IMG/VR virus record: IMGVR_UViG_3300042305_002533 | Coordinates: 32,001 to 96,000 of that record | Source of the DNA: a virus | Reading direction: 5' to 3' (one strand) | DNA: 64,000 bases | Part shown: piece by piece, positions 1 to 64,000 of the stretch | Layout of the letters: every line of letters begins with the position of its first letter | Numbering within the stretch: the first letter of the stretch is position 1 | The notes under the pieces: model-generated | Seen by the model: only the letters and a program-made list of their open reading frames with translations | Databases searched by the model: none | What the model was told of the DNA's origin: nothing | Translations under genes and position numbers: made by a program

Positions 1-3000
1 GACCCTAACTCGCCCGCACAACCCATCAAAGCCCCATATGAGCTTGTTTATAACGTAATCAAAGGCGTCATCAGTTCAGAAGTGCCTAACAACCGGCACG
101 CCATTCCGATGATGAACTTCTTTGCACGGCATATTCGAAAGACGCGCCTGCAAAACCGATTTGTGCGGTTACCGTTCCTTGAAGACCCCGAGGCGCTCGG
201 CGAAGAGCAGGGCGTGTTCCCCATCTTCAAGGCTGCCCGGAATGCCGAAGCGTTGAACGCGATGCAGCGCCAGGTGTCGGCGCAGACTGGAGAGTCCGGG
301 CCAGTTTGGAACATGCTGCAGCAAATCCTCTCCATGGTTTACATGGAGATCGCCATGATCCCCAATCCAGCGGCGGTGCTCGTAGAGCTCAACACCGCTG
401 CTGCGGGCCCGCGCCAGGATGGAAAGATCATCGGCGTTTTGAGCAATAATTCTCCGGTGCAAACGACGCCTACGACTTCTGCATCCGGCGCGTCGCCCGG
501 TATAGTCGCTGGAAGTGCGCAAGACACGCGCACCGCCTTGGAGATTTTACGGGGTACGACGCCGGCGAGCCCCACGGTAACGCCCACCGCCGCTCCCGCT
601 GCCCCAGCGCCCGCGCCGGCCGCAGACGCCGCAACAACGGGAACCCCCGCCTCAACGTCGGCCGAGGGGGGCGCCCCGCCCACGCCCCCATTTCAAGGCA
701 TTAATCCAAATACCCCCATTCGTCTCGCGCAGTATTTCGTAAAGCCTCAGTTCCTCTTTGCTGTTCCGCCACATTGCAACGTCATCTTTCCCTCGATGGT
801 CGATGCATGGACATACGATGAGCCGTATCTGACGCAACCTACGCGCGTGTATGTCAACGACTCCGTGATGACGCAGGCGCTTCGCGCTAACGGGCCTAAC
901 CGCCACTTTATTCTGCACGCGCTAACTGTCGCCTTCCCGGAAGAGGCAGACGCGTTGATGCACCATAAAGCTGGCGGCGACACCAACACAGAAACCACAC
1001 AGGCTACTGCCGGAAATCTTGAGTCTGGCAAGAACCTGTTGATCTGGCCTGAAGAGTATTACAAGGGGCCTGTCACCGAGAAACTGGACCTCCCGCCGTG
1101 GTTTCAGATGCTGCGGCAGTTTGCCAACTCGCAGCCTGCGCCCGGAACTCCAGGAGCTACGGCGCCCGGAACGACAAGCCCAGCAGCAGGGGGTGCTGGA
1201 AGCCCCACGGGCGGCGGGCCCGCGACGCCAACGCCCTTGGCGCCTGGAACGGGCGTTGTCATCCCCCCGACCATTACAGAGGCGCGGCGCGGCAATCCGA
1301 TTGGGCGGCAAGAAGCTCAGGAAAATTTTGCTTATCGGTGGCGCATGACTCCGGAAACTCAGCGGATTGGGGATACCAAACGCGTACAGGTCGATGGGAG
1401 TGCGACCTTTGGCGAGTTGGGGGAGCCTGTAAACGGGCGATACCAGTGGGAACCCGGCGACGCTTTAAAGGTGTTGGCCGCGCATTTGATTGAAAGGTTT
1501 CCCAACGCCTTTGATCACGGCGGTTACAAGCGCCCATTTGCCAGGCAGCCAACTGCCCCTCAACCGCCAAGAAAACGGGTAGGCGACATGCACATTCAAG
1601 GCCGCGCTATCGACATGATGTGCAAGCGGAAAGTTAATCCGCCCGGTACTCGGTTGCGCGGCATGCCCGATCTAGAAAACGTTAACCCCGCCGCTGAATA
1701 TCTTGTTCAAAACGCCGACGTTTTTGGAGTACAGTTAGTTGTCTGGGCCCGCTCTGAATGGTCCGCAAGAGGTGCGCCCGGGCGTAGGTACGCGCATTAC
1801 ACAAATGACCCTCAAAGAGAGAGCATGGACCATTTTGACCATATCCACCTTGACTTAAATTTGGCGGGGGCGCGGGGTGAATTACCTTTTTACCAAAATA
1901 ACCGACATCTCCTTCCTGTGCGACAACGTCGCCCACAACGCCGCAATGGCCAGGAGCCCGTAGCGCCTACAGGGCCGCGCCCGCTTCCAGTATTGCGCCC
2001 GCCGCGTCGGCCAGGAGAAAGCACTTCAACCCCGACGCGACCGGCGACGACGCCCGCCCCAGGAACCGCAACGGACGCGGCCAATAGGACCGTCGCCACA
2101 CAACCGGCCTACACGCCGGGGACGCCTGCGCCTGCGCAGAATGCCCCGGCTTCGCCCATACCGGCAACTCAAGCGCCTACCGCCGTAGACGCCGAAACGC
2201 TTGAGCGCTCTGCTGACTCTTTTCAGCAACTCTTCCGGCTGTACGCACAATACGAATTTTTACGCCGAAGGTATATGCAGCGGCAAGCTGCAGTTCAGAT
2301 GAAATTCAATCCGTACATCGTGCCCGGGTTTCCGTCGATGCTCTTTGACTCAATGCGAACCCGCTTCCACATGGTCGGCTACATCCAGGCTGTCTCACAC
2401 TCGGCGAGCGCTGCGGGCGGAGGCAACATCTCAACCTCGGTGCAGATGACGTGCTGCCGGACCTTGCCCGAATTCATCAACGACGTGCGTGCTGACGCTG
2501 AGCGTTTTCGTAGCCGGGTAACCGCTGCGCCTGCGGAAATTATTGACCAGATCCGCGAGCGCATGCAGGACGAGGACAACGCCGAAGCGTTTTACCGCCG
2601 CCTCTTTTATGGCAACGGCCCCCGCGCCGGCAACGCGCCTACAGCTTTCCGTTGGACGGAGGCCATGGGCTACAGCCGAGGGCTTTTGACCGAAGACATC
2701 TATGTCCGAGGCGAATCGGTGGCGGTCACGACAGCCCGCGCGCAAACCGTACAAAATGAAGAACAGAACGAAGTGGCGGCTACGACCGCCCCGGGAAATA
2801 CAGCGCCGCCTACTAACACTTCAAACGGAACGACCGCGCGCCTGCAACAAGCAGCCGCCGGCGCAAACGGCGCGTTTACTACGACGCCGCCTGGGAATGC
2901 GGCACCCACCGGCGTAGGCCTCAATTTTGATGTAAACGCCCCCAACCCCCCGGCCCAGAACACCCCGGCCCAGCAGGCAAATCGTCAGCAAGTAACGCAC

Positions 3001-3522
3001 AACCTCGACCCCAACGTAGAACTTTCACCCCGTGAAAATATCTACCAGGACGCCTTCGACCGTTATGACATTGCCATGCAGTTGGCCGCACGGCCAGCTT
3101 GTACGTTGGAGCAGTATATTCGTTTCTGGCACGGCGGCGCGGAGGTCGGCGCGCTTATTGATCGAGAAATTGTTACGGGGCCGCAGGACGCCTTCGCGTA
3201 TATCGAAGTAAAACAAGAAGAAGTTATCAAGAGCGTGATCGGCGTTAACGGCTCTGCCGAATACCTGCGAGGTATGGTCTCGCATAAGGTGGCGCTCTAC
3301 TACGACCGCATCTTCAAACTACGCCCCGGGCCCGGCACCGGAACCGGCCGCCTCACAGGGCCTACTGAGGCCGAGCGCGGATATACCGACCCGCCGTCGG
3401 TCAGGCCCTCTACGCAGCATTCTGGGGTCGCCGCTGATTATCCTCAAACGCGTGCGGACTGGGATACGATCCTGATCACGTACCGAAACAAAGTGCGAAC
3501 GCTTCTGAGGCCGACAGTATGA
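1..3522 (+). CDS. Large tail/baseplate hub-like protein (5'-partial) with an inserted peptidase M15-like Zn domain
   Basis: Frame is open from position 1. Contains HIQGRAID (H-x6-D) and DHFDHIHL (H-x-H) motifs between Pro/Ala/Thr-rich linkers. Lies upstream of baseplate genes. Hub assignment is contextual. Confidence 0.6.
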   Translation, partial: DPNSPAQPIKAPYELVYNVIKGVISSEVPNNRHAIPMMNFFARHIRKTRLQNRFVRLPFLEDPEALGEEQGVFPIFKAARNAEALNAMQRQVSAQTGESGPVWNMLQQILSMVYMEIAMIPNPAAVLVELNTAAAGPRQDGKIIGVLSNNSPVQTTPTTSASGASPGIVAGSAQDTRTALEILRGTTPASPTVTPTAAPAAPAPAPAADAATTGTPASTSAEGGAPPTPPFQGINPNTPIRLAQYFVKPQFLFAVPPHCNVIFPSMVDAWTYDEPYLTQPTRVYVNDSVMTQALRANGPNRHFILHALTVAFPEEADALMHHKAGGDTNTETTQATAGNLESGKNLLIWPEEYYKGPVTEKLDLPPWFQMLRQFANSQPAPGTPGATAPGTTSPAAGGAGSPTGGGPATPTPLAPGTGVVIPPTITEARRGNPIGRQEAQENFAYRWRMTPETQRIGDTKRVQVDGSATFGELGEPVNGRYQWEPGDALKVLAAHLIERFPNAFDHGGYKRPFARQPTAPQPPRKRVGDMHIQGRAIDMMCKRKVNPPGTRLRGMPDLENVNPAAEYLVQNADVFGVQLVVWARSEWSARGAPGRRYAHYTNDPQRESMDHFDHIHLDLNLAGARGELPFYQNNRHLLPVRQRRPQRRNGQEPVAPTGPRPLPVLRPPRRPGESTSTPTRPATTPAPGTATDAANRTVATQPAYTPGTPAPAQNAPASPIPATQAPTAVDAETLERSADSFQQLFRLYAQYEFLRRRYMQRQAAVQMKFNPYIVPGFPSMLFDSMRTRFHMVGYIQAVSHSASAAGGGNISTSVQMTCCRTLPEFINDVRADAERFRSRVTAAPAEIIDQIRERMQDEDNAEAFYRRLFYGNGPRAGNAPTAFRWTEAMGYSRGLLTEDIYVRGESVAVTTARAQTVQNEEQNEVAATTAPGNTAPPTNTSNGTTARLQQAAAGANGAFTTTPPGNAAPTGVGLNFDVNAPNPPAQNTPAQQANRQQVTHNLDPNVELSPRENIYQDAFDRYDIAMQLAARPACTLEQYIRFWHGGAEVGALIDREIVTGPQDAFAYIEVKQEEVIKSVIGVNGSAEYLRGMVSHKVALYYDRIFKLRPGPGTGTGRLTGPTEAERGYTDPPSVRPSTQHSGVAADYPQTRADWDTILITYRNKVRTLLRPTV

Positions 3523-4217
3523 CCCCGGCAAAATCCCTCGACCTTGAACTTTGGCGGGCATGGAAACAGATGCCGACGCCTCAGAACCTGGAGGCGCTGA
3601 TCAAACAGCTAAACCCGGTGCTGCAGCGCGAGATGATGCGGTGGTCCGGCATTGTCCCAAAGTACGTGCTGGAGAACGAAGCAAAAAAGCTCGCCATCAA
3701 AGCGTGCGAAACCTACAACCCCAACGCGGGGGCCGCTTTAGCGACGCACGTCACCAACCAGCTTCAAAAGTTGTCCCGCATCGCATACCAACGTCAAAGT
3801 TCGATGCTTGTGCCTGAGCAGCAGCGCTTGACGTTCAACCGCTACAACGCGGCCATGCGCCACCTTGAAGACCTGAACGGTCGCAAACCGACAATTAATG
3901 ACGTCGCAGACTATTTGGCCATCAAGCCAAAAGCGCTACAGAAGATCGTTGAGAACGTTGGGCGGCAGGAACTGATTGAATCCGGCGAAGGGCCGCAGTT
4001 CATTCAACACGCCGAGAGCGACGTGATTGATCTGGCCTACGGCGATATGACGCCGATGCAGAAGAAGATCTTCGAGATGCGTACGGGGTACAATCACACC
4101 CCGATCGCCAAGAGCGCCAAGGAGATCATGAAGGCGCTCAATATTACGCAGAGCCAGTTGAGCTACCAATTATCCGCCATCAAGACTTTGCTAGAGCGGG
4201 CGCAGAGACTACGCTAG
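3519..4217 (+). CDS. Phage sigma-factor-like protein (sigma70 family, FliA/WhiG-like size)
   Basis: Region 2-like AIKACETYNPNAGAALATHV, region 3-like LNGRKPTINDVADYL, C-terminal region 4-like HTH (MTPMQKKIF...SAKEIMKALNITQSQLS). Confidence 0.7.
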   Translation: MTPAKSLDLELWRAWKQMPTPQNLEALIKQLNPVLQREMMRWSGIVPKYVLENEAKKLAIKACETYNPNAGAALATHVTNQLQKLSRIAYQRQSSMLVPEQQRLTFNRYNAAMRHLEDLNGRKPTINDVADYLAIKPKALQKIVENVGRQELIESGEGPQFIQHAESDVIDLAYGDMTPMQKKIFEMRTGYNHTPIAKSAKEIMKALNITQSQLSYQLSAIKTLLERAQRLR

Positions 4218-4221
4218 GCGC

Positions 4222-5496
4222 ATGACTTCCGCTTCGGAACTTCTGTCGCAATCTTTAACTCAGCTATCCGCCGCGCAACGCCGCGCTCAAGCGCAATACC
4301 TCAACGCTCAAGCGTTCCCAGGGCAAAGCGGGCCGCCTCGGCGGTTCATGAGTGACATAGGGTTTCTTTCGGCGAGTGGGTTTGCTTATTTGGAGGCAAA
4401 TCAAGCGAATTACTACTACGACGACACGGAGGGGCCTCGCGATATTTTACAAATTGTCTTGATCCCCTACGGCGTCGAGGCGGACCTTCAACGGCTAACG
4501 TCTTCAGCGCCCCGAGATCGCATTACGCACGCGATAGGGGCCGGTACAGGCGGCGTCGCGCCGCATCCGGAAGACGATCGTTTCTTAATCGCGGGCACCC
4601 TTAACGCGGACCTTTATTCCGAAGCAAAGCAATCCCTCGCTGTTCGACGAATAACGTCTCGAACCGGCCCCGCCACGCACTTCATTGTCAACCGCCTCGG
4701 CGGCGTGTCGGTCGGCCCAAGCGTAGACGCCCTTACTAGCGCCGTCCCCGATTTCTCAGACACGGCCGTGTTTGTGGCAGTCGAATCCGCTTTGATGATC
4801 TTGGCGGCCGACCACGCGCAACGCCGATTCGATCGAATCTTAGAGCAGCCCCTGACCGGCCGTCAGGTGGTTCAGCTAGCGGTCCTGCTTCAAAAACTCT
4901 TCACCGCCCTTGGGTCTAATTTCCCACGTGCATTTCCGCCAAATTTAACGCCCGCCCAGTCAGGGCTGCGTTACCAATTTCCATCTGAATTGCGGCAGTT
5001 GACCGCAGGCAATTTTATCGACACGCCGCCAACTCAGCCCGTAGAAAACCCCCGAATTTCGTACGCGTTCACCACCCCGGCAAACTTCTTCAATACTGTA
5101 TCGTTGCAAGGCCCTTACCAGCTCGCTACGGATATCTGGCGCCCCTTTGCAGCGCCAACGCCGCTTAGCACTCGCGAAGAAGCGCGCTCGGCCATGGCCC
5201 AGCTGAACACTGCCGGAGAAGAGACGGCGCTGATGGGCAACTACGCCACTGTGGCCGCCGGAGATCGCTCGACGGAAATGCAAACGGTCATCCGCAGTCA
5301 GGTGTTTGTGCAGCGGCAGCGCGTGGCGCAACAGGCTGAAGAAACCGCAGCAAATCAATCCGCCGATGCCGCCGCAGCTTCGACGACGAACCGCCTGCCG
5401 GACGAGAACGTGCTTCAGACCGACCCGCACTCCTATGATTTCAGCACCGGCCTTTGGGGCGCTCCCGACCCCGTGCTCGGCACCAGAAACGTCTAG
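4222..5496 (+). CDS. Tail-associated protein with degenerate N-acetylmuramoyl-L-alanine amidase (Amidase_2)-like segment
   Basis: ATHFIVNRLGGV resembles SAHY-x-I-x-x-DG; LTGRQVVQLAVLL resembles T-x-x-Q-x-x-x-L; Zn-ligand histidines not evident. Confidence 0.45.
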   Translation: MTSASELLSQSLTQLSAAQRRAQAQYLNAQAFPGQSGPPRRFMSDIGFLSASGFAYLEANQANYYYDDTEGPRDILQIVLIPYGVEADLQRLTSSAPRDRITHAIGAGTGGVAPHPEDDRFLIAGTLNADLYSEAKQSLAVRRITSRTGPATHFIVNRLGGVSVGPSVDALTSAVPDFSDTAVFVAVESALMILAADHAQRRFDRILEQPLTGRQVVQLAVLLQKLFTALGSNFPRAFPPNLTPAQSGLRYQFPSELRQLTAGNFIDTPPTQPVENPRISYAFTTPANFFNTVSLQGPYQLATDIWRPFAAPTPLSTREEARSAMAQLNTAGEETALMGNYATVAAGDRSTEMQTVIRSQVFVQRQRVAQQAEETAANQSADAAAASTTNRLPDENVLQTDPHSYDFSTGLWGAPDPVLGTRNV

Positions 5497-5498
5497 CC

Positions 5499-5951
5499 AT
5501 GGCACGCTACGATCTTCATATCCAGCTGGTCGACCCCAGCGAGCAGACGTTTGGCGCCAATTTCAGTTTTGGCGTAGCCAACCCCATCTTGGTGACGGGC
5601 TTTCAGGCCCTCGTAAACCGCTGGATGAAAATTTTCATGACCCCCAAAGGCTCGCACCCCGTGCGGCGCACCGAGGGGACTGAGTTCCCCTACCTGTTGG
5701 GCTCGAACGTCACAGACATCCCGTCGTTGGAAGCGACCGTGGCCGAGTACATCGACGACGCCACGCAGCAGGTTCAGGCGGTCGACCGCATGTCCCCCAA
5801 CCTGACAAACGATCAGCGCCTGCGGGCTGCGGCGCTTCTTCAATTCAACGCCGTAGACGCGTCGAGTATCGAGTTCTGGGTAGAGCTAACCAATCAAGCG
5901 AATCAGCGCATGCGAGTGCTGATCCCCTATCTGGTGACCCCAAATGGCTGA
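5499..5951 (+). CDS. Baseplate wedge protein, T4 gp25-like
   Basis: 150 aa; MTPKGSHP..TEGTEF resembles the gp25 T-x-x-G-x-x-P-x-x-G motif; directly upstream of a baseplate J-like gene. Start moved to ATG at 5499. Confidence 0.65.
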   Translation: MARYDLHIQLVDPSEQTFGANFSFGVANPILVTGFQALVNRWMKIFMTPKGSHPVRRTEGTEFPYLLGSNVTDIPSLEATVAEYIDDATQQVQAVDRMSPNLTNDQRLRAAALLQFNAVDASSIEFWVELTNQANQRMRVLIPYLVTPNG

Positions 5952-7992
5952 ATACGAGATCAACGCTACCGCTGCAGCTGAAGCGGCCGCGCTACTGCGC
6001 GACCTGCTGCAAACAGCCATTCCTGGAGGCGACTTTACGGAAGGCAGTGCCATCAGCGACTTGCTGATTGACGGGCACGCCATCATCACCGGCTTTTTAC
6101 GGCAGCAGATTCAGAACGCGCGCAATCGGCAGTCTCTGATCACGCTTCGGTATTTGCCGGAGTCCGAGAGCACGTCCGACGCGGCGGACGCGATCCTGGA
6201 CAACTTTTTCCGTACTCGGGCTCAAGGGAAGTTCGCCAAAGGCGTAGCCACACTGTATTTCAGTCAGCGTGGGGATGTGCTGATCCCCAGGACAACGCGA
6301 TTTTTCAAAAGCTCGTCTCTGGTGTTCTACATCGACAGCGGCGCCGATCTACTTATCCCCGCGACCGATCTACGTGCGGTGATCGGCCCGAATGGCGTCG
6401 TCACGGGGTACAGCACGACCGTATTCATGACTGCCGCGCGCGTAGGCGCGGACTACAACATCGCCCCCGGAAGATTTGTCTCGTTTGATCGGTTCAATCC
6501 GCTGCTCACGTACGTTGAAAATCTATCGGCGTTTAGCGGCGGTGAGTCGACACAAACAACGCAGGACTTCATTAACCGGTCAACGAGCGCGATTGCTCTG
6601 CGGGCGCTCATCAACGCCCGGTCGAACGACGCCACGCTGCTTGAACAGTTCACCGACATTGAGCGAACGCTCACGGTCGGTTATGGCGATCCAGAAATGA
6701 TGCGCGACCTTGTTGCCAACGTGAGCAACACCGTCGCCATGCACGTCGGCGGCCACATGGACATCTACGTCCGGCAGCCGGTCCAACAGGTTGTTGAACA
6801 GCTCGTCATCAATACGCTGACTCCGCGAAATGATGACGCGGTGATTATGTTCCGGCACCTGAACCGCGTGCCCACGTTCGTAGCGGCGGGCGTGGTGCCG
6901 GGGGACGTGCTGGTCATTACGTCTACGACGCCCGTGGGCAGCTTGCCGGTGTTCCAGTACGTCATCACCGCCGTAAGCGACTACCAGCTGCAGGTCTCCA
7001 CCAAGACACCATTCCCCCTTCCGACCGATGAAGCCGCTACGGCCATTTCGATTGCCTACACCGTCGGGGACAATTACCCGGATTTTGACAACAAAATTGT
7101 CGAGCTCGGCCCGTTAGCAGACGCGCGGACCTCGCGCCAGTTTTCTCAATTTAACAGCGTGATTTTACCGGCGCGCCCGACCTACATCATCAGGGGCGTT
7201 GAACTGCTGCCGCCAATCCCGCCGCAGCTAGCTGGCTACGTCGATATCACTTCGGGCGGCGTAAATTTCACGGCGCGAAAAAACGCGGCGCCCATAACCG
7301 CTCCCGTTGCCGGTGAAGAACTCGGTTATTTCATTTCGGTTCAAAATCCGACTCAAAGTCAGTCGGTAAACGCAGTCGCGACGCTTGAAGTTGGGTGGCC
7401 GGCTATTGACTTGAGCGGCCTCAGTTTACAGGTCACGTACGAGACTCCGACAAATTTTGAAGCGGTGGACGCGTACATCGGCGATCGACTGAACCGCCCG
7501 GGATGCAGTAATACTCTCGCTAAGGCGTATCACCCGATCTACCTATTTGCGAGCATCCCTTACCGGCTTCGAACCTCTCCCGCCTCTGCGTTAGAAACCA
7601 CTGTGCCCGAGTTCAACCCGCTATTGGCGGAGCAGGCGCTTCAAGAAGCCGTCAATAACTATCAGGGGGCCGACCGGCTCGACGTAAGTCTTCTGTCCAG
7701 TGCTGCGCGAGCAACCTCCACCGCCGTAGCGTCTATCTACAACTTCACCCTGACGTATCAGCTCATCATCCCGGACGGCAGTGTGATGACGTTTGAAACT
7801 CAGGATGAGATAACAATCTTCCCTGACGGGGCAACCAGCACGGCCGCACTATTGAACCCAACAGATTTTGGGCTGCCCGCGACCGGGTACTACTCAGCTT
7901 TACGGCAGTTCCTGCTCAATCAAGGCGTGTCTGATCGTGTGACGCGCTACTGCGCCTCTGACGGCGCCCTGGTCTTCGTTCAACGGAGCTGA
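5944..7992 (+). CDS. Baseplate J / T4 gp6-like wedge protein
   Basis: RTRAQGKFAKG, GADYNIAPG, VENLSAFSGGESTQT and GGHMDIYV match the typical baseplate J pattern. Confidence 0.75.
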   Translation: MAEYEINATAAAEAAALLRDLLQTAIPGGDFTEGSAISDLLIDGHAIITGFLRQQIQNARNRQSLITLRYLPESESTSDAADAILDNFFRTRAQGKFAKGVATLYFSQRGDVLIPRTTRFFKSSSLVFYIDSGADLLIPATDLRAVIGPNGVVTGYSTTVFMTAARVGADYNIAPGRFVSFDRFNPLLTYVENLSAFSGGESTQTTQDFINRSTSAIALRALINARSNDATLLEQFTDIERTLTVGYGDPEMMRDLVANVSNTVAMHVGGHMDIYVRQPVQQVVEQLVINTLTPRNDDAVIMFRHLNRVPTFVAAGVVPGDVLVITSTTPVGSLPVFQYVITAVSDYQLQVSTKTPFPLPTDEAATAISIAYTVGDNYPDFDNKIVELGPLADARTSRQFSQFNSVILPARPTYIIRGVELLPPIPPQLAGYVDITSGGVNFTARKNAAPITAPVAGEELGYFISVQNPTQSQSVNAVATLEVGWPAIDLSGLSLQVTYETPTNFEAVDAYIGDRLNRPGCSNTLAKAYHPIYLFASIPYRLRTSPASALETTVPEFNPLLAEQALQEAVNNYQGADRLDVSLLSSAARATSTAVASIYNFTLTYQLIIPDGSVMTFETQDEITIFPDGATSTAALLNPTDFGLPATGYYSALRQFLLNQGVSDRVTRYCASDGALVFVQRS

Positions 7993-7994
7993 CC

Positions 7995-10900
7995 GTGGCT
8001 GTACGCCCTGACCCATCCCTGAACTTCATCAATGCGCTTTCTGACTTTTGGATTGTCTTTTTCAAAGACACCACACAGCTTCGCGCATACTTCTCTGGCG
8101 TTGAAATCAACGTGGGGCAGCTTTACTTAGAGCTGCTAGAGACGATTCTCGGGCCAAGCCTGCGGCACGCGCCTGTATTTTCTAGAAAGTATTTCAAGCT
8201 CTTTACCGTGAGCGAGGACGCGACCTTCTACGTAGAAGGCGCCGCGCCCAGTGACGATCGCTACTTGTTTGAGCCCGCAGACGCGGACTTGCAAGCGGTC
8301 GGCGCCCTCATGAACCGCGTAGTACTTCCAACTGCAGTACTGGAAGACCAGCGGGGCTATGAGATCGGCCAGACCGGAATTCAATTTTACAACAACCCGT
8401 TTGACGTAGACGGGCTGGGAAATTCTCAGCCCTTCTTTGCCTTGCGGTCTGTCGCCAAAAGTTTTGCCGCCGATTTTCGCGACCCCGCCCGCCGAGACTT
8501 TGCGTCGACCGGGATAAAGATCGGAGACTTCTTCCGGTTGAAGGTCGGCGCCGGCAACCCGATTGCCTCTCGAATTACGGGGTATAGCGGGGACACCCTA
8601 TATCTCCAGAGCACGGCGCCTGACTTTTCTCAAAATTTGAAGTCGCGCGCCTTCAAAGTGTCGGTGCTGCGCACCCCCTTTGATGCGCAACAAAACGGCG
8701 TACAGCTGCCCGACCACCCGTCGGAAGTGCAGAGGCTCAGTTCGAATGCTACCGATGTCGCAACAGTCGTAGGGGCGCTCGACGTAGATTTGACCGGCGA
8801 GCCGTACTTTAAGGGCGCCTGGGCGCCGCTTACCGCCTACGCTCAAGGCGACGTGGTGATTGCCCCCGGGCCTACGTTGGTGCGGGCGCTTGTCACGCAC
8901 ACCTCTCCGGCCGTTTATTCTCCGGCCCCGTGGGAAGGCTTTCTGAATAAGTACCTGTCGGTTCATTTACCGACAAGCCCCGACCAGGACGGGCTATTCA
9001 AAATAGTTTCGACTGCGGGCGCAGTTATTACCCTCGACCGCCCCACCACGTTTATCTCGACCCTCTCCAATCGGGCGCGGGCCTGGCTCGTTGGCTATCC
9101 AAACGGGCTAGTGGGGGCTGGAGAAAAGCCCGCGATCCAGTTTCAACACTCGTACATCGACCCTTCGACTTTTATGTTATTTGCCCGGCGCGGGCAGCCC
9201 GTTTATGTCCGTGAGGGCAATACCTACGTAGAAAAGCCCGAAGGCGGCCTCGTTGAAGCGGGCGTTGACTATTTGATGGATTACGACGCCGGCGTGATGA
9301 CCGTGCTGAGTGGTTGGAATCCAAGCGTGGCGCCTCTAGCCGGCTACCAGTGGAGCATCGACGTCGCCACATACGTCTACGCGCCTGCAACGCCTTGGAT
9401 CACCGCAACAGCGTACGCCGTCGGCGATCAGGTGACGTACACCAACAGTTACTATGTATGCGTGACGGCAAACACCGACGTGGTTTTCACGCCGGGAAAT
9501 TGGACACTGTACACGGCGCCCTTTACGTTCAATCAAATCCACGACGTAAAAGAAATCGCCATGTGGGGCTCGGAGGTTTTAATTGACCTCCAGACGCTAT
9601 ACACAAACTTCGGATACCTGCTCGGCTATGAGCGGCCTTCGAGCGAGCAGTACCGCGCCTTTCTACAAGGAGTTGCTCAGCTCTTTGTAATTGGGCCGGT
9701 ACTCGCCCGATTTGAAAGTGCCCTCAACGTAACCTGCAATCTTCCGGTTGTACGCGACGACGGGGAGGTGCTGCGAAGTTACGACTCGGGCATCTGGGCT
9801 TCAGGGACCGATGGGCAAATTTTGGACGCGACAGATGGGCGCAACGGCACGCTGGTCACCAGCTCTTCTGAGTTTTCATCCCCAACCGCCAATTTTTTCC
9901 CCTCGGACGTCGGCGCGGTTATCCGCGTAAAGCTGGGAAACAGCTATGCCAGCTACATCGTTACCGCTGTATTGAGCGCCACAACCGCTACCGTTATTCC
10001 CGTCCCGCCAGATGCGAGCGCTGTAATCTGGAGTTATTCGCACGTGACGTTTGATCGTGTATTTCGGTCAGCGTCTTACGCATTTAGCGCAGATGATATT
10101 GACGCAATACTTCAGATATCTGGAGCGTCAAACGCCGCTAACAACGGTAGTTTTCGCATTGCTTCGGTAGAAAACGCAACAACTGTGATCTTGGACTCAC
10201 AGTTCAATTTACAAGATGAAACGTCACTGGTCTGGCGCCTGTCCCGATCGGGCGCGCAAACGGTCACAACGTCGCGAACAACGTACACGTTCCCGTTTGA
10301 AGTGAAGATAAAGCCCGCAGTAACGCAGACGTCAAATTGGAACGTTTTGAAGTTTCAGGCGTTTGATCCGCTTACCGACGCCTTCGTCGTCGCAGACTAC
10401 GTTCAAGACCCGACGTGGTGGCACGACACGGAAATTCCAAAGGAGCTGTTGTCGTTTAGCACAGGCTCCGAAGCGCGACGCCGAGTGTCATCGCTTCTGG
10501 TGGAGCATCGCGTAAACCCGTTTGACAACGCCGCTGTCAGCGACGTCGGGCTGGCCGCCGGGGTCGACGATGAAGGGCGTCCGGGAATTTCACGCGTCGG
10601 CGCAGGCGTGTGGTTCGGCCGCGATCAGGTGGGCTTGAGTTTTCCGGCCGGAGTGCCCGTGGCCAATGCTCAAGACCCTGGGCGTTACGCCCTTGTGAGC
10701 AGTCCGTTGTTTGAGGGCCAATTTGAAATCCGCGCCGTCGATACCGCCGGAACAACGCTTAGCCTTAACTCCTTCCCGCCCCCGGAGCTACGGGGCGTTG
10801 TGCCCCCGTTGCCGCTGACCGTTGAGTTGCCGCCTTTGCTTTACCGCCGAACGATTGGCTTCATCATGATGGATCGGTACTTCAAATATCACGCCTTATC

Positions 10901-11549
10901 TGTCAAAATTGATCCAAACACCCCGCTGACCCCCGACTTTTTTACTGAGGCTGTAGGCATCCTCCAGCAAACAAAACCGGGGTTCACGTACGTTTATTTG
11001 AACACGCCTCTGGGTTTCCGCGACGAAATGATCGGCGTGGACCAAGGCGTGATTCTGGGGGTTGGCCTCAGCCGGGTTGAGCCGGTTATCGCCGCAGACA
11101 ACAACATTGTCGTAGGGCCTCCGGGGCTCCTTCAAGCCAACGACACCTTCTATTTTTTGTTACAAACCCAGGCTATCGGCCCCGCCTCAGGCGCGTACCC
11201 GTTAACCCCTGTTCTGCCTGTTGGCGGAGCGCCGCGTTTTCACGTCGTGAAAGGGTGGTTCGATCTCGCGGTCATCGTAGGCGGCCGGCGTCTTGCCGAA
11301 AATCAGGACTACGTCCTCGACCGCCTCAATGGCGCGGTCACCTTGATCACTACTTTACCCGGGCCTACCACGTTCAGTTATATTGCCGTGATCCTTCGAA
11401 CACGCACGCCCGGCGATGGGCTAGTCGATGCGCCGGGAGAGACCGCGATCTGTGTGAACGGCGCCAACCCCACGACGTGGTGGAGCCCCGGACAAACGTA
11501 TTCAGACGCCGGCTTGATCGATAGGGCGGTACAACTTACCATTGCGTAA
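7995..11549 (+). CDS. Large baseplate wedge/tail protein with two CBM5/12-like repeats
   Basis: LYTNFGYLLG..SEQYRAFL wedge-like motif; two W-x4-Y-x2-GD-x-V repeats; follows baseplate J. Confidence 0.6.
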   Translation: MAVRPDPSLNFINALSDFWIVFFKDTTQLRAYFSGVEINVGQLYLELLETILGPSLRHAPVFSRKYFKLFTVSEDATFYVEGAAPSDDRYLFEPADADLQAVGALMNRVVLPTAVLEDQRGYEIGQTGIQFYNNPFDVDGLGNSQPFFALRSVAKSFAADFRDPARRDFASTGIKIGDFFRLKVGAGNPIASRITGYSGDTLYLQSTAPDFSQNLKSRAFKVSVLRTPFDAQQNGVQLPDHPSEVQRLSSNATDVATVVGALDVDLTGEPYFKGAWAPLTAYAQGDVVIAPGPTLVRALVTHTSPAVYSPAPWEGFLNKYLSVHLPTSPDQDGLFKIVSTAGAVITLDRPTTFISTLSNRARAWLVGYPNGLVGAGEKPAIQFQHSYIDPSTFMLFARRGQPVYVREGNTYVEKPEGGLVEAGVDYLMDYDAGVMTVLSGWNPSVAPLAGYQWSIDVATYVYAPATPWITATAYAVGDQVTYTNSYYVCVTANTDVVFTPGNWTLYTAPFTFNQIHDVKEIAMWGSEVLIDLQTLYTNFGYLLGYERPSSEQYRAFLQGVAQLFVIGPVLARFESALNVTCNLPVVRDDGEVLRSYDSGIWASGTDGQILDATDGRNGTLVTSSSEFSSPTANFFPSDVGAVIRVKLGNSYASYIVTAVLSATTATVIPVPPDASAVIWSYSHVTFDRVFRSASYAFSADDIDAILQISGASNAANNGSFRIASVENATTVILDSQFNLQDETSLVWRLSRSGAQTVTTSRTTYTFPFEVKIKPAVTQTSNWNVLKFQAFDPLTDAFVVADYVQDPTWWHDTEIPKELLSFSTGSEARRRVSSLLVEHRVNPFDNAAVSDVGLAAGVDDEGRPGISRVGAGVWFGRDQVGLSFPAGVPVANAQDPGRYALVSSPLFEGQFEIRAVDTAGTTLSLNSFPPPELRGVVPPLPLTVELPPLLYRRTIGFIMMDRYFKYHALSVKIDPNTPLTPDFFTEAVGILQQTKPGFTYVYLNTPLGFRDEMIGVDQGVILGVGLSRVEPVIAADNNIVVGPPGLLQANDTFYFLLQTQAIGPASGAYPLTPVLPVGGAPRFHVVKGWFDLAVIVGGRRLAENQDYVLDRLNGAVTLITTLPGPTTFSYIAVILRTRTPGDGLVDAPGETAICVNGANPTTWWSPGQTYSDAGLIDRAVQLTIA

Positions 11550-11554
11550 TCGCG

Positions 11555-12049
11555 ATGAAACCCAACATTTCGTTCGGCGGTAACGTTCGCCTTCGCGGCG
11601 ACCTGACCGTTGAAATCTGCCACACGCCCACAGGCCAAATTACACGGCAGCACGTACGTAATACGATCACGTACGACGGGCTGAACTCATCGCTATATCT
11701 CTGGGCTCAGGACGGCGTCACACCGTCTGACTACCAGATTGCGACGTTGGTCCCCGGAACCAATAGCCAGCCTCCGACGCGGGGAGACACGGGGGTCATT
11801 TCTCCGATCATCGTCGGAGATTGGATCACCCTGACTGCCGGCAACCGCTTGGTGTCGCCCGCAACCGGGGAGCTCATCATCACCGCGACCCTGGGTAACG
11901 CTCAAGGAAATGTCGCGCCAAACTCTCTGACAGAAGTAGGGCTGCTGCTCGGCAACGGGGACTTGTTTGCGCGCCAAATCCACCCGGCTTTCGCGAAGAC
12001 CAACGCCTTCACGCTGACGTATACGTGGCGCATCGCCGTCACCGCCTGA
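11555..12049 (+). CDS. Tail/baseplate structural protein (tail-collar/fibre-attachment-like)
   Basis: RNTIT, LTEVGL, LFAR, K-x-x-x-F-x-L-x-Y-x-W-x-I pattern typical of small tail-attachment proteins; module context. Confidence 0.55.
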   Translation: MKPNISFGGNVRLRGDLTVEICHTPTGQITRQHVRNTITYDGLNSSLYLWAQDGVTPSDYQIATLVPGTNSQPPTRGDTGVISPIIVGDWITLTAGNRLVSPATGELIITATLGNAQGNVAPNSLTEVGLLLGNGDLFARQIHPAFAKTNAFTLTYTWRIAVTA

Positions 12050-12058
12050 GGAACCGCC

Positions 12059-14878
12059 ATGCCCAAGATCTACGACGAGCAGACCGATTACACCGCCGCT
12101 GGAGATAACAACCAGAACACGGCGGCCTCCATCCAGCCGATCGCGGGTGGCGAAAACCTATGGCAAGCGGTCCTGAACCGAACTGCCGAGAATCTACGGA
12201 AGCGCACAGAGGTCCTGCGGCAAGTAACCGACGATCTCCGTTATTTCGCAGATTATGACCGCGTGCTTCTTTGTCGTGCGGAAAACACGACTTTCACGTT
12301 TACGAATCAGCCTGATGGGCACGTGCTGGCAATGACCGGCGGCCCGCTGTGGGTCTACCCCGCGCTAACGCCTGGGCGCCTCAGCGGAGGCCGGACACGC
12401 GGCGCGCGTATGTTCGTGCAAAACGGCCTCAACTGGTTTCCCTACGCCGGCACCCTGGGTGTGAATGATCTTTCGTTCGTTGCGACGGCGCAGTTCACTG
12501 GAATGCGCGGCTACGAGGATTGTGAAAACTTCGACACCGTCGGCAGCGGCTTCTCGCTAGGCGGGAATCGTTTGCAAATCACGCTGGTCGCAAATCCGGC
12601 AGTGGCTGGAGGCGTCATCAGCGCGACCGTTACCGGCGCACCAGAAACGCTCATCACGATTACGTACGGCACCCTAACGCCGACGTATATCAGCCAGATC
12701 ATCGCGTACATCGCTTCAGATACCACGTCACAAGGCGGTTACGGCCTTGCGCACATGATCCGAGGCGTTACGACTCTGACAGCGGGGCCGGCCTCTACGA
12801 CCGTACCGCCGACCATTACAAACGCGATGTTTCAAGGCGGTTACGACGCGGAAGCGCATCAGATCACGGCCGTTCAGCTGACAACGTTTTTCAACGCTCT
12901 CGATTCCGTCGTCTACCACAACCGGTTGCAAGAGGGCGAGAGCCTCGCCATCAGCTTCGTGGCAGGGCCCGTTGAGCGCGGGTCTGGAATCATGCAGGGC
13001 GGCCGCCGGCAATCATTGTTTGATCTACCGACGGGCCGAACCGGCACGACGATGGACAACACGCCGAGCCTCAATATTTTCAACACCGGCCGCGAGCCCG
13101 AAAAAATCCCAGGGTCCGTCCCCATCGGCAAGATGATCGATGGGAAGTTTGTCTTCATTGACGGGACTGTTGTAGGGCCCTCGGCAATTTCACTCGGTGA
13201 AAGCGCCATCACGCTCGGGCGGCTAGCGGCATACTCCGCGCCGAGTGGGGCCTCGCTCGTGGGATATGCCGGGTCGGGGCCGTTTCACGCAGACGCAGCC
13301 GTCGCCCCTGGGCCCCTTGGCGCGACATCCTCGCTTGCAGCTGGGGGGCTTGAAACGGTGCTGGACGCTTTTGTGTCCGCCCTCGCGGATGCCACAATTA
13401 ACCAAAGCGGCGCCCGCCGAATTGGCGGCGAGTCTCTCGCGGCTACGGTTAGTACCGGCAACGGTTCAAATCAATTACCGCTATCTGCGGGCTCTTTGCG
13501 CCAGCAACTCAATCAAGTGCTGAACGGCACCTATGCCGGACGGCCTGTAGGTGTCAACGGGCGCGTCAATGAATGGGGGCATCAGCTTCATAATTTTGAC
13601 CCGCTTATCAAAAATCTGGCAGAGACAACGCCAGAAGATCTTTCTGGCGGCGGGGCTCGATTTATCCACGGGCACTCAACCGCAGGCCCGCAAGGGACGC
13701 CCTTCATAACTTCGCCTACAACAGGTTTTGACCGACCGCGCGTCCTATCCGATATCTTCGTAGAGAAACTTAGCTGGAGCACTATTGGTACGGGCACGTT
13801 AAACGACAACTGGCTCTACGACACGCCTTATGATCAGTCGGCCTCCCCCGACCCTACAGATTTGTTGTTTTTAACGGGCACAAGCGTCGGGCAAATGACA
13901 GCGGTCCGAGCTCGGCTCAAGACTGGACTAAGAAACAGTTCTTATGGCGTTGGAAGCGAGAGCTACCTGTTGCTCGTTTACGTCGACGGGAGCGGATCGA
14001 GCGTTGACGGTTGGTATTACCTGTACGACATCGATACGGCGCAACAAGCGTTGCAGCTTGTCAATTTGGATGGCAGCCAAGCCAACGTCCATGCCGGTGG
14101 AAGCGGCGTTGTGAATATCTACGCCGGCGTGATGATCGGCGATGAAAAGGCGGGGCAGAAACTGCGCGCCTTCCATTTTACGAACAGCGCTGTGCCTCTA
14201 ATTGATATTGGAGTCTGGCGGCAGTCCCAAATGATTATGCAGTTTTGGGACCCCAATGCGTGGGGGCCTACGGTAGGCACCCCTGCGGCGCCGGGTGCAT
14301 GTTTCTACTCCGACAACGCTGTTTGGCTGCCGGCCGGCCTGGCGCCGAGGAGCACTGACAACATCCTTGTCACGGGCGATAAAGTACTACTCGATGGCGT
14401 CGAAACTGGCACTGCCGTGGACGCTACGGCGAGTCACCATCACGGGGACACCTACGCTAGTTTCACTCCGACCATTCCGCCAACAAACAATACTAACAAC
14501 TGGTTGAGCATTTCGACCATTGCTGGGCCACCTCCGGGCACGCCATTTCCTGTTACGGCGCCTGCAGGGTTTCTGGCCGTTGGCGTCCTGATTTATTATG
14601 AGATTGAACTAACACCGCTTGCAGCAGGCGCTGTAACCGGCATACTAGTAGTAACCGATAAAAACGCAAACACCCTAATGAAGTTTGAGTACATTTACAC
14701 GGCCACTGGCGCAGGCGACACACGTAAGAGCATCGGCCAGGTGTTTGTCCCGCTACAAGAGCTTACCCCCGGGGGTGGTGGCGAGTTTTATTTCTGGCGA
14801 ATACCAAGCATTAATGTAGACACTGGCGGCAGCACGTGGCTGCTCCAGTATATCGCTAAGTCGCTTGTTCCCGTTTGA
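12059..14878 (+). CDS. Putative tail fibre / virion structural protein
   Basis: 939 aa, Gly/Thr-rich, N-terminal LNRTAENLRKRTE anchor-like helix; GAGG upstream of start. Confidence 0.5.
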   Translation: MPKIYDEQTDYTAAGDNNQNTAASIQPIAGGENLWQAVLNRTAENLRKRTEVLRQVTDDLRYFADYDRVLLCRAENTTFTFTNQPDGHVLAMTGGPLWVYPALTPGRLSGGRTRGARMFVQNGLNWFPYAGTLGVNDLSFVATAQFTGMRGYEDCENFDTVGSGFSLGGNRLQITLVANPAVAGGVISATVTGAPETLITITYGTLTPTYISQIIAYIASDTTSQGGYGLAHMIRGVTTLTAGPASTTVPPTITNAMFQGGYDAEAHQITAVQLTTFFNALDSVVYHNRLQEGESLAISFVAGPVERGSGIMQGGRRQSLFDLPTGRTGTTMDNTPSLNIFNTGREPEKIPGSVPIGKMIDGKFVFIDGTVVGPSAISLGESAITLGRLAAYSAPSGASLVGYAGSGPFHADAAVAPGPLGATSSLAAGGLETVLDAFVSALADATINQSGARRIGGESLAATVSTGNGSNQLPLSAGSLRQQLNQVLNGTYAGRPVGVNGRVNEWGHQLHNFDPLIKNLAETTPEDLSGGGARFIHGHSTAGPQGTPFITSPTTGFDRPRVLSDIFVEKLSWSTIGTGTLNDNWLYDTPYDQSASPDPTDLLFLTGTSVGQMTAVRARLKTGLRNSSYGVGSESYLLLVYVDGSGSSVDGWYYLYDIDTAQQALQLVNLDGSQANVHAGGSGVVNIYAGVMIGDEKAGQKLRAFHFTNSAVPLIDIGVWRQSQMIMQFWDPNAWGPTVGTPAAPGACFYSDNAVWLPAGLAPRSTDNILVTGDKVLLDGVETGTAVDATASHHHGDTYASFTPTIPPTNNTNNWLSISTIAGPPPGTPFPVTAPAGFLAVGVLIYYEIELTPLAAGAVTGILVVTDKNANTLMKFEYIYTATGAGDTRKSIGQVFVPLQELTPGGGGEFYFWRIPSINVDTGGSTWLLQYIAKSLVPV

Positions 14879-14879
14879 T

Positions 14880-15449
14880 CTAGATATTTTCAGGGTCTCG
14901 CCCCGCCCGAGAGCGGCGCTTTGGTTTCCCACGCTGAAGCGCCGTCACAACTTCAAGTTCGCATCTCCTTCGCAACTCGTCTTTGTGATCGAGCGCCCAG
15001 GCTAGTCGCGCGAGCATCAGCGCGTCGGCTGAGTCATCGTCGTCGCCGAGGTCAATTCCGAATACGACCTTCACGGCGTGAATAACTTCAGCCTTCGAGG
15101 CCTGCCCGTTCCCTGTGGCAAACTTTTTGAGCCGCGTAGGCTCAATGACTTGTAGCTCGACCCCCGCTGCCTCGAACACAGCGACCTTGAGCGCCCCCGA
15201 AGCCTCGCCCAGGTCGAACTCGCGGTGCGTGCTGCCAAGACTCGGACCTTCGATACAGCCGCCAGTCACTACTCCCAACGGGAACCGCGTATGCGAGGCC
15301 GCCCACGAAAATATCGTCGCCAGCCTTTCGGCCCCGCGCAGTTTTCGACTTACACTAAGAGCGTTGAGAAACTCGACTTCTAGCCCGTTTTTTAAGATCG
15401 CCAGTCCTGGGCGATTCAAAGACGGGTCCACCCCGATGTAGACGCTCAT
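14880..15449 (-). CDS. ruvC: Holliday junction resolvase RuvC
   Basis: YIGVDPS, IEGPS, LKKFATGNGQASKAEV and DDSADAL motifs. Start chosen at MSVYIGVDP. Confidence 0.9.
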   Translation of the reverse strand: MSVYIGVDPSLNRPGLAILKNGLEVEFLNALSVSRKLRGAERLATIFSWAASHTRFPLGVVTGGCIEGPSLGSTHREFDLGEASGALKVAVFEAAGVELQVIEPTRLKKFATGNGQASKAEVIHAVKVVFGIDLGDDDDSADALMLARLAWALDHKDELRRRCELEVVTALQRGKPKRRSRAGRDPENI

Positions 15450-16380
15450 GCCCAGCATCATCATACGGATCCGACAAAAAGGCTATATCCGGTCAGCCGG
15501 ATATCAAGCCGTGAACTGGGCGGTGACGGTGCCGGTCTCGGACCCTCCGGGAGACCCGCTACTCGGCACACAGCCCCTCTCCTACGCCCCGCTGTTTGTC
15601 GTTCGCAATTCAGGCGGCGCCGATTCGCTCGCCCGCGTAGCCACGCTTCGCGATCTTGTTGCGATTCCTCAAGCAGAACTGAAGTACTTCGACATTCTTG
15701 GCCCCGGCGGAAACCAGGTATTGGGGACGGCCCAAGCGGGCGACGTCCTGACGTTCCCTGAAACCTCGGGGCGCCTCTCCTATTGGCTTGAGGACGCCGC
15801 GCCGTACAACTCAAACCAGTTCACGGTAGCGCAGCTGGTAAATAAAGCAGCCGGATCTGGACCGCAAATTTTGTCGAGCAGCCGGCTGCAGCTTCCCGGG
15901 TATTCGTTTACAGATAACGACGTAAACCGTTGGGTGCGGCTCTCGGGCTTTTCGGCTCCAGCGTACAACGCTTTGGTACAAATCCAGTCGATCTCTGGCA
16001 ACATCGCAACAATCAACATCCCGACCCCGACAAGCGCCACAGGCGGGGCCTGGCAAATGCCGCTGCTTGAAATCGTAACAAATGCCGGGGCGGGCCTGGA
16101 GCCTCGGTTTTTCCCAACGCGGGAAACGAACCTACAGTGGACGTTAACGCGGGGCGCCGTACTCGTAGGCTCAGGCGACTACGGCGGGACAACAACGCGT
16201 TGGGCGGGACCGCCGAGCCCGCTGGCGCGTTCGATCCGTTACACGGACCTCGCGCCGAGCAGTGAAGCCGCTAATGCGTTTTTCGTAAGCGTGCGCAGCG
16301 GTGTTGCGGTCCTACAAACTACCGCAGCGAAAAACGACACCGACTTCACACCCTTGCTGACGAGCACCTACGGGCCCTGA
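15448..16380 (+). CDS. Putative virion structural protein
   Basis: 310-aa ORF with composition like neighbouring tail proteins. Confidence 0.5.
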   Translation: MPSIIIRIRQKGYIRSAGYQAVNWAVTVPVSDPPGDPLLGTQPLSYAPLFVVRNSGGADSLARVATLRDLVAIPQAELKYFDILGPGGNQVLGTAQAGDVLTFPETSGRLSYWLEDAAPYNSNQFTVAQLVNKAAGSGPQILSSSRLQLPGYSFTDNDVNRWVRLSGFSAPAYNALVQIQSISGNIATINIPTPTSATGGAWQMPLLEIVTNAGAGLEPRFFPTRETNLQWTLTRGAVLVGSGDYGGTTTRWAGPPSPLARSIRYTDLAPSSEAANAFFVSVRSGVAVLQTTAAKNDTDFTPLLTSTYGP

Positions 16381-16381
16381 C

Positions 16382-16774
16382 ATGAGCTGGATTCAAGTCA
16401 CGAGTTCGCAGACCCTTATCCCTGGCGCTACGTCAACGCAGACACGGTACCGCGTGGCGGTTCAAGTCGACCTGGCGCAAGGAATTGAGAAGGAGCTGTT
16501 CGTGTACCGCCTGACCGATCAGGGGTACAGTCACGTAGCTAGGTACGAAGATCTGAATCTGTACCCGGCCGACGCGGCGACGGCGCAGGCAAATGATCTT
16601 CTGTTCTACCGGCGGGCTGACGTAGAACTTTCTTTTTCTACTGAGGCGGCGGCCTCTTCAGCACTACGAGAACTTTTAGCCGCATTGAGCGGCACGAACA
16701 AGGTCTGGGGGCGCGCGGCCGCTGCGCCTTTTGGTGGTGTGCAGACCGTGGTTTATGACAGCGAGGACGCATGA
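16382..16774 (+). CDS. Hypothetical protein (probably structural)
   Basis: 130-aa ORF abutting/overlapping both neighbours. Confidence 0.55.
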   Translation: MSWIQVTSSQTLIPGATSTQTRYRVAVQVDLAQGIEKELFVYRLTDQGYSHVARYEDLNLYPADAATAQANDLLFYRRADVELSFSTEAAASSALRELLAALSGTNKVWGRAAAAPFGGVQTVVYDSEDA

Positions 16775-17829
16775 GTGTCATCCCTGTAGTTCGACAAATA
16801 CGCCGTGATTTTCGACTGTCGGATAACTCCGTTCGCTTTGAAGTATCGAACGAGGTTATAGATCAAGGCGACTTGCCGTTTCCGCACGTCTTCGTAATGA
16901 CGATTGTGGACCCCGGTACAGCCAAAGAAGACGTGCTCGCGCGAATTGCAACGCCTGTCGATATTCGACGAGCTGACCCTTCGGCGCCGCTCTACGTAAA
17001 GGTCGCCTCGACCGATATCACCTCGATTAGCGGTGACACTTTCGCGCGAATCGCCAACACAAGCGATTTGACCAAGCTGTCCCGGGATCGCGTCACGGCC
17101 GTCGTGCAAGGTGCGACCAGCTACTTGTCCACAGCCGTCTCCCTGATCTACGACAACTACGCAACTGCTGATGCGGCTGCCCGACAAGTTGTCTCCCGGC
17201 TTTCTGACCTCGTTACGGCGTGGCGCACGTACAATACGGCCTTCGCGACGAACCCGTATCAGGACTATAACCTCCCGCAAACGGCAGCGAGCGTTGAAGC
17301 TGAACGAACGGCGGTGTACGTAGAAAAACGTACCGCACGTGAGACCGCTGAAACTGCGTATGACAATGCCGTAGCGGATAAAGAGCGCTGCGAAAGAGAC
17401 TGCGCCGCCGACAAAGTTATCTATGACTTTCTCGTTGCAGACGTCACGTTTCTTGAGCAGGCTAAAGCCACGGTTCAAGCACAGATAAACGACGTATATC
17501 CTGCCGGAACGTTCACGGTCGCTCCGGCGATCCTGACGCCTGCAGGGCCGTTTACGGTGACCATCCCCACGTCCCGAACACGTGATTACGTGCTAAAGGC
17601 GGGCACCTTCTCAACGGACCTCACCTCTTACGAAAACTTGCTGGTCAAAAAGCGTCAGGACCTGGCGATTTACTCCGAACGCGTACGCGCGTGTTCAGCG
17701 ACTTGTGCGCGTCTGGCGGCGGCCGTTTTGACGGCGCAGCAAACGCTAGATGCCGCACAAGCGGCTGAACGTGCCGCCCTAGCTAACGTCGTAGCCGTCT
17801 GTCCTACTTTTGACCCAAGCACGGTGTGA
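16771..17829 (+). CDS. Hypothetical protein with coiled coils and paired cysteines
   Basis: 352 aa; Ala/Glu/Arg helices with CERDC, CSATC and terminal VCPTF. Confidence 0.6.
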   Translation: MSVIPVVRQIRRDFRLSDNSVRFEVSNEVIDQGDLPFPHVFVMTIVDPGTAKEDVLARIATPVDIRRADPSAPLYVKVASTDITSISGDTFARIANTSDLTKLSRDRVTAVVQGATSYLSTAVSLIYDNYATADAAARQVVSRLSDLVTAWRTYNTAFATNPYQDYNLPQTAASVEAERTAVYVEKRTARETAETAYDNAVADKERCERDCAADKVIYDFLVADVTFLEQAKATVQAQINDVYPAGTFTVAPAILTPAGPFTVTIPTSRTRDYVLKAGTFSTDLTSYENLLVKKRQDLAIYSERVRACSATCARLAAAVLTAQQTLDAAQAAERAALANVVAVCPTFDPSTV

Positions 17830-18848
17830 ACATGATCGACTTTTACAACGACCCAGGCCACGCGACGCTCCGCCACCTTCTACAGCGCTCCCCGGGAGCG
17901 GCTGAAATGCTCAAGACCGCCGAGCTCGAAGACTTCAACCGTGACCTGCCGGACTCGGCTTTTGCCTGGCAGTCAAAGCGCCTGTACCCGGTGCATACGC
18001 CTGAGCACGCGGCTGTCTCCTACCTCTACGCAAAGCACGCCTCGGCGCGCACTCCGCGAGAGGTTCTCACCTTCATCAAGGAGGCTCTCGACATCTACGG
18101 CGTCGAGGAAGAAGCCTTGGCTGAAGTGCAGATCAAGGAGGCCGCGCTCGACGAAGACGAGTGCCTCTTCCCGCAGTCCCGCACGTATCCCGTACGCGAC
18201 GCCGACGAAGTGAAGACTGCTGAGGAGAAGCTCCTCGCCCAGGCCGCGAAGCTTCGGCCTGAGACGCGGGCGGACGCCTTTACCCGTCTTGCGAAAGCCG
18301 CCAGCTTTCACGGCGTGAACTTGCGCGAGGACTCCTACAAGTACGCAGGCCTGACGTACACCGACCGAACACGCCTCGTGGATTCGCTACGCGCTCGCGC
18401 CGCTGCGACAAAGGAGGCCGAACTCAGCGCCAAGTACGCGGCGCTGGCGACGAGCGTCGCGTACGATCGCACCAGCCTGCGTAGCCGCTCCGCCCGCGTG
18501 AAGCTGGCAGAAGCTATCGGGACGCTCGATGAGCGCGCCGGCCTTCTGAAGCATTACGATCGCGATCTGGAAGACCCTATTCGTGCGGTGTTCAACACGA
18601 CAAAGATCGCGGCTGCGGACGACATCGATCTCGGCGGGGGTACGGTCGTGTCGGCGGCCTCGCTCGCGGCGCTTCCGCCGACGTTCTTCAGCGACCTCTT
18701 CGGGCCGGACATCGTGAAGGAGATCGCGCCCGCAGGTCAGGTCGATCCTGCCGCGCTCCAACAAGTCGTCGTTACCTTCCCCGCTGACATGAAGCAGCAA
18801 CTCGCCCAGGCGCTCAAGAGCTCGGGCGTGCCGATGGCGCGGATGTGA
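17826..18848 (+). CDS. Putative head-associated protein rich in K-x-A motifs
   Basis: KTA, KHA, KEA, KAA, KLA, KIA motifs; two related repeats (AFAWQSKRLYPVH / CLFPQSRTYPVR); strong C/G-ending codon bias. Confidence 0.6.
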   Translation: MNMIDFYNDPGHATLRHLLQRSPGAAEMLKTAELEDFNRDLPDSAFAWQSKRLYPVHTPEHAAVSYLYAKHASARTPREVLTFIKEALDIYGVEEEALAEVQIKEAALDEDECLFPQSRTYPVRDADEVKTAEEKLLAQAAKLRPETRADAFTRLAKAASFHGVNLREDSYKYAGLTYTDRTRLVDSLRARAAATKEAELSAKYAALATSVAYDRTSLRSRSARVKLAEAIGTLDERAGLLKHYDRDLEDPIRAVFNTTKIAAADDIDLGGGTVVSAASLAALPPTFFSDLFGPDIVKEIAPAGQVDPAALQQVVVTFPADMKQQLAQALKSSGVPMARM

Positions 18849-18852
18849 TCGT

Positions 18853-19536
18853 ATGTCTGCCATCGCGGTCCTTAAAGACCCTCAAGTTCTCCCGTCTGTA
18901 GCCTGGGCTGCGACCAAAAAACTGTTCGGGCCCTCGGTCGCCGCATGGGAGTTTGAGACCATTCGTCTTGAGCTCCAGCGCCGAGGTGTTGAGGTTGACG
19001 AGAGTCTCGCCGCCAAGATCTTCGGGGCCATGACCATCGAGATCACCAACGACTGGACCTTCGACCACGACGTGCTCTTTGCCTTCGCGCTCTCCTGCTG
19101 CGGGGTGCCAAGCAGCGGCGACGGCATTCACCACCCCACGCCGGAGCAGCTCTGTTGGGCGATTCACGACATCCACGCCATCACCGGGAAGCCCATTACG
19201 GACGACGAGGGGTTTGACCCTGACACCATCGACCCGGCAATCGGGGTTCTGCTCCACGATGACGGTTACGTCGTCACGCCCGATGAGCTCTCCTTCGCGC
19301 AAGACGCGCTCGACAAGATCAATCGTTACGGCGCCCTGAATGACATCAAAAAAGAAGTGCAGGACGCCTGGAAGGTCGTATCGAAGCTGCCCGTAGACAG
19401 CCTCAAAAAGCACCTCAGCGAACTTGATGACGAGCCTGCCGAGATCCAGATTCGACGCCTGGGCGACTGCCGGTTATATGTAGCAGAGCGCCAACTGCGT
19501 CGAGCCAAACAACATGCCCTCCTTAACGAGCAATGA
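18853..19536 (+). CDS. Hypothetical protein upstream of terminase
   Basis: 227 aa, overlaps the terminase start; function not recognisable. Confidence 0.65.
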   Translation: MSAIAVLKDPQVLPSVAWAATKKLFGPSVAAWEFETIRLELQRRGVEVDESLAAKIFGAMTIEITNDWTFDHDVLFAFALSCCGVPSSGDGIHHPTPEQLCWAIHDIHAITGKPITDDEGFDPDTIDPAIGVLLHDDGYVVTPDELSFAQDALDKINRYGALNDIKKEVQDAWKVVSKLPVDSLKKHLSELDDEPAEIQIRRLGDCRLYVAERQLRRAKQHALLNEQ

Positions 19537-21157
19537 CGGCGCAGAACTTCGCCGTACCCGATCTGAGCTAGCCCGCGCCCTCCTTCGGATCGACGGTAAG
19601 CCTGTCAACCTCGATGACTACCCGATGTTCCTCGCCATCTACGATGGCGGGTACAAGCGGACTCTCTTGAAGACCTCCCGACAGGTGGGCAAGTCGACGA
19701 CCCTCTCAAACTTCTCCGTCGCTGAGTCTATCGCCGAGCCGCACTTCAAGACCTTCTTCATCTCACCCTCGCAGGAGCAGACGCACAAGTTCTCAACGGA
19801 GCGCGTCGGCAAGACGATCATGTACTCGCCCCTGGTGAAGAAGCACTTCATCGGAGACTCCGCGAGTAACCGCGTCATGGTGCGCTCTTTCAAGCGCGGG
19901 TCTACGATCTATTTCAGTTATGCCGAAGACGACGCCGACCGTTGTCGCGGTATCACGGCTGACCGCTTGTGCCTCGATGAGGTGCAGGACATCAACCTCG
20001 AAGCCGTAATCCCCGTCGTCAAAGAGACCATCGCCAACTCGGAGTACGCGTACGAGATGTACTGCGGCACGCCGAAGACGATGGAAAATGGCATCGAGAT
20101 CATGTGGAAGTCGTCCACCAAGAGTGAGTGGGCGATGAAGTGCGAGGGCTGCAGTCGCTTCTCGGTAATCGTGAGCGAAACGCAGCTTGGTAAAGAGGGG
20201 CCGATTTGCACCAAGTGCGGCAAAGGGCTGAACCCCCGCTTCGGCGTGTGGATCGACACCAACCGGGAAGTCGACGCCAAGACCAAGGGCTTTCACATCT
20301 CCCGCGCCATCATGCCGAAATCGGTGCCGATCTGTTGGCCCGAAGGTCCGCAACGTGAGAAGGCCAAAGAAAAATGGGCCGAGGTCCTCGACAAGCTGGA
20401 AGGCCCGGGGGCCTACCCGCTGTCGATGTTCCGCAACGAAGTTCTGGGCATCAGCGACTCCGAAGGCGTACGCCTTCTGACAAAAGAAGACCTCGACACC
20501 ATGTGCGACGGCCCGGACATCTCGCCCGTGCCGACGCACCAGAACATGGCGGACGTGTCAAAAGTCTCTGCGGGATTTGACTGGTCCGGGGGCGGCACGG
20601 AAATAAAGTCGCGCACTGTACTGACCATCCAGGGGCAGCTGACCAACGGCCGGATCAGGATTTTGTATTTCAAGATCTTCCCCGGGACCTCACCCCTCGA
20701 AGAGCTGAATGAGATAACACAAATTGTAAAAAACTATGACACGCGCTTCCCGATGTTCATGGGCGGTGACGCCGGCGAAGGCAACATGAACATGGACTCG
20801 CTGCGGAACCGATTTCAGAAGCCCCAGCGGATTCTGAAGATCCGCTACGTCGGCACGCAGAATACGTACGTGCAGTGGAACTCCGTCGGCGGCTTTTACA
20901 CGTTGCACCGAACGCCCGCGATTGACTCAATGATGACCAACTTGAAGATGGGGAAGTACCAGTTCCCCGCAAACAAGAAGGTCATGGACGTGGCGTTCAA
21001 CGACATCTTGAACGAGCACGTCGAAGTAACGACGCAGGGGCGGAAGCGCTGGGATCACGCGTCCAATAAGCCCGATGACTTTTTGCACGCACTCGTGTTT
21101 GGCCGTTTGGCGCTTCAGGTGAGCACCGGCGAGCTGAACCTGGGGAGTGCGTTTTAG
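19514..21157 (+). CDS. terL: Terminase large subunit (lambda GpA-like)
   Basis: Walker A SRQVGKST, Walker B LCLDEVQD, GTPKT coupling motif, CxxC..CxxC finger, nuclease GFDWSGG and PDDFLHA. Confidence 0.88.
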   Translation: MPSLTSNDGAELRRTRSELARALLRIDGKPVNLDDYPMFLAIYDGGYKRTLLKTSRQVGKSTTLSNFSVAESIAEPHFKTFFISPSQEQTHKFSTERVGKTIMYSPLVKKHFIGDSASNRVMVRSFKRGSTIYFSYAEDDADRCRGITADRLCLDEVQDINLEAVIPVVKETIANSEYAYEMYCGTPKTMENGIEIMWKSSTKSEWAMKCEGCSRFSVIVSETQLGKEGPICTKCGKGLNPRFGVWIDTNREVDAKTKGFHISRAIMPKSVPICWPEGPQREKAKEKWAEVLDKLEGPGAYPLSMFRNEVLGISDSEGVRLLTKEDLDTMCDGPDISPVPTHQNMADVSKVSAGFDWSGGGTEIKSRTVLTIQGQLTNGRIRILYFKIFPGTSPLEELNEITQIVKNYDTRFPMFMGGDAGEGNMNMDSLRNRFQKPQRILKIRYVGTQNTYVQWNSVGGFYTLHRTPAIDSMMTNLKMGKYQFPANKKVMDVAFNDILNEHVEVTTQGRKRWDHASNKPDDFLHALVFGRLALQVSTGELNLGSAF

Positions 21158-21159
21158 CC

Positions 21160-21190
21160 AAAAAAACACGCAGCGTTTTACCGCTGCGTG
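21160..21190 (-). terminator. Intrinsic terminator closing the cassette array
   Basis: Minus strand CACGCAGCG-GTAAAA-CGCTGCGTG followed by T7. Confidence 0.85.
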
Positions 21191-21340
21191 CCTCCCAGGC
21201 TTCTCGCCTTACCTGGAATGGCGGCTATCTTATGGGGGCAAGGCCCGAGAGATATTGCTTCGACAGGCAATCCCAGAACGATTAAATCGCCGGGCGGTCT
21301 CTGCGTGGTGACTCTCGGGGTTTGACCACACTTGAAGGTC
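21160..21340 (-). ncRNA. Candidate ~180-nt structured non-coding RNA
   Basis: Lies between a cassette promoter and a terminator; no ATG at the position used by the sister cassettes; helices TTGACC/GGTCAA, CCCGAGAG/CTCTCGGG, ATTGC/GCAAT, CCAGG/CCTGG. Confidence 0.5.
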
Positions 21341-21345
21341 AAGTT

Positions 21346-21372
21346 CTTATACCAGAAAAGGCCCTGCCTTTT
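21346..21372 (-). promoter_or_regulatory. Cassette promoter copy 1 (A-tract-N15-GGTATAAG)
   Basis: AAAA-15 nt-GGTATAAG, same spacing in four copies. Confidence 0.75.
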
Positions 21373-21440
21373 GGCCAAAAGAAACCGCCCCCTTGGACGC
21401 GCCGAACGGCGCAGGGCGGTGCCTCCAGGACGGAGGGCTT
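21369..21440 (-). repeat. Inter-cassette repeat copy 1 (bulged hairpin terminator plus TTTTGGCCAAAA palindrome)
   Basis: Nearly identical to 21804-21875; ACCGCCC..GGGCGGT stem followed by TTCTTTT on minus strand. Confidence 0.9.
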
Positions 21441-21774
21441 ACAAGGACCGAAGCCAGCCCTTGAGGTACGCGGCGTACTCCGGCCGCGCGCAGATGCGGG
21501 ACGCCTTCACGTCCCGCGAGAAAACCGCCGCCAGCGGCTTGAGCGCCTCTTGCGGCAGAAGAGCGGCCGCCGCCGCCCGGTACTCCTCCGGGTGGGCTTC
21601 CACCCAGAGGAGGTCGGGGTCCGAAGAGTCGAACCCCTCCCCGCCATGCTGGGGCACACCCATCATGGTGAGGCTGTGCGCCAACCGGGTCCATTCCCGA
21701 TTGGCGGTGAACTCCTCGACGTCCTTCCGGAAGTCGAGGAGCCATGCGTTAACGCCGTCAGGCATAGCGATCAT
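21439..21774 (-). CDS. Small cassette-borne hypothetical protein
   Basis: 111 aa; ATG 5 nt after TATAAG, stop adjoins the repeat. Confidence 0.75.
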   Translation of the reverse strand: MIAMPDGVNAWLLDFRKDVEEFTANREWTRLAHSLTMMGVPQHGGEGFDSSDPDLLWVEAHPEEYRAAAAALLPQEALKPLAAVFSRDVKASRICARPEYAAYLKGWLRSL

Positions 21775-21779
21775 ACTGT

Positions 21780-21807
21780 CTTATACCCGACGCCCCCTAT
21801 CGTTTTT
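21780..21807 (-). promoter_or_regulatory. Cassette promoter copy 2
   Basis: AAAAA-15 nt-GGTATAAG-ACAGT-ATG. Confidence 0.8.
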
Positions 21808-21875
21808 GGCCAAAAGAAACCGCCCCTTTGGACGCGCCGAACGGCGCAGGGCGGTGCCTCCAGGACGGAGGGCTT
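21804..21875 (-). repeat. Inter-cassette repeat copy 2
   Basis: Nearly identical to copy 1. Confidence 0.9.
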
Positions 21876-22342
21876 CAGACGTTTGCTGCCCGCTCGGCCT
21901 GCTCGGCCAGGCTCAGCAGCTCGGACCTGACGTAGGCGAGGTCTCTGTACTCCCCGCCCCATGACGGCGACTGCCCAGCGTCCCACGGCGGGGGCGCGTC
22001 CCCCATGTGGGCACAATCAAAGCCGACGGTGACGCCCCCGTCCCCGTCGGCTTCGAACTCGGCGTACGTGCACCCGCCGTGGGCCTCGATAGCCCAGAGC
22101 AGCCGGTTTTCGCACGGGGGGGCAGGCGCCCCGTCTTCGCCCGTGCAGGCCGCCTGGGCCCACGGGTGGGCCCGGGGCACGGTGATGTACCCGCACCAGT
22201 GCCCGCGGTAGCTCCGCCGGGCGCGCACCGGGAAGCCCCGGTAGACGGCCTCCACCAGGGAGACCTCCGGGCCATCGGCCCGGTCCAGGGCGTCGACGGG
22301 GTTGAGGTTGTTGTTCGTATCCCCAGAAACATGGGTGTCCAT
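21875..22342 (-). CDS. Small cassette-borne phage hypothetical protein
   Basis: 155 aa; GHWCGY..HP, HGGCTY and GFDCAH motifs of a type common in phage hypotheticals; exactly fills the cassette. Confidence 0.8.
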   Translation of the reverse strand: MDTHVSGDTNNNLNPVDALDRADGPEVSLVEAVYRGFPVRARRSYRGHWCGYITVPRAHPWAQAACTGEDGAPAPPCENRLLWAIEAHGGCTYAEFEADGDGGVTVGFDCAHMGDAPPPWDAGQSPSWGGEYRDLAYVRSELLSLAEQAERAANV

Positions 22343-22347
22343 ACTGA

Positions 22348-22375
22348 CTTATACCCGCCGCCCCTACCGTTTTTT
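22348..22375 (-). promoter_or_regulatory. Cassette promoter copy 3
   Basis: AAAAA-15 nt-GGTATAAG-TCAGT-ATG. Confidence 0.8.
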
Positions 22376-22442
22376 GACCAAAAGAAACCACCCCGTTGGA
22401 CGCGCCGAACGGCGCGGGGTGGTAGATCCAACTCAGGACGGG
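22372..22442 (-). repeat. Inter-cassette repeat copy 3 (diverged)
   Basis: Outer stem is ACCACCCC..GGGGTGGT (compensatory change); inner TTGGACGCGCCGAACGGCGC and CAGGACGG retained. Confidence 0.85.
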
Positions 22443-22787
22443 TTAGATCTTCTCCAGGACGGCCAGGCCCCAACCGGGGTAGGCCTCCGTCTGGAGGGTG
22501 ACGTCCGCGAGGGGCACCGGGCGCCCCTCGCGGACTGCCGTTGCGATCTCCTCAGGCGTGGCGTCGTCGTAGACGCTCACGTCGAGGCGACCGTCGGACA
22601 GCCGCATGACCGAGGCACAGCCCCGGATGGTGCGGCGACCGATGACGAGCACCTTGCTGCCCTTGGCAGTCAAGGCTGCTCGCCACCTCTGGTGGGACGG
22701 GACTGTTTCGGCGGTATGCCCGCCGCCCCAGATCCCGTCCCACCATCGGTCTGCGACCGTGAATTTGGAGGCATCAAAGTGGTCCAT
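22443..22787 (-). CDS. Small cassette-borne hypothetical protein
   Basis: 114 aa; ATG 5 nt after TATAAG, stop adjoins repeat 3. Confidence 0.75.
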   Translation of the reverse strand: MDHFDASKFTVADRWWDGIWGGGHTAETVPSHQRWRAALTAKGSKVLVIGRRTIRGCASVMRLSDGRLDVSVYDDATPEEIATAVREGRPVPLADVTLQTEAYPGWGLAVLEKI

Positions 22788-22792
22788 ACCTC

Positions 22793-22820
22793 CTTATACC
22801 CGCCCAACCCCCCCCTTTTT
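22793..22820 (-). promoter_or_regulatory. Cassette promoter copy 4
   Basis: AAAAA-15 nt-GGTATAAG-GAGGT-ATG. Confidence 0.8.
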
Positions 22821-23377
22821 CACGCCGCGAAAAACGGCCTCGCCACCTTATCAAACACGAACTTCCCCCGCTCGATGTCCGCCATGGCCCGGTGCTCCTG
22901 GAGATTCGGGCCGCCCAGGGCGTCGTAGACCTGATGCAGCCCGAACTTCGGCAGCCCCATCTTGATCGCCGCCACCGCCGAGAAAGACTGGATGTCGATC
23001 GCTCGACGGTCCCACGTGGGTTCGAGGTCAAAGTACGCCAGTTCCGCCTTGATCATGTCACAGTCGAAGCGAACGTTCTGCGAGCAGAGGGGCACGTTCC
23101 CCAGAAGGGAAGCGTACTGCCGCCACAACTTAAGGGCCGTTTCCGTCCCAGCCCGGGGGGCTTTCTCCCAGTCGGGGTTGTCGAAGTACCCGTTGATCTT
23201 CATCGCGACGGGGCTCCACGGGGTCATCGAGAGGTCCACGCGCTGCCGGAGCACGAAGCTCGACATCACGGTCATCTCCTGGGGCCGAACGTCCACCAGT
23301 TGAACAGCGGCCTCGATGACCCGGTTGACGCCCGCCTTGAGTCCGGTTGTTTCAGTATCGACGAATGCGATGAGCAT
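22820..23377 (-). CDS. DnaQ-like DEDDh 3'-5' exonuclease
   Basis: FVDTETTGL, QNVRFD, HRAMADI. Confidence 0.9.
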   Translation of the reverse strand: MLIAFVDTETTGLKAGVNRVIEAAVQLVDVRPQEMTVMSSFVLRQRVDLSMTPWSPVAMKINGYFDNPDWEKAPRAGTETALKLWRQYASLLGNVPLCSQNVRFDCDMIKAELAYFDLEPTWDRRAIDIQSFSAVAAIKMGLPKFGLHQVYDALGGPNLQEHRAMADIERGKFVFDKVARPFFAA

Positions 23378-23392
23378 GTTTGCCTCTTGTAG

Positions 23393-26300
23393 TCAGGGGG
23401 CCCGAGTCCGCTCGGGCATTTCAAAACCATCTGGATCACGGAGATCGTCGAACTGCTCTTCCTCGGTGTAGCCGTCGAACTGCGGTTCGGGTGTCGGCGC
23501 CGGAAGCGCCTTCACATACTTCTCGAAGTCCATGACTTCGCCGTAGCTGGGCCCGAGCTCTACGTCCCATCGATAAGGCACCGGCATCCATGGGAACGCC
23601 TCAGCAACACGGTTTGTGCCGTACTGCGTGAAAATGTCCCGCACCTGATGCGCGTACTTCTTGGGGACCTGAAAGCCAATCGAGTCGTGAACTGTCAGCA
23701 GTAACCGCCCGCGCAAGTCATTTTCAATCACAGGCGCAAGCCAACAAAGCACGCTGAGCACGATGTCGGAGTTTGTGCCCTGTACCTTGAAGTTGATCGC
23801 CCGGCGCTCAGCTTGCGCCCGGAGTTCATTCGGAGCGCCGGCGCCAATAAGAAAGCGACGACGGCGGCCATTGAAGGCCTCGACCATGCCAAAGGTGCGA
23901 AGCTCCCACTTCGTGCGGTCCATGAAGGTTCGGATCGTCGGAAACTTCGTGAAGAGAAGCTCCTGAATCTTCTTGGCGAACTCATGGGAAATGCCGGCAA
24001 TCTCCGCAATCTTCTTGATGCCGGCGCCGTAAAGCATTCCGAAGACAAGGCGCTTGATGTTGTCGCGCAGCGCCTTCAGGCGCTTGCCGTAGGCCTTATC
24101 GGGCAAAAGCCCATCCTTGCCCTTAAGAAAGTCCTCGTAAGACCACTCGTGGTCGTCATCAATACCCGCGTTCACAAGGGCGATACGCCGCGACTCGCCG
24201 CTAAGCCCCGCCGCTACGAGCTTGGGGTTCAGACACTCAGAGCCGAAGAAGCAGTGCGCGTCCAGGCCGTCCTGAAGCGCCGCAATCAGCGCCTGATCTT
24301 TGGAGTAAGCTGAGTAGATTGAAACCTCGGCGCCTTTAGCGTCGGCGTTGCCGAAACAATAACTGTCGTCATCGGGCACAAAAAGCTTCTTGCAGTTCAC
24401 GCCCTCAAAGACCGGGCGCCCCTCGTCGCTGAGAACCAGAGCGCCTTTCAGATCTCGTAGCGCGCCGATCAGGCCCTTCGGTATGTTCTGGGCGTTAAAC
24501 CGGGCGTCGCCCACCTGGACCGCCGAGGACAAGCGGCCCGTAGACGTCGAGGTCAAGCCATAGCCCGCGTGAAGCTTGCCGTCCCCGAAGTAAGTAGCCA
24601 GCGCCTCGATATTCGCGAAGAAAGTGTTCTTGCCCTTGTCCGCCTTCTTATGCGCTAGGAGCAAGTTGGCTAACGGGCACTTGTAGCGCGCGACGAGGCT
24701 TTTCATCACGCCGTCGCTGACCTGAATGGCGCCTTTGGCGGTATACGCCTGAGCTTTGTAGCTGATGCGCTTCCCGTCAAAGTTCACCAGCCCCGGATAC
24801 TCTGCAGCAAGCTTGTCCGCCGCTTCCGGGTCCGGATGAATGTAGCCGTCACCAAAGAACAGTTGCCCCAGGCGCTTCGTCGACCCGAGCTTGAATTCGT
24901 CACCACCCGCCAGTTCAAAGATCTGCTGCCGGGTGTGCTCAACGGTCTGCCCCAAAGACTCCGCGCCCCAAGTACAGTAATTCAAATCAACCCGCATGCC
25001 GTTGTATTCGATCTTCGCAAGCTCACGCTGACGCGGCAGATAGTCGTCCTGCACAAGCTTGCGAAGAGGGCTCGGCGTCGGACAAAGCCGCTGAACCGTA
25101 AAGGGGTCCCGCCGCCCGAGCTTGACCGCCTCCTCAATTTTGTTGCGCAACTGCGACAGCGCGAAGTCTTCCTCATGCATTCGCTGCACTTGAATTACCG
25201 CGATCCGCCTTGTCGCGTCGGCGTCCACGCACGCATAGAACATCAGCTCTTGAAGCGGGATGCTCTCAAACCCGCCGGTCTTTTTCTTCTTGGACGGCGC
25301 CTTATCCGCCTTCGTTTGAAACTCTCCACTTTTCTTTGCGTTCAAGACCAACTGAATCTGATCTTTTATCTCAGCCCACTTCGGGTCTTTGACCGCCGTC
25401 TCCAGAGTCTTGACCTGAAACCGCTGCGTCTTCAGAACCTTCTTCTTCAACAACGTATCAAGCGCCGCCGCAACGGCCGGGGGCAACCGCAGCGTCTTCC
25501 CTTCGGTTGAAGGCTGTGCCGCGTCGACGCGCTCGTTGGCTTCTTCGAGCATGCCCTGCAGCCGGTCTTCGTAACCGGCGAGTTCGGGCAAGAACTGCTT
25601 TGTGAGCATTTTCAGCGAATAGAACTTTTTCTTGTCCTCTTCGAGAACATGCTCGGCGAGCAGCGCGTCCCACGCAACGTTGCCTACGTCGCCCTGGGGC
25701 CAGCCCAACCGCCAGAAAACTTTGTAGTCGTACTTGCCATTAAACCAGATAATCGGCTTGCCGCTGGTCAGAAGGCGCTTGATCTCCTCATACGCCGCCG
25801 CCGGGTCGTACATGTCGTTTCGCGGGTGCCAGAGCGCAACGGACGCCGCCTTGCTCGTTGCCCACGCAAACGAGACGGACAAAAGCTTTGTGCCGTCCCA
25901 ATTGGGGTGAAGGGTATTGGTCTCCGTATCGAAAGAGATCTTCCAAGACATCGGCGGGATATCAAACTCGGAGTAGCCGATAACGTGATCGACAAGCTTG
26001 CGGATCTCTTCAAGCGTCTTTGGGTAAACGAAGCCCTTCTCGATCTCTTCGCGGCTCTTTACCCGGATAAGCGACGAAGTCGCCAGCCGCGCCGCGCGCT
26101 CAATGTCTGCAAGCAGCGTATTGAATTTGCCGTCTTGCGTGCCGTGCGCCTTCAAGGACCGTGTGAAAACCACGTTCACTTTGACGCCCGCGACATCGAC
26201 GTCTTCGAATATCCGGTTGAGCGCCTCGTCTTCGCTGCGCACCGAAACGCCCAGAGCCACAAGCGCCGCGACCCCGCAGGCAATAACGACGATCTTATTC

Positions 26301-26758
26301 TGCCGCCCGGCGGCTTGCCGGCGCTGTGCTGTACGGTGAACGAGGCGCCGCAAGTTATCCGCGCAGGTAAGGATGATTTTCTTATTGGGGTTTTCTACCG
26401 CGCACTTTACGGCGTACGTGTAAAGCACTTGCAGTGCCCCAAATTCACGCCGTGAAAGCACACGATCAACCGCCGTACGCAGCACGCGGCCTGCCGCGTC
26501 GTCAAAGGTTTCGTGACGTGTCTTAGGCAGGCCTGCGCCCTTACCGCCTATCAACACAAGGCGGGGTGGCGGCGCCGGAGCGTCGCCTACAACGATGATG
26601 TCGGCGCCTTCCGGGCCTCGATCATCTGGGTGGAAATGAGTGCCATTGAATGCCGGGCACCCGTTGCAACCAGCGCCCGCCTTGGCGCGCCACTCAGGAC
26701 GCGCGCAAAGCTGGCAGCTGAACGCCTCGGGCGGTTCAGACAGCGTTACCGTGGGCAT
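23393..26758 (-). CDS. polA: Family A DNA polymerase with N-terminal uracil-DNA-glycosylase-like domain and 3'-5' exonuclease
   Basis: UDG-like IIVVGDAP/YAVKC; Exo FDTET, FNGKYD, YACVDAD; TGRLSS; motif A ADAKGAE; motif B KRLVFGMLYG; NFKVQG; motif C TVHDSI. Confidence 0.93.
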   Translation of the reverse strand: MPTVTLSEPPEAFSCQLCARPEWRAKAGAGCNGCPAFNGTHFHPDDRGPEGADIIVVGDAPAPPPRLVLIGGKGAGLPKTRHETFDDAAGRVLRTAVDRVLSRREFGALQVLYTYAVKCAVENPNKKIILTCADNLRRLVHRTAQRRQAAGRQNKIVVIACGVAALVALGVSVRSEDEALNRIFEDVDVAGVKVNVVFTRSLKAHGTQDGKFNTLLADIERAARLATSSLIRVKSREEIEKGFVYPKTLEEIRKLVDHVIGYSEFDIPPMSWKISFDTETNTLHPNWDGTKLLSVSFAWATSKAASVALWHPRNDMYDPAAAYEEIKRLLTSGKPIIWFNGKYDYKVFWRLGWPQGDVGNVAWDALLAEHVLEEDKKKFYSLKMLTKQFLPELAGYEDRLQGMLEEANERVDAAQPSTEGKTLRLPPAVAAALDTLLKKKVLKTQRFQVKTLETAVKDPKWAEIKDQIQLVLNAKKSGEFQTKADKAPSKKKKTGGFESIPLQELMFYACVDADATRRIAVIQVQRMHEEDFALSQLRNKIEEAVKLGRRDPFTVQRLCPTPSPLRKLVQDDYLPRQRELAKIEYNGMRVDLNYCTWGAESLGQTVEHTRQQIFELAGGDEFKLGSTKRLGQLFFGDGYIHPDPEAADKLAAEYPGLVNFDGKRISYKAQAYTAKGAIQVSDGVMKSLVARYKCPLANLLLAHKKADKGKNTFFANIEALATYFGDGKLHAGYGLTSTSTGRLSSAVQVGDARFNAQNIPKGLIGALRDLKGALVLSDEGRPVFEGVNCKKLFVPDDDSYCFGNADAKGAEVSIYSAYSKDQALIAALQDGLDAHCFFGSECLNPKLVAAGLSGESRRIALVNAGIDDDHEWSYEDFLKGKDGLLPDKAYGKRLKALRDNIKRLVFGMLYGAGIKKIAEIAGISHEFAKKIQELLFTKFPTIRTFMDRTKWELRTFGMVEAFNGRRRRFLIGAGAPNELRAQAERRAINFKVQGTNSDIVLSVLCWLAPVIENDLRGRLLLTVHDSIGFQVPKKYAHQVRDIFTQYGTNRVAEAFPWMPVPYRWDVELGPSYGEVMDFEKYVKALPAPTPEPQFDGYTEEEQFDDLRDPDGFEMPERTRAP

Positions 26759-26766
26759 AGCCCCTC

Positions 26767-29700
26767 CTAGAAGTTGTCGACTGCCTCAAGACGCACTGCG
26801 TCTGTCTTGGCAGAAGTAAGCGCGACGCCGGTATAGGACGCGGCCCGCGCCATGACCTGTTCTCTCAAACGGCCAATCGACAAAACAGAAATCTCGTACT
26901 CAAGCGCCGTGATGTTGTTGGCGGCTAGCGCCTCCATCACCCCGAGCTCTCTATAACGGTGCGGCCGAACAACGTCCGGATGGTGATCAAGCAACGCTTT
27001 GAGCTGATGCGGCGTGTGCTTGTTCAGATCGTTCATCCGATAAACGGCGCCACCCGGAGATGTCGCGGCAACAAAGTCCACAATCAACGTCCAGTTATTG
27101 GGGTTCAACGTGATCCCAATACCGGCTCCGTTGAGTAGCTCGTAACCGCTCGGCATCGTTGCGCACTGCATCACGGACAAAAACGCGTTACGCGAATTAG
27201 GCACGGGCACAATCGGCGCACGTAGCAGCTTGTCGTAAACGATGCCGCTGGTGCTGTTCGCCGCCTGCGAAAGCAGGCGATTTTTGCGAGACTCGATCAT
27301 CTCGACGACCATCGGCTCCCAGTCAAGCCCAAGCGTTTGGAGCACAGCGCCGATAGGCGCGAAGTTACGTAGAAAGCGCGTCGGCGCCTGAAAGGATGCC
27401 AGCTGCTTTTCGTTCAATATTTTGTATATCTCGTTTTGGCTGCGCCGCAGACGCGGCATCAAACGCAGCAAACCGATCGAGAGGTCGCGGCGAATTTTGG
27501 CGATCTCCCCGGGCGCGCACATCTTCGCCAAGGTAATCACAGGGTCACGCTGGCTGTCGGAACGCACAGTCTCGACGATGTAGGACCGGTTTGCGTCCTG
27601 TACGTCGCGCGGCTCCTGCACCTGCGTCATGGACACGTTCATTCGCAAGAAATACTCAAGCAGCTTGCCGTGGGGCCCGAAGCGCTTGATGACGGCGCCG
27701 CCCGCGTAAATCACTTGGCGCAACATCTCTTGAATGTCTTCGAGGGCCTTCGTCTTATGCGTGGCGACGTTGGCGTCTTGCGAAGCTTCTTCCAGCACCG
27801 CCGACAGCGATGACCGGTTGAACATCAAGTAAATCGAAGCGAGCGTATACCCGGTAAGGTACGCAGAGTGTTCAACGATCTGCAAATCCGGATACTGCCC
27901 CCTGCCGAGAAAGCCTTGTGCCGTGGACTTACCGGAGTTTGACTCGCCGATGATCCGAAGAATGAGCTTGATATCGAACGCATCGCCAGCCGAAAACACG
28001 AAGATAATCGCGGCCAGGAACATCACGTCCTGGCGCTGTGTACGAAACTTCCAGCCGGCGTCCAAGAACTCACATAGCCGAAAGAAGTGTGCGCGCAGGG
28101 TGTCAATCGTGACGTCGTTGCCCTCTAATAGGTCGTCAACGCCCTGGATATTCATTGAATAACTTGGGACGCCGGGCATGAAGATGTAGCGCCCGTCAAT
28201 CGGCCCCGGGAGCTCTTTGGCCGTGAGCCGGTCTGTACGGCTGTCGACGATCAACTTGTACCAGCGGTCGCCGTTGTGAATCCGTACGATGGCGAGCTCC
28301 GGGTCGTCCGGGTGCGTTTCAAAGTGCGTCCCAGCGCCAAGCGGAAGGCACTCGTCCTGCGTGAGCACGCCCTGGAAAATGGACTGAAACGCAATCTTCA
28401 AATAATCAGCGATAAGCTTCTGCCCGTCACGGATCACAACCGAGCCCGGCACGTGTTCTTCGCCCTCACGCCGTCCAGGCAGGCCGATATGGTCGTTGAA
28501 ATACGTGTACATCTCGCCGTAAATGTTCGACAGCGCGGCGACCATTCCTGGGCCGTCTGTTACGCACAGCGTCAGGTGACGGCGAGTTTCTTTGTGAAAT
28601 AAGTACAACATCCCTGGCCGAAGCGTTTCGTCTTTAAAGAGGACGACGAAATCGGTCTTGAATGTTTCAACGATGCGCGCGATGAAACCCGCCTCATCGT
28701 CTTTGATCTTAACGATCGCGGCACGAAGGGGCCCGGGCGGAATACCGAGCGCGCTGGCAACGCGCGTAACAAACGCTGACAAAAGGGCCGGGTGCCGGAC
28801 GCAGTACCCGAACTCCACGGCCTTGCTTTGGCGCCCGAGAATGTTGTTCTCGGGAACCGTGAGCCCCTCTTCAATGGCGCGGTCGGAGGCCCAGGCGTCT
28901 GCCGGGATAAAGCTCCGCGCTGCCTCGTCAAAGATGAGGCGCTTGAAGTGGTCCCAGCCGTGGTGCTGCACCGCGTCGTCGGGGTCTTTGACGGTGAGGA
29001 TGTTATCCCGAAGGTCTTCCCACCGAACAAAGACGCGCGGCTGTAAGTGAAGAGCCGTCGACAGCTTGATCTTGATTTGGGCCTCACCCTTCCCATACGC
29101 CGGGTCGGGGTGGTCCATCAGAAAGTCGGCCGTTTCAAATCCCGCCCGGTAGATCATGTCGGAGTCGTTGTTGGACCCCGCCGACGCAATGACCAAAACG
29201 TCCGGTATCGCAGAGTCGATCAGCTTTTCGTGAATCGCGAGCATGGACATCTCGCTCTCCACGACTACGACCCGCACTTGCTCAACGTCCATCCGCCGAA
29301 GGCCGTTGTTCTGCGGCAGAAGCAGGCCAAGGTAGCCAACGGGATCATTGTCAGTGAACCCCGGCAGCATCCAGAAGTTATTGTCAGTCCCCGGGTCGCG
29401 TGTGACCCGGCGGCATCGGATGCGGCCCGAAAGGGTCGTGGAGTAGCCTGTGTGAAATGTCACGGCGTGAAGATGCTCGGCCGGAACGGCCTTGTGCATC
29501 GCCATCAACTTGTCAAAGAGAACTACCCGCCGGTCAGAGCTGTAGGCTGACGTCAGCACCCCGGCTTGAAGCTTGATCGTCCAGATCTGATCAATGGCGC
29601 GTTTTGCAAGCTCTTGAAAGATCTTGTCGGCCGGCATCACGCCGTAAGGCGCATAAGCGGTCTTGTCCGGATTGAGGCGCCGCTGCTTGAAAAGCCAATC

Positions 29701-30246
29701 CAGCACCGGCCGCACCGTGTGAAAAAGCGCATCGGTGTAGAGAGGCAAGTCACTGGGCTCGATTGGCGCGCGGTGAAGCGAATACGTGATCAAATTGATC
29801 AGGTGCGTATTGCAGATATCTCCAAAGAGCCGCGTGGCCTGATGATGAACATCAAGCTTCTCAAGTTGCTTGGAGACCTTTTCGTTTGCTACCCGCTGTC
29901 CGGTAATCTCATGAATCTTGATAATCGATTCAGCGTAGCTCAGCCCCAACGACGTCTGGAGCATATCGAGGAGGTTTCGCGTGCGGTAGCCGCACGATTT
30001 ACACACTGCTCGATTGATATTTGTGTAGATATAAAATGACGGCCGCCGGTCCTCGTGCCCCGGCGCCAAACAATTCATCAAGAGCGTGGTTGCACCCCGC
30101 TGCTCAATCTTTTTGTTTGGATAAAGCTGCTCAAGGAGCAGCCTTAATTTTGAAACTTGAAGCCGGTCAAACAACGAGTCGCCAAACGAACTGCTGACCG
30201 TGGCTTCAGCAGCGGGCGCAGCAGCGTTGTTTTTTGTGCGAGCCAT
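26767..30246 (-). CDS. Primase-helicase-like protein (CHC2 Zn finger, TOPRIM-like, P-loop)
   Basis: CLAPGHEDRRPSF..CKSCG; VVVESE; KDPDD; GESNSGKST. Confidence 0.7.
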   Translation of the reverse strand: MARTKNNAAAPAAEATVSSSFGDSLFDRLQVSKLRLLLEQLYPNKKIEQRGATTLLMNCLAPGHEDRRPSFYIYTNINRAVCKSCGYRTRNLLDMLQTSLGLSYAESIIKIHEITGQRVANEKVSKQLEKLDVHHQATRLFGDICNTHLINLITYSLHRAPIEPSDLPLYTDALFHTVRPVLDWLFKQRRLNPDKTAYAPYGVMPADKIFQELAKRAIDQIWTIKLQAGVLTSAYSSDRRVVLFDKLMAMHKAVPAEHLHAVTFHTGYSTTLSGRIRCRRVTRDPGTDNNFWMLPGFTDNDPVGYLGLLLPQNNGLRRMDVEQVRVVVVESEMSMLAIHEKLIDSAIPDVLVIASAGSNNDSDMIYRAGFETADFLMDHPDPAYGKGEAQIKIKLSTALHLQPRVFVRWEDLRDNILTVKDPDDAVQHHGWDHFKRLIFDEAARSFIPADAWASDRAIEEGLTVPENNILGRQSKAVEFGYCVRHPALLSAFVTRVASALGIPPGPLRAAIVKIKDDEAGFIARIVETFKTDFVVLFKDETLRPGMLYLFHKETRRHLTLCVTDGPGMVAALSNIYGEMYTYFNDHIGLPGRREGEEHVPGSVVIRDGQKLIADYLKIAFQSIFQGVLTQDECLPLGAGTHFETHPDDPELAIVRIHNGDRWYKLIVDSRTDRLTAKELPGPIDGRYIFMPGVPSYSMNIQGVDDLLEGNDVTIDTLRAHFFRLCEFLDAGWKFRTQRQDVMFLAAIIFVFSAGDAFDIKLILRIIGESNSGKSTAQGFLGRGQYPDLQIVEHSAYLTGYTLASIYLMFNRSSLSAVLEEASQDANVATHKTKALEDIQEMLRQVIYAGGAVIKRFGPHGKLLEYFLRMNVSMTQVQEPRDVQDANRSYIVETVRSDSQRDPVITLAKMCAPGEIAKIRRDLSIGLLRLMPRLRRSQNEIYKILNEKQLASFQAPTRFLRNFAPIGAVLQTLGLDWEPMVVEMIESRKNRLLSQAANSTSGIVYDKLLRAPIVPVPNSRNAFLSVMQCATMPSGYELLNGAGIGITLNPNNWTLIVDFVAATSPGGAVYRMNDLNKHTPHQLKALLDHHPDVVRPHRYRELGVMEALAANNITALEYEISVLSIGRLREQVMARAASYTGVALTSAKTDAVRLEAVDNF

Positions 30247-30273
30247 GCGGGAGCCCTTTCCGCCTTGTGAGGC

Positions 30274-31113
30274 TTACAGATTAGTACCTCCGCGCTTCTT
30301 CTTCCGCTGCTCGACAACCTCTGCACCTACGCTGCAGGCATCAACGTAGCCACAGTAGTCACACTGCCACCCAGTTTCGGGCTCAGCTTTGTGCTCGTCG
30401 ATCAGTTGAAGTTTCCGCGCTGACTTGTTTAAATAAGTAGCAAGCCATGGCCGCAAGCCCACTACGGCCTCTCGGGTCCAGGCCCCGGAGTCGCCGTTCT
30501 CGCGCGGAAACCAATCTACGCTGTCCGTGCCGATATAGTTGATCCCGCACTGCACCGCGTGCACCGGGAAATTGGCCATGACCATGAGCATGTACGCGTA
30601 AAACTGCGTCGAATGCTCCTGAATCCTTTTCTTTTTCCCGCTCTTATGATCGAGCACGATCATCACGTTGTCGCGCGTGATCATGGCGTGATCAAGCACG
30701 CCGCGAAGTAAGCTCGTATTGTCGAAAAAAGAAGTGTGGGTGAAGTCAGCCTTCATCCCCAGCTGATGTTCGACAAACTCTTGCGTAACGCCGTTGGCTT
30801 CTTTAAAGCGCCGAATACGAACGCCGAAATCGGCAATCGCGGGCAGCCTAGTCAAAACCTCTCGGTGCTCGTCAGTGGTCAGTTCGTCTTTTGTGGTGGC
30901 TTCCGTCAGAAGCTTCGTAAGATCTTGCCCGTTCTGCTTGAGCTCAGCTTCAAGCAGCGCGTGCGCCACAACGCCCACTCGCGACGAAGAGCTCTTTCGC
31001 CCTTCTTTCTGCTTGCGGACGTATTTGTAATCAAACTGCACTCCGCAGAGATCGAGAAGGTTCGCCTTCGAGATAGACCACGGGCCGTGCTTGAGAACGC
31101 GCTCGTCGAACAT
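30274..31113 (-). CDS. PD-(D/E)XK nuclease, Cas4/RecB-like
   Basis: SISK..LCG, G-x-x-x-H, GVLD, DHKSGK, QFYAY, CDYC..C (four putative Fe-S cysteines). Start moved to ATG downstream of the terminator. Confidence 0.85.
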   Translation of the reverse strand: MFDERVLKHGPWSISKANLLDLCGVQFDYKYVRKQKEGRKSSSSRVGVVAHALLEAELKQNGQDLTKLLTEATTKDELTTDEHREVLTRLPAIADFGVRIRRFKEANGVTQEFVEHQLGMKADFTHTSFFDNTSLLRGVLDHAMITRDNVMIVLDHKSGKKKRIQEHSTQFYAYMLMVMANFPVHAVQCGINYIGTDSVDWFPRENGDSGAWTREAVVGLRPWLATYLNKSARKLQLIDEHKAEPETGWQCDYCGYVDACSVGAEVVEQRKKKRGGTNL

Positions 31114-31158
31114 AGTAAGCCCCTTCACGCCGTGAATTACCAGCCGCTGGAATGTATC

Positions 31159-31210
31159 AAAAAGACAAGACAAGAAAAGCCCCGAGGCCGCCGTGGCGAC
31201 CTCGGGGCTC
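31159..31210 (-). terminator. Intrinsic terminator
   Basis: GCCCCGAGG..CCTCGGGGC stem followed by TTTTCTTGTCTTGTCTTTTT on minus strand. Confidence 0.85.
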
Positions 31211-31226
31211 CTCCCTACGCTACTGA

Positions 31227-32333
31227 CTACAGGTTGTTCTTGCTGTAGTCAGGAGCCATTCCAGCAGAGCTTGCAGCGGCCAGTAGCGCGTTCATGTCGG
31301 CCGGGGCATTGAGGACGGGAAGCGCCTTGGCGCCGCGCTCGTAGATGCCCCGAAGCTCGGGGGCATAGGCCTCGTGGAGAACGAGGCGGGCGAGCGTGCG
31401 CAGAACACCGCGCTCTGCCGCCGTGGTCGGTGCGCCTTGCGGCGCGTCATCCGTCACGTGAGGCGTCGCCGTAAGGGAAAACCAGCGCCCCTTGTCGTTG
31501 CGCTCTTCCGCGACACCGAGGTCAAACCACACGTCCCAGGGCTTACCCTTCTGACGGCGGATGGGCTCGACGGCCTTCTTGAGGCTTTGACCCTTCACGG
31601 TGATGGCATAGATGCCCTTGAAACCGTGAAGCACGAAGTAGATTCGCACTTCATCGGTGCAGCTATCTGCCGCCCACTTCCCGTTGGCGTACGGGCGATG
31701 CGGGCACGCGGCGCAGTTGCCATAACGGCTACCGCGCACGCGATCGAGCGAATAGCAGATCGGCGCCTTGCTATTCGGGTTCATGTCCGGAGGGACATTT
31801 GAGCGGTCATTGGCCGCTCGAAGTTGCCGCGTTTGAAGCACCTGCAGGATCGCCGCCTTGAAGGTCTTGCCGATCTTCAAAGAGCGGGCCTGCGCCTCGT
31901 TGAACGCCGCCAGCACAAGGCCGTCGGACGTATAGACCGAGCCGACGGGGGCCGTCGCCGGACGCGCCGGGTCGTCGCCGACGCCGTGATAGAGCTTGGC
32001 GAGAGGGATCTTGAAATCCGCCCGCGCCGAGACGAAGCCCTCGCGCACCGGGTTGAGGTTATCGATCATGCCGTTGAAGGCTTCCTGGTCTTGCTCCGGA
32101 AGCGACACGATCATCGCGTCCAGCTCGCCCTCTTCAGGCGCGGACATAACCTCGAACAACTGACGGATCGGCTTCGGCAGATCAGCCTGCCAATCGGGCG
32201 CGACATTCGCCGCTTCCGGCTCGGCGTCGATGACGGCTTCGACGACCGGGTCAATTGCTACCGGTGCGGTCTCCTGGGTAGTGGTCACGGGTGCCTCTTC
32301 GAGGGTGGTGGAGATGTTGTTTTTCTTAGCCAC
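31227..32333 (-). CDS. Putative single-stranded DNA binding / recombination protein
   Basis: CYSLD..G..CAACP..C motif; position beside nuclease, primase and polymerase; biased codons. Function is inference. Confidence 0.45.
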   Translation of the reverse strand: MAKKNNISTTLEEAPVTTTQETAPVAIDPVVEAVIDAEPEAANVAPDWQADLPKPIRQLFEVMSAPEEGELDAMIVSLPEQDQEAFNGMIDNLNPVREGFVSARADFKIPLAKLYHGVGDDPARPATAPVGSVYTSDGLVLAAFNEAQARSLKIGKTFKAAILQVLQTRQLRAANDRSNVPPDMNPNSKAPICYSLDRVRGSRYGNCAACPHRPYANGKWAADSCTDEVRIYFVLHGFKGIYAITVKGQSLKKAVEPIRRQKGKPWDVWFDLGVAEERNDKGRWFSLTATPHVTDDAPQGAPTTAAERGVLRTLARLVLHEAYAPELRGIYERGAKALPVLNAPADMNALLAAASSAGMAPDYSKNNL

Positions 32334-32387
32334 GATGGCCTCCTTGCCTAACCAACGCTAGGCGGGTAGAGAATAAGCTAAGTCGCC

Positions 32388-33209
32388 GTGCCTGTAAACA
32401 AGAAAGTTAAATCTGCACCTCTGAACGCTGACGCCCTGACTTCGAAGTATTTCAACGATGTCAGTCGGCACAAACTGCCTACGTTACAGGAGGAACGCCG
32501 ACTTTTCACGGCGTACAAAGACGCGCAGACGAAGGCTGAGATCGGAAGAACCGCAAGCGAGCGCACCCAAGGGGCGCGAGACCGCGCTGAGATCGGAAAA
32601 TCGATCGCGTGTGGCTATCTCCGATTTGTCATCCTACAAGCCCGCCGCAAAACTTCAGACCCGCAACTCCTGAAAGATTTAATCTCACAGGGCAACGTTG
32701 GCCTGATGCTCGGCATAAGCAAGTTCGATCTAGCGTACGGCGTACGGTTTTTGACGTACGCCGCCAGTTGGATCGACGTGTGTATGCAAGAGTATTTGCA
32801 TAAACTGGGAACGGTACACGTCCCCAGCCACACGCGAAAAGAAATGCGTAAGCGTAGAAAGAACGCCGCAGACCTGGAGGCGCAACAATACGAAGAGCCT
32901 CAAGTGACGTCGATCGCCAACGTTACGCTTATTTCCGATATCGAAACGGATCAGGCGCCGATTGAAAACGACCTGTTTCAATACATGATGCTGGCCGACC
33001 TGACCCGCGCCGAACAGCTCGTAGTTATTTACGCCCACGGGCTTAGAGGGAACGAGCTGTGTTCAGAGGACATCGCGCAGCTATTTTTTGAGCTCGATGG
33101 CTCAGTGTTTAGCCGCAACGAAATTGAACAAGCAAAGCAAGCGGGACTAAACAAGATCAAATCCCTCATGGCCGCGAAAGGCATCACGGCCATGAGGGAC
33201 TTTTTATGA
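32388..33209 (+). CDS. Sigma70-family RNA polymerase sigma factor (RpoD/RpoS-like regions 1.2 and 2)
   Basis: YFNDVSRHKL..EE, YLRFVI, DLISQGNVGLMLGISKFD..GVRFLTYAASWI, VHVP. Confidence 0.88.
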   Translation: MPVNKKVKSAPLNADALTSKYFNDVSRHKLPTLQEERRLFTAYKDAQTKAEIGRTASERTQGARDRAEIGKSIACGYLRFVILQARRKTSDPQLLKDLISQGNVGLMLGISKFDLAYGVRFLTYAASWIDVCMQEYLHKLGTVHVPSHTRKEMRKRRKNAADLEAQQYEEPQVTSIANVTLISDIETDQAPIENDLFQYMMLADLTRAEQLVVIYAHGLRGNELCSEDIAQLFFELDGSVFSRNEIEQAKQAGLNKIKSLMAAKGITAMRDFL

Positions 33210-33213
33210 GCGA

Positions 33214-34272
33214 TCAGCCCTCGGCCTCTTCGTCAGCCACGATCGACTTCGGAAGCGCCTTGAGGCCCGACGCGAGCTTGAGGCCGTCGAGCTTGCCCCG
33301 CTCGTAAGCGAGCTTCGCCTCGTCGACCGAGTCCTTCGCGCGCATCCGAGTGATCTTGGCATCGATGCTGTTGAGCAGCGCGCGGAGCTCGGCAGCCTTG
33401 ACAACCGCGATGCTGTCGATCGCGTACTTCTCCTCAGCCTCGGCCTCAACCTCGGCCTCGGCCTCAGCCTCCTCGCCCTCACCCTTCTTCGCCTTCTTGG
33501 CAGCGGCCCGCTCCTTGGCCGCCTGCGCGGCCGCTTCGAGCTTGGCCTCCAGCCGCTTGGCCGCCTCGTCGATATCGTCGGCGGTCCAGCCCTTCTCGAT
33601 GGCCTTCACGGCGATCGCGTACTGCTGGTCCCCATCCTTGACGGCCTTGAGCGCACGGATCTTCGTGCCGGTGCCGGGCTCAAGCTGGCCCTTGCGGACC
33701 ATCTTTTGCACGCGGTCGTCGCAGTCGAAGACGGAGAGATACTGCGACACCTTCGAGTCGGCGACACCGAGCTTCTCCTTGATCTCGGTCTGCTTGAGGC
33801 CGTAGTCGTCACGGAGCATCCGCATGTAGTTCGCCTCGTCCCAGAAAGACAGGCTGCGGCGCTTGATGTTCTCGACACCGCACGCGATGATCGCCTCCAG
33901 AAGGGTCAGCGTCTTGATGTGAACCGGAATGACCCGGTTCTTGTCATTGCCCGCCGCGATCGCCGCGCGCACGCGCTGGCGGCCGGCGACGATGAGCAGC
34001 CCCGTCTTGCCCGTGTTGCGGTCACGAACGGGCGTGACGAGCGGCGGCTGCAGAATGCCGTTAACCTTGACGTCGTCCGCGAACGACGGCTCAAGCTTGA
34101 GGTTCTCCGAGTCCGCGCGCGAGTCGAAGTTCGGGAAGATCAGCGTGTTCGGATCGACGTTGTCAGCGGACTTGGTCGCCTCCAGCATCTCGAACGGGAA
34201 GGTGTCGACAGCGTCGACGGCGGGGGTTGCGGCCTTGCGGGCCTTCTTGGTGGTCGTCTCAGTGGTGGTCAT
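33214..34272 (-). CDS. ParB/Spo0J-like protein
   Basis: GILQPPLV, IVAGRQRVRA, ENIKR, HTH LKQTEIKEKLGVADSKVSQYL; Lys/Ala/Glu-rich tail. Confidence 0.85.
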   Translation of the reverse strand: MTTTETTTKKARKAATPAVDAVDTFPFEMLEATKSADNVDPNTLIFPNFDSRADSENLKLEPSFADDVKVNGILQPPLVTPVRDRNTGKTGLLIVAGRQRVRAAIAAGNDKNRVIPVHIKTLTLLEAIIACGVENIKRRSLSFWDEANYMRMLRDDYGLKQTEIKEKLGVADSKVSQYLSVFDCDDRVQKMVRKGQLEPGTGTKIRALKAVKDGDQQYAIAVKAIEKGWTADDIDEAAKRLEAKLEAAAQAAKERAAAKKAKKGEGEEAEAEAEVEAEAEEKYAIDSIAVVKAAELRALLNSIDAKITRMRAKDSVDEAKLAYERGKLDGLKLASGLKALPKSIVADEEAEG

Positions 34273-34507
34273 TGTCTTCTTCTCCTAGAGAGATGGGGTC
34301 GCCGCGCAGAATTTTTCGTAGCTGCGCCACTACGTACTCTTTGTCCAGAAGAGCAAAAGGAAAATCGAGGATGGGCCGGCCCTCGATCAGATGACGGTAC
34401 GCCTTCCAGAATTCAGCCGAGACGTGTAATTCTGAAGCCGGAGCCGCCATGTAGCAAGTAAAAAGAAACGTCACGATTCTTTTGTGGAGGACGGGGTCGG
34501 AGAGCAC
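34259..34507 (-). CDS. Hypothetical protein
   Basis: Fills the gap and overlaps the ParB start; GTG start inferred. Confidence 0.4.
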   Translation of the reverse strand: MLSDPVLHKRIVTFLFTCYMAAPASELHVSAEFWKAYRHLIEGRPILDFPFALLDKEYVVAQLRKILRGDPISLGEEDNDHH

Positions 34508-34524
34508 GTGGGCGTAGTCACGCC

Positions 34525-34743
34525 TTATCGCTCGAAGGGCGCGGTTCCGCAATTCGGACACATACGCGAGGTCTGCGATGTCTCCTGATCGTACCCGTGG
34601 ACCGGACTTCCGCATCGTGGACAATCCCTCCCCTCCCCTACAAAAAAGGCCTGCTTGCCCGGCTTTTGAGAGCCCGACGAAGGAAGCGCAGGCCCTTCTA
34701 CCACGTTCTCTTCAGAATTTGTAACGACGCCGAATTTCTGCAT
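34525..34743 (-). CDS. Small zinc-ribbon protein
   Basis: 72 aa; CPRCG..CPNCG, preceded by a KQA motif. Confidence 0.65.
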   Translation of the reverse strand: MQKFGVVTNSEENVVEGPALPSSGSQKPGKQAFFVGEGRDCPRCGSPVHGYDQETSQTSRMCPNCGTAPFER

Positions 34744-34777
34744 GTCGATGCTTTATCAGGCGCCGCTTTGAAGTCAA

Positions 34778-35257
34778 TCAAATTTCGTCCTTGAAGTCTT
34801 CGGGGTCTTTGCCGAACTCTTCGATCGACGGCGCCACTTGTACACGGGAAAAACGGTCGCGCGCCGGTTGATGCTGCACCCGCGCAGGATCTGGTATTTT
34901 GCGGATAAACTCTTGACTTTGCCCGATCATCGCCCGGATAGACTTTTCGTTTTGAAGCCGCTCGGGAAGAGTCTCTGCGGCATCAAGGACGCGGTCGGGC
35001 TCATTGCGAGCCTCACGTGGAGGCGCCGGGGGCGGGTCAAAGCGCCCGGCGCCTCTTGGCGTTTCTTCTTGCCGGGCGGGCAGCGAATTCACGGCGTGAA
35101 CTCGGATCCCGTCAACCTCTACGCTGACAGCCCCAAGCTCCTGATCGTAAAAGAGCCCGAACATCTCAGTGTCGGCCTCGGGCACGTGAAACCCCTGGCG
35201 CGTGAGATACTCGCGCACCGCAAGAAGCACGTCATCTTGCGTCAGTGTTATTTTCAT
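34778..35257 (-). CDS. Hypothetical protein
   Basis: 159 aa; GGAGG upstream; overlaps helicase stop. Confidence 0.7.
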   Translation of the reverse strand: MKITLTQDDVLLAVREYLTRQGFHVPEADTEMFGLFYDQELGAVSVEVDGIRVHAVNSLPARQEETPRGAGRFDPPPAPPREARNEPDRVLDAAETLPERLQNEKSIRAMIGQSQEFIRKIPDPARVQHQPARDRFSRVQVAPSIEEFGKDPEDFKDEI

Positions 35258-37205
35258 GGTCCTCCTTCAGTACGTTGAGATACGCGGTGTTTGCCACCGG
35301 CTTGGCTACTTCAGCACTGTACTTACAGCCTTTGCGGAAAGGCCGAATCTCGTCGCGGGCGCAGTCATTCATACGCTCACAAGACGCGCATGAAATCCGC
35401 TCCAGCATGGTGTACGCCACGTTATCCTTAAACGCGAGCGTTCTCGCCAAAAAGCCGTCCAGAGCCTGGGGGTGCGTGGACAGCAAGCGGTAAACAACCA
35501 TGTTGCGCGTCTGCCCTGGGCGGTTATTGCGCTCAAGCGACTGCTTGTAGTGCGTCAGGTTCCAGGTCAGCGCATAATAAATCATGTAATTTGCGGCCGT
35601 GAGCGTAACGCCAACGCCGGAGCTTACCTGTCCGATGTACACTCGGCAGATTGGGTCAGTTTGAAAGCGGCGGCTTAGCTCTTCAATCCGGCTGGTCGTT
35701 GATCCGTCTACGCGAACGTATTCATAACCTGCGTCTGAAACGGCCGTCTCGATGTCATTGAGCTCCTCAAGGTACGTCGCCCAGACGATGACCTTGTTCG
35801 CGTCGTCATCAGACAGCACATTGCCCAAGAGCTCTTTGAACGTCGCAAGCTTCGGGTTGGAAAGTCGTTTTATGGTCGTAGGAGGTTTTTCTTTGTAAAT
35901 GTGACACCGCTCCGTGTACGGGCGCACCCCAGTTTTAACGCAGCCCTGCACGTGCTCGCAGCCGTCACAGACGAGCGGGTCGGCGCCCTCAATGACGAAG
36001 CCTGAAACTAACTGCAAGAGCTTATTGACAAGGGCACCGCCGTGCGGGGTAGAAACCCCGCGCCCGCGTAAAGCGTTGGACTCCGCGTACGCAGCAAAAT
36101 CTTTGAGCCGCGCAATGCTGGCGTCATACTCCCGCGCTTGCGCCGAGGACAGGTCGAAGGGCACGTCAATGAACGTAACGGGCGGGAGGTCAATACACTC
36201 CTTCTTTTTCATGCGCGTCGCGATGCCTTCGACGCGCGCGTTCAGTTCATCCAGGTCGCGGTAGCCGTAGACCTGATGCTTATTGAACTTGGAATACACA
36301 AAGTGCTTTTGTTGATACGCGTACCAGGGCATGGGCATAAGCGCCGGCGAAAGAAAGCGCATCTGTGCATAGAGCTTGCCCGGATGATCAGCCGCTGTTC
36401 CCGAGAGCAAGTAGCGGCGGCACGCCTTGGCTGATAGCGTCAGCGCCGCCTGCGTTTGGGAGCTCTCATAGTTCCCGATGGAGTGAGACTCGTCAGAGAC
36501 AATCACCTGGTAGTCCAGGTCTTTCAGGCGCTTGGGGTGTTTATTTTTTGGGTCGAACTCAAGCCGCGCGCGGGCGTAGGAGAGCACAACGACGTCGGCG
36601 GTCTGGGCCGCCTCGTAGCTTTTGTCCGTACCGTCCCAGATAACTGCGCGCAAAGCGCCCTGTGTGCAGCGGCGGACTTCGTTAACCCACGTAGGCAGCA
36701 CTACCGGAGGCGCCATCACCAACATGCGCTTGAGCTCGGGATTTTCACGGCGTGAAAGCCGGAAGCCGTCGATCATCGTACGCGTTTTGCCGGTGCCCAT
36801 CTCCCAGAGAAAGAACGAACGCCACCACGCGGCGATGCGGCGGATGCCCAGTCTCTGGTGACGGTAAGGCTCAAACCCCTTGGGGAATTCAAAATCTTCG
36901 GGTAACTCGACCTCTTCGTTCTGGGCGTACGCCGACTTGGCGGCCCCCCAGACGTTGTCGGTCGCGCGCAAGTCATTTACGAAAGAAAGCGCAGAGGCCG
37001 TCCACTCGAGGTCAGGCGCTAAAACTTTCAGATCGTGCGCTACCGAAAGCCCGAAAGGATAGTATGCTGGAAAGAGCCAGTCGGCTCCTGACTGCACGGC
37101 GCCGGTTACACGCCGCCAGGGATCAGGAGACACGCTCGTCGGCGTGATGCGCCAAACGGGCGTAAGATTTAGATGAAGGCCACTAACTTTCACGCTGGGT
37201 GCCAT
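35232..37205 (-). CDS. SNF2-family helicase/ATPase
   Basis: PYRHQ, EMGTGKT, DESH, LSGT, GVGVTLT, QSLERNNRPGQ. Start uncertain (37205 or 37229). Confidence 0.9.
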   Translation of the reverse strand: MAPSVKVSGLHLNLTPVWRITPTSVSPDPWRRVTGAVQSGADWLFPAYYPFGLSVAHDLKVLAPDLEWTASALSFVNDLRATDNVWGAAKSAYAQNEEVELPEDFEFPKGFEPYRHQRLGIRRIAAWWRSFFLWEMGTGKTRTMIDGFRLSRRENPELKRMLVMAPPVVLPTWVNEVRRCTQGALRAVIWDGTDKSYEAAQTADVVVLSYARARLEFDPKNKHPKRLKDLDYQVIVSDESHSIGNYESSQTQAALTLSAKACRRYLLSGTAADHPGKLYAQMRFLSPALMPMPWYAYQQKHFVYSKFNKHQVYGYRDLDELNARVEGIATRMKKKECIDLPPVTFIDVPFDLSSAQAREYDASIARLKDFAAYAESNALRGRGVSTPHGGALVNKLLQLVSGFVIEGADPLVCDGCEHVQGCVKTGVRPYTERCHIYKEKPPTTIKRLSNPKLATFKELLGNVLSDDDANKVIVWATYLEELNDIETAVSDAGYEYVRVDGSTTSRIEELSRRFQTDPICRVYIGQVSSGVGVTLTAANYMIYYALTWNLTHYKQSLERNNRPGQTRNMVVYRLLSTHPQALDGFLARTLAFKDNVAYTMLERISCASCERMNDCARDEIRPFRKGCKYSAEVAKPVANTAYLNVLKEDHENNTDAR

Positions 37206-38919
37206 GAGTTCTTCTCCCTCCGTTGACACGTCAAACCTCGCCGATCCAGTCGCACTGAACGGCGCAAACCACCCGAACCCGGCGTTTGATTACCTCACGG
37301 GGTTCGTACCAAGAAAGCTCAAGGACCTTTTCAAGTGGGCCGAATACCTCGCGTTCAACTCGGCGCACATCTACGGCGTCGTAAGAAAGTTCGGGGAGTA
37401 CCCGATTACGTCGTTCGTCTATGACACGACGTCGCCGGACGAAAAGCAGCGGCATCAAGACCTGTTTGAAAAAAAGACGCGGCTCAAGGGGTTTCTAACG
37501 CAGGTCTCGTTTGATAAGTGGATTTACGGCAACGCGTTCGTGAGCGTCTTTGAGCCTATCAAGCGCTGGCTCCGTTGCACCAAGTGCCGCACAAAAGAAG
37601 ACGTAAAAGTCGCGGATTACAAGTACGTCGACACTTCAACGGCGTTCAAACTGAAGTGCCGGAACTGCGGCTTTGAAGGCGTGGCCGAGGTCGAGGATGA
37701 GAAGCTGATCGACCCGTCGAAGATCAACCTGATCCGATGGGACCCGAAGCTCATCGACATTGACCACAACCCCGTAACCGGACAGAGCGTCTACTACTAC
37801 ACGATTCCGCGAACGCTCGTGCAGCAGGTCAAAGAGGGCAATAAGCATCTGATCGGCACCATGCCGATGGAGATGCTCAAAGCCATGAAGGCCAAGAAGA
37901 CCTTCAAATTTGCCGACGGTCAGATTTTTCACCTGAAAGTTCCAGGACCGGCGGGCGTGGAGTCGCAGTGGGGCTTCCCCCCGATCACCAGCGCCATCAA
38001 GCTCTTTTTGTTCGCCGCGATCCTTCGGCGCGCGAACGAGGCCATCGCGCTTGAGCACATCACGCCGTTTCGCGTAATTCACCCGCAAACCGCGTCAGGC
38101 AACGGCGATCCGCTTCTACAGCTCAATCTCGAAGAGTGGCGGCGAGAGCTGGAGAAAAATTACAAGCAATTCCGCAAAGACCCTCTGCGTATGCAGTTTT
38201 CACCCGTGCCCATCGGCGTCCAAAACGTCGGCGGAGACGGCCGCGCAATGCTGACGCTCGGCGAGCTACAGGAAGCGGAGAAGAACATTGTCCTGTCCAT
38301 GGGCGTGCCCATGGAGTTCCTGGCGGGCGGACTTGGGCAGATGCGCGGCGAGGTTACGCTGCGCATGTTGGAAAACCAGCTGCAAACGCACATCGAGGAC
38401 CTGAACGGGCTGATCCAGTGGGTCGAAGGAAAGTGCGCACGCTTCTTGGGCTGGGCTTCAATCCCGATGCGCCTCGCGGAGTTCAAGCTGCTTGACGACG
38501 TTGAGAACAAGCAGATTTACTTCCAGCTCTGGCAGCAGGGTAAGATCAGCGATACAAAGATCGGTGAACTCTTCGGCATCGACTGGGAGCACGAGCGCAA
38601 GCAGAAGATGGAAGATGTCTTGAGCGAAATGAAATCGCAGATGCAGCTTGAAGCTGCGCAGAAGAAGCTGCAGAACGCGCTCTCGCAACAGGCGGCAAAC
38701 AAAGCACAGATGTCTCAAAACCCGGCGCAGTACGACCAGCAGGCAATTATCGCGCAGGCCGATCAGATCGCCCAAGAGTTCGCCCAAATGGACATCGGCA
38801 CGCGCCGATCGCGCATGGACGCACTCAAGAACGAGGACCTCATCATGGCCTCGGTGGTGCGCGAGCGGCTTGAGCAGATGCAGCAAGACCAGGCAGCAGC
38901 ACAGCGGGCACAGGGATGA
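37204..38919 (+). CDS. Probable portal protein with zinc-ribbon insertion
   Basis: 571 aa; IYGNAFV, IFHLK..WGFPP, MGVP-x-EF motifs in portal-like order; CTKC..CRNC; Gln-rich C-terminus; first gene of head module. Confidence 0.6.
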   Translation: MSSSPSVDTSNLADPVALNGANHPNPAFDYLTGFVPRKLKDLFKWAEYLAFNSAHIYGVVRKFGEYPITSFVYDTTSPDEKQRHQDLFEKKTRLKGFLTQVSFDKWIYGNAFVSVFEPIKRWLRCTKCRTKEDVKVADYKYVDTSTAFKLKCRNCGFEGVAEVEDEKLIDPSKINLIRWDPKLIDIDHNPVTGQSVYYYTIPRTLVQQVKEGNKHLIGTMPMEMLKAMKAKKTFKFADGQIFHLKVPGPAGVESQWGFPPITSAIKLFLFAAILRRANEAIALEHITPFRVIHPQTASGNGDPLLQLNLEEWRRELEKNYKQFRKDPLRMQFSPVPIGVQNVGGDGRAMLTLGELQEAEKNIVLSMGVPMEFLAGGLGQMRGEVTLRMLENQLQTHIEDLNGLIQWVEGKCARFLGWASIPMRLAEFKLLDDVENKQIYFQLWQQGKISDTKIGELFGIDWEHERKQKMEDVLSEMKSQMQLEAAQKKLQNALSQQAANKAQMSQNPAQYDQQAIIAQADQIAQEFAQMDIGTRRSRMDALKNEDLIMASVVRERLEQMQQDQAAAQRAQG

Positions 38920-39362
38920 GCGACGACTTCGGCAAATTTATCGATCAAGCGCAAACGGCAGACCGCGTCGAGAGCCGGTTTGCCGGGCTTGAATCTGAGC
39001 TAGAGGTTCACGCCGGGACCAAGAAGAAAGCCAAGTACACCTACGAGTGCCGGGTGTTCACGGTCTTTCGGCCTTGGCAGGAGTGTCATCGGTGCCAGAA
39101 AGCGTTTCGTCCAAAAAAGAACGCAGAAGGCCAGTGGGAAGACCCGGACCTGGAGATGCCGGAAGACGAAGACTACATCTGCCCCCATAACGAGATGGCG
39201 GAGTACTCACAGCTCGTCAACAAGATTTCACGGGGTGAGGCGCGTCTGATTCGCCGCTCTTTGGAAACGCTGAAGACCGGCGTCGTGCAAGCGCTACTTG
39301 AATGGGGCGAGCCGAACTTCACGGACAAAAAAGAAGAGCCAGAGCCGTTTCCACGGCTCTGA
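38916..39362 (+). CDS. Hypothetical protein
   Basis: 148 aa, ATGA-coupled to portal; CHRC and CPH. Confidence 0.7.
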   Translation: MSDDFGKFIDQAQTADRVESRFAGLESELEVHAGTKKKAKYTYECRVFTVFRPWQECHRCQKAFRPKKNAEGQWEDPDLEMPEDEDYICPHNEMAEYSQLVNKISRGEARLIRRSLETLKTGVVQALLEWGEPNFTDKKEEPEPFPRL

Positions 39363-39666
39363 CTCTCCGGGCTCACTCGTTCGGGGTCACCCTACGAGCG
39401 AGCCGTCTCTGAATGGCGACGACACTCGCCTCCCAGGCGTTCTCCTGGGGGATGGCGTCGTCGGCGAAGAACTGAGACCAGTTCTTTTCCCTTCTCTCCT
39501 TCCGCCATTCCTGGCGGTTGGCGTTCTTGTACGTGGCCGCCATCAGAGGATGACCACCAACCAGAGGACCGACGTAATGCACATGAAAAACCTCGTTGTC
39601 CGTCACGGACACAATCGTCGCGTGACAATTTCTTTTACCAGCAACACCCACTAAAATTTCGAAGCC

Positions 39667-42600
39667 ATGACTCAGCTGACGCCCGTACTCACCGACGCCG
39701 AAACGCTTCGCGGGAAGATTCACGAGAAGGTCACGGGCGCGCTTACCAACGTGTTCCCGATGGACCTCAAAGGGCGCACGCTTGAGGTGAAGGACATCAA
39801 AGTCCATCACCGGGACTACTCGTCCGACGAGCAGAAGAAAGCCCTGCTGAGCGGCGACTCCCTGCAGACGCCGGTGAAGGGGACGTTGGTGCTCAAGGGC
39901 GCCGATGGGCGTGTGATCGACGAGGCGAAAAACTTTACCCTCGTCCACATCCCGTACATGACGCCACGGCACACCGTGATCGCGGACGGCAACGAGTATC
40001 AGTTCGCAAATCAGATTCGCCGTAAGCCCGGCGTGTACACGCAGCGCGCCGAAAACGGAGAGCTCAAGACGATCTTCAACACGGGTCGGGGCGATAACTT
40101 CAATCTCAGCTTCAACGAAGCCAAGGGCACGTTCTCGCTACAGTACGGAACGAGCAACATTCCGCTCTACGCAACCTTACGGGGCTTGGGCGTAACGCAC
40201 GACGAGATCTCCAAGCATCTCGGAGAAGGCGTCGCCAAGGCCAATCAAGTCGCGCACGAAAAGCACATTGATACGGCGATCTCGAAGCTCTACCAGAAGC
40301 TCGAACACCCGGCCGTTTACGACCCGAAACTCCCGCACGTCGCCAAAGCCGAAGCGATCAAAAAGAAGTACAGCATCGCGTCGCTTGACCCGGACGTGAC
40401 CGAGCACACGCTGGGGCAAGCGCACGACCGCGTAACCCCGACCGCGCTTCTTCACGCCGCGAAAAAGATGCTCGCCGTGCACAACGGCAAAATCCCGGTC
40501 GACGATACCGACTCGCTGACCTTCAAGACCTTCCACGCCGTCGATGACTTCCTGGCCGAGCGCATTCGTCTGACGGCGCGCACCTGGACGCCCAAAGCCA
40601 AGATGGCGTTCAGCGGCAAGAACAACATTCGTGAGGCGCTACGCCCCGCGCCCTTCTCGGATTCGATCCGCAAGTTCGTGACGACGTCGTCTTTGACGGC
40701 CGTGCCCAGCGGAATCAACCCGCTGGAGCTCATGGATCACGCCGTGAAAGTCACGTCGCTCGGAGAGGGCGGGATCAGCTCTGACCGTGCGATTCCTCTT
40801 GACGCCCGCATGACGCACGCGACGCACTTCGGGGCGCTTGATCCAATACGCACGCCTGAGTGTTTAACCGGCGACGCCGAAGTCTTTACCGCAACGGGCT
40901 GGAAGCGCGCTGACGCCCTTACAGAATCGGACGCCCTCGCTTGCCGGATCGACGGTCGCCTTGAGTTTCATAAACCCGAACGGCTGATTGCCGCGCACTA
41001 TTCGGGCCCACTTCACGGCGTGAACACAGGGAAACTTGAGTACCTGGTCACTCCAAACCACCGCGTTTGGTGCGCTCCCGTAGACGCCGTGTACCCCCTT
41101 GATCAACCCCACGGAACTGGTTGGCGGTTTAGTCGCGCTGATGAAATTCACGCAAAACCTCGCGTATTTGATACTGGGCACGGCGCATTTATTGGAGCAG
41201 GGCCGGACACATTTCAACTGCCTGAAGTCGACGGCGCGCATAATGTGCGGAACGCCGGGCCTATCCCTATGCCGGATTGGGCAGCGTTCATGGGCTGGTA
41301 CCTTTCCGAGGGCTCGATTGGTCGGCACGAAGGGCGCCTGACGCACGTCCTTATTTCCCAAGACCGCACGGCTAATCCCGACTGTTGTGATGCTATCGAA
41401 GCCCTACTTTCTAGGCTGCCGTTTGGCTGGAGGTATGACGCCGCTAGCCGGGCGTTCGCCATTAGCGGAAAACAGCTTGCGAGTTACTTAGAGCCTTTTG
41501 GTTTTTCCCAGGATAAGTACATTCCCGAGTCCTTCTTCAATACCTCTATTGAAGCCCGGGAAAATTTGCTTGAAGCCTTACTGTTGGGCGACGGGCGAAT
41601 CAACAGCGTTCGGGCTACCGGCAAAAATTACAAACAGCAAGTGTTCTGCACTACGAGTGCCCGTCTTGCAGAAGGAGTTGAACGGTTAGCCATCTCTCTA
41701 GGAAAATCGCCTAGGACTCGTCGCTACTCAGATAAGCGAGAAGAGCGATATCTTGATACCTATGAAGTTCGCCTGCTCCGCGACCGGTATCGGCAAGCGG
41801 TTCCTAGAAAAGGCCACTACTACGTAAGGCTCCACGACGGGCTGGTGTATTGCGCCACCGTTCCGGGTGGGCTGATGTACATCCGCTATGGCGCTGGGAT
41901 TGGACACTGGTCCGGTAACTCAGGCCATGCCGGTGTAGACATCCGCGCAACCATCGCCGCGCACCGAGATGACCGGGGAAACTTCTACACGGCCATGAAG
42001 GACGTGAAGACCGGGAAACAGGTCTTCGTGCGAGCCGGCGACCTCGTCAAAAACGTCGTGGCGTTCCCCGGGCAAAACCTCAAGGGGGGCGTCAAAGCGT
42101 TCGTCAACGGGAAGATTGAAGAAGTGCCGGGCTCACGGGTGACGCACGAGATGCTGCACCTGTCGCACCAGTACTCACCGGCGACGAGCCTCATCCCGAT
42201 GATTCACAACATCCAGGGCAACCGCGCGATCATGGGTTCCAAGATGGGAACTCAGGCGCTACCCCTGCTTGATCGGGAGACGCCCTACGTCCAGGTAAAG
42301 AGCCATCTGCCGGGCGAGGTGTCGTTTGAAAAGGTCTACGGGCATCTGACCGTGCCGACATCGCCGGTGCACGGGACGGTGGAGAAGATCCAGGACGGGT
42401 ACATTTATATCCGGCCGCACGGGGAGAAGAAGGCCGAGGACCGCCCCGTCCTTGAGCAGCGGAAGCTCGGGCCGCACACGTTCAACCTGGAGATGATGCG
42501 CCACCAGTTTGAAGACGCCCCTGGCAGGCTCACGACCCGGTCGGGCAACTGGGACTACGGACATCTCCCCGGCTACACGGGGCCTGATGGCGACTCCCTC

Positions 42601-45600
42601 GACTTCTTCGTCGGCGACCACCCCGACGGGCACATCTTCTCGTTCGACAAGCAGCACAACGCCGACGGCAAGGGCTGGAAGACCACGGACACAAAGTTTG
42701 TGGTGGGCGTGACGCCCGAGCAGAAGGCGGAGTTCCGTCGCCGTCAGGCCGTGTACAACTCGGGGCCCGCACCCATGCGGCACGCGAACATCCGAGAGTT
42801 CAAGGACTGGAATCACCTTCAGCAGCACATCAACGAGCACTTCAAGAACGAGAAGGTCGCCGCTGCCAAGGACGACGGCCTCATCAAAGTCCCCTACGAA
42901 ACGAACTTTCCGTTCCCCTCGAAGACCTACCTGCATCACGACATTCAGGTAAAGCCGGGACAGACGGTTCAGCAGGGGCAGCGCCTTGGCGACTCGAACT
43001 TCACGCGCAACGGCACGCTCGCGCTCGGGAAGAACCTGCTCGTCGGATACATGGCCTATCACGGCTTGAACTCCAACGACGCCGTCGTCATCAGCGAAAG
43101 CTGCTCCAAAAAGCTCACCAGCGAGCACATGTACCGCGAGATCTACCCACTCTCGTCACAAATCGAGCTCTCGCGCGACAAGCACAAATCCTATTACGGC
43201 ACCAAGTTCACGCCGCAGCAGTACGCGAAGCTTGATGCTTCCGGCGTGATCAAGCCCGGTACGCGTGTTGACCCAAAAGACCCGCTCGTACTCGGGCTGA
43301 CGCGCGCTCAGATTCAAGGGCAAGACCTTCTCCTTGGGCGCATCTCGAAGTCGCTGACCAAGCCCTACAAAGACGTCGTGCTTCAATGGGAGCACGGCAC
43401 GCCCGGCGTGGTCGTTGAAGTCCTCCGAAGCTCGGGGCAGATCGCGATTCTGATCAAGACCCAGGAGCAGATGCAAGTCGGCGACAAGCTGGCCGGGCGT
43501 TACGGGAACAAGGGCGTCGTCGCGAAGATCGTCGCTGATCACGAAATGATTAAGGACGAGAAAGGCCGCCCGCTCGATCTCATCCTGACGTCCGCTGGCG
43601 TCGTAAGCCGCATCAATCCCGCACAGGTCATCGAAACCGCCGTCGGCAAAGTCGTCGAGAAGACGGGCAAGCCCATTCTCTACGACAACCAGGAGCACAA
43701 GGACGCCGTTCAGTGGGCCAAGGGGCTTTTGAAAGAGCACGGCATCAAAGACAAAGAGCACGTCTTTGACCCTGTGACCAAACGGACGATCGTCGGGCCT
43801 GACGGCAAGGGCGTACTCGTCGGGCGGCAGTTCATCTACAAGCTCTTCAAGAGTACGGACACAAACTTCTCAGGCCACGGCGTCGGCCCGTACGACGTAA
43901 ACGAACAGCCCCTGAAGACTGGCGGGGACGAGAGCGCCAAGGGCATCGGCAAGATGGAGTTCGACGCCATCGTGGCCCACAACGCCCGTAACTTTCTGCA
44001 GGAGGCCGCGTCAATCAAAAGCCAGAAGAACGATGAGTTCTGGCGTGCGATCCAGCTCGGGATGCCGCTGCCGACCCCAAAGCCTTCGTTCGCCTTCAAC
44101 AAGTTCACCGCCATGCTTGAAGGCGCGGGGATCAAAGTCGACAAGCGGGGGTCGAAGTTCAAGCTCTTGCCGCTGACCGACAAAGACATCACACAGCGCA
44201 GCAAAGGCGCGATCACCGAAAAGGAAACGCTGATCGCCAAGAACCTGAAGCCGATTAAGGACGGACTCTTTGACCCGCTGAAGACAGGCGGGCCTCAAGG
44301 CACGCTGTACTCTCACATCGACCTCCATGAGCCGATCCCGAACCCGGTATTCACCGAGCCGGTGCGGCGCCTTCTCGGGCTGTCCACAAAAGACTTCGAG
44401 CAGCGGCTACACGACCATGGCGGCGCGTGGTTTCACAAAGAGCTTCAAAAGATCGACGTTGACACGAAACTCAACGAGCTCACCAAGGCGATGAACAAAG
44501 CGGCGGGCCCTGAGCTCGACAACCTCGTCAAGCAGGTGAAGTACCTCCGCGCCCTGAAGAGCGAAAACCTGAAGCCCCACGAAGCTTACATCCTGTCCAA
44601 GGTGCCGGTGATTCCGCCGGTCTTTCGCCCGGTGCTGCCCGAAATGCGCGACCCGTCCAAGCTGATGGTTGCGGACGCCAACAAGCTTTACGGGCACCTT
44701 CTCGACACGAACAATACGCTCAAGACCACTGCCCTTGAGAGCGATCGCGGCAAGCACCGCGCCCTTGTCTTTAAGTCTGTCGGGGCGGTCTTCGGCATGA
44801 ATGACCCCGAGGACGAGAAGCTGCAGAAGCAGGAAGTGAAAGGCTTCCTACAGAATATTGCAGGCGTGGGCTCCCCGAAGGGCGGCTTCTTTCAGCGCAG
44901 GCTCATGCGCCGAACGCAAGACGTATCAGGACGTGGAACGGCCGTGCCGGACGGAAACCTCGGCATGGATGAAGTGGGCATTCCGGAGCAGATGCTCTGG
45001 CAGATGCTCGACAAACTCATCGTGGCGCGCCTGGTCCGGCAGGGATACTCAGCCCTGCAGGCGCGCGAACTTGTCGACAAAAAAGCGCCCGTCGCCCGCG
45101 AAGCTATGCTGGCTGAAAGTCGTGAGCGTCCCGTACTGATCAACCGCGCGCCGACGCTTCACCGCTGGTCGGTTGTGGCCGCGTATCCAAAGCCGGTGCA
45201 GGGCAAGACGATCCGCGTCAACCCCTTCGTCGAGAAGGGCATGAACCTCGACTACGACGGCGACACCCTTCAGGTGCACGCGCCCGTTCAACCGGGGGCC
45301 GTCGAAGACGCAAAGAAGATGACGCTCAGCCAGATGCTCCTGGCGGACCAACAGCGTAACAAGCTCATGGCCTTCCCACAGCACGAGGCCATCATCGGCT
45401 TTACGCTGGCGTCAAAGGCCACACCTACGGGACCGGCGCACCGATTCAAGACGCGCGACGAAGCCATGGCCGCGTGGCGTTCCGGCAAACTCAAGCTCAC
45501 GGATGGCGTCATCATCGAGCACGAAAAGAAAGCGGGAGCCGACGATTTTAGCGAGCCTTTAGACGGCACGCCGATGACGTCTGACGACGCGCTATGCTAT

Positions 45601-45645
45601 TACCCAGCGGAGAGTGTGACGGGCTATGAACCGCAAGCTAGCTGA
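39667..45645 (+). CDS. Phage multisubunit RNA polymerase: beta fused to N-terminal beta' (intein-containing)
   Basis: Beta: QIRRKPGVY, HFGALDPIRTPE, NRAIMGSKM, GKNLLV, GDKLAGRYGNKGV, SRIN, GKME. Beta': GLFDP, HIDL, VPVIPP.FRP, SGRG, NRAPTLHR, catalytic NLDYDGD (45244-45264). Confidence 0.95.
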   Translation: MTQLTPVLTDAETLRGKIHEKVTGALTNVFPMDLKGRTLEVKDIKVHHRDYSSDEQKKALLSGDSLQTPVKGTLVLKGADGRVIDEAKNFTLVHIPYMTPRHTVIADGNEYQFANQIRRKPGVYTQRAENGELKTIFNTGRGDNFNLSFNEAKGTFSLQYGTSNIPLYATLRGLGVTHDEISKHLGEGVAKANQVAHEKHIDTAISKLYQKLEHPAVYDPKLPHVAKAEAIKKKYSIASLDPDVTEHTLGQAHDRVTPTALLHAAKKMLAVHNGKIPVDDTDSLTFKTFHAVDDFLAERIRLTARTWTPKAKMAFSGKNNIREALRPAPFSDSIRKFVTTSSLTAVPSGINPLELMDHAVKVTSLGEGGISSDRAIPLDARMTHATHFGALDPIRTPECLTGDAEVFTATGWKRADALTESDALACRIDGRLEFHKPERLIAAHYSGPLHGVNTGKLEYLVTPNHRVWCAPVDAVYPLDQPHGTGWRFSRADEIHAKPRVFDTGHGAFIGAGPDTFQLPEVDGAHNVRNAGPIPMPDWAAFMGWYLSEGSIGRHEGRLTHVLISQDRTANPDCCDAIEALLSRLPFGWRYDAASRAFAISGKQLASYLEPFGFSQDKYIPESFFNTSIEARENLLEALLLGDGRINSVRATGKNYKQQVFCTTSARLAEGVERLAISLGKSPRTRRYSDKREERYLDTYEVRLLRDRYRQAVPRKGHYYVRLHDGLVYCATVPGGLMYIRYGAGIGHWSGNSGHAGVDIRATIAAHRDDRGNFYTAMKDVKTGKQVFVRAGDLVKNVVAFPGQNLKGGVKAFVNGKIEEVPGSRVTHEMLHLSHQYSPATSLIPMIHNIQGNRAIMGSKMGTQALPLLDRETPYVQVKSHLPGEVSFEKVYGHLTVPTSPVHGTVEKIQDGYIYIRPHGEKKAEDRPVLEQRKLGPHTFNLEMMRHQFEDAPGRLTTRSGNWDYGHLPGYTGPDGDSLDFFVGDHPDGHIFSFDKQHNADGKGWKTTDTKFVVGVTPEQKAEFRRRQAVYNSGPAPMRHANIREFKDWNHLQQHINEHFKNEKVAAAKDDGLIKVPYETNFPFPSKTYLHHDIQVKPGQTVQQGQRLGDSNFTRNGTLALGKNLLVGYMAYHGLNSNDAVVISESCSKKLTSEHMYREIYPLSSQIELSRDKHKSYYGTKFTPQQYAKLDASGVIKPGTRVDPKDPLVLGLTRAQIQGQDLLLGRISKSLTKPYKDVVLQWEHGTPGVVVEVLRSSGQIAILIKTQEQMQVGDKLAGRYGNKGVVAKIVADHEMIKDEKGRPLDLILTSAGVVSRINPAQVIETAVGKVVEKTGKPILYDNQEHKDAVQWAKGLLKEHGIKDKEHVFDPVTKRTIVGPDGKGVLVGRQFIYKLFKSTDTNFSGHGVGPYDVNEQPLKTGGDESAKGIGKMEFDAIVAHNARNFLQEAASIKSQKNDEFWRAIQLGMPLPTPKPSFAFNKFTAMLEGAGIKVDKRGSKFKLLPLTDKDITQRSKGAITEKETLIAKNLKPIKDGLFDPLKTGGPQGTLYSHIDLHEPIPNPVFTEPVRRLLGLSTKDFEQRLHDHGGAWFHKELQKIDVDTKLNELTKAMNKAAGPELDNLVKQVKYLRALKSENLKPHEAYILSKVPVIPPVFRPVLPEMRDPSKLMVADANKLYGHLLDTNNTLKTTALESDRGKHRALVFKSVGAVFGMNDPEDEKLQKQEVKGFLQNIAGVGSPKGGFFQRRLMRRTQDVSGRGTAVPDGNLGMDEVGIPEQMLWQMLDKLIVARLVRQGYSALQARELVDKKAPVAREAMLAESRERPVLINRAPTLHRWSVVAAYPKPVQGKTIRVNPFVEKGMNLDYDGDTLQVHAPVQPGAVEDAKKMTLSQMLLADQQRNKLMAFPQHEAIIGFTLASKATPTGPAHRFKTRDEAMAAWRSGKLKLTDGVIIEHEKKAGADDFSEPLDGTPMTSDDALCYYPAESVTGYEPQAS
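40861..41919 (+). mobile_element. Intein with LAGLIDADG homing endonuclease in RNAP beta
   Basis: PIRTPE|CLTGD ... VTPNH ... GWYLSEG, ALLLGDG ... VYCATV..WSGN|S; 353 aa. Confidence 0.92.
42436..42861 (+). other. Inorganic-pyrophosphatase-like domain inserted in RNAP beta
   Basis: DYGHLPGYTGPDGDSLDFFV and DTKFVVG match family I PPase motifs; bounded by EKKA and EKVA. Confidence 0.75.
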
Positions 45646-46237
45646 CATGTTGAGCGGGGGCCTGACTTCGACGTCGATCAAGCGCCCAGGCGAGCCAATG
45701 ATTCACGCCGTGAAAACGGAAGGCCCGCTCGGTAACCTGTTGAAGTCGATGGTCCCCGGGCCCTCGATGCACGTGATGCTCCGCGACATGGTGCCGTCGG
45801 CGATGAGCGGCGATGATTGCGGCTGCGACAACGTAGAAATCTTGAAGAAGCTGTCGTCCAAGAAGTACCAGCTGATCCTCGCGTACATTCATTACGGAGA
45901 TCAACTACGGGCGCTCTACCGGGACGGCATCTACGAGCACTTTCAGGAGCACCTGGAAGAGGAGCGCGCCCAGCTCTATCAGATCAACAAGAAGGTCACC
46001 GCCCTGGGGCATGACGCACCTTGTTGTCCGGGCGAAGTGCCGCCGGTGCCGCTCAACGACGCCAAGGCGATTTTTCGTGTCGCCCTGAAGATCGAAGAAG
46101 AATCGGTGCAACTCTGGTCCGATCTTTTCCGTCAAACCGACGACGACGTCGCCCTCAACGGCATGGCCCAGACGTATGCCCAGGAGTGCCAGGGGCACGC
46201 AGACGATCTGAAGCGCTATCTGCGGAGCTGTGAATGA
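45626..46237 (+). CDS. Ferritin-like (bacterioferritin/Dps fold) protein
   Basis: EHLEEERAQ..KVTALG, ALKIEEE, ECQGHADDL four-helix pattern. Confidence 0.65.
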   Translation: MNRKLADMLSGGLTSTSIKRPGEPMIHAVKTEGPLGNLLKSMVPGPSMHVMLRDMVPSAMSGDDCGCDNVEILKKLSSKKYQLILAYIHYGDQLRALYRDGIYEHFQEHLEEERAQLYQINKKVTALGHDAPCCPGEVPPVPLNDAKAIFRVALKIEEESVQLWSDLFRQTDDDVALNGMAQTYAQECQGHADDLKRYLRSCE

Positions 46238-46611
46238 GTCACGTTAGCGGCCACGAGACACCTCAAGTAAAACGAGAGCGCGGGTTCTACCGGGACCCCG
46301 ATCCCCGTTTCAAAGACTTCAAGGGGAAGTTTGAGGACGCATCTCGGAGCAATGGCGAACGGCAGATCAAAGAGGCGGCGATTCGACACGTGCTTGCCAA
46401 GTTCGCGCTACTCGACGAGGCCGGGAACCCCATCGACGGCCTCACCGAAATTATCCGGGGCGACGACTTCGGCTATACTAAGCGCCGCGCTGGACGGCCG
46501 GCCCGGATGAGTGATGAAAAACCTGTCTGGGGGCCGCCATCCGGACTCGGTGCAGGTTGGACGGCGGATCAACTAGGCTGGAACCAGGGCGTGTCGTACG
46601 GAGGTGTGTAA
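46234..46611 (+). CDS. Hypothetical protein
   Basis: 125 aa; coupled on both sides; KEA and KFA motifs. Confidence 0.65.
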   Translation: MSHVSGHETPQVKRERGFYRDPDPRFKDFKGKFEDASRSNGERQIKEAAIRHVLAKFALLDEAGNPIDGLTEIIRGDDFGYTKRRAGRPARMSDEKPVWGPPSGLGAGWTADQLGWNQGVSYGGV

Positions 46612-47891
46612 TGTCTGATGGGACTAACGTGGCTGACGCCGCGAAGAAGATCGACTTTAAGAAAATCTACGAAGGCGCAAAAGACCTCGGGCTCAAGGGC
46701 TACGAAGGCGCAAAAGACCTCGGGCTCAAGGGCTACGAAGGAGCGCGAAAATATCTCCTTGATCCTGCTTACGAGGGCGCAAAAGGCTTCGTTACAAGCC
46801 CGACGGCGGCTGTTAGCCAGCTGGGCACAGATCTATCAACCCTCGCCCCAACGGCCGCCCGTGCGCTGGGGACTGTCGCCGTACCGATTGCCGGTTACGA
46901 AGTTGGCAAACGTATCGTTGGTGGACGAAAGCACGATCACGACGACCATCACGGAATGGTCGTCATGGCTTCCGAAAAAGTAGCTGAAATTCAGCAGGCG
47001 GCACAGTACGCCGTGCTGGCGCATTACAAACTGGCTTTCAGCCCTATCCAGGCCGGCGGCCAGGCCTTGAAGACCTTCGGCGGCGCAGTTCGCCAAGGGT
47101 TTGGGGCGTTGCGCGGTGAAGGCGGGTCTCTGGCAAACGCCGGGAAAGCTTTCATGCAGGCGGGCGGCGGGAATGCCGCTGCAAATATTGGGGCGGGGAG
47201 CGCCGCAGCCCTAGGCACCACCTATCTTGCCGGCCGGGGGCTAGGGGCGGGCTTGCGTAGCGGGCAGCAAAAGAACGGGTTTGCAATCACCCCCTCGGGG
47301 CATGCGCTCGACGCCGCCCGAGCACGGAACGCCATGCAGAGCCGCCAAGAGATGCAAGACATCGACAAGGCGTACGCCGAAAAAAACCCGATCATTGGGG
47401 CTATATCTTACAACCCTATTTCGCGCGCGTATGATGCCGCACGCCTGCGGATGCTGCAGGACACGGCGGGTAAGCATGAACGCGGAGAAAACGCGTACAA
47501 CCCGCTCGGGGGGCTGCTAACGCCCCTTGAAGCAACGCCAAAGACGGCGTTTGTGCTGCCCGCACTTGCCGCGCTTAAAGGGGCATACGTTGCTAAACAT
47601 TTGGGCCCCACGATCACCGATGCGGGCCATGAGTATGAGTCTGCGCTGGCTCGTAAAAACATGCGAGATCTGGAGCGCGAGGAGGCGGCCTTGTCTGCCT
47701 ATGACACCGCCAACCCAAAGGCGGGCCGCACTATACAAGAGCGCGAAGACGCAGGCCGCCTAATGGAACTGCGCGCCCGAGGTCTTTCGCACATAGCGAG
47801 GCAGCACGATCAGGGGCGGCTCGCCATAAATCCCTTCGGGGGACGTCTCACTCCGAGCGAACTAGCAGAAAAAGCTCTGCAACCACGCTAA
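46611..47891 (+). CDS. Putative internal virion polyprotein
   Basis: GGAGG upstream of ATG 46611; KVA, KLA, KTA bound modules; duplicated GH..NP.GG.LTP module. Confidence 0.6.
   Translation: MSDGTNVADAAKKIDFKKIYEGAKDLGLKGYEGAKDLGLKGYEGARKYLLDPAYEGAKGFVTSPTAAVSQLGTDLSTLAPTAARALGTVAVPIAGYEVGKRIVGGRKHDHDDHHGMVVMASEKVAEIQQAAQYAVLAHYKLAFSPIQAGGQALKTFGGAVRQGFGALRGEGGSLANAGKAFMQAGGGNAAANIGAGSAAALGTTYLAGRGLGAGLRSGQQKNGFAITPSGHALDAARARNAMQSRQEMQDIDKAYAEKNPIIGAISYNPISRAYDAARLRMLQDTAGKHERGENAYNPLGGLLTPLEATPKTAFVLPALAALKGAYVAKHLGPTITDAGHEYESALARKNMRDLEREEAALSAYDTANPKAGRTIQEREDAGRLMELRARGLSHIARQHDQGRLAINPFGGRLTPSELAEKALQPR
46668..46741 (+). repeat. 33-bp tandem repeat (YEGAKDLGLKG), 2 copies plus partial
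   Basis: TACGAAGGCGCAAAAGACCTCGGGCTCAAGGGC repeated exactly. Confidence 0.95.
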
Positions 47892-47900
47892 ACTAGGCGC

Positions 47901-49706
47901 ATGCCTACGCCCATCTCCGTTGGTCACTTCTTGATCAACGACGTCTTGCCCGAGACCCACAAAATCACCGGGCCGGTCACGAACAAAAACGTGCACGATC
48001 ACGTCGTCGGTCTGGCCAAAGCTAACCCCGCCGAGTACGTGAACGTCATCACGGCGCTTAAGCGGCGAGGCGACGAAATTGCCACACTTGAAGGTGTGAG
48101 CGTCGGCCTTGACGACATCGCACCCGATTACAAAGCACGCGACGCGATCTTGAAACCCGCGATTGCGAAGATTGAAAAAGCCAAGACCGAGAGCGAGCGG
48201 GAAAAGCTCGTCATCGAGGCGCAGAACGCGCTACTGGAGTACACAAAAAAGCACCCCGGCTCGATGACGCATATGGCACTTTCCGGAGCGCGCGGAAACC
48301 CCGCACAGCTCATGAAGATCGTCGCGACGCCGCTGGCGGCGGTGCACCCGAAGCACGGTATCGAGCGGATACCCATCAAGCGGAGCTACTCCGAAGGGTT
48401 GACCGCCGCCGAGTACTGGTCGACCGTGCCTGAGGTTCGCGCCAATAACGTCGCTACCGTGGTGTCGGTCTCCGAGCCCGGAGAAGTCGCCAAAGTCCTC
48501 GTCAACAACATGATCGGGACGACTGTCACGCGGCCGGATTGCGGAACAAAAAACGGCGTGCACATGCGCCTCGACGACGGCCACATTCTGGACCGGTACG
48601 CACAAGCCAGTCACGGAGTAGCCCGCAACACCTTGATTACCCCCCGGCTCGTACAGGAGCTTAAAAGCAAAAACATCCAAGAGCTCCTCGTGCGCTCACC
48701 GATGACGTGCGCCGCTTCGCATGGCGTCTGCCAGCATTGCCAAGGGCACAGCGAAAAGGGGCAGCTTCACGGGATTGGCGCTCCGGTGGGCGTGCGTGCC
48801 GCACAGGCCCTGGCGGAGCCTTTGACACAGATGGCGCTCTCCTCGAAGCACGCCGTACTAACAATCAAAGAAAAAAAGTTGGAGCCTACGGGCCTCAAAG
48901 GTTTCCGCCAATACCTTGAAATTCCAAAAGCGTTCAAATACGAAGCGGTACTCGCCCCGCAAGCCGGGCTTGTAACAAAAATTGAGAAGGCGCCGCAAGG
49001 CGGGCACTATGTTGTCGTTGGTGCTGAAAAGCTTTACGTCCGCCCAGAACTCAGCGTTACCGCGCACGTCGGGATGCACGTAGAGCACGGAGACGCTTTG
49101 ACCAACGGTGTGCCTAATCCGCAAAAAATCGTCGCCGCAAAAGGCCTCGGGGCGGGCCGCGCATATTACGTCGGGGCCATTCACCGGGTCTACCAAGGCG
49201 AAGGCATAAACTTGGATAGGCGTCACCTGGAGCTCTTGGCCAAGAGCGAGATGAACCACGTCCGCCTTCTAGACGCCGACCCAGAACACCCCGAGTTTCT
49301 CAAAGGCGACGTCATTAACTACAACGCCTTCCGAGAAGCGTACTCCAAAGACGTCACACACATGCCGCTCTCCGAAGCTATAGGAAAGCGGCTGGGGCAA
49401 GAGATACTACACCACACGGTCGGAACCCCAATAACGCCGGCTCTTGTAAACGAGCTGAAAAGCAAAGGCGTTCGCGAGGTCCTTGTAAACAAGCGGCTCC
49501 CTCCGGTAGAATTTGTGATGAAACCATTCACCATGAACCCGCTACACGAAAGTGATTGGATGGCGCGGCTGGCGCACCGGTACCTCAAGGGGTCCATTCA
49601 GCAGGCGGCGCAATTTGGAGAAACGTCCGACATTCATGGCGCCCACCCAATTCCGGCTTACGCTTACGGAGCCGAACTTCGCCACGGCCCGTCGGGCGGA
49701 TACTGA
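47901..49706 (+). CDS. RNA polymerase beta' C-terminal subunit
   Basis: GVSVGLDDI, SGARG, SYSEGL, DCGT, RSPMTC..GVCQHC, AAQALAEPLTQM, RRHLELL. Confidence 0.93.
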   Translation: MPTPISVGHFLINDVLPETHKITGPVTNKNVHDHVVGLAKANPAEYVNVITALKRRGDEIATLEGVSVGLDDIAPDYKARDAILKPAIAKIEKAKTESEREKLVIEAQNALLEYTKKHPGSMTHMALSGARGNPAQLMKIVATPLAAVHPKHGIERIPIKRSYSEGLTAAEYWSTVPEVRANNVATVVSVSEPGEVAKVLVNNMIGTTVTRPDCGTKNGVHMRLDDGHILDRYAQASHGVARNTLITPRLVQELKSKNIQELLVRSPMTCAASHGVCQHCQGHSEKGQLHGIGAPVGVRAAQALAEPLTQMALSSKHAVLTIKEKKLEPTGLKGFRQYLEIPKAFKYEAVLAPQAGLVTKIEKAPQGGHYVVVGAEKLYVRPELSVTAHVGMHVEHGDALTNGVPNPQKIVAAKGLGAGRAYYVGAIHRVYQGEGINLDRRHLELLAKSEMNHVRLLDADPEHPEFLKGDVINYNAFREAYSKDVTHMPLSEAIGKRLGQEILHHTVGTPITPALVNELKSKGVREVLVNKRLPPVEFVMKPFTMNPLHESDWMARLAHRYLKGSIQQAAQFGETSDIHGAHPIPAYAYGAELRHGPSGGY

Positions 49707-50611
49707 TGTACAACTTTCACGACGTGAAAATTGCAGCCGCTGAAGCGGCACTAAGCCGGTACGGGCTGGACAAGACAGCCACGATGGCTGACTTCCTCGC
49801 GGGGCTTAAACGCACCGGTCAAGGTGCGGGAGTCGGCGGAGCCGTTGGCGGAGTCCTGGGCGCGGCCAAGGGGTTATATGAAGGCCCGGCGCGCGAAGAC
49901 GGAGCCCCCGCAACCTTCTCCGAAAGATTGAGGGAGGCGGGGCGGCAGGGGCTTCGAACCGGCCTGCTGGGCGCGGCGGTAGGGGGCCTCCACGGCCTAT
50001 CTAAAAAAGGTCCTGAGATGGGTCGTGGCGGAACCGGCGCCGAACCCAATCTCTTGCGGCGTTTGTTTACCGCAAAGACCGGCCCGGGCGTGAGCCTCAT
50101 TAAAGAGCTTCCCCGCGAGGTTGTTTTTGGAAGCCCCTTGACGCTCGCGCGCCAACACAACATTTTAACGAGGTATCTCGCGGGGCCCGGGGCGCCAATT
50201 ACGGCCAAGCACCACCTTCAAGCCATCGGAAAAGGTTTCAAGAACTTTTACTGGAGCCCTAATATCGGCGCGAACACGCCTGGGGCGAAAGCGTGGCACT
50301 ACTCCACCCAGGCGCTTAATTTAGGGCTAAGCGGTCTAGACCTGTACAACGCCGCCAAAACTGACGATCCAAATGTTCGTCGTGGTGACATCGCAAGCGC
50401 GGTTGCAGGCCTGGCCACTGCTCCGATTGCTAGCCGCCTTGGAATTCCGGGAGCTATTTTGAGTGACGCTATCCGAACCGGGGCGCGAAAATTGGTTCAA
50501 AAAGACACTCCGCGATACACGCCAGAGTATGATCCTCAAGAACATCTTCTCTTGGCACTCAAAGGGCTGCGCGCTTACGACGACGTAAACACGCTGCCGC
50601 CCTCGACCTAA
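49706..50611 (+). CDS. Putative internal virion protein with glycine-zipper helices
   Basis: TGATG-coupled; KIA and KTA in the N-terminal leader; GAGVGGAVGGVLG and GLLGAAVGGLHG. Confidence 0.65.
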   Translation: MYNFHDVKIAAAEAALSRYGLDKTATMADFLAGLKRTGQGAGVGGAVGGVLGAAKGLYEGPAREDGAPATFSERLREAGRQGLRTGLLGAAVGGLHGLSKKGPEMGRGGTGAEPNLLRRLFTAKTGPGVSLIKELPREVVFGSPLTLARQHNILTRYLAGPGAPITAKHHLQAIGKGFKNFYWSPNIGANTPGAKAWHYSTQALNLGLSGLDLYNAAKTDDPNVRRGDIASAVAGLATAPIASRLGIPGAILSDAIRTGARKLVQKDTPRYTPEYDPQEHLLLALKGLRAYDDVNTLPPST

Positions 50612-50638
50612 CATGTCAGCGATAAGGAGCTTCGCAAA

Positions 50639-52801
50639 ATGAGTCTGCTAAAGCATGCAATGGTGGCCGGCATCAATGACGCCCTCGTCGACAATGGTGT
50701 CGTGTCGTGGCCGAATGAGGCGGTCGGGTTCGAGGTGTGCTCGAAGATCGCGGCCGATCTAGACGGCCCCGACGTGCTGCCCGAGGGCGGCCTCTCGGGG
50801 GAGAGCGCGCTCCTCATCGGTAATCGGATCAAGGAGGCCTCGGAGCTTCTGATCGCCAATGGCTATGGCCAAGACCCGGAGTCGGCGCTGCGCACCAAGC
50901 AAGCAGCGGAGATGAACTTCGAGGACCGCGCTGCGATGGTAGCCGAGGCGTGTATGTCGAAGGCCGCCGCCGAGGCGTCGCTCACCGACGTTGGGCCGAA
51001 TACCGCAGAGTCGGCGGCGCAGACCGATCAGCATGCGGCGCTTGATCTCAAGAACCGCGCCATGAACAAGTACCTCACCGGCGTCGGCCGTACGATGTTC
51101 CCGAGCGGGGGCGTCATAGGCCAGCAGATGATGGCGCCCGAGCGCCAGTCGGGCCCTGCGATTTCTAACAGCCTGACGTCGTTGGATAAGCAGGCGAATG
51201 TATCGCGTCGAGAGATGGCGGAGTACCTGGCAGGTCTCGGCTTATCCCCCCAGCAAATTGCAGAGCAGCTGGGCCCGGAGCCGCGCATGGATAAGCTGCG
51301 GGAGGGCCTTGGCCGAGCGGGCGGGACTATCGCCGATTACCTCGGCCGCATCCCCACAAACCCCTTCGCGGGTGCGGGCGGGCAAGGCGTGCTCGGTGGG
51401 GCGAAGCACATCGGCGGAAACCTTCTACGGCACCCGGGCACCCATGCCGCCGCGCTCGCCACTGCTCTGTATGGTGGCAACAAGCTTATTAAAGGGCTAA
51501 CTGCGGACAAGGCAGACGCTGACGCTTTTATGCAAGCCGCCGCCGACGGCGGCAATGCAGAGATGGCCGACTATTTGGCCAGTAAGCAGGCCAACGAAGA
51601 CATGGCCGCTGCTGACCTCGCCGAGGCGTCGGACATGACTCCGGGGCCGACCCCGGGGGCCCTACAGCGCGCAATGATGTTCCTTAGCGGGCTGAAGAAC
51701 CGTATCCCGAGTTTCCGCCCGAGCCCGGAGGCTGTAGCGGCCGCCTCCGGCCTTGGGGAAGAGGGCGCTCCCGGGATGGAAGTCATGGCGCACCTCCTTG
51801 ATGGCGTGAAGACCGCCGAGGATGCCGAAGCCGCGCTGCAGCACGTATTCGAGTTGCAAGTTGCGAACGAGAAGACCGCGTCGGTCCAGCTGTATGAGGC
51901 GGTGCAGGAGAAGGTTGCTGACGAGGCTGCGGCCGCTGCGCAAGGCGCCAAGGAAGCCCCCGGGGCGCTCCGCCAAGCCGGAGCCGCAATAATGCGCAAC
52001 AAGCTTCGGACAGGCGCAGCGCTAGCAGGAACTGCCGCTGCCTTCTACGGCGGCAAGAAGTACCTCGACCACCGCAAGGCCAAGAGGGAAGAGGCGGCCA
52101 AGAAGGAAGAGGAGTCGAAGGCAGAAGAGAAGGCGGCGGCGCTTCTTGAGTACCTGAAGCAGGCTTCCGAGGGCGAGGCCGCTGCGAAAGCAGTTACGGA
52201 CGCCGGCAAGGAAGCCCCCGGGGCGTTCCGCCGAGCCGGAGAAGCAGTAATGCGCAACAAGCTTCGGACAGGCGCAGCGCTAGCAGGAACTGCCGCTGCC
52301 TTCTACGGCGGCAAGAAGTACCTCGACCACCGCAAGGCCAAGAAGGAAGAGGCGGCGCGCCAGCAAGAAATGTCGCCCAAGGCGGCCTCTCTACTGGAGT
52401 ACCTCAAGGCCGCTGCGGACGGTTCGCTTACGGACGTCGGGGAGAACACGCCCGAGTCGGCCGCGCTGACCGACTCCGTGGCTGAACTCGACATGCAGAA
52501 CCGCTCGCCCAATGAGTACCTCATGGGCGTCGGCAAGACCCGCATGTCGAACAAGGGCCAGGTCTACGCCGTGGAGGACGCGGGCCAGGACAATCCCGTG
52601 CAGACGCACAATCTGCCCACGGACGAGACCAAGAGCGCTGAGCTTGCGTACGTGAACAACTTCCGCAAGATCGCCGCCGATCTCGGGCCTTACCTTCCCG
52701 CGACCATGAGCCGCGACGAGAAGGTTGCGCACCTTCAGACCATGCTCGGCCTCCCGCCGTCCGAGCGCGTCCAGTACGTGCAGGCTCTTCGCGCCGGCTG
52801 A
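50639..52801 (+). CDS. Putative internal head polyprotein, very K-x-A rich
   Basis: More than a dozen K-x-A motifs; internal duplications; strong codon bias. Confidence 0.7.
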   Translation: MSLLKHAMVAGINDALVDNGVVSWPNEAVGFEVCSKIAADLDGPDVLPEGGLSGESALLIGNRIKEASELLIANGYGQDPESALRTKQAAEMNFEDRAAMVAEACMSKAAAEASLTDVGPNTAESAAQTDQHAALDLKNRAMNKYLTGVGRTMFPSGGVIGQQMMAPERQSGPAISNSLTSLDKQANVSRREMAEYLAGLGLSPQQIAEQLGPEPRMDKLREGLGRAGGTIADYLGRIPTNPFAGAGGQGVLGGAKHIGGNLLRHPGTHAAALATALYGGNKLIKGLTADKADADAFMQAAADGGNAEMADYLASKQANEDMAAADLAEASDMTPGPTPGALQRAMMFLSGLKNRIPSFRPSPEAVAAASGLGEEGAPGMEVMAHLLDGVKTAEDAEAALQHVFELQVANEKTASVQLYEAVQEKVADEAAAAAQGAKEAPGALRQAGAAIMRNKLRTGAALAGTAAAFYGGKKYLDHRKAKREEAAKKEEESKAEEKAAALLEYLKQASEGEAAAKAVTDAGKEAPGAFRRAGEAVMRNKLRTGAALAGTAAAFYGGKKYLDHRKAKKEEAARQQEMSPKAASLLEYLKAAADGSLTDVGENTPESAALTDSVAELDMQNRSPNEYLMGVGKTRMSNKGQVYAVEDAGQDNPVQTHNLPTDETKSAELAYVNNFRKIAADLGPYLPATMSRDEKVAHLQTMLGLPPSERVQYVQALRAG
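51949..52356 (+). repeat. ~150-bp near-identical direct repeat (258-bp period) encoding a basic/hydrophobic peptide module
   Basis: KEAPGA..MRNKLRTGAALAGTAAAFYGGKKYLDHRKAK twice, starting 51949 and 52207. Confidence 0.95.
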
Positions 52802-52823
52802 AATCGCTTACAGCTAGCGCCTC

Positions 52824-52866
52824 CCAAACGCCTGCGGCTATACTAGCCGCAGGCGTTTGGCTTTTT
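52824..52866 (+). terminator. 17-bp perfect inverted repeat plus T-tract
   Basis: CCAAACGCCTGCGGCTA-TAC-TAGCCGCAGGCGTTTGG-CTTTTT. Confidence 0.85.
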
Positions 52867-52879
52867 GAGGAGCAGCACA

Positions 52880-55369
52880 ATGACGATGGAGTTCCCCCTT
52901 TCTCAGTCCCCGCGAACCCAAGGCTTCCAGATGCCCCAAGCGCCCGAGGACGAGAAAGACCTATTTACCCAGGGTTTCTCCGACCTGGCTTATCGCGCCT
53001 TCCAGAAGACGCAGCCGGAACTGGTCAGTAACGTCTTGACCTTTCGCGTGCTCGACGTTGATGCCGAGAGCGGTACGGGCATCGGCACGTTCATTCTGCA
53101 AAATGAGCAAGACATCGTCTTCGTGCCTTGTGTAGTGTCGGAAAACTCGGTCAAGCCGCTCGACCTGTTTTACTCAAGAAGCAACGACCGCTTCTACCCC
53201 TTTACAAGCGAGTGGCTCCGAGAATCGTCCAAAGACAACGTAAACCAGCTGGGCTCCGGAGTTCGCGCCCCGAAGAGCATGCCCACAGACGTGGACATTC
53301 GTAACCTCGTCGTGCCCCCAACGACTGGGCGTTATAGCTACGCGTCGGACATGGAAGACGTCGCATGGCTTCCGTTCCTCGTAGCCGTTCGAAAAGAAAA
53401 GACGGCGGAGTTTGCCGGCGAACCTCGGTTTCTGGACCTGATCGGCGCGACCTCTAACGGGTTTAAGACCGCGTTCGCCAAAGTTCTCCACCGGCGCCCC
53501 AAAATCGCCAAGCTCTTTGCCGAATTTTACGGAGCGGAGAAGGTCGCCAACGCGATTTCGCGGCGTGAAAAAACGGCGCAGGAGCATCGGAAGGAAGTTC
53601 CGATGACAAAGAGCGTGGCGATCATGACCAACGCCACGCCCGTTGCGCAAATCAAGCGGGAGCTGAAGCCCGGAGAAGCGGCTCTGGCTTTTAAGCAGAT
53701 CCGTCTCCACGGGTTTTATGTAAAAGACCCGCGCCCTGCGACCGACAGCATCTACTCGTTTGCCGAGTCAGACCTCTGCCTTCAACAGCCGACAGTTCCA
53801 GGAGTCTATAAGGTTTATTTGACGGCGGGCGGCGCCGAGCCCGCCATCATCATCCCCAAGCCGGTATCCGTGCATCGCCGACGAAGCGACGAAGCTCGCT
53901 TCCCGTATGGCTATTACCACGACGATCGCAACCGCGATTCGGGACTAAAACTTCGGCGCGGTTTCCTCGTGCTGTTTCAGGACGGGCGTTACGCGATCAT
54001 GGACGACATGGTCGCCGAGCCCATCACGAACGTCGCACACAAGGAAGTGCAAGACTTCCTCGAAACGATGACTAAGCCCGCGCCGGCCAACGGGGAGTAC
54101 GGCGTCCTTATTTCTGCCGACGACATGGACATCCGGGCGCTTGAGCCCATGGCGGCAGAGAACGTCGTAAGCACAAAAAACCGAACGACGTTCAATGGCG
54201 CGTACCATCACACGATCATCATGAACAAGAGCATGTCGGGTAACGGAATCGTTTACCCGCAGGACTCTGACACCCTGATGGTGGCGGGAAGCTTTCGCTG
54301 GTTCAAGTGCGGAAAGCAGCTTGCCAACTCTGAAATTCTCGCTACGCCGGGTGCAGTCTTTCGGCTGGTTGAGTACGGGCTTCTGAAGCAGGGAGCTCAG
54401 AAAATTCTGGTAAAGAAGGCGGGCCTTAACTTCGTCGTCAACGCCGACGGCGCCGCGCTGCCTTCGCTCAAAGCCGTGGAGAAGGTCGCCAACGTTTACA
54501 ACGTCAGCGTCAAAGAAGCCTCAGAGATTGTGACCCTGATCGGGGCGGGGCTTCCGATTTCAGCTTGGCGTGTAAAAACGGCCCAGGGCGAATCACTAGA
54601 TCCGAACGCACCGCCGGTTGACCCGAATGCGCAACAGGCCGCGCCACCTCCCCCACCGCCGCCCTCAGGCCTGGATCTCGCGACGCAAGAAAAGCTTCAG
54701 CAGATTCAATCTCAAATTGCTGCGCTGCAACAGATGCAGCAAATTTTGACGGAAGTTCAACAACGCGCGCAGATGATCGATCAGGGCGGCGGCGCCATGG
54801 CTGCTCCTGGCGCAGCGGCGGCCATGGCCGCAGGTCCGGGGATGATGGGCGGGCAGCCCGCCATGGCGCCTCCGGACATGGGCGGGCAGATGCCACAAGG
54901 TCAACCGGGAATGGAGCAGGGGCAACCGGGAATGGAGCAGGGGCAACCGGGAATGGAGCAGGGGCAACCGGGAATGGAGCAGGGGCAACCCCCGCCTCCA
55001 GTCATGCCCGAGGGCCCGGTCTCCGAGCAGAACCTCGAACAACAAATGAATCCCAACTTCCTTCAAGACGCGGCATCGCTACAAGATGCTAGGATCTTCG
55101 ACGCGGCCGCAATCGCCTCAATGGTCAAACAAAAAGGCATGCGGGACATCCTTCAGAACTACTTACCAAGCGTTGAAAAAGCCATGGATAACCTCGGGCG
55201 GATGCTTCTTCTTTTTTACATGAAAGAGGGAGAGATCAAGCAGCAAGTTGGCGCCGAGGTGTTTGAAGAGACCGAGAACAAGATCCGGGACGTCTTCAGG
55301 GGCATGGGCGACGCGTTGCTCGCCCTCAAGCAGTACTCTGAGCCGCGCCTACCCGCAATGGCGCGATAA
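52880..55369 (+). CDS. Putative head/core structural protein
   Basis: 829 aa; GAGG upstream; K-x-A motifs; Pro/Gln/Met/Gly-rich segment begins right after VKTA. Confidence 0.65.
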   Translation: MTMEFPLSQSPRTQGFQMPQAPEDEKDLFTQGFSDLAYRAFQKTQPELVSNVLTFRVLDVDAESGTGIGTFILQNEQDIVFVPCVVSENSVKPLDLFYSRSNDRFYPFTSEWLRESSKDNVNQLGSGVRAPKSMPTDVDIRNLVVPPTTGRYSYASDMEDVAWLPFLVAVRKEKTAEFAGEPRFLDLIGATSNGFKTAFAKVLHRRPKIAKLFAEFYGAEKVANAISRREKTAQEHRKEVPMTKSVAIMTNATPVAQIKRELKPGEAALAFKQIRLHGFYVKDPRPATDSIYSFAESDLCLQQPTVPGVYKVYLTAGGAEPAIIIPKPVSVHRRRSDEARFPYGYYHDDRNRDSGLKLRRGFLVLFQDGRYAIMDDMVAEPITNVAHKEVQDFLETMTKPAPANGEYGVLISADDMDIRALEPMAAENVVSTKNRTTFNGAYHHTIIMNKSMSGNGIVYPQDSDTLMVAGSFRWFKCGKQLANSEILATPGAVFRLVEYGLLKQGAQKILVKKAGLNFVVNADGAALPSLKAVEKVANVYNVSVKEASEIVTLIGAGLPISAWRVKTAQGESLDPNAPPVDPNAQQAAPPPPPPPSGLDLATQEKLQQIQSQIAALQQMQQILTEVQQRAQMIDQGGGAMAAPGAAAAMAAGPGMMGGQPAMAPPDMGGQMPQGQPGMEQGQPGMEQGQPGMEQGQPGMEQGQPPPPVMPEGPVSEQNLEQQMNPNFLQDAASLQDARIFDAAAIASMVKQKGMRDILQNYLPSVEKAMDNLGRMLLLFYMKEGEIKQQVGAEVFEETENKIRDVFRGMGDALLALKQYSEPRLPAMAR
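54899..54990 (+). repeat. 21-bp tandem repeat (GQPGMEQ), 4 copies plus partial
   Basis: GGGCAACCGGGAATGGAGCAG repeated. Confidence 0.95.
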
Positions 55370-55380
55370 CGTGAACGTTT

Positions 55381-56091
55381 ATGCCCCCACTCCCGCCCGA
55401 TCACCGTGCGCTCCGTATCATTGGCGAGGCGCGCCGGCAGGCTGAAACCCAGGCGCAAGACCCGCTAGAGCGAGAGCTTTTTCACTTCGTGAAAACCGGA
55501 GAGACCGCGTCGACGGAGCTCCGCGTTGCAGTAAATTTGTACGCCGACGCAGAGTTCCGACACATTCTTAACGCGTTGATTTTAACCAACGCGAATGAGG
55601 AGCTAGTCACCGGTACCCTGGGCCTTCAACCGGCCAGCCTTGAGATCTACCGCCACTTTTTCTTTGACAGCACGGTATTTGCCCACAATCTAGCTAAAAC
55701 CCGCCACGTAAAGGAGTTAACCTGCTCCCCGGAGCTCAGGTATCTATACGAGCTTGCAATTGAGCGCGGCCCGATAGAACTCCTGGACCGGTACCGAATC
55801 GGAACGCGCCCGCATATTGAGCCCGATGCGCTTATGAAAGACGCACTGGCCGACATGTGGGGCAAGTTCGTGACGCACCGGGGGTATAGTGTCACCTCAG
55901 ATACCGCAAAAGAAGCGTTGCGCTGGGGAGAAGCCGCGTTACGTACGGCCAAGGTGGTGCTTGAAACCGGTCGTGAAGAGCGCAAGGGCGCTAGCACGGT
56001 TGACGATTTGCGGATCGCCCTTGAAATCCGAAACCAAACCAAGAGCCTCGAAGACTTGGGCGTCACGGCTGACGACCTCGTCGTCGAGTAG
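55381..56091 (+). CDS. Hypothetical protein
   Basis: 236-aa ORF in operon; few K-x-A motifs. Confidence 0.7.
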   Translation: MPPLPPDHRALRIIGEARRQAETQAQDPLERELFHFVKTGETASTELRVAVNLYADAEFRHILNALILTNANEELVTGTLGLQPASLEIYRHFFFDSTVFAHNLAKTRHVKELTCSPELRYLYELAIERGPIELLDRYRIGTRPHIEPDALMKDALADMWGKFVTHRGYSVTSDTAKEALRWGEAALRTAKVVLETGREERKGASTVDDLRIALEIRNQTKSLEDLGVTADDLVVE

Positions 56092-56111
56092 CCTAGAATT
56101 GGATTAACGCC

Positions 56112-56930
56112 ATGCCGCAATGGGACAGCAAAAAGTTCGAAGATAAAGCCACGTCGATCGCCCGAGAATTTAACGGGGGGCGCAGCGACCTTCACGGTCT
56201 GACCGTTAAGGCGGCGCAGGCGGAAGGCCTGAATGAAGAGCAGATCCGGCGATTGGGCCGCGCCGTCAACGTGAAGGCGTTCGAGCAAAAGTTTGCGAGC
56301 CTGAAAGGCGCCAGTGATCGGATCGTTGATTTTGACCCCGTAGACTCTGAGAAAGTGATCGGAGACTTATTCGCGAAGTCGCCCGCGTCTGAGAAAAAGG
56401 CTGCTGCGGTTTATCCAGATCTGTCGGACGAACTTCGCCCCGAGCGGGGCTGGTCTCCGGAGTACGAAAAAACCGCTAGTGTGAATATTCTCAACGAAAT
56501 GTACCAGGTTGTCCCTAAGGACCCGCCGCTCGAATCGCAGATCACGCACTGGCGAAAAGTGGCGGAGGAGCTACGCGTCAAGCGCGCAGGGGCTGAGATG
56601 CGTTGGGACGACGCCATGGAGGCGCTTTCCTCGCACTCAAAGCGGATCTATTGGGACCGCGACGAGTTTGAAAAAGACGCCCTGGCGCTCCACGGGGGCG
56701 CGGTGCTTTTTGAACTCAACGCCCTTCGTAAGACGGCCAAGCTTGCGCCGCTTCCGGCCACATTTGAAGACGCAGAAAAATTGGCAGCACAGCTGTTCGG
56801 GCAAGAGAGCGAAGACACGCGCCTACTGAAGACTGCGCAGGAAGCGCGAGCGGCCTACATGAAAAGCGAAAAAGCTTTGAAAGTGGCTAGCGAAAAAGTA
56901 GCAGCCTTGACTGCCGAGCTCTTGAAATGA
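56112..56930 (+). CDS. Putative head protein, K-x-A rich
   Basis: KAA, KKA, KTA, KVA, KRA, KDA, KLA motifs in 272 aa. Confidence 0.7.
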   Translation: MPQWDSKKFEDKATSIAREFNGGRSDLHGLTVKAAQAEGLNEEQIRRLGRAVNVKAFEQKFASLKGASDRIVDFDPVDSEKVIGDLFAKSPASEKKAAAVYPDLSDELRPERGWSPEYEKTASVNILNEMYQVVPKDPPLESQITHWRKVAEELRVKRAGAEMRWDDAMEALSSHSKRIYWDRDEFEKDALALHGGAVLFELNALRKTAKLAPLPATFEDAEKLAAQLFGQESEDTRLLKTAQEARAAYMKSEKALKVASEKVAALTAELLK

Positions 56931-58504
56931 AACCCGAGACAGAATTCCTTCTTCAGTACATGCAGAAAGACGCCGGTGTCGCTGCGCAAACCGCGCAGGG
57001 ATTAAGCGGTGCTTTCCAGTCGGCAAGAAACATCTTACGCGGCCAAAAAAGCCTACGCGCAGAGCAAAAGGCAATACAAGACTATCAAAAACTTACCGGG
57101 GCGTTGCCCGAAGGCGTTAAGAACGTCGACCAAAGCACGCTAGGCCAGAGGCTACAGGGGCTTGCCGAGGCTGCGCGCGGCGGTTGGACTCAAGGGCGCG
57201 GCACGCAAATAAAGGCAGAGGCTGCAGCTGCGGAAGCCCGGCAGCTTGCTAAAGCCCAAAAGGCAGAAGCCGGACGTGCCGCCAAAATACAAAAAGCAGA
57301 GGCGCGGCTTCAAGAAGTAAGCCCACAGTACCAAAGAGTTAAACAAGAAAACCAAGAGATTGAAAATGCGCTTTCTGAGCTCAAGGCGCGACGCAATGTT
57401 CGGGCGGCTGCTGAGCCTGCAGCTCTGCCCCCACGTCTGCCAGCGCCCGCTTCTCAGTCTTCTGGGCCAGCAATAGGGCCGGCGCCTGCGCCTGCTACGC
57501 CTATTGCTGCGCAACGGCCAACGCAGGTAGTAGCAAGGCGCGAAGTCCCGCAAGCCATACAGCCTATTGCGGCTGCGCCTACTGCTACCCCTGTAACACC
57601 GGTAGCGCCGACGCCTGCTGCACCCGCGCCTACGCCTGCGCCTACGCCGACGCCTGCTGCACCCGCGCCTACGCCTGCGCCTACGCCGACGCCTGCTGCA
57701 CCCGCGCCTGCGCCTGCGCCGACGCCTGCTGCACTCGCGCCTGCGCCTACGCCGACGCCTGCTGCACCCGCGCCTGCGCCTACGCCTACGCCGGGTGCGC
57801 CGCGCCGTGTACGTCGCCGTGAACGCCGCCCCCACGCTGCTGCACCTGCTGCACCTGCTGAGATCGCTGAGACCGCTGAGACCGCTGAGACCGCGGCGCA
57901 GCCCAACCCGCCTGGAGAAATAACGGCACGCGGACTAGTGGCGGGGTCGGCGCTTACAGGCCTCGGATACATGGGCGTTCGCGGGCTTCAAAATTCCGGC
58001 GAACAGAAGGCGCGAGGGCAAGACTACATGAGAAACATGCAACACAACATGATGGCCCCGATGCCCTCAATGACGGTTACGGCGAGCTACGAAAAGTTCG
58101 CTAGCGAAAAGCTAGCGCTTGAGCCGCCGATCGTATACGGGACCAATGCCGCCGTCGCTAAATCACTAGCCGACGCGCTTGGTCGAAAGCTCATCGAAGC
58201 GCCTATCGACGCCCTTCACGAGTCCGTCAAGAAGCGGTATTACGACGAGCCGACGTGGCGAAAGAATTATAGCCAAGTCGTAAAAGAAGACCCGCTATTA
58301 AGTGAAACGCACAAGCAAAGCCCAGAGGTGCTTGCAAATGCGTTTGAAACAATCAAGCGTTTCAGCCCATCGTTGGCGAAAGACCGCCTTGCGACGCGAA
58401 GTCTTCTGCGCCACGTAACCATGACGGGCGGCGAAATGGATTTCGCCACCATGAAGATGTTGGCGGAAACTGAGAAATTCCATCGCGAAAGCAAGGGGCG
58501 ATAA
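56927..58504 (+). CDS. Putative internal virion protein with Pro/Ala/Thr linker and hydrophobic helix
   Basis: KDA, KFA, KLA boundaries; GLVAGSALTGLGYMG helix. Confidence 0.65.
   Translation: MKPETEFLLQYMQKDAGVAAQTAQGLSGAFQSARNILRGQKSLRAEQKAIQDYQKLTGALPEGVKNVDQSTLGQRLQGLAEAARGGWTQGRGTQIKAEAAAAEARQLAKAQKAEAGRAAKIQKAEARLQEVSPQYQRVKQENQEIENALSELKARRNVRAAAEPAALPPRLPAPASQSSGPAIGPAPAPATPIAAQRPTQVVARREVPQAIQPIAAAPTATPVTPVAPTPAAPAPTPAPTPTPAAPAPTPAPTPTPAAPAPAPAPTPAALAPAPTPTPAAPAPAPTPTPGAPRRVRRRERRPHAAAPAAPAEIAETAETAETAAQPNPPGEITARGLVAGSALTGLGYMGVRGLQNSGEQKARGQDYMRNMQHNMMAPMPSMTVTASYEKFASEKLALEPPIVYGTNAAVAKSLADALGRKLIEAPIDALHESVKKRYYDEPTWRKNYSQVVKEDPLLSETHKQSPEVLANAFETIKRFSPSLAKDRLATRSLLRHVTMTGGEMDFATMKMLAETEKFHRESKGR
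57605..57795 (+). repeat. Degenerate tandem repeat encoding PTPAAPAPTPA
   Basis: Repeated CCGACGCCTGCTGCACCCGCGCCT units. Confidence 0.9.
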
Positions 58505-58505
58505 G

Positions 58506-58721
58506 ATGCTTGTTTCAAAAAACCTACGAGACACCCTTCGCTACGACGGCTACGCAAAGCTGGCTGCGCAGATCATGCGCGATCAGAACGAGTACGTTGG
58601 CGATATCACCGACTTAATGGGCGGAATCAAATCTGTGTCGGTGAAAATTGCGGTCAACCGTATGAACGAGCAAACTATTTGGGACGGCCTTCACGCCTAC
58701 CAACAGCTAAAGGGCGGTTGA
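58506..58721 (+). CDS. Small hypothetical protein
   Basis: 71 aa, exactly fills gap; KLA and KIA. Confidence 0.65.
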   Translation: MLVSKNLRDTLRYDGYAKLAAQIMRDQNEYVGDITDLMGGIKSVSVKIAVNRMNEQTIWDGLHAYQQLKGG

Positions 58722-58722
58722 A

Positions 58723-60468
58723 ATGAAGCTGGCTGAGCTATTTCACGGCGTGAAGAACGGCGCAGTTAAAGAAAAAGTCGCGTTCTGGGGCCTGTGCAAA
58801 CAAATCGCGGCGGGCCACCCGCGAGGTGTAAGCGTCGGGCTGTCCAAGATCGCCTACGAGATCTGGGCTGACGGTTACGAACGCGGGTATAGCTCGACGC
58901 GCTCTCGTGAAGAGCGCGAAGCTTTCGCTGGCTCGTTCGGATCGGCCGTGGCCGTGGAGGGCGGCCTCGCCAAAATGGCGCAAGAGGGGCGAATTACTGA
59001 CTACGACCAAATCAAAATGCTGGATTGGGTCGCCGAAAGTGCAGTAAACGACTTGGTTGAATTGACCAAGACCGCCGACGCGATGGCGGTCTTACGCCGG
59101 CCAGAAGTGATTGGCGGCGTCCTCGGAACCGCGACGGGGGCTGGGCTTGGCGCCTGGTCGGACCCTGAAGATCGAGTTCGCGGCGCCATCGCAGGGGCCG
59201 TGCCTGGCGGCTTGGCCGGAACAGCCCTTGGGTACGGTTACCGTACGCACCAAGAAGCTTTAAAGGCGTTGGCGGACATCGCCAAAGAAAAAGAAGTTCG
59301 CCTCGCGGAGCAAGCCGCTCAAAAAGCATTTCAAGAAAAGGAAAACTTGCTTCGCGCAGACAGGGTGGCCGACGCCTTCCATGAGGCCTTAGCGCGCGTA
59401 AAGGTAACAAACATCCCCCAACTTACGGGGTTGGCCCTCGCCGATCTGCAAGCGCACGCTGCGGCCGGACACTCAGGACTTCCCGCCTCTGTCCGACAAG
59501 CAATGGTGGCAGCGACCCCCAAAGAGCGCCTGGCAATTGAAAAGGCGTACCACCAGCTTCTGCATACGGGCATAAAGAAAAAGGCCAGCCGCCAAAAGTT
59601 GGCCGACATTCTTCAAGGCCTCGACGAAGGCGGCCAGCCCCCGATGAACGCCGACGCCCCCATGGGCTCCGCAGAAGAGATCGGCGAAGCTCAAGGCTCC
59701 GACCCCGAGATGGAGGGGCTAAACAAAGCCAACAAGGTCGTGGACAACATGATCTTCCTGGCCAACCAGGTGAACTTGCCGCAACTGGCCCAGCAAATGG
59801 ACCAGATGCGAGATCAGTTGGCTTCGCACTTCGCCGAAGGCCACGCTTATCTGCCTGCCGAGCTTCAACATCATTTTGCGCAGAGCGAGCACGCGGACGC
59901 CTTCATGAAGAAGTACAAGCAGCGTTTTGGCTCCCCCAACAGCGGTAGCAAAAAAGCTGCGAGCTTCATGGAACCCCTCTACCAGAAAGTAGACGAGCTT
60001 CGCGGGCGGGCTCCGGGCGGCATCGACATGGAAGAGGTGCGGAAACGCGTCCCCGACGCGCGGTACATTGGCCTCCACGCCGACCCCGACGGGACGCGGC
60101 GTCCGGCGTTTGCGTCGACTTCACTAGGGCGCGTGCGCACGTGGGACCCCGCCAAAGCCCGGGCAATACGGAACGCCGACCCAAAGGGTTTTTACTTAAC
60201 CCTTGCCGGGGAAAACGTTATTAGCCCTTCTTTATTCTCACAAATATCGCCGGAGTCGAAGACTGCCGAGTACGATGAAGACGCCGGCGACTACCCGGAA
60301 ATCCACCTTACCGCCGAACAGTTAGAAAACTTGACACCGGCGCACGCCCGGCATCTGCTGGGGTCTCCCATCAATTACAGTCCTGAATCGTTTGAGCGGC
60401 TGCACGAACTTTCTCAAAAGACGTCGTCGGCTCAAGACGCCTGGCTTTCCTGGCGCACACACCGCTAA
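58723..60468 (+). CDS. Putative internal virion polyprotein with glycine-zipper hairpin
   Basis: Many K-x-A motifs; IGGVLGTATGAGLG and GAVPGGLAGTALGYG after TKTA. Confidence 0.65.
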   Translation: MKLAELFHGVKNGAVKEKVAFWGLCKQIAAGHPRGVSVGLSKIAYEIWADGYERGYSSTRSREEREAFAGSFGSAVAVEGGLAKMAQEGRITDYDQIKMLDWVAESAVNDLVELTKTADAMAVLRRPEVIGGVLGTATGAGLGAWSDPEDRVRGAIAGAVPGGLAGTALGYGYRTHQEALKALADIAKEKEVRLAEQAAQKAFQEKENLLRADRVADAFHEALARVKVTNIPQLTGLALADLQAHAAAGHSGLPASVRQAMVAATPKERLAIEKAYHQLLHTGIKKKASRQKLADILQGLDEGGQPPMNADAPMGSAEEIGEAQGSDPEMEGLNKANKVVDNMIFLANQVNLPQLAQQMDQMRDQLASHFAEGHAYLPAELQHHFAQSEHADAFMKKYKQRFGSPNSGSKKAASFMEPLYQKVDELRGRAPGGIDMEEVRKRVPDARYIGLHADPDGTRRPAFASTSLGRVRTWDPAKARAIRNADPKGFYLTLAGENVISPSLFSQISPESKTAEYDEDAGDYPEIHLTAEQLENLTPAHARHLLGSPINYSPESFERLHELSQKTSSAQDAWLSWRTHR

Positions 60469-60480
60469 ACTAATCACACC

Positions 60481-63400
60481 ATGCGCAAGATCTTTGAGCT
60501 CGAAGACCGGTTTGCGACAGGCGAGCCGACGATTCAACTCGTCATGTTGCCTGACGGGCGTGGAGGGCGCGTTTTTGAAAAACGGGCGTTCGACTCTGCG
60601 GCCAACTCTCCGGCCTACGAGTATCTGAAGACCGTCACACCAAAAGACGGGCACTCCATTGTTCTCGTGAACGCCCTTGGGGCCTACGAGGCGTACGACG
60701 ACAATAGGAATGGCGACTCTTTTCCGGATCGCCCGATTAACATCGGCGCTCCCGTAAAGTGCGGGCACAAAAGCTGCCAGGCTGCGGCTTGGATTGCCGA
60801 AGACGAAGTGCTCTCCAAGCACTACAAGACCTTCGAGAAGTTTGGCGGAATCTACAAGCACCACGTCAACAAGGACCCGTCAAAATCCTTGGGCAAAGTG
60901 CTCAAAGCGGTCTGGAACCCCAAGATGCAGCGCGTTGAGCTGCTACTTGAAATCGTCAACGACCGCGACCAGGATTTGGCCAAAAAAATTGCCGACGGCG
61001 AATATCCCGCCGTATCGATGGGCTGCTTAAGCGCGGGCACGCCAATCACTATGGCTGACGGGCGGCGCGTCGCGGTCGAGAACATCGAAGTCGGACACCA
61101 GGTTCGGACGCACCTCGGAAATAATCACCGCGTATTCGAGCTGCACCGCCGAACGTATCAAGGCGTAATACACACCATCAAGCCCGAAGCCGCCCCCGCC
61201 CTGGTGGTGACGCACGAGCACCCTTTTCACGTCGTGAAGAAAATAGACGTGAAAAAGCGCGACGCCAAGGGCGCCTGGGTGTGGAACCCCGAGGCGGCGC
61301 CGCAAGGCGTCTGGAAGCTCGCCGAAGAGCTCGATCCTGAAGAACACTACCTGCTTCAGCCCATCAATCGGGAAGTCACGACCCCCTCGTATGTAACCTG
61401 GGCCTTTGCGCGGCTCCTCGGGTACTACTTGGCTGAAGGAAACGTACTGCACGATAAAAGCGAAAGGCTGTGCGGGGTAGAATTCACCTGCCACGAAAAA
61501 GATGAACTACTGCTCGAACTGCCCGACCTTTGTAAAGATCTGGGGCTCCCGGAGCCGTACATAACCCCCCGAAGCAACAGCGCGGTGGCCAGAAGCGCGC
61601 GAGTGTTTGACGCCGGCCTCGCCGAGAAATTAGCCTTACTCGCAGGCTGCGGAGCCAAAGCCAAGAGCCTTGACGCGTCGGTCATGACCTGGGCGACGAC
61701 GTATCAGCGTGCGCTATTCGGCGCGTACGCCAACGGCGACGGGTGCGGGAACAAAGACGGAAGCCTACAGGTGTCGACGGCATCGGCCGATCTTGCAACA
61801 CAGTGGCTCGACCTTTTGCCCCGTCTCGACGTCCTGGCGTCACACCAGGTCTTGAGCCACAAGCCGAACGCCCTGGTAAAAATCGCGACGACGGAACACG
61901 TCGTATTTATCGGCGCTCAGTGGGCGCAGGGGCTGCGCGATGTATGCGCGAAGGTAAAGCCCCATGAGCTAAAGGCCCGAAAAGAGGCGCGTAAGATCTT
62001 CGGAGACTACGTCGTAACGCCCATTCGCAGCGTAGAGCGCGCGGCGGGAATTATGCCGGTGTATAACTTTGAGGTCGAAGAAGATAACAGCTACGTCGCC
62101 GGGGGCGTCGCCGTTCACAACTGCCACGTCAAATGGGATGTTTGCTCCATCTGCGGCCATCGAGCTCCCACGCGGAAGGACTACTGCGAACACGCGCGAA
62201 ACAAGATGCGGCAGGTTCTCTCCAACGGGGAGAAGGTCTGCGTTCACAACCCGTCGCCAAAGTTTTTCGACATCAGCTTCGTTTTCCGGCCCGCAGACCC
62301 CACGGGGTTCATGCTCAAAAAAGTCGCCTCTGCTTACGAGCTCTGGGCGGGGCCGAGCGCCAAATTGGGCGAGATCGCAGACGCGTACGAGCAAAAAATT
62401 GCCGACGCTCGAAAGCTGGGGGACATTCGAAAGCAGCTGTTAGGGCAAGTGGCCGCTGTTCGACAGAGTCCAACTATTCAGAAGTATCAGGCAACGGCAA
62501 AAGAGAACGCAAAAAATCGACAGAAGACGCCTGACAAGGACATAGCAAAGCTCTCGGCCTATCCTTTTTCAGTTGTAGCTTCAACGTTTGCGGCAAAGAA
62601 CGCGGCCCTGTCTACCGGAGATGTAGCCCGCATATTTCTCAAGAAAGCGGGCGTCTCCTCCCCAGACTGGTTGATCGACCGGATCGTGGCCGTCGAACCT
62701 GTACTAGAAAGCGTGCTAGCCCGCGCGCCGGGGCTATACGAAAAATTAGGGCACCTCGTAGAGCTCTCCGACCGCCACATTGAGCCAGGCCTCTACCCCA
62801 TCGTTGACGCTTGGATTGAAAAGACAGCCGGGATGAGCGATTTCATTCGCGACAGCGTCCTCGGCCCTAGTGATAACGCTCTGCCAGTAGGCCCCGGCGC
62901 GCTTTATCGCGCCACCGCCCCAGCTGCCACGGACGTACTCACGATCACGGACCCCAGCACGGGGCACGTCTATCAAACGACGCGCGGCGCTGCACAAAAG
63001 CAGCATAACGCGGACATGAAGCACAAACTTTTTGGCAGCCTAGCCTTAAGTGCGCTTTACGCTACGGCCTTGCACCACGGGCTGAAGAAAAAGCTGCCAC
63101 CTGTGCTTACAGTTCCGGCGGGGATATTTCTCGGCGTGAAAACTTACGGGCTTGGGAAAAACCTATTGAGCCCGCTGAGGAACCCGGAATACATTACCGA
63201 CCAGGGAATTGCTGTGCCGGGAAACACTGAGTTCGTCAAAGCTTCGGCGTTGAGCGCCCCCGCGCTGCTCGACAAAATTGCGTTCGATATCATTGAGCGC
63301 GTCGGAGACACCCCCGACCCAATCGCGGCCCTCCACGCAAAGATCGCGGCGCACGCTCCAAGGAGTGCGATCGCCGCATTCTTAGGGCACCCGAGCGACG

Positions 63401-63519
63401 ATCAGGAAAAGGCGGCGGCGTTGATTGAAGGTTTGGAAAAATTCAGCGACACTGTCTCTGAGCCCGAGCTAGACTTTCACGCGTTTGGGACTCGCGTAGG
63501 GTCGCTACTGCTGTCTTGA
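60481..63519 (+). CDS. Prohead maturation protease (HK97/T4 gp21-like, clan SH) with intein and C-terminal extension
   Basis: NGDSF, YKHH.N, G-x-V, VSMG (putative catalytic Ser), CSICG..CEH, FFDISFV..PAD. Confidence 0.75.
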   Translation: MRKIFELEDRFATGEPTIQLVMLPDGRGGRVFEKRAFDSAANSPAYEYLKTVTPKDGHSIVLVNALGAYEAYDDNRNGDSFPDRPINIGAPVKCGHKSCQAAAWIAEDEVLSKHYKTFEKFGGIYKHHVNKDPSKSLGKVLKAVWNPKMQRVELLLEIVNDRDQDLAKKIADGEYPAVSMGCLSAGTPITMADGRRVAVENIEVGHQVRTHLGNNHRVFELHRRTYQGVIHTIKPEAAPALVVTHEHPFHVVKKIDVKKRDAKGAWVWNPEAAPQGVWKLAEELDPEEHYLLQPINREVTTPSYVTWAFARLLGYYLAEGNVLHDKSERLCGVEFTCHEKDELLLELPDLCKDLGLPEPYITPRSNSAVARSARVFDAGLAEKLALLAGCGAKAKSLDASVMTWATTYQRALFGAYANGDGCGNKDGSLQVSTASADLATQWLDLLPRLDVLASHQVLSHKPNALVKIATTEHVVFIGAQWAQGLRDVCAKVKPHELKARKEARKIFGDYVVTPIRSVERAAGIMPVYNFEVEEDNSYVAGGVAVHNCHVKWDVCSICGHRAPTRKDYCEHARNKMRQVLSNGEKVCVHNPSPKFFDISFVFRPADPTGFMLKKVASAYELWAGPSAKLGEIADAYEQKIADARKLGDIRKQLLGQVAAVRQSPTIQKYQATAKENAKNRQKTPDKDIAKLSAYPFSVVASTFAAKNAALSTGDVARIFLKKAGVSSPDWLIDRIVAVEPVLESVLARAPGLYEKLGHLVELSDRHIEPGLYPIVDAWIEKTAGMSDFIRDSVLGPSDNALPVGPGALYRATAPAATDVLTITDPSTGHVYQTTRGAAQKQHNADMKHKLFGSLALSALYATALHHGLKKKLPPVLTVPAGIFLGVKTYGLGKNLLSPLRNPEYITDQGIAVPGNTEFVKASALSAPALLDKIAFDIIERVGDTPDPIAALHAKIAAHAPRSAIAAFLGHPSDDQEKAAALIEGLEKFSDTVSEPELDFHAFGTRVGSLLLS
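61024..62121 (+). mobile_element. Intein with LAGLIDADG homing endonuclease in prohead protease
   Basis: VSMG|CLSAGT ... VTHEHPF ... LGYYLAEG, GAYANGDG ... VYNFEV..VAVHN|C; 366 aa. Confidence 0.95.
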
Positions 63520-63550
63520 AACGTCCTACCCTGTAGATGAGGATCGGCAC

Positions 63551-64000
63551 ATGAAGCTCAAGAGCCTAATCGAGAATATTGAACCGACGGGTCGCACCAA
63601 GACCGCTGCGGCTACGGGCGGCAATCCGTCAAACATCATGGCGGCGATCAACGAGACGCTCTCGCAGATCGAGAACACCAAAACGGCGTCGGCGACGCCC
63701 ACGGCGGATCTTGAGAAGATGGCTGCCGATGTCGCCGCCAGCCAGCGCGATGGCGAGGTCGGGCACGCTGAGAAGATCGGCGCAGCGATGGCCGACTCGT
63801 TCGTGCGGCAGATCGCTGCCTACGAGACGGCCTCTGAGAAAATCGCCATGGAGAAGGCGGCGGAGATGAACGTCACCGCCGATGAGCTCCAGCTTGTCCG
63901 TACCGCCCGCATGGACCCCCGGGGCTTCCTGGCGAAGGTGGCCGAAGAGGCTGACTACCAGGATTACCAGAACGAGAAGGTCGCGGCGGAGATCTGGGAG
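63551..64000 (+). CDS. Scaffold-like protein (3'-partial), K-x-A rich
   Basis: Open from ATG 63551 to the window end (absent from ORF track): MKLKSLIENIEPTGRTKTAA..TKTAS..EKMAA..EKIAMEKAA..AKVAE..EKVAA; GAGG upstream; follows protease. Confidence 0.7.
   Translation, partial: MKLKSLIENIEPTGRTKTAAATGGNPSNIMAAINETLSQIENTKTASATPTADLEKMAADVAASQRDGEVGHAEKIGAAMADSFVRQIAAYETASEKIAMEKAAEMNVTADELQLVRTARMDPRGFLAKVAEEADYQDYQNEKVAAEIWE

What the first reader, a model, noticed from the sequence alone, without database searches (positions are those of the whole stretch)
21160..21345. Last cassette holds a structured ncRNA candidate instead of a protein gene
Seen: same promoter, but GACC rather than ATG 5 nt after TATAAG. 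About 180 nt can fold into a 5' hairpin (TTGACC/GGTCAA), an 8-bp stem CCCGAGAG/CTCTCGGG closing a junction with two hairpins (CCCGG-CGAT/ATCG-CTGGG and ATTGC/GCAAT), a CCAGG/CCTGG hairpin and a terminator. The overlapping 66-aa ORF starts upstream of the promoter -10 element and stops in the terminator loop. Inference: an early phage small RNA (decoy, antitoxin mimic or regulator) that I cannot assign to a family.
Basis: partly seen in the sequence, partly recalled or inferred. Interest (0 to 1): 0.72.

Follow-up and report, generated by a model that had tools for sequence, protein, structure and literature searches.

The report
ORF-less phage cassette, probable small RNA
The last unit in a row of self-contained phage gene cassettes has a normal promoter and a strong terminator but about 180 bases of non-coding sequence between them, so it probably makes a small RNA; neither a special fold nor any relative could be shown.

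Summary
The sequence features exist as described, on the minus strand. There is a full copy of the phage promoter (AAAA-N15-GGTATAAG, 21372-21346), no ATG at the leaderless position, and a strong intrinsic terminator (21190-21160) ending 3 nt from the terL stop.

The non-coding reading is supported. All 5 overlapping ORFs score below the 5th percentile of true coding sequence, with GC3 0.56-0.62 against 0.84-0.88 in the neighbouring cassette ORFs. The 66-aa ORF has no credible homologue. A natural strain carries a 1-nt insertion that changes the length of 4 of the 5 ORFs.

The "structured RNA" claim is not supported beyond chance. The folding z-score is -2.85 with the terminator but -0.88 without it. 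Only the 8-bp stem and one hairpin are well populated. An 8-bp stem occurs in 9% of shuffles.

There is no Rfam match, and no homologue in relatives, so covariation cannot be tested. Phages with about 90% TerL identity have a stub, another gene or nothing in this slot. No RNA run was found.

Both ends of the unit are generic cassette modules. The first ~20 transcribed nt recur in an mRNA leader elsewhere in the genome.

Verdict: a plausible orphan phage small RNA, or a vestigial cassette. The scan has noted similar ORF-less cassettes in other phages.

The parts
21346..21372 (-). Promoter of the phage-specific class: AAAA (21372-21369), 15-nt spacer, GGTATAAG (21353-21346).
   Evidence: There are 7 GGTATAAG copies in the 130,678-bp genome, all on the minus strand and all with an A-tract 14-16 nt upstream. 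The same motif occurs in relatives. No sigma-70-like site lies in 19000-24000.
21160..21340 (-). Predicted non-coding transcript of about 175-181 nt, from G21340 to the U-run.
   Evidence: The start is inferred. In 8 cassettes of this genome and its relatives the ATG is exactly the 6th base after TATAAG. In three leaders (genome 17982, L024, L026) a hairpin begins at the 6th-7th base, by my reading. The end is inferred from the terminator. No RNA data exist.
21326..21343 (-). Shared 5' module, CTTG(A)CCTTCAA(NN)GTGTGG. It also opens the leader of an SD-plus-ORF unit at genome position 4218.
   Evidence: local alignment score 22, reached by 1 of 2000 shuffles (8 comparisons made). The unit at 17982 scored 17 (13 of 2000). 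The alignment has a 1-nt and a 2-nt gap, so the likeness is at nucleotide level and not in a reading frame.
21244..21319 (-). The only well-populated internal fold: an 8-bp stem (21319-21312 with 21251-21244) enclosing the bulged hairpin 21294-21272.
   Evidence: Pair probabilities are 0.79 and 0.84-0.90. The z-score of this domain alone is -1.82. Both helices are kept in the strain variant of run X5.
21160..21190 (-). Intrinsic terminator: 9-bp G+C-rich stem, 6-nt loop, U7.
   Evidence: pair probability 0.96. It accounts for most of the folding z-score.
21152..21166 (-). Cassette junction motif TTTTTTTGGCTAAAA, abutting and overlapping the terL stop codon (21155-21157 on the plus strand).
   Evidence: It aligns with the TTTCTTTTGGCCAAAA that ends each upstream cassette, and with the terL-proximal junction of L001, L016 and L021.
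21178..21378 (-). 66-aa ORF called by a gene finder; judged spurious.
   Evidence: It starts upstream of the promoter box and stops in the terminator loop. Its score is -0.145 bits per codon with GC3 0.62. Only itself is found among 5.8 billion proteins. Among 1.84 billion representatives it finds only itself and two long repeat proteins, each repeat 10 of 30 identical. It shortens to 56 codons in the X5 form.
21230..21331 (-). 33-aa GTG ORF, the only overlapping ORF untouched by the X5 changes; judged unlikely to be a gene.
   Evidence: It scores -0.220 bits per codon with GC3 0.58. There is no Shine-Dalgarno sequence before it. The one X5 substitution inside it (21296) falls on a third codon position, which is a test of no power.

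Best explanation
This is an accessory cassette of a lake phage that encodes its own multisubunit RNA polymerase. Its cargo is RNA rather than protein.

The phage-specific promoter (A-tract, N15, GGTATAAG) should start transcription at about G21340. The intrinsic terminator at 21190-21160 should release an RNA of about 180 nt just before the convergent terL gene.

The RNA opens with a short 5' hairpin module of the kind that this promoter class puts on its leader-bearing mRNAs. It then carries about 105 nt of unique sequence, whose one robust fold is an 8-bp stem enclosing a bulged hairpin. It ends in the generic cassette 3' boundary.

I take it to act in trans as a small regulatory or decoy RNA while this promoter class is active. 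The partner is unknown.

Shown: promoter and terminator motifs, lack of coding signal, and presence in several lakes. Inferred: the start site, that it is transcribed at all, and that the RNA has a function.
For: - The promoter is intact, with the family's A-tract, spacing and box. The same CT-GGTATAAG variant drives a leaderless ORF in L002.
- It has the strongest terminator of the region.
- There is no ATG or GTG at the leaderless position and no SD-plus-start inside.
- All 5 overlapping ORFs score -0.09 to -0.22 bits per codon. The 5th percentile of true coding pieces is +0.01 to +0.05, and the 3 cassette ORFs score +0.29 to +0.36. GC3 is 0.56-0.62 against 0.84-0.88.
- There is no credible protein homologue or family, and no translated likeness to the genome or 18 related loci (best E 0.049 among 10 peptides).
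- The unit is present with 0 differences in contigs of 3 other lake runs from 3 other studies. X4 has an uncovered gap at 21190-21230.
- In a fourth run (X5) the unit has 2 substitutions and a 1-nt insertion. These change the length of 4 of the 5 ORFs, lie outside the two robust helices and leave them intact.
- In X5 the element differs less (2 of 186 plus 1 indel) than the stretches holding the adjacent cassette ORFs (10 of 413 and 27 of 470).
- The neighbouring cassette protein is an orphan too. Lack of relatives is therefore the rule in this array, not a mark against function.
Against: - Without the terminator it folds no better than shuffles (z -0.88). An 8-bp stem is common by chance. No long single-stranded segment stands out as a seed.
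- There is no Rfam match, even at E up to 10.
- No homologue was found by blastn or by a covariance model in 19 related loci, in 4 relatives' records (one a complete 172,885-bp genome) or elsewhere in its own genome. No exact-word match was found in the viral or prokaryote collections.
- Relatives with 85-90% TerL identity have in this slot a degenerate promoter plus about 60 nt (L001, L016), a tiny unit (L021) or nothing (L014, L015). L002, at 80% TerL identity, has a small ORF there. The slot therefore collects cassette debris.
- The first ~20 nt are shared with an mRNA leader, which fits descent from a protein cassette.
- The X5 comparison rests on three changes in one strain.
Confidence: 0.4

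Rival explanations
1. Vestigial cassette. This would be the stub of a former leader-bearing protein cassette that lost its ORF through recombination or deletion between the repeated cassette junctions. It may still be transcribed, but the RNA would have no function of its own. The useful part would be the strong terminator, which walls off the minus-strand accessory array from the convergent terL and late genes.
For: - Both ends are generic cassette modules: the promoter, a 5' module shared with the mRNA leader at genome 4218, and the U-tract plus TGGCYAAAA junction.
- The same slot in L001, L016 and L021 holds still shorter promoter-like plus terminator stubs that lack the A-tract.
- There is no conservation beyond near-identical strains, and folding is not exceptional.
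- The PeSL paper argues that such stem-loops stop spill-over of early ORFan transcription into late virion genes (PMC2839356, passages read).
Against: - The promoter is fully intact, unlike the stubs in relatives.
- There is no trace of a former ORF: no translated likeness and no residual GC3 signal.
- The element is no more variable in strain X5 than the neighbouring ORFs.
- A terminator alone would need none of the ~140 nt before it.
Confidence: 0.35
2. Cis-antisense RNA. Late plus-strand transcripts that run past terL would be fully complementary to this RNA. Duplex formation, or head-on transcription, would then define the 3' end of the late message or limit antisense read-through into the cassette array.
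For: The unit is convergent with terL and ends 3 nt after its stop codon. The scan found no terminator-like site on the plus strand in 19000-24000 (0 of 9 sites), so plus-strand read-through is conceivable.
Against: There is no overlap with the terL coding sequence. The hairpin at 21167-21190 also forms in the plus-strand RNA and might stop this phage's polymerase without a U-tract. Most relatives manage with no such unit. There are no transcript data.
Confidence: 0.1
3. Small protein gene: either the 33-aa GTG ORF (21331-21230), or a leaderless TTG start at 21342 that gives 54 aa.
For: The 33-aa ORF keeps its length in strain X5, and the one substitution inside it is at a third codon position. 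TTG lies 3 nt after TATAAG here and in the unit at genome 4218.
Against: - Coding scores are -0.22 bits per codon for both ORFs, with GC3 0.58-0.59 against 0.84-0.88 in real cassette ORFs.
- There is no Shine-Dalgarno sequence.
- The inferred start site lies downstream of the TTG.
- The TTG frame is cut to 44 codons in X5.
- There are no homologues.
- The likeness to the 4218 leader is not frame-preserving.
Confidence: 0.07

Closest known systems
PeSL (promoter-early stem-loop) cassettes of T4-type phages (Arbiol et al. 2010, PMC2839356, passages read; Comeau et al. 2014, PMC4122927, abstract read)
   Same: Repeated composite terminator-plus-promoter elements flank small orphan accessory genes. 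Each cassette has its own start and stop. Close relatives differ by insertion, loss or replacement of cassettes exactly at these elements.
   Different: The promoter is not sigma-70-like: there is no -35 box, the box ends in G, and there were 0 sigma-70-like sites. Most cassette mRNAs here are leaderless. The phage encodes its own multisubunit RNA polymerase. The cargo of this unit is non-coding. I searched the PeSL paper for 'no ORF' (0 occurrences) and 'empty' (1, about empty heads), so I saw no ORF-less cassette described there.
Trans-acting phage or prophage small RNAs carried as moron-like units with their own promoter and intrinsic terminator (for example anti-sRNAs of EHEC prophages; recalled, no paper read)
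   Same: A stand-alone promoter, a short ORF-less body and a terminator with a U-tail, sitting in an accessory slot of a phage genome.
   Different: No expression data, no target, no seed and no conserved family here. The host is unknown.
Lambda OOP RNA (recalled, no paper read)
   Same: A short terminated transcript convergent with a phage gene.
   Different: OOP overlaps the 3' end of the cII coding sequence. This unit ends 3 nt outside terL.
Early promoters of the giant phage phiKZ, read by its virion RNA polymerase (Wicke et al. 2020, PMC8244752, passages read)
   Same: A -10-like box plus a homopolymer-rich motif about 20 nt upstream, with no -35 box, in a phage with its own multisubunit polymerase.
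   Different: The phiKZ motif is T-rich upstream and AT-rich overall, and no leaderless transcript was detected there. Here the tract is A-rich, the box is GGTATAAG, and 4 of 7 units in the genome are leaderless. Which polymerase reads this motif is unknown. That paper predicted one phiKZ sRNA and could not confirm it by Northern blot.

Membership tests
Any Rfam 15 family | Covariance-model score at or above the family's gathering threshold | tested here: not met
   There were 0 matches in the whole window. At E up to 10 over 21000-21500 there were only two chance-level plus-strand matches, mir-611 (18.3 bits against 90 needed) and Xoo2 (12.8 against 45). There were 0 matches in 8 loci: 6 of relatives and 2 of this genome. 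No tRNA or tmRNA was found.
PeSL-type mobile regulatory cassette | Repeated composite element of terminator stem-loop plus promoter between accessory ORFs | tested here: met
   Three copies of a 91-nt repeat and four promoter boxes are present. Terminator-like sites lie in each repeat.
PeSL-type mobile regulatory cassette | Close relatives differ by cassette gain, loss or replacement at the elements | tested here: met
   The slot next to terL holds 5 different contents in 6 relatives with 80-90% TerL identity. The junction motif is shared.
PeSL-type mobile regulatory cassette | Strong sigma-70-like early promoter (-35 and -10 boxes, AT-rich upstream region) | tested here: not met
   There were 0 sigma-70-like sites in 19000-24000. 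The motif is an A-tract, N14-16, GGTATAAG.
PeSL-type mobile regulatory cassette | Mini-circle formation by recombination between elements | not testable with these tools
   This needs inverse PCR or long reads from infected cells. No joints were seen in the contigs of 4 runs (table 5), which shows nothing either way.
Trans-acting bacterial or phage small RNA | Own promoter, intrinsic terminator with U-tail, no translated ORF | tested here: met
   These are motif-level and statistical results only.
Trans-acting bacterial or phage small RNA | Discrete transcript detected | not testable with these tools
   No RNA holder is listed among 24 runs.
Trans-acting bacterial or phage small RNA | Conserved seed with complementary targets | tested here: inconclusive
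   No homologues exist to define a seed. The best complement in the phage genome is a 14-mer inside the RNA polymerase beta'-C gene, and a match that long arises in 133 of 1000 shuffles. The host genome is unknown.
Cis-antisense RNA of the lambda OOP type | Overlap with the coding 3' end of the convergent gene | tested here: not met
   The U-run ends at 21160 and the terL stop codon is at 21155-21157.
Small protein gene | Start codon in a usable context, genome-typical codon bias, homologues | tested here: not met
   Frame conservation in strain X5 is inconclusive for the 33-aa ORF and negative for the other 4 ORFs.
Coremin-type exonuclease-resistant RNA (xrRNA-C) | 3-4 bp hairpin with YGAD loop, conserved ~10-nt spacer, then a second hairpin of 4 bp or more (PMC6546385 and PMC10520033, passages read) | tested here: not met
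   Checked by eye on the sequence. A 3-bp hairpin with a CGAA loop (about 21265-21256) and a 4-bp hairpin 9 nt later can be drawn. However, only 3 of 10 spacer positions match the published motif, and the drawing competes with the 8-bp stem.

The most novel reading that the evidence does not exclude
The terminator-promoter repeats form a PeSL-like shuffling system in a lineage of large lake phages with their own multisubunit RNA polymerase. The system would move RNA genes as well as protein genes. On this reading the unit is a functional, strain-specific small RNA made by the phage's own transcription apparatus, acting on a host or phage partner, and its 5' hairpin module (shared with the mRNA leader at genome 4218) is a common handle for stability or for a phage protein.
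Probability: 0.25. Interest if true: 0.5.

Novelty: new member of a known kind. Interest (0 to 1): 0.3.

Why it matters
If the RNA is real and functional, it would be a small RNA from an uncultured large lake phage that encodes its own RNA polymerase. Few small RNAs are known from virulent phages. It would also show that mobile promoter-terminator cassettes can carry RNA cargo.

As it stands, the practical value is modest. The 66-aa gene call is most likely spurious. The GGTATAAG promoter class, its leaderless and leader-bearing forms, and the cassette junction motif give a usable transcription grammar for annotating this phage group.

Tried and rejected
**Known RNA families.** Rfam gave nothing at gathering score or at E up to 10, and nothing in 8 loci (6 of relatives, 2 of this genome). 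ARAGORN gave nothing.

**Homologues by DNA**
- blastn against 50,697 phage records: none.
- blastn of 21160-21460 against 18 loci: only the cassette repeat and promoter matched.
- Own genome: only the cassette repeats matched.
- Four relatives' records: 0 of 4 matched; L016's record is not held.
- A single-sequence covariance model (R1) found only itself in the window plus 19 loci and in G000-G004.
- Exact-word scans of viral contigs and genome contigs: 0 matches.
- Near-identical records may be hidden from these collections by design.

**Relatives through the neighbouring gene.** The 111-aa cassette protein has no relative in viral contigs.

**Pseudogene remnant.** tblastn of 10 peptides from all six frames against the masked genome and 18 loci gave a best E of 0.049, which is noise.

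**Protein reading.** Rejected. The two hits are long repeat proteins, with 10 of 30 identities per repeat.

**Targets**
- Word matches of 11 nt or more were 10 observed against 7.3 expected.
- The 14-mer against the RNA polymerase beta'-C gene is not significant (133 of 1000 shuffles).
- A genome-wide RNAduplex scan gave only unrealistic full-length duplexes and was dropped.
- I also tested the idea from another finding that such an RNA mirrors the shared leaders of the phage's own messages. This RNA carries the leader module in the same sense, not antisense.

**Coremin-like knot.** Not met (by eye).

**Expression.** No RNA holder is listed. Parts without contig cover are not used as evidence.

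**Other.** Supplementary files were not opened. The PeSL supplements might list ORF-less cassettes. Structure prediction, fold search, complex prediction and the protein-atlas search were not used, because no credible protein is here.

Full report
**Setting**

The window is bases 32001-96000 of a 130,678-bp IMG/VR virus record estimated 76% complete. The record encodes a large terminase (19514-21157, plus strand) and, on the minus strand, a replication block. That block holds a DNA polymerase (23393-26758) and an exonuclease (22820-23377; RNase_T, PHROG 192). The phage also carries its own multisubunit RNA polymerase: ORF 47901-49706 has Rpb1 domains 4 and 5. Runs that hold the DNA are lake-water metagenomes.

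After the exonuclease come three small minus-strand ORFs of 114, 155 and 111 aa. They have no Pfam family. The 155-aa one belongs to PHROG 2164, of unknown function. The finding follows them, and the convergent terL stop codon comes next.

**The observation**

- GGTATAAG occurs 4 times in the window, all on the minus strand, at 21353, 21787, 22355 and 22800. The expectation is 0.43, and 0 of 100 shuffles reached 4.
- Three of the four are preceded by a repeat of about 70-90 nt, which holds a terminator-like hairpin, a U-tract and TTTTGGCCAAAA.
- The whole genome has 7 GGTATAAG copies, all on the minus strand and all with an A-tract 14-16 nt upstream.
- In 4 of the 7, the ATG is exactly the sixth base after TATAAG. 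The same holds in 4 units of relatives. These mRNAs are therefore most likely leaderless and start at that base.
- The unit in question has AACTT-GACC at that place.
- It ends in a 9-bp G+C-rich hairpin followed by U7 (21190-21160). The U-run stops 3 nt from the terL stop codon.
- The 66-aa ORF runs from upstream of the promoter box to the TAA in the terminator loop.

**Is it coding?**

I built a codon log-odds model from 42 long ORFs of this genome.
- The three cassette ORFs score +0.29 to +0.36 bits per codon, with GC3 0.84-0.88.
- The five ORFs that overlap the element score -0.09 to -0.22, with GC3 0.56-0.62.
- That is below the 5th percentile of true coding pieces of the same length (+0.01 to +0.05).

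The homology searches agree.
- The 66-aa ORF finds only itself among 5.8 billion proteins.
- A full HMMER scan of 1.84 billion representatives finds only itself and two long repeat proteins. Their score comes from 14 and 6 weak repeats, each 10 of 30 identical.
- No SD-plus-start combination lies inside the unit.

I judge the gene call spurious and the unit non-coding.

**Natural variation**

Four lake runs from four other studies were laid on 20900-22900.
- Contigs of X2 (20900-21440) and X3 (20914-21422) cover the unit with 0 differences.
- X4 covers 20971-21189 and 21231-21422, also with 0 differences.
- X5 carries a related strain. In the unit it has G>T at 21296, A>G at 21218 and a C inserted behind 21217. 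It also has C>T at 21364 in the promoter spacer and one change in terL.
- The same strain has 10 substitutions and a 3-nt deletion in the piece that covers the 111-aa ORF.
- It has 27 substitutions and 6 gapped letters in the piece that covers the 155-aa ORF. These include two 3-nt deletions. A 2-nt insertion at 21905 is seen in part of the depth only.

The 1-nt insertion changes the length of 4 of the 5 overlapping ORFs: 66 to 56, 54 to 44, 54 to 59 and 45 to 32 codons. Only the 33-aa ORF is spared. All three changes lie outside the two robust helices, which are kept in the X5 form. This favours a non-coding reading, but it rests on one strain and three changes.

**Is it a structured RNA?**

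This part of the claim fails the tests that can be run.
- The z-score of -2.85 for 21160-21345 is carried by the terminator. Without it, z is -0.88, and 39 of 200 shuffles fold as well.
- The core domain, chosen after the fact, gives -1.82.
- Pair probabilities are high only for the 8-bp stem (0.79), the bulged hairpin (0.84-0.90) and the terminator (0.96). The other three proposed helices have 0.16-0.34.
- A perfect stem of 8 bp or more appears in 45 of 500 shuffles and in 92 of 447 pieces of the window.
- No long single-stranded segment stands out.

**Relatives**

TerL searches gave 9 viral and 9 metagenome loci. Six of them, with 80-90% TerL identity, reach past the terL stop.
- L014 and L015 go straight from the last cassette terminator to terL.
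- L002 has a small Cys-rich ORF with a Shine-Dalgarno sequence.
- L001 and L016 have GGTATAAAAG without an A-tract, about 60 nt, and a terminator.
- L021 has a still smaller unit.

None has the body of this element by any of these searches: blastn, covariance model, four relatives' whole records, exact words in the viral and prokaryote collections, or 50,697 phage records. Covariation therefore cannot be tested. The neighbouring 111-aa protein has no relative either, so orphan status is the norm for this array.

**Both ends are generic**

- The 3' end (U-run, GGC, TAAAA) aligns with the TTTCTTTTGGCCAAAA that closes each cassette, and with the terL-proximal junction of L001, L016 and L021. This looks like the recombination joint of the cassettes.
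- At the 5' end, bases 3-20 after the promoter align with the leader of the unit at genome 4218. That leader continues to GGAGG-N5-ATG and a real ORF.
- The alignment is 18 of 18 aligned letters with two gaps. Its score is reached by 1 of 2000 shuffles, in 8 comparisons. The gaps are 1 and 2 nt, so the likeness is not in a frame.
- Leader-bearing units of this promoter class, here and in relatives with about 50% TerL identity, open with a hairpin at about the sixth base after TATAAG (by my reading).
With the inferred start site it is only 4 bp long.

**What it is**

The best-supported description is an ORF-less cassette: an intact promoter, a generic 5' module, about 105 nt of unique non-coding sequence, a generic 3' boundary and a strong terminator.

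Two readings are nearly level.
- **Functional small RNA, 0.40.** This is favoured by the intact promoter, by the lack of any ORF remnant, and by low divergence in X5 relative to the neighbouring ORFs.
- **Vestigial stub whose terminator insulates terL, 0.35.** This is favoured by the debris in the same slot of relatives, the mRNA-type 5' module and the unremarkable fold.
- **Minor rivals:** a cis-antisense role against plus-strand read-through (0.10) and a small protein (0.07).

**Comparison with known systems**

The array works like the PeSL cassettes of T4-type phages, which are composite terminator-promoter elements that flank orphan genes and mediate their shuffling (PMC2839356, passages; PMC4122927, abstract). 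It is not a member of that family, because the promoter is not sigma-70-like.

The promoter layout, a box plus a homopolymer tract about 20 nt upstream, recalls the phiKZ early promoter (PMC8244752, passages). That paper found no leaderless phiKZ transcripts.

Other agents of this scan have reported ORF-less promoter-terminator cassettes in other phages and also named PeSLs as closest. I had reached PeSLs before that look-up. A coremin-like knot, frequent in their notes on lake phages, is not present here by the published criteria.

**Verdict**

The non-coding reading is well supported. The structured-RNA reading and any specific function are unsupported. Expression is untested. The element is an orphan of modest interest.

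Noticed in passing
window 21326-21343; genome G000 4180-4210 (outside the window) and about 17925-17975: The first ~20 transcribed bases of this unit recur in the 31-nt leader of an SD-plus-ORF unit at genome 4218 (1 of 2000 shuffles). They recur more weakly in the 56-nt leader at 17982 (13 of 2000). All three contain GTGTGG about 15-22 nt after the promoter box. This may be a shared 5' stability or protein-binding module.
   Followed up: partly
window 21152-21166, 21369-21386, 21804-21821, 22372-22389; L016 about 5641-5660; L001; L021: Every cassette ends in a U-tract followed by TGGCYAAAA, and the same motif sits at the terL stop in relatives. It looks like the joint at which cassettes are gained and lost.
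   Followed up: partly
L014 about 1980-2209 (minus strand): In a relative, the same promoter is followed by about 230 nt without a credible gene (a 16-codon ORF at most) before a GGAGA-ATG small ORF. The stretch has two GAGAGAGG boxes. It could be a long leader or another RNA element. It has no Rfam match.
   Followed up: no
window 48082-48095 (plus strand, inside the RNA polymerase beta'-C gene 47901-49706): There is a 14-nt perfect complement to bases 3-16 of the predicted RNA. A match this long arises in 133 of 1000 shuffles, so it is probably chance.
   Followed up: yes
window 21900-22215 in run X5: The 155-aa cassette ORF of a co-occurring strain differs in tight clusters of substitutions (21923-21928, 21956-21966, 22169-22172) and by 3-nt indels, while terL next door differs at 1 of 258 bases. 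This is mosaic or hypervariable evolution of cassette genes.
   Followed up: no
genome G000 17975-17960; L016 about 6035; L021 about 1161: Three leader-bearing units read TATAAG-NNN-ATGTAG. If transcription started 2 nt earlier than inferred, these would be leaderless start-stop mini-ORFs. With the inferred start, the G of ATG opens a 5' hairpin instead.
   Followed up: no
L024 and L026 (record G003, a complete 172,885-bp genome with about 52% TerL identity): The A-tract-N-GGTATAAG promoter class is kept in distant relatives, with 2 copies each in G003 and G004. Both precede a 5' hairpin, GGAGG and an ATG. The motif is thus a family-wide promoter.
   Followed up: partly

Follow-up and report, generated by a model that had tools for sequence, protein, structure and literature searches.

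The RNA polymerase (RNAP) of this phage carries an InPase domain in a loop of its beta subunit. The loop is a slot whose content varies among related polymerases, and the domain is bordered on both sides by a short K-x-A motif. The explanation that we favor, and consider fairly probable as a whole, is that the phage RNAP, probably packed in the capsid, has a hypervariable slot for interchangeable cargo modules, of which the insert is one. The window analyzed is 64,000 nucleotides in length (positions 32,001 to 96,000 of IMG/VR record IMGVR_UViG_3300042305_002533), and all features located below are on its + strand.

The host gene (39667..45645) was identified from the ORF list, its translation, and Pfam. 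It encodes 1992 amino acids and fuses RNAP beta to the N-terminal half of beta'. Pfam matches are Rpb2_6 (E 1.8e-41), Rpb1_2 (E 2e-18), Rpb2_2, Rpb2_3, and Rpb1_1, and in the translation the beta' part stops after the NLDYDGD catalytic loop. A separate gene (47901..49706; Pfam Rpb1_5, E 2.9e-15) encodes the C-terminal half of beta'. A portal gene (37204..38919) is located just upstream of the RNAP gene. All three have counterparts in Salmonella phage Arash. The fused RNAP is ~35% identical to gp206, the beta'-C protein matches gp216 (30% identity, E 2e-75), and the portal matches gp204 (32% identity, E 5e-103). The gene order portal, small ORF, RNAP is common to the window and the Arash annotation; portal, RNAP, and beta'-C are syntenic as well as homologous in the two phages. 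The likeness extends to the fused architecture and the place of the RNAP after the portal gene. Arash differs in having a short hairpin at the slot position, with no K-x-A there, and in lacking the cargo, the intein, and the acidic C-terminal tail described below.

In the available part of the Arash virion study, gp206 is the most detected virion protein with 3516 spectra, and this slotless protein is 100% covered in a proteome table that reports coverage only (PMC10585845). Because the homologous Arash RNAP is abundant in virions, the RNAP of the window and its cargo are likely packaged in the head and injected.

The insert interrupts a hairpin of the SBHM domain ahead of the beta catalytic barrel. 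The domain name follows Iyer et al. 2021, as used in the portion of that work available. Translation of the ORF reads VHGTVEKIQDGYIYIRPHG-EKKA-EDRP, continues through WDYGHLPGYTGPDGDSLDFFVGD to EHFKN-EKVA, and resumes with AAKDDGLIKVPYETNFPFPSKTYLHHDIQVKPGQTVQQGQRLGD. Positions 42421-42870 correspond to residues 919-1068 and include both border motifs. The outgoing strand of the host hairpin (IYIRPHG, 42403..42423) aligns with the strand before the loop in Arash gp206 and Vibrio phage D69. It is followed by the N-side border motif E-K-K-A (residues 920-923, 42424..42435), a cargo of ~138 amino acids (residues 924-1061, 42436..42849), and the C-side border motif E-K-V-A (residues 1062-1065, 42850..42861), with both motifs read directly from the DNA. 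The return strand and the remaining SBHM domain (AAKDDGLIKVPY...VKPGQTVQQGQRLGD) occupy 42862..42993. Alignment with Arash gp206 and D69 places the insert as a clean insertion in a short hairpin loop, which in Arash reads VHIKGEDGKEHRVDFVKNLPF. The first-pass annotation had described an insert of about 140 amino acids in beta between EKKA and EKVA, and the translation, the DNA, and the alignments agree with it to the residue. The two borders share the DNA sequence GAGAAG..GCC, and the EKVA border is located in a low-confidence linker of the AF2 model (model residues 150-166, pLDDT < 50).

A third E-K-K-A (residues 1953-1956) precedes a 36-amino-acid acidic C-terminal tail, the two spanning 45523..45642 in the translation. 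The tail carries a conserved ALxYYPAExVTG motif. A K-x-[AS] occurs no more than 40 amino acids past the last conserved RNAP motif in 95 of 114 relatives, and some relatives stop before the tail. The tail is an optional module bounded by K-x-A.

The insert belongs to the InPase family (PF18823), a minimal form of the family I pyrophosphatase (PPase) known from phage polyvalent proteins. Against a curated cut-off of 26.8 bits, the PF18823 model scores 29.7 bits (E 6.7e-7) on the 150-amino-acid insert alone, 29.1 bits in a six-frame scan of the genome, and 25.3 bits, just below the cut-off, within the whole 1992-amino-acid protein. A library-wide phmmer search finds 100 proteins at E ≤ 0.001, and the motif of the insert is not a chance motif. 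In a search of PDB sequences with the A2 profile, residues 633-731 of the Pa193 portal (9b41_L) match at E 2.6e-17, and the matches to canonical PPases start at E 1.6e-5. PPases make up 33 of the 42 rows of that search, five of them at E ≤ 0.001. The genome also encodes a standalone InPase, a paralogue with 35% identity (E 8e-22), which is preceded by EKQA.

The predicted structure also follows the PPase fold. An AF2 model of the insert built on an 85-row alignment has a pLDDT of 84.5 and a pTM of 0.80. All 40 Foldseek rows listed (ranks 1-50, with gaps) are family I PPases; none of the PDB matches reaches E ≤ 0.001, the best being 6.8e-3. The 50 entries from VIA-align likewise consist entirely of family I PPases, with Z of 7.0-7.8, which is middling by the tool's own scale (Z < 8), and an rmsd of 3.2-3.9 Å over 111-123 amino acids; the support from sequence profiles is independent of this fold match. 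In BFVD, 18 matches reach E ≤ 0.001; among them are InPase-domain proteins of phages, a fusion with a portal, and polyvalent proteins. The earlier expectation that the insert would model as a family I PPase fold is borne out by these searches.

The predicted site residues E942, Y964, D974, D976, D979, D1008, and K1010 occupy invariant or nearly invariant alignment columns (A2/A3). Three of them belong to the predicted metal-binding motif D-G-D-S-L-D (D974, D976, and D979; 42586..42603), which aligns in the profile with GEDGDPLD of the solved PPase 4ecp. Among 59 slot InPases of relatives, 58-59 retain the metal-site residues. E942, D974, D979, D1008, and the others presumably correspond to the numbered residues of the E. 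coli PPase. To our knowledge, no PF18823 member has been assayed so far.

As described in the available text of PMC5512222, the InPase of polyvalent proteins has a minimal family I fold. Four acidic residues are conserved in it, and it lacks the hairpin between strands 1 and 2, which in canonical enzymes bears PPi-binding residues. The four acidic metal ligands are matched in the insert by E942, D974, D979, and D1008 (predicted). A 12-residue gap relative to 4ecp falls at the position of the first hairpin, in keeping with the hairpin loss of InPase, and in the AF2 model strands E23-29 and E49-57 are joined by a single short helix and a loop. Membership in the canonical family PF00719 was considered and rejected, as Pfam gives no PF00719 match to the insert at E ≤ 1 and the hairpin with the PPi-binding Lys/Arg is missing. 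The window domain shares the fold and the DxDxxD and D-x-K metal/phosphate site with PF00719 but is shorter and lacks the first hairpin. By sequence, the insert is PPase-like at its metal site and appears to belong outside PF00719. The first-pass label of a family I PPase metal site stands as to fold and metal-site residues but needs narrowing, since the domain is of the InPase type and is without the hairpin that bears some of the PPi-binding residues in canonical enzymes.

Slot content was surveyed in 120 RNAPs, the best of 1209 matches to a query region that includes the insert. The slot ranges from 9 to 534 amino acids; it is no longer than 40 in 51 RNAPs, 41-130 in four, and longer than 130 in 65. 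It may be empty or contain an InPase, a P-loop kinase, or unnamed modules. InPase is found in 56 of the 120, a share inflated by the presence of the insert in the query, and nine long slots are without it. Pfam lists computed beforehand show AAA_18 in three relatives. Slots of relatives hold up to three or more modules (two InPase copies, P-loop, ITGNP-type, Gly-zipper), while the slot of the window holds one. With 65 independent long slots, assembly chimeras are an unlikely source of these contents.

The borders are conserved where the contents are not. Of the 120 RNAPs, 93 have a K-x-A within the first 9 amino acids of the slot and 106 within the last 14; with K-x-[AGS] the counts rise to 116 and 119. 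In 56 of 60 InPase copies, the domain begins no more than 3 amino acids from a K-x-[AS]. Nearly every module border inside multi-module slots has a K-x-A, long slots contain 224 K-x-A where 123 are expected (sd 10), and empty slots retain one or two. Counting against the favored explanation, homology breakpoints between slots are within 6 amino acids of a K-x-[AS] in 21% of cases versus 9% for random points, only about a twofold excess. Slots in relatives are thus empty or occupied by other domains with the K-x-A flanks conserved, and the variable cargo slot that the first-pass annotation offered as its fallback is strongly supported by the contents, borders, and turnover in these RNAPs.

On a tree of the RNAP flanks (119 rows), the presence of InPase requires 26 changes, at least 16 of them forced by starred branches. 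Two sets of RNAPs have identical flanks and different slot states. In the InPase tree the slot copies fall in several places, with six changes, at least two forced. Judged from these trees and flanks, turnover of slot content is very fast.

Such gains and losses would also be expected if the domain were a passenger, neutral or selfish: a cassette that moves by recombination into a tolerant loop, as an intein does, without benefit to the phage. Close relatives without cargo exist, one of them 83% identical with an empty slot (L006), and the same gene tolerates an intein. We regard this reading as very improbable. The catalytic residues are kept across deep divergence, the module has no homing endonuclease or other mobility function, and the slot has captured InPase from different branches of the family. 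The intein itself (residues 399-751, 40861..41919; a weak LAGLIDADG_3 match) interrupts the beta motif DPIRTPE|C...N|S. The intein shares its gene with the cargo slot yet is outside the slot, and is absent from a 92% identical relative (P0004), where the uninterrupted sequence is DPIRTPESGSAGVDIRAT.

A different function for the cargo must also be weighed. The InPase may be an effector for counter-defense or host takeover that hydrolyzes a host nucleotide-like signal or alarmone, with the polymerase, cut or uncut, serving only as its vehicle. This role was proposed for InPase in polyvalent proteins from its links to NUDIX, GNAT, and TmrB (Iyer et al. 2017, PMC5512222, in the part available), and the hairpin missing there and at the alignment gap is the canonical PPi-binding one. 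The P-loop kinases and unnamed modules in slots of relatives fit an effector, as does a turnover as fast as that of arms-race genes. The metal site, in contrast, is of PPase type, and, in this biased sample, InPase far outnumbers every other cargo of a polymerase that produces PPi. We consider the effector reading unlikely.

Under the favored explanation, the K-x-A borders of the module would be read by a protease. K-x-A is enriched in head-module proteins of both the window phage and Arash, and no other spacing of K and A is. Ten ORFs of the window genome contain 101 K-x-A versus 38 expected (z 10.6) and 25 EKxA versus 2.9 expected, counts that are circular because the ORFs were picked by K-x-A z-score. 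Independent of that choice are only the Arash set and the other spacings used for comparison. In the ten ORFs, KA, KxxA, KxxxA, AK, AxK, AxxK, RxA, and ExA stay near expectation. The Arash set, gp218-gp225, was selected for its place in the genome, regardless of motif, and has 44 K-x-A versus 19.4 expected (z 6.6) and 14 EKxA versus 1.4 expected (z 10.5).

The RNAP ORF as a whole has no K-x-A excess (12 versus 12.5 expected), which speaks against the favored explanation. EKxA occurs three times versus 0.9 expected, at the two insert borders and ahead of the C-terminal tail. One K-x-A is inside the conserved GDKLAGRYGNKG motif of the RNAP, so the bare motif is insufficient. A context score derived from head-protein sites gives the three EKxA sites 0.4, 3.0, and -0.4, only a moderate rank between the medians of 3.0 for training and -5.0 for control sites. 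From their sequence, the K-x-A borders look like head-protease cut sites.

Pfam detects no peptidase family above its cut-off in the RNAP ORF, and hence no MPTase of the kind that serves as a criterion for polyvalent proteins; residues 1087-1117 in the SBHM region give a weak Peptidase_M23-like match (E 0.03). With no peptidase domain inside the ORF, processing, if any, would be carried out by a separate head protease. The candidate head-maturation protease and proposed K-x-A reader (60481..63519) was identified by homology to Arash gp222, and gp222 in turn matches PHROG 18299 (E 2.1e-6), annotated as 'head maturation protease'. The window protein matches this PHROG weakly (E 0.0025). It has an intein of its own, with Hint and intein matches all under Pfam cut-offs, and no sequence match in the PDB. 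A literature search found no paper describing K-x-A cutting. The central mechanism proposed in the first-pass annotation, in which the protease would excise the domain and split the RNAP, is plausible from the indirect evidence of the motif enrichment, the module borders, and the candidate protease gene.

Within 76% of the genome, a single copy of the beta gene was found, so the uncut polymerase must work too. The polymerase made during infection would then function with its domain in cis, which points to another reading: the InPase is never cut, stays on the polymerase surface, and clears PPi at each nucleotide addition. The K-x-A linkers would be conserved flexible joints or short repeats for cassette recombination, and GAGAAG..GCC at both borders is a possible microhomology for insertion and loss. 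Related InPase domains function as fusions, for example on portals (profile, BFVD; PMC5512222, in part), and polymerase-fused phosphohydrolases are known, such as the HD domain on the beta subunit of Bacillus jumbo phages (the portion of PMC7824862 available). Left unexplained are the excess of K-x-A alone among spacings, seen in two phages 35% apart across many unrelated proteins of the head module, the one or two K-x-A kept by empty slots, and the K-x-A ahead of the optional acidic tail. A glycine-zipper cargo also has no obvious use on a polymerase. A permanent tether is possible, though we hold it to be doubtful. Bacterial PPases form hexamers, and an InPase tethered in the polymerase could not do so meanwhile.

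The prohead-protease motifs of T4 and phiKZ end in Glu, and the motif proposed here is K-x-A. The likeness to the substrates of T4 gp21, phiKZ gp175, and SPN3US gp245 lies in a short motif shared by many internal head proteins, a head-module protease gene (here a candidate), and injected proteins in the head, including a virion RNAP (here a probable one) (PMC10052503, in the part available). The systems differ in that known cuts remove N-terminal propeptides, whereas the proposed cuts are inside an enzyme fold and would free whole domains.

Large insertions are also known in cellular polymerases. E. coli RNAP has the lineage-specific beta insertions i4, i9, and i11. Most of these bacterial insertions are built from repeated beta-beta' modules, and they stay stable within a lineage. 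Like the slot, they are large, lineage-specific insertions tolerated in surface loops of the large subunits. Unlike them, the phage slot holds unrelated enzymes, has a conserved border motif, and changes between near-identical polymerases.

The InPase of polyvalent proteins and portal fusions (PF18823) is of the same domain family as the insert. Known copies are strung in polyvalent proteins or placed at the portal end, and that of the window is nested in a loop of a multisubunit RNAP beta. Polyvalent proteins combine several unrelated effector domains in one virion-delivered polypeptide, compared with one module in the window slot and up to three or more in relatives. Here an RNAP subunit is the carrier, an arrangement outside the described architecture, and virion delivery is inferred from Arash. 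The only polymerases among polyvalent-protein domains in the available text of PMC5512222 are single-subunit and N4-like; its supplementary files may list more. Carriers of InPase are thought to be packed in the virion and injected (Iyer, Burroughs, Anand, de Souza, and Aravind 2017, PMC5512222), and the same text already proposed that clearing PPi aids early transcription.

In the favored explanation, the SBHM surface hairpin before the beta catalytic barrel would be a landing pad for modules, each joined through a short (E)-K-x-A-(A/S/E) linker. The single module of the window phage is an InPase with a predicted intact two-metal acidic site. The head-maturation protease would cut at K-x-A inside the prohead, a step that we rate at about even odds. 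Cutting would release the InPase, strip off the acidic C-terminal tail, and divide the polymerase into two pieces that stay together non-covalently, and freshly made cytoplasmic polymerase would hold the enzyme in cis. At the start of infection, the InPase may hydrolyze pyrophosphate or a related phosphoanhydride. If so, PPi hydrolysis would pull early transcription forward, or the enzyme would destroy a nucleotide-type host signal.

The fused RNA polymerase (RNAP) gene is located at 39667-45645 (+) of the window and its ORF encodes 1992 amino acids. The source is a 130,678-base IMG/VR virus record, estimated to be 76% complete, of which the window represents bases 32001-96000. By Pfam, the beta domains Rpb2_2, Rpb2_3, and Rpb2_6 (E 1.8e-41) are followed in the same ORF by beta' domains 1 and 2 (Rpb1_2, E 2e-18). 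The fused chain stops soon past the catalytic NLDYDGD loop, and the remainder of beta' has its own gene at 47901-49706 (Rpb1_5, E 2.9e-15, Pfam). The nearest named relatives, at 34-35% identity, are gp206 of the cultured Salmonella phage Arash and the polymerases of Vibrio phages D69, D181, and D148. A megablast search of 50,697 deposited phage records gave no close copy of the gene. In the record, beta is encoded once, and there is a single sigma-70-type ORF. The ORF at 32388-33209 (+) matches sigma-70 region 2 with 37.8 bits, and by analogy with Arash, which uses gp10, the phage RNAP probably works with a sigma factor of the phage. A ferritin-like protein (PF00210, E 3e-11) is encoded at 45626-46237 (+), directly 3' of the RNAP gene and overlapping its end.

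The fused chain contains three additions, namely an intein (residues 399-751), an insert (residues 924-1061), and an acidic C-terminal tail. The intein, encoded at 40861-41919 (+), is 353 amino acids in length, runs from C399 to N751 with S752 as the next residue, and splits the beta motif DPIRTPE|SG. Its LAGLIDADG match is weak. It is missing from P0004, a related protein fragment that is 92% identical to the window RNAP over the insert region. In other relatives, inteins occupy different positions of the same gene, either after GDKL|C (loci L008-L010) or in the NLDYDGD loop (P0021).

The first-pass annotation had placed a pyrophosphatase-like domain, nested in the polymerase between two K-x-A sites, at 42421-42870. 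This interval corresponds to residues 919-1068 and does hold the insert, which reads G-EKKA-EDRP...DYGHLPGYTGPDGDSLDFFVGD...EHFKN-EKVA-AAKD. When aligned with Arash and D69, the insert cleanly interrupts a short hairpin, which reads VHIKGEDGKEHRVDFVKNLPF in Arash and is flanked by two conserved strands. An SBHM domain immediately N-terminal of the beta catalytic barrel is common to bacterial and phage beta subunits (Iyer et al. 2021). The hairpin, referred to here as the slot, falls in this SBHM region, upstream of the VKPGQTVQQGQRLGD segment that the annotation had called barrel-sandwich-like.

The insert belongs to InPase (PF18823), a minimal family I pyrophosphatase-like domain of phage polyvalent proteins. 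Its score is 29.7 bits when searched alone, against a cut-off of 26.8, and drops to 25.3 bits when the full-length RNAP is scanned. With phmmer, 100 proteins were identified at E <= 0.001 among 1.84 billion representatives, with 13 at E <= 1e-10 and seven at E <= 1e-30, and a tblastn search of the 50,697 deposited phage records found no close copy. As a single query against PDB sequences, the insert had no phmmer match at E <= 10, but a profile (A2) built from 34 of the 100 phmmer proteins did match. The best match is the portal of Pseudomonas phage Pa193 (9b41_L, residues 633-731) with E 2.6e-17. Canonical inorganic pyrophosphatases start at E 1.6e-5, and pyrophosphatases make up 33 of the 42 rows, five of these at E <= 0.001. 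The portal model in the Pa193 paper covers residues 94-528 only, so that this entry offers no experimentally determined viral InPase structure.

An AF2 model of the insert with an 85-row alignment has a pLDDT of 84.5 and a pTM of 0.80, and confidence is low only in the linkers, at residues 1-4 and 150-166 of the 166-residue query. A single-sequence model (pLDDT 37.8) was discarded. Foldseek gave no PDB match at E <= 0.001 (best 6.8e-3), although every row listed is a family I pyrophosphatase. The same is true of all 50 entries listed by VIA-align, at Z 7.0-7.8, rmsd 3.2-3.9 Å, and 111-123 residues, where a Z under 8 is middling. Among predicted viral structures, the model has 18 matches at E <= 0.001, including phage proteins annotated as "inorganic pyrophosphatase domain-containing", the portal of Serratia phage MTx, and giants resembling polyvalent proteins. 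The HMM and the predicted fold thus bear out a pyrophosphatase-like domain.

Columns D963, Y964, G965, D974, D979, and K1010 are invariant or nearly so, and the remaining acidic positions of the InPase family are occupied in the insert by E942, D976, and D1008. In 58-59 of 59 InPase copies from RNAP slots, the site positions are acidic, Lys, or Tyr; on these alignments, the metal site of the predicted enzyme is under strong constraint. The annotation had described a family I pyrophosphatase metal site. The site residues are indeed kept, but the canonical family does not apply. Judged from its sequence, the insert is an InPase and not a canonical pyrophosphatase, because the canonical family PF00719 has no Pfam match on it at E <= 1 and the insert-family profile has a 12-residue gap at the first hairpin of the canonical enzyme. 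This hairpin is missing in the InPase branch (Iyer et al. 2017, PMC5512222).

The contents of the slot vary among related polymerases. A scan of IMG/VR identified 22 related loci, of which nine were translated, and none of the nine has an InPase at the slot. The slot of L006, an 83% identical relative, reads PHKEKQAEKTAAASDAKLVKVPY. The filler is 36 amino acids long in L008, L009, and L010 and shorter in L007 and L025, and Arash-like loci have the hairpin only. The match lengths of the remaining 13 loci are below InPase size. For a wider survey, residues 780-1250 were searched against 5.8 billion proteins, which gave 1209 matches at E <= 1e-10. The slot flanks were located in 120 RNAPs, consisting of 116 of the best 120 of these 1209 together with P0005, P0007, P0021, and the window's own; Arash, D69, and P0036 are left out because their N flank could not be located. 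Slot length ranges from 9 to 534 amino acids, with 51 slots of 40 or fewer, four of 41-130, and 65 of more than 130. An InPase is present in 56 of the 120 slots (by an HMM from the family alignment A3) and absent from nine long ones, in a sample skewed towards InPase since the query region contained it. An assembly chimera was rejected as the origin of the insert, as the frame is unbroken through it, the independent fragment P0004 is 92% identical over the region, and these 56 polymerases, the window's own counted, carry an InPase at the same place.

Other cargo includes a P-loop module, for which Pfam AAA_18 is on record in three relatives among the matches listed, recurrent modules with "(I/V)TGNP", "LYxYVP...", or "NHAAL...GYAPW", and glycine-zipper segments. 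Some slots contain two InPases of different subtypes. The second commonest cargo among the relatives listed is a module of about 110 amino acids without a Pfam family, "...(I/V)TGNPxYxxNNPxAxxFYxxIExHLxxLGYxVxRDPGxPHTSPP...", in the slots of P0104, P0105, P0109, P0153, P0174, P0177, and P0197. The related proteins P0006 and P0008 each have an end at a slot border; a viral-contig scan for gene splits of this type found only a 70% relative, which is without the insert. The slot-bearing clade is so far known from metagenomes only.

A tree of 119 rows was constructed from the RNAP flanks, leaving out the slot. InPase presence requires 26 changes on this tree, at least 16 of which are forced by well-supported branches, and in two sets identical flanks enclose slots of different state. 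In a tree of 137 InPase domains, slot copies occur in several places (six changes, at least two forced), and the sister clade of the main slot clade is made up of standalone phage proteins, among them the genome's own paralogue.

This paralogue, of 422 amino acids, is encoded outside the window at G000:C1:117949-119217 (-) (locus L005:886-2154) and is 35% identical to the insert over 139 residues (E 8e-22). It has no Pfam family at E <= 0.01, and InPase reaches 16.5 bits in the genome scan. Its InPase domain has EKQA on the N-side and MKVA and QKSA on the C-side, and is flanked by a proline-rich N-terminus and hydrophobic segments. By sequence, the predicted enzyme seems to have a second carrier in this protein, likewise bounded by K-x-A. 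Recent copying of the insert from the paralogue was rejected, given its 35% identity against 54-92% for slot copies in other RNAPs; the sister position of its clade also disfavors such copying.

The K-x-A motif marks the borders of the slot. Among the 120 RNAPs surveyed, it occurs in the first 9 residues of the slot in 93 (K-x-[AGS] in 116) and in the last 14 residues in 106 (K-x-[AGS] in 119). Empty slots retain one or two copies, as in AKTASEDGL and EKQAEKTAA. Homologous polymerases thus have a slot that is empty, InPase-filled, or occupied by other modules, with the flanking K-x-A mostly kept. An InPase begins within three residues of K-x-[AS], as ...K-x-A-E-D-R-P, in 56 of 60 copies, internal ones included. 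In multi-module slots the motif occurs at module borders and is rare within modules; in P0105, it is found at positions 3, 126, 272, and 415 with the modules in between. Long slots contain 224 copies where 123 are expected (sd 10). A cruder test, with BLAST homology breakpoints, gave only a two-fold excess within six residues of the nearest site (21% vs 9%).

The RNAP as a whole is not enriched in K-x-A (12 vs 12.5 expected). The stricter EKxA occurs three times against 0.9 expected, precisely at the two insert borders and before the tail, and by context score these sites lie in the upper range of control sites, although not strikingly. The C-terminus, encoded at 45523-45642 (+), consists of EKKA (residues 1953-1956) and a 36-residue acidic tail with a conserved ...ALxYYPAExVTG... 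segment. K-x-[AS] followed by an acidic tail with this conserved segment is present in 95 of the 114 RNAPs surveyed for it, and others end ahead of the tail. The tail is absent in Arash and may be a removable docking or targeting device.

Ten ORFs around the head module are rich in K-x-A, with 101 copies vs 38 expected from shuffles (z 10.6), 25 copies of EKxA vs 2.9, and 40 of K-x-A-[AS] vs 7.9. These ORFs were picked by K-x-A score, and therefore only the contrast with other spacings is fair: KA, KxxA, KxxxA, AK, AxK, AxxK, RxA, and ExA show no excess in them. Other Lys-rich proteins of the genome likewise show no K-x-A excess (37 vs 39.7). As an independent test set, eight Arash proteins (gp218-gp225), encoded between the helicase and the major capsid protein, were selected by location. 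They contain 44 copies of K-x-A vs 19.4 expected (z 6.6) and 14 of EKxA vs 1.4 (z 10.5), whereas KA is flat and KxxA reaches a z of 1.9. The regions in which K-x-A, often as E-K-x-A-A/S, is over-represented 2-4-fold are 50639-64000 and 17826-18848 (+) in the window and gp218-gp225 in Arash (L029). Most of the K-x-A-rich ORFs have no match in Pfam or PHROGs. One of them, at 58723-60468 (+), has Gly-zipper_YMGG (25.6 bits) and Gly-zipper_Omp (23.7 bits) matches just below cut-off, and similar segments are slot cargo in the relatives P0112, P0113, and P0167. Many large ORFs, presumably of tail or outer structural proteins, have 0.3-2% Lys vs 5-10% in the genome's other genes. Examples are G000:C1:24931-28749, 101370-104294, and 123084-124052, and 4222-5496 and 5944-7992 of the window; one ORF of 1272 amino acids has 0.3% Lys.

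The portal is 32% identical to Arash gp204 (E 5e-103) and beta'-C is 30% identical to gp216 (E 2e-75), and the portal, RNAP, and beta'-C genes follow the order of Arash gp204, gp206, and gp216. In Arash, gp206 ranks first among the virion proteins detected, with 3516 spectra and 100% coverage, gp216 is among the next, and the particle also contains a sigma factor and a "pyrophosphatase" (Gp023) (PMC10585845). Carry-over of abundant enzymes is conceded as possible by the Arash authors (PMC10585845). By homology with Arash only, we infer that the window phage packages its RNAP in the virion.

A candidate head-maturation protease is encoded at 60481-63519 (+). A PHROG with the annotation "head maturation protease" is matched at E 2.1e-6 by its Arash homologue, gp222, and only at E 0.0025 by the window protein. 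The window protein is twice the Arash length and has Hint, intein, and LAGLIDADG matches at about residues 182-547, below Pfam cut-offs, so that it is probably a second intein-bearing gene. Phage SPN3US shows that giant-phage head proteases recognize a short motif in numerous internal head proteins, which they process, and that a virion RNAP is among the head proteins (PMC10052503). The SPN3US cuts differ in that they take off N-terminal propeptides (PMC10052503).

In the proposed mechanism, the RNAP would be packed in the head and injected, and the modules in the SBHM hairpin would travel along. Whether the head protease would free them by cutting at K-x-A is about evenly balanced. Cutting is favored because the K-x-A excess is spacing-specific and common to two phages with 35% identical polymerases, and because the motif stands at nearly every module border and in linkers that are disordered in the model. 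If cut, the beta chain would consist of two pieces joined through the hairpin's own strands. As the 76%-complete record has a single polymerase, the enzyme must be able to function uncut as well during infection. The full reading, which we rate slightly below an even chance, is that the polymerase is a polyprotein from whose beta hairpin an (E)-K-x-A head-maturation protease, of a previously undescribed specificity, excises the cargo array in the prohead. The freed cargo would be pyrophosphatase, kinases, and membrane-active peptides, and the split RNAP and the swappable enzymes would be injected with the DNA at 1:1. The loop would then be a capsid-targeting device for an arms-race gene pool. 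The simplest role for the predicted InPase is PPi removal beside the enzyme that makes PPi, as proposed for InPase in general (Iyer et al. 2017, PMC5512222). The main alternative is that its target is a nucleotide signal.

The InPase family, virion RNAPs, injected polyvalent proteins and effectors, polymerase insertions, and protease-processed head proteins are already known. In the literature searched, which included few subscription journals, we found no multisubunit RNAP with exchangeable enzyme modules in an internal loop, no K-x-A border motif, and no protease specificity for Lys-x-Ala. The searched literature likewise gave no description of the combination, in which one surface hairpin of an essential multisubunit RNAP is a plug-in socket for whole enzymes, with cargo swapped between near-identical polymerases and one short motif as the boundary. 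Since Arash is cultured and has the same motif excess, the protease question is testable now. If K-x-A is a protease site, it would represent a new protease specificity, a new capsid-loading route with cargo inside a packaged enzyme, and a natural polymerase that is functional with a cut beta chain. If K-x-A is uncut, this would be the first case of a pyrophosphatase built into a polymerase at a defined position, and a test bed for how far transcription is limited by product removal. Either way, the slot is a tolerant insertion site usable for engineering, and its unnamed modules are likely early-infection effectors.
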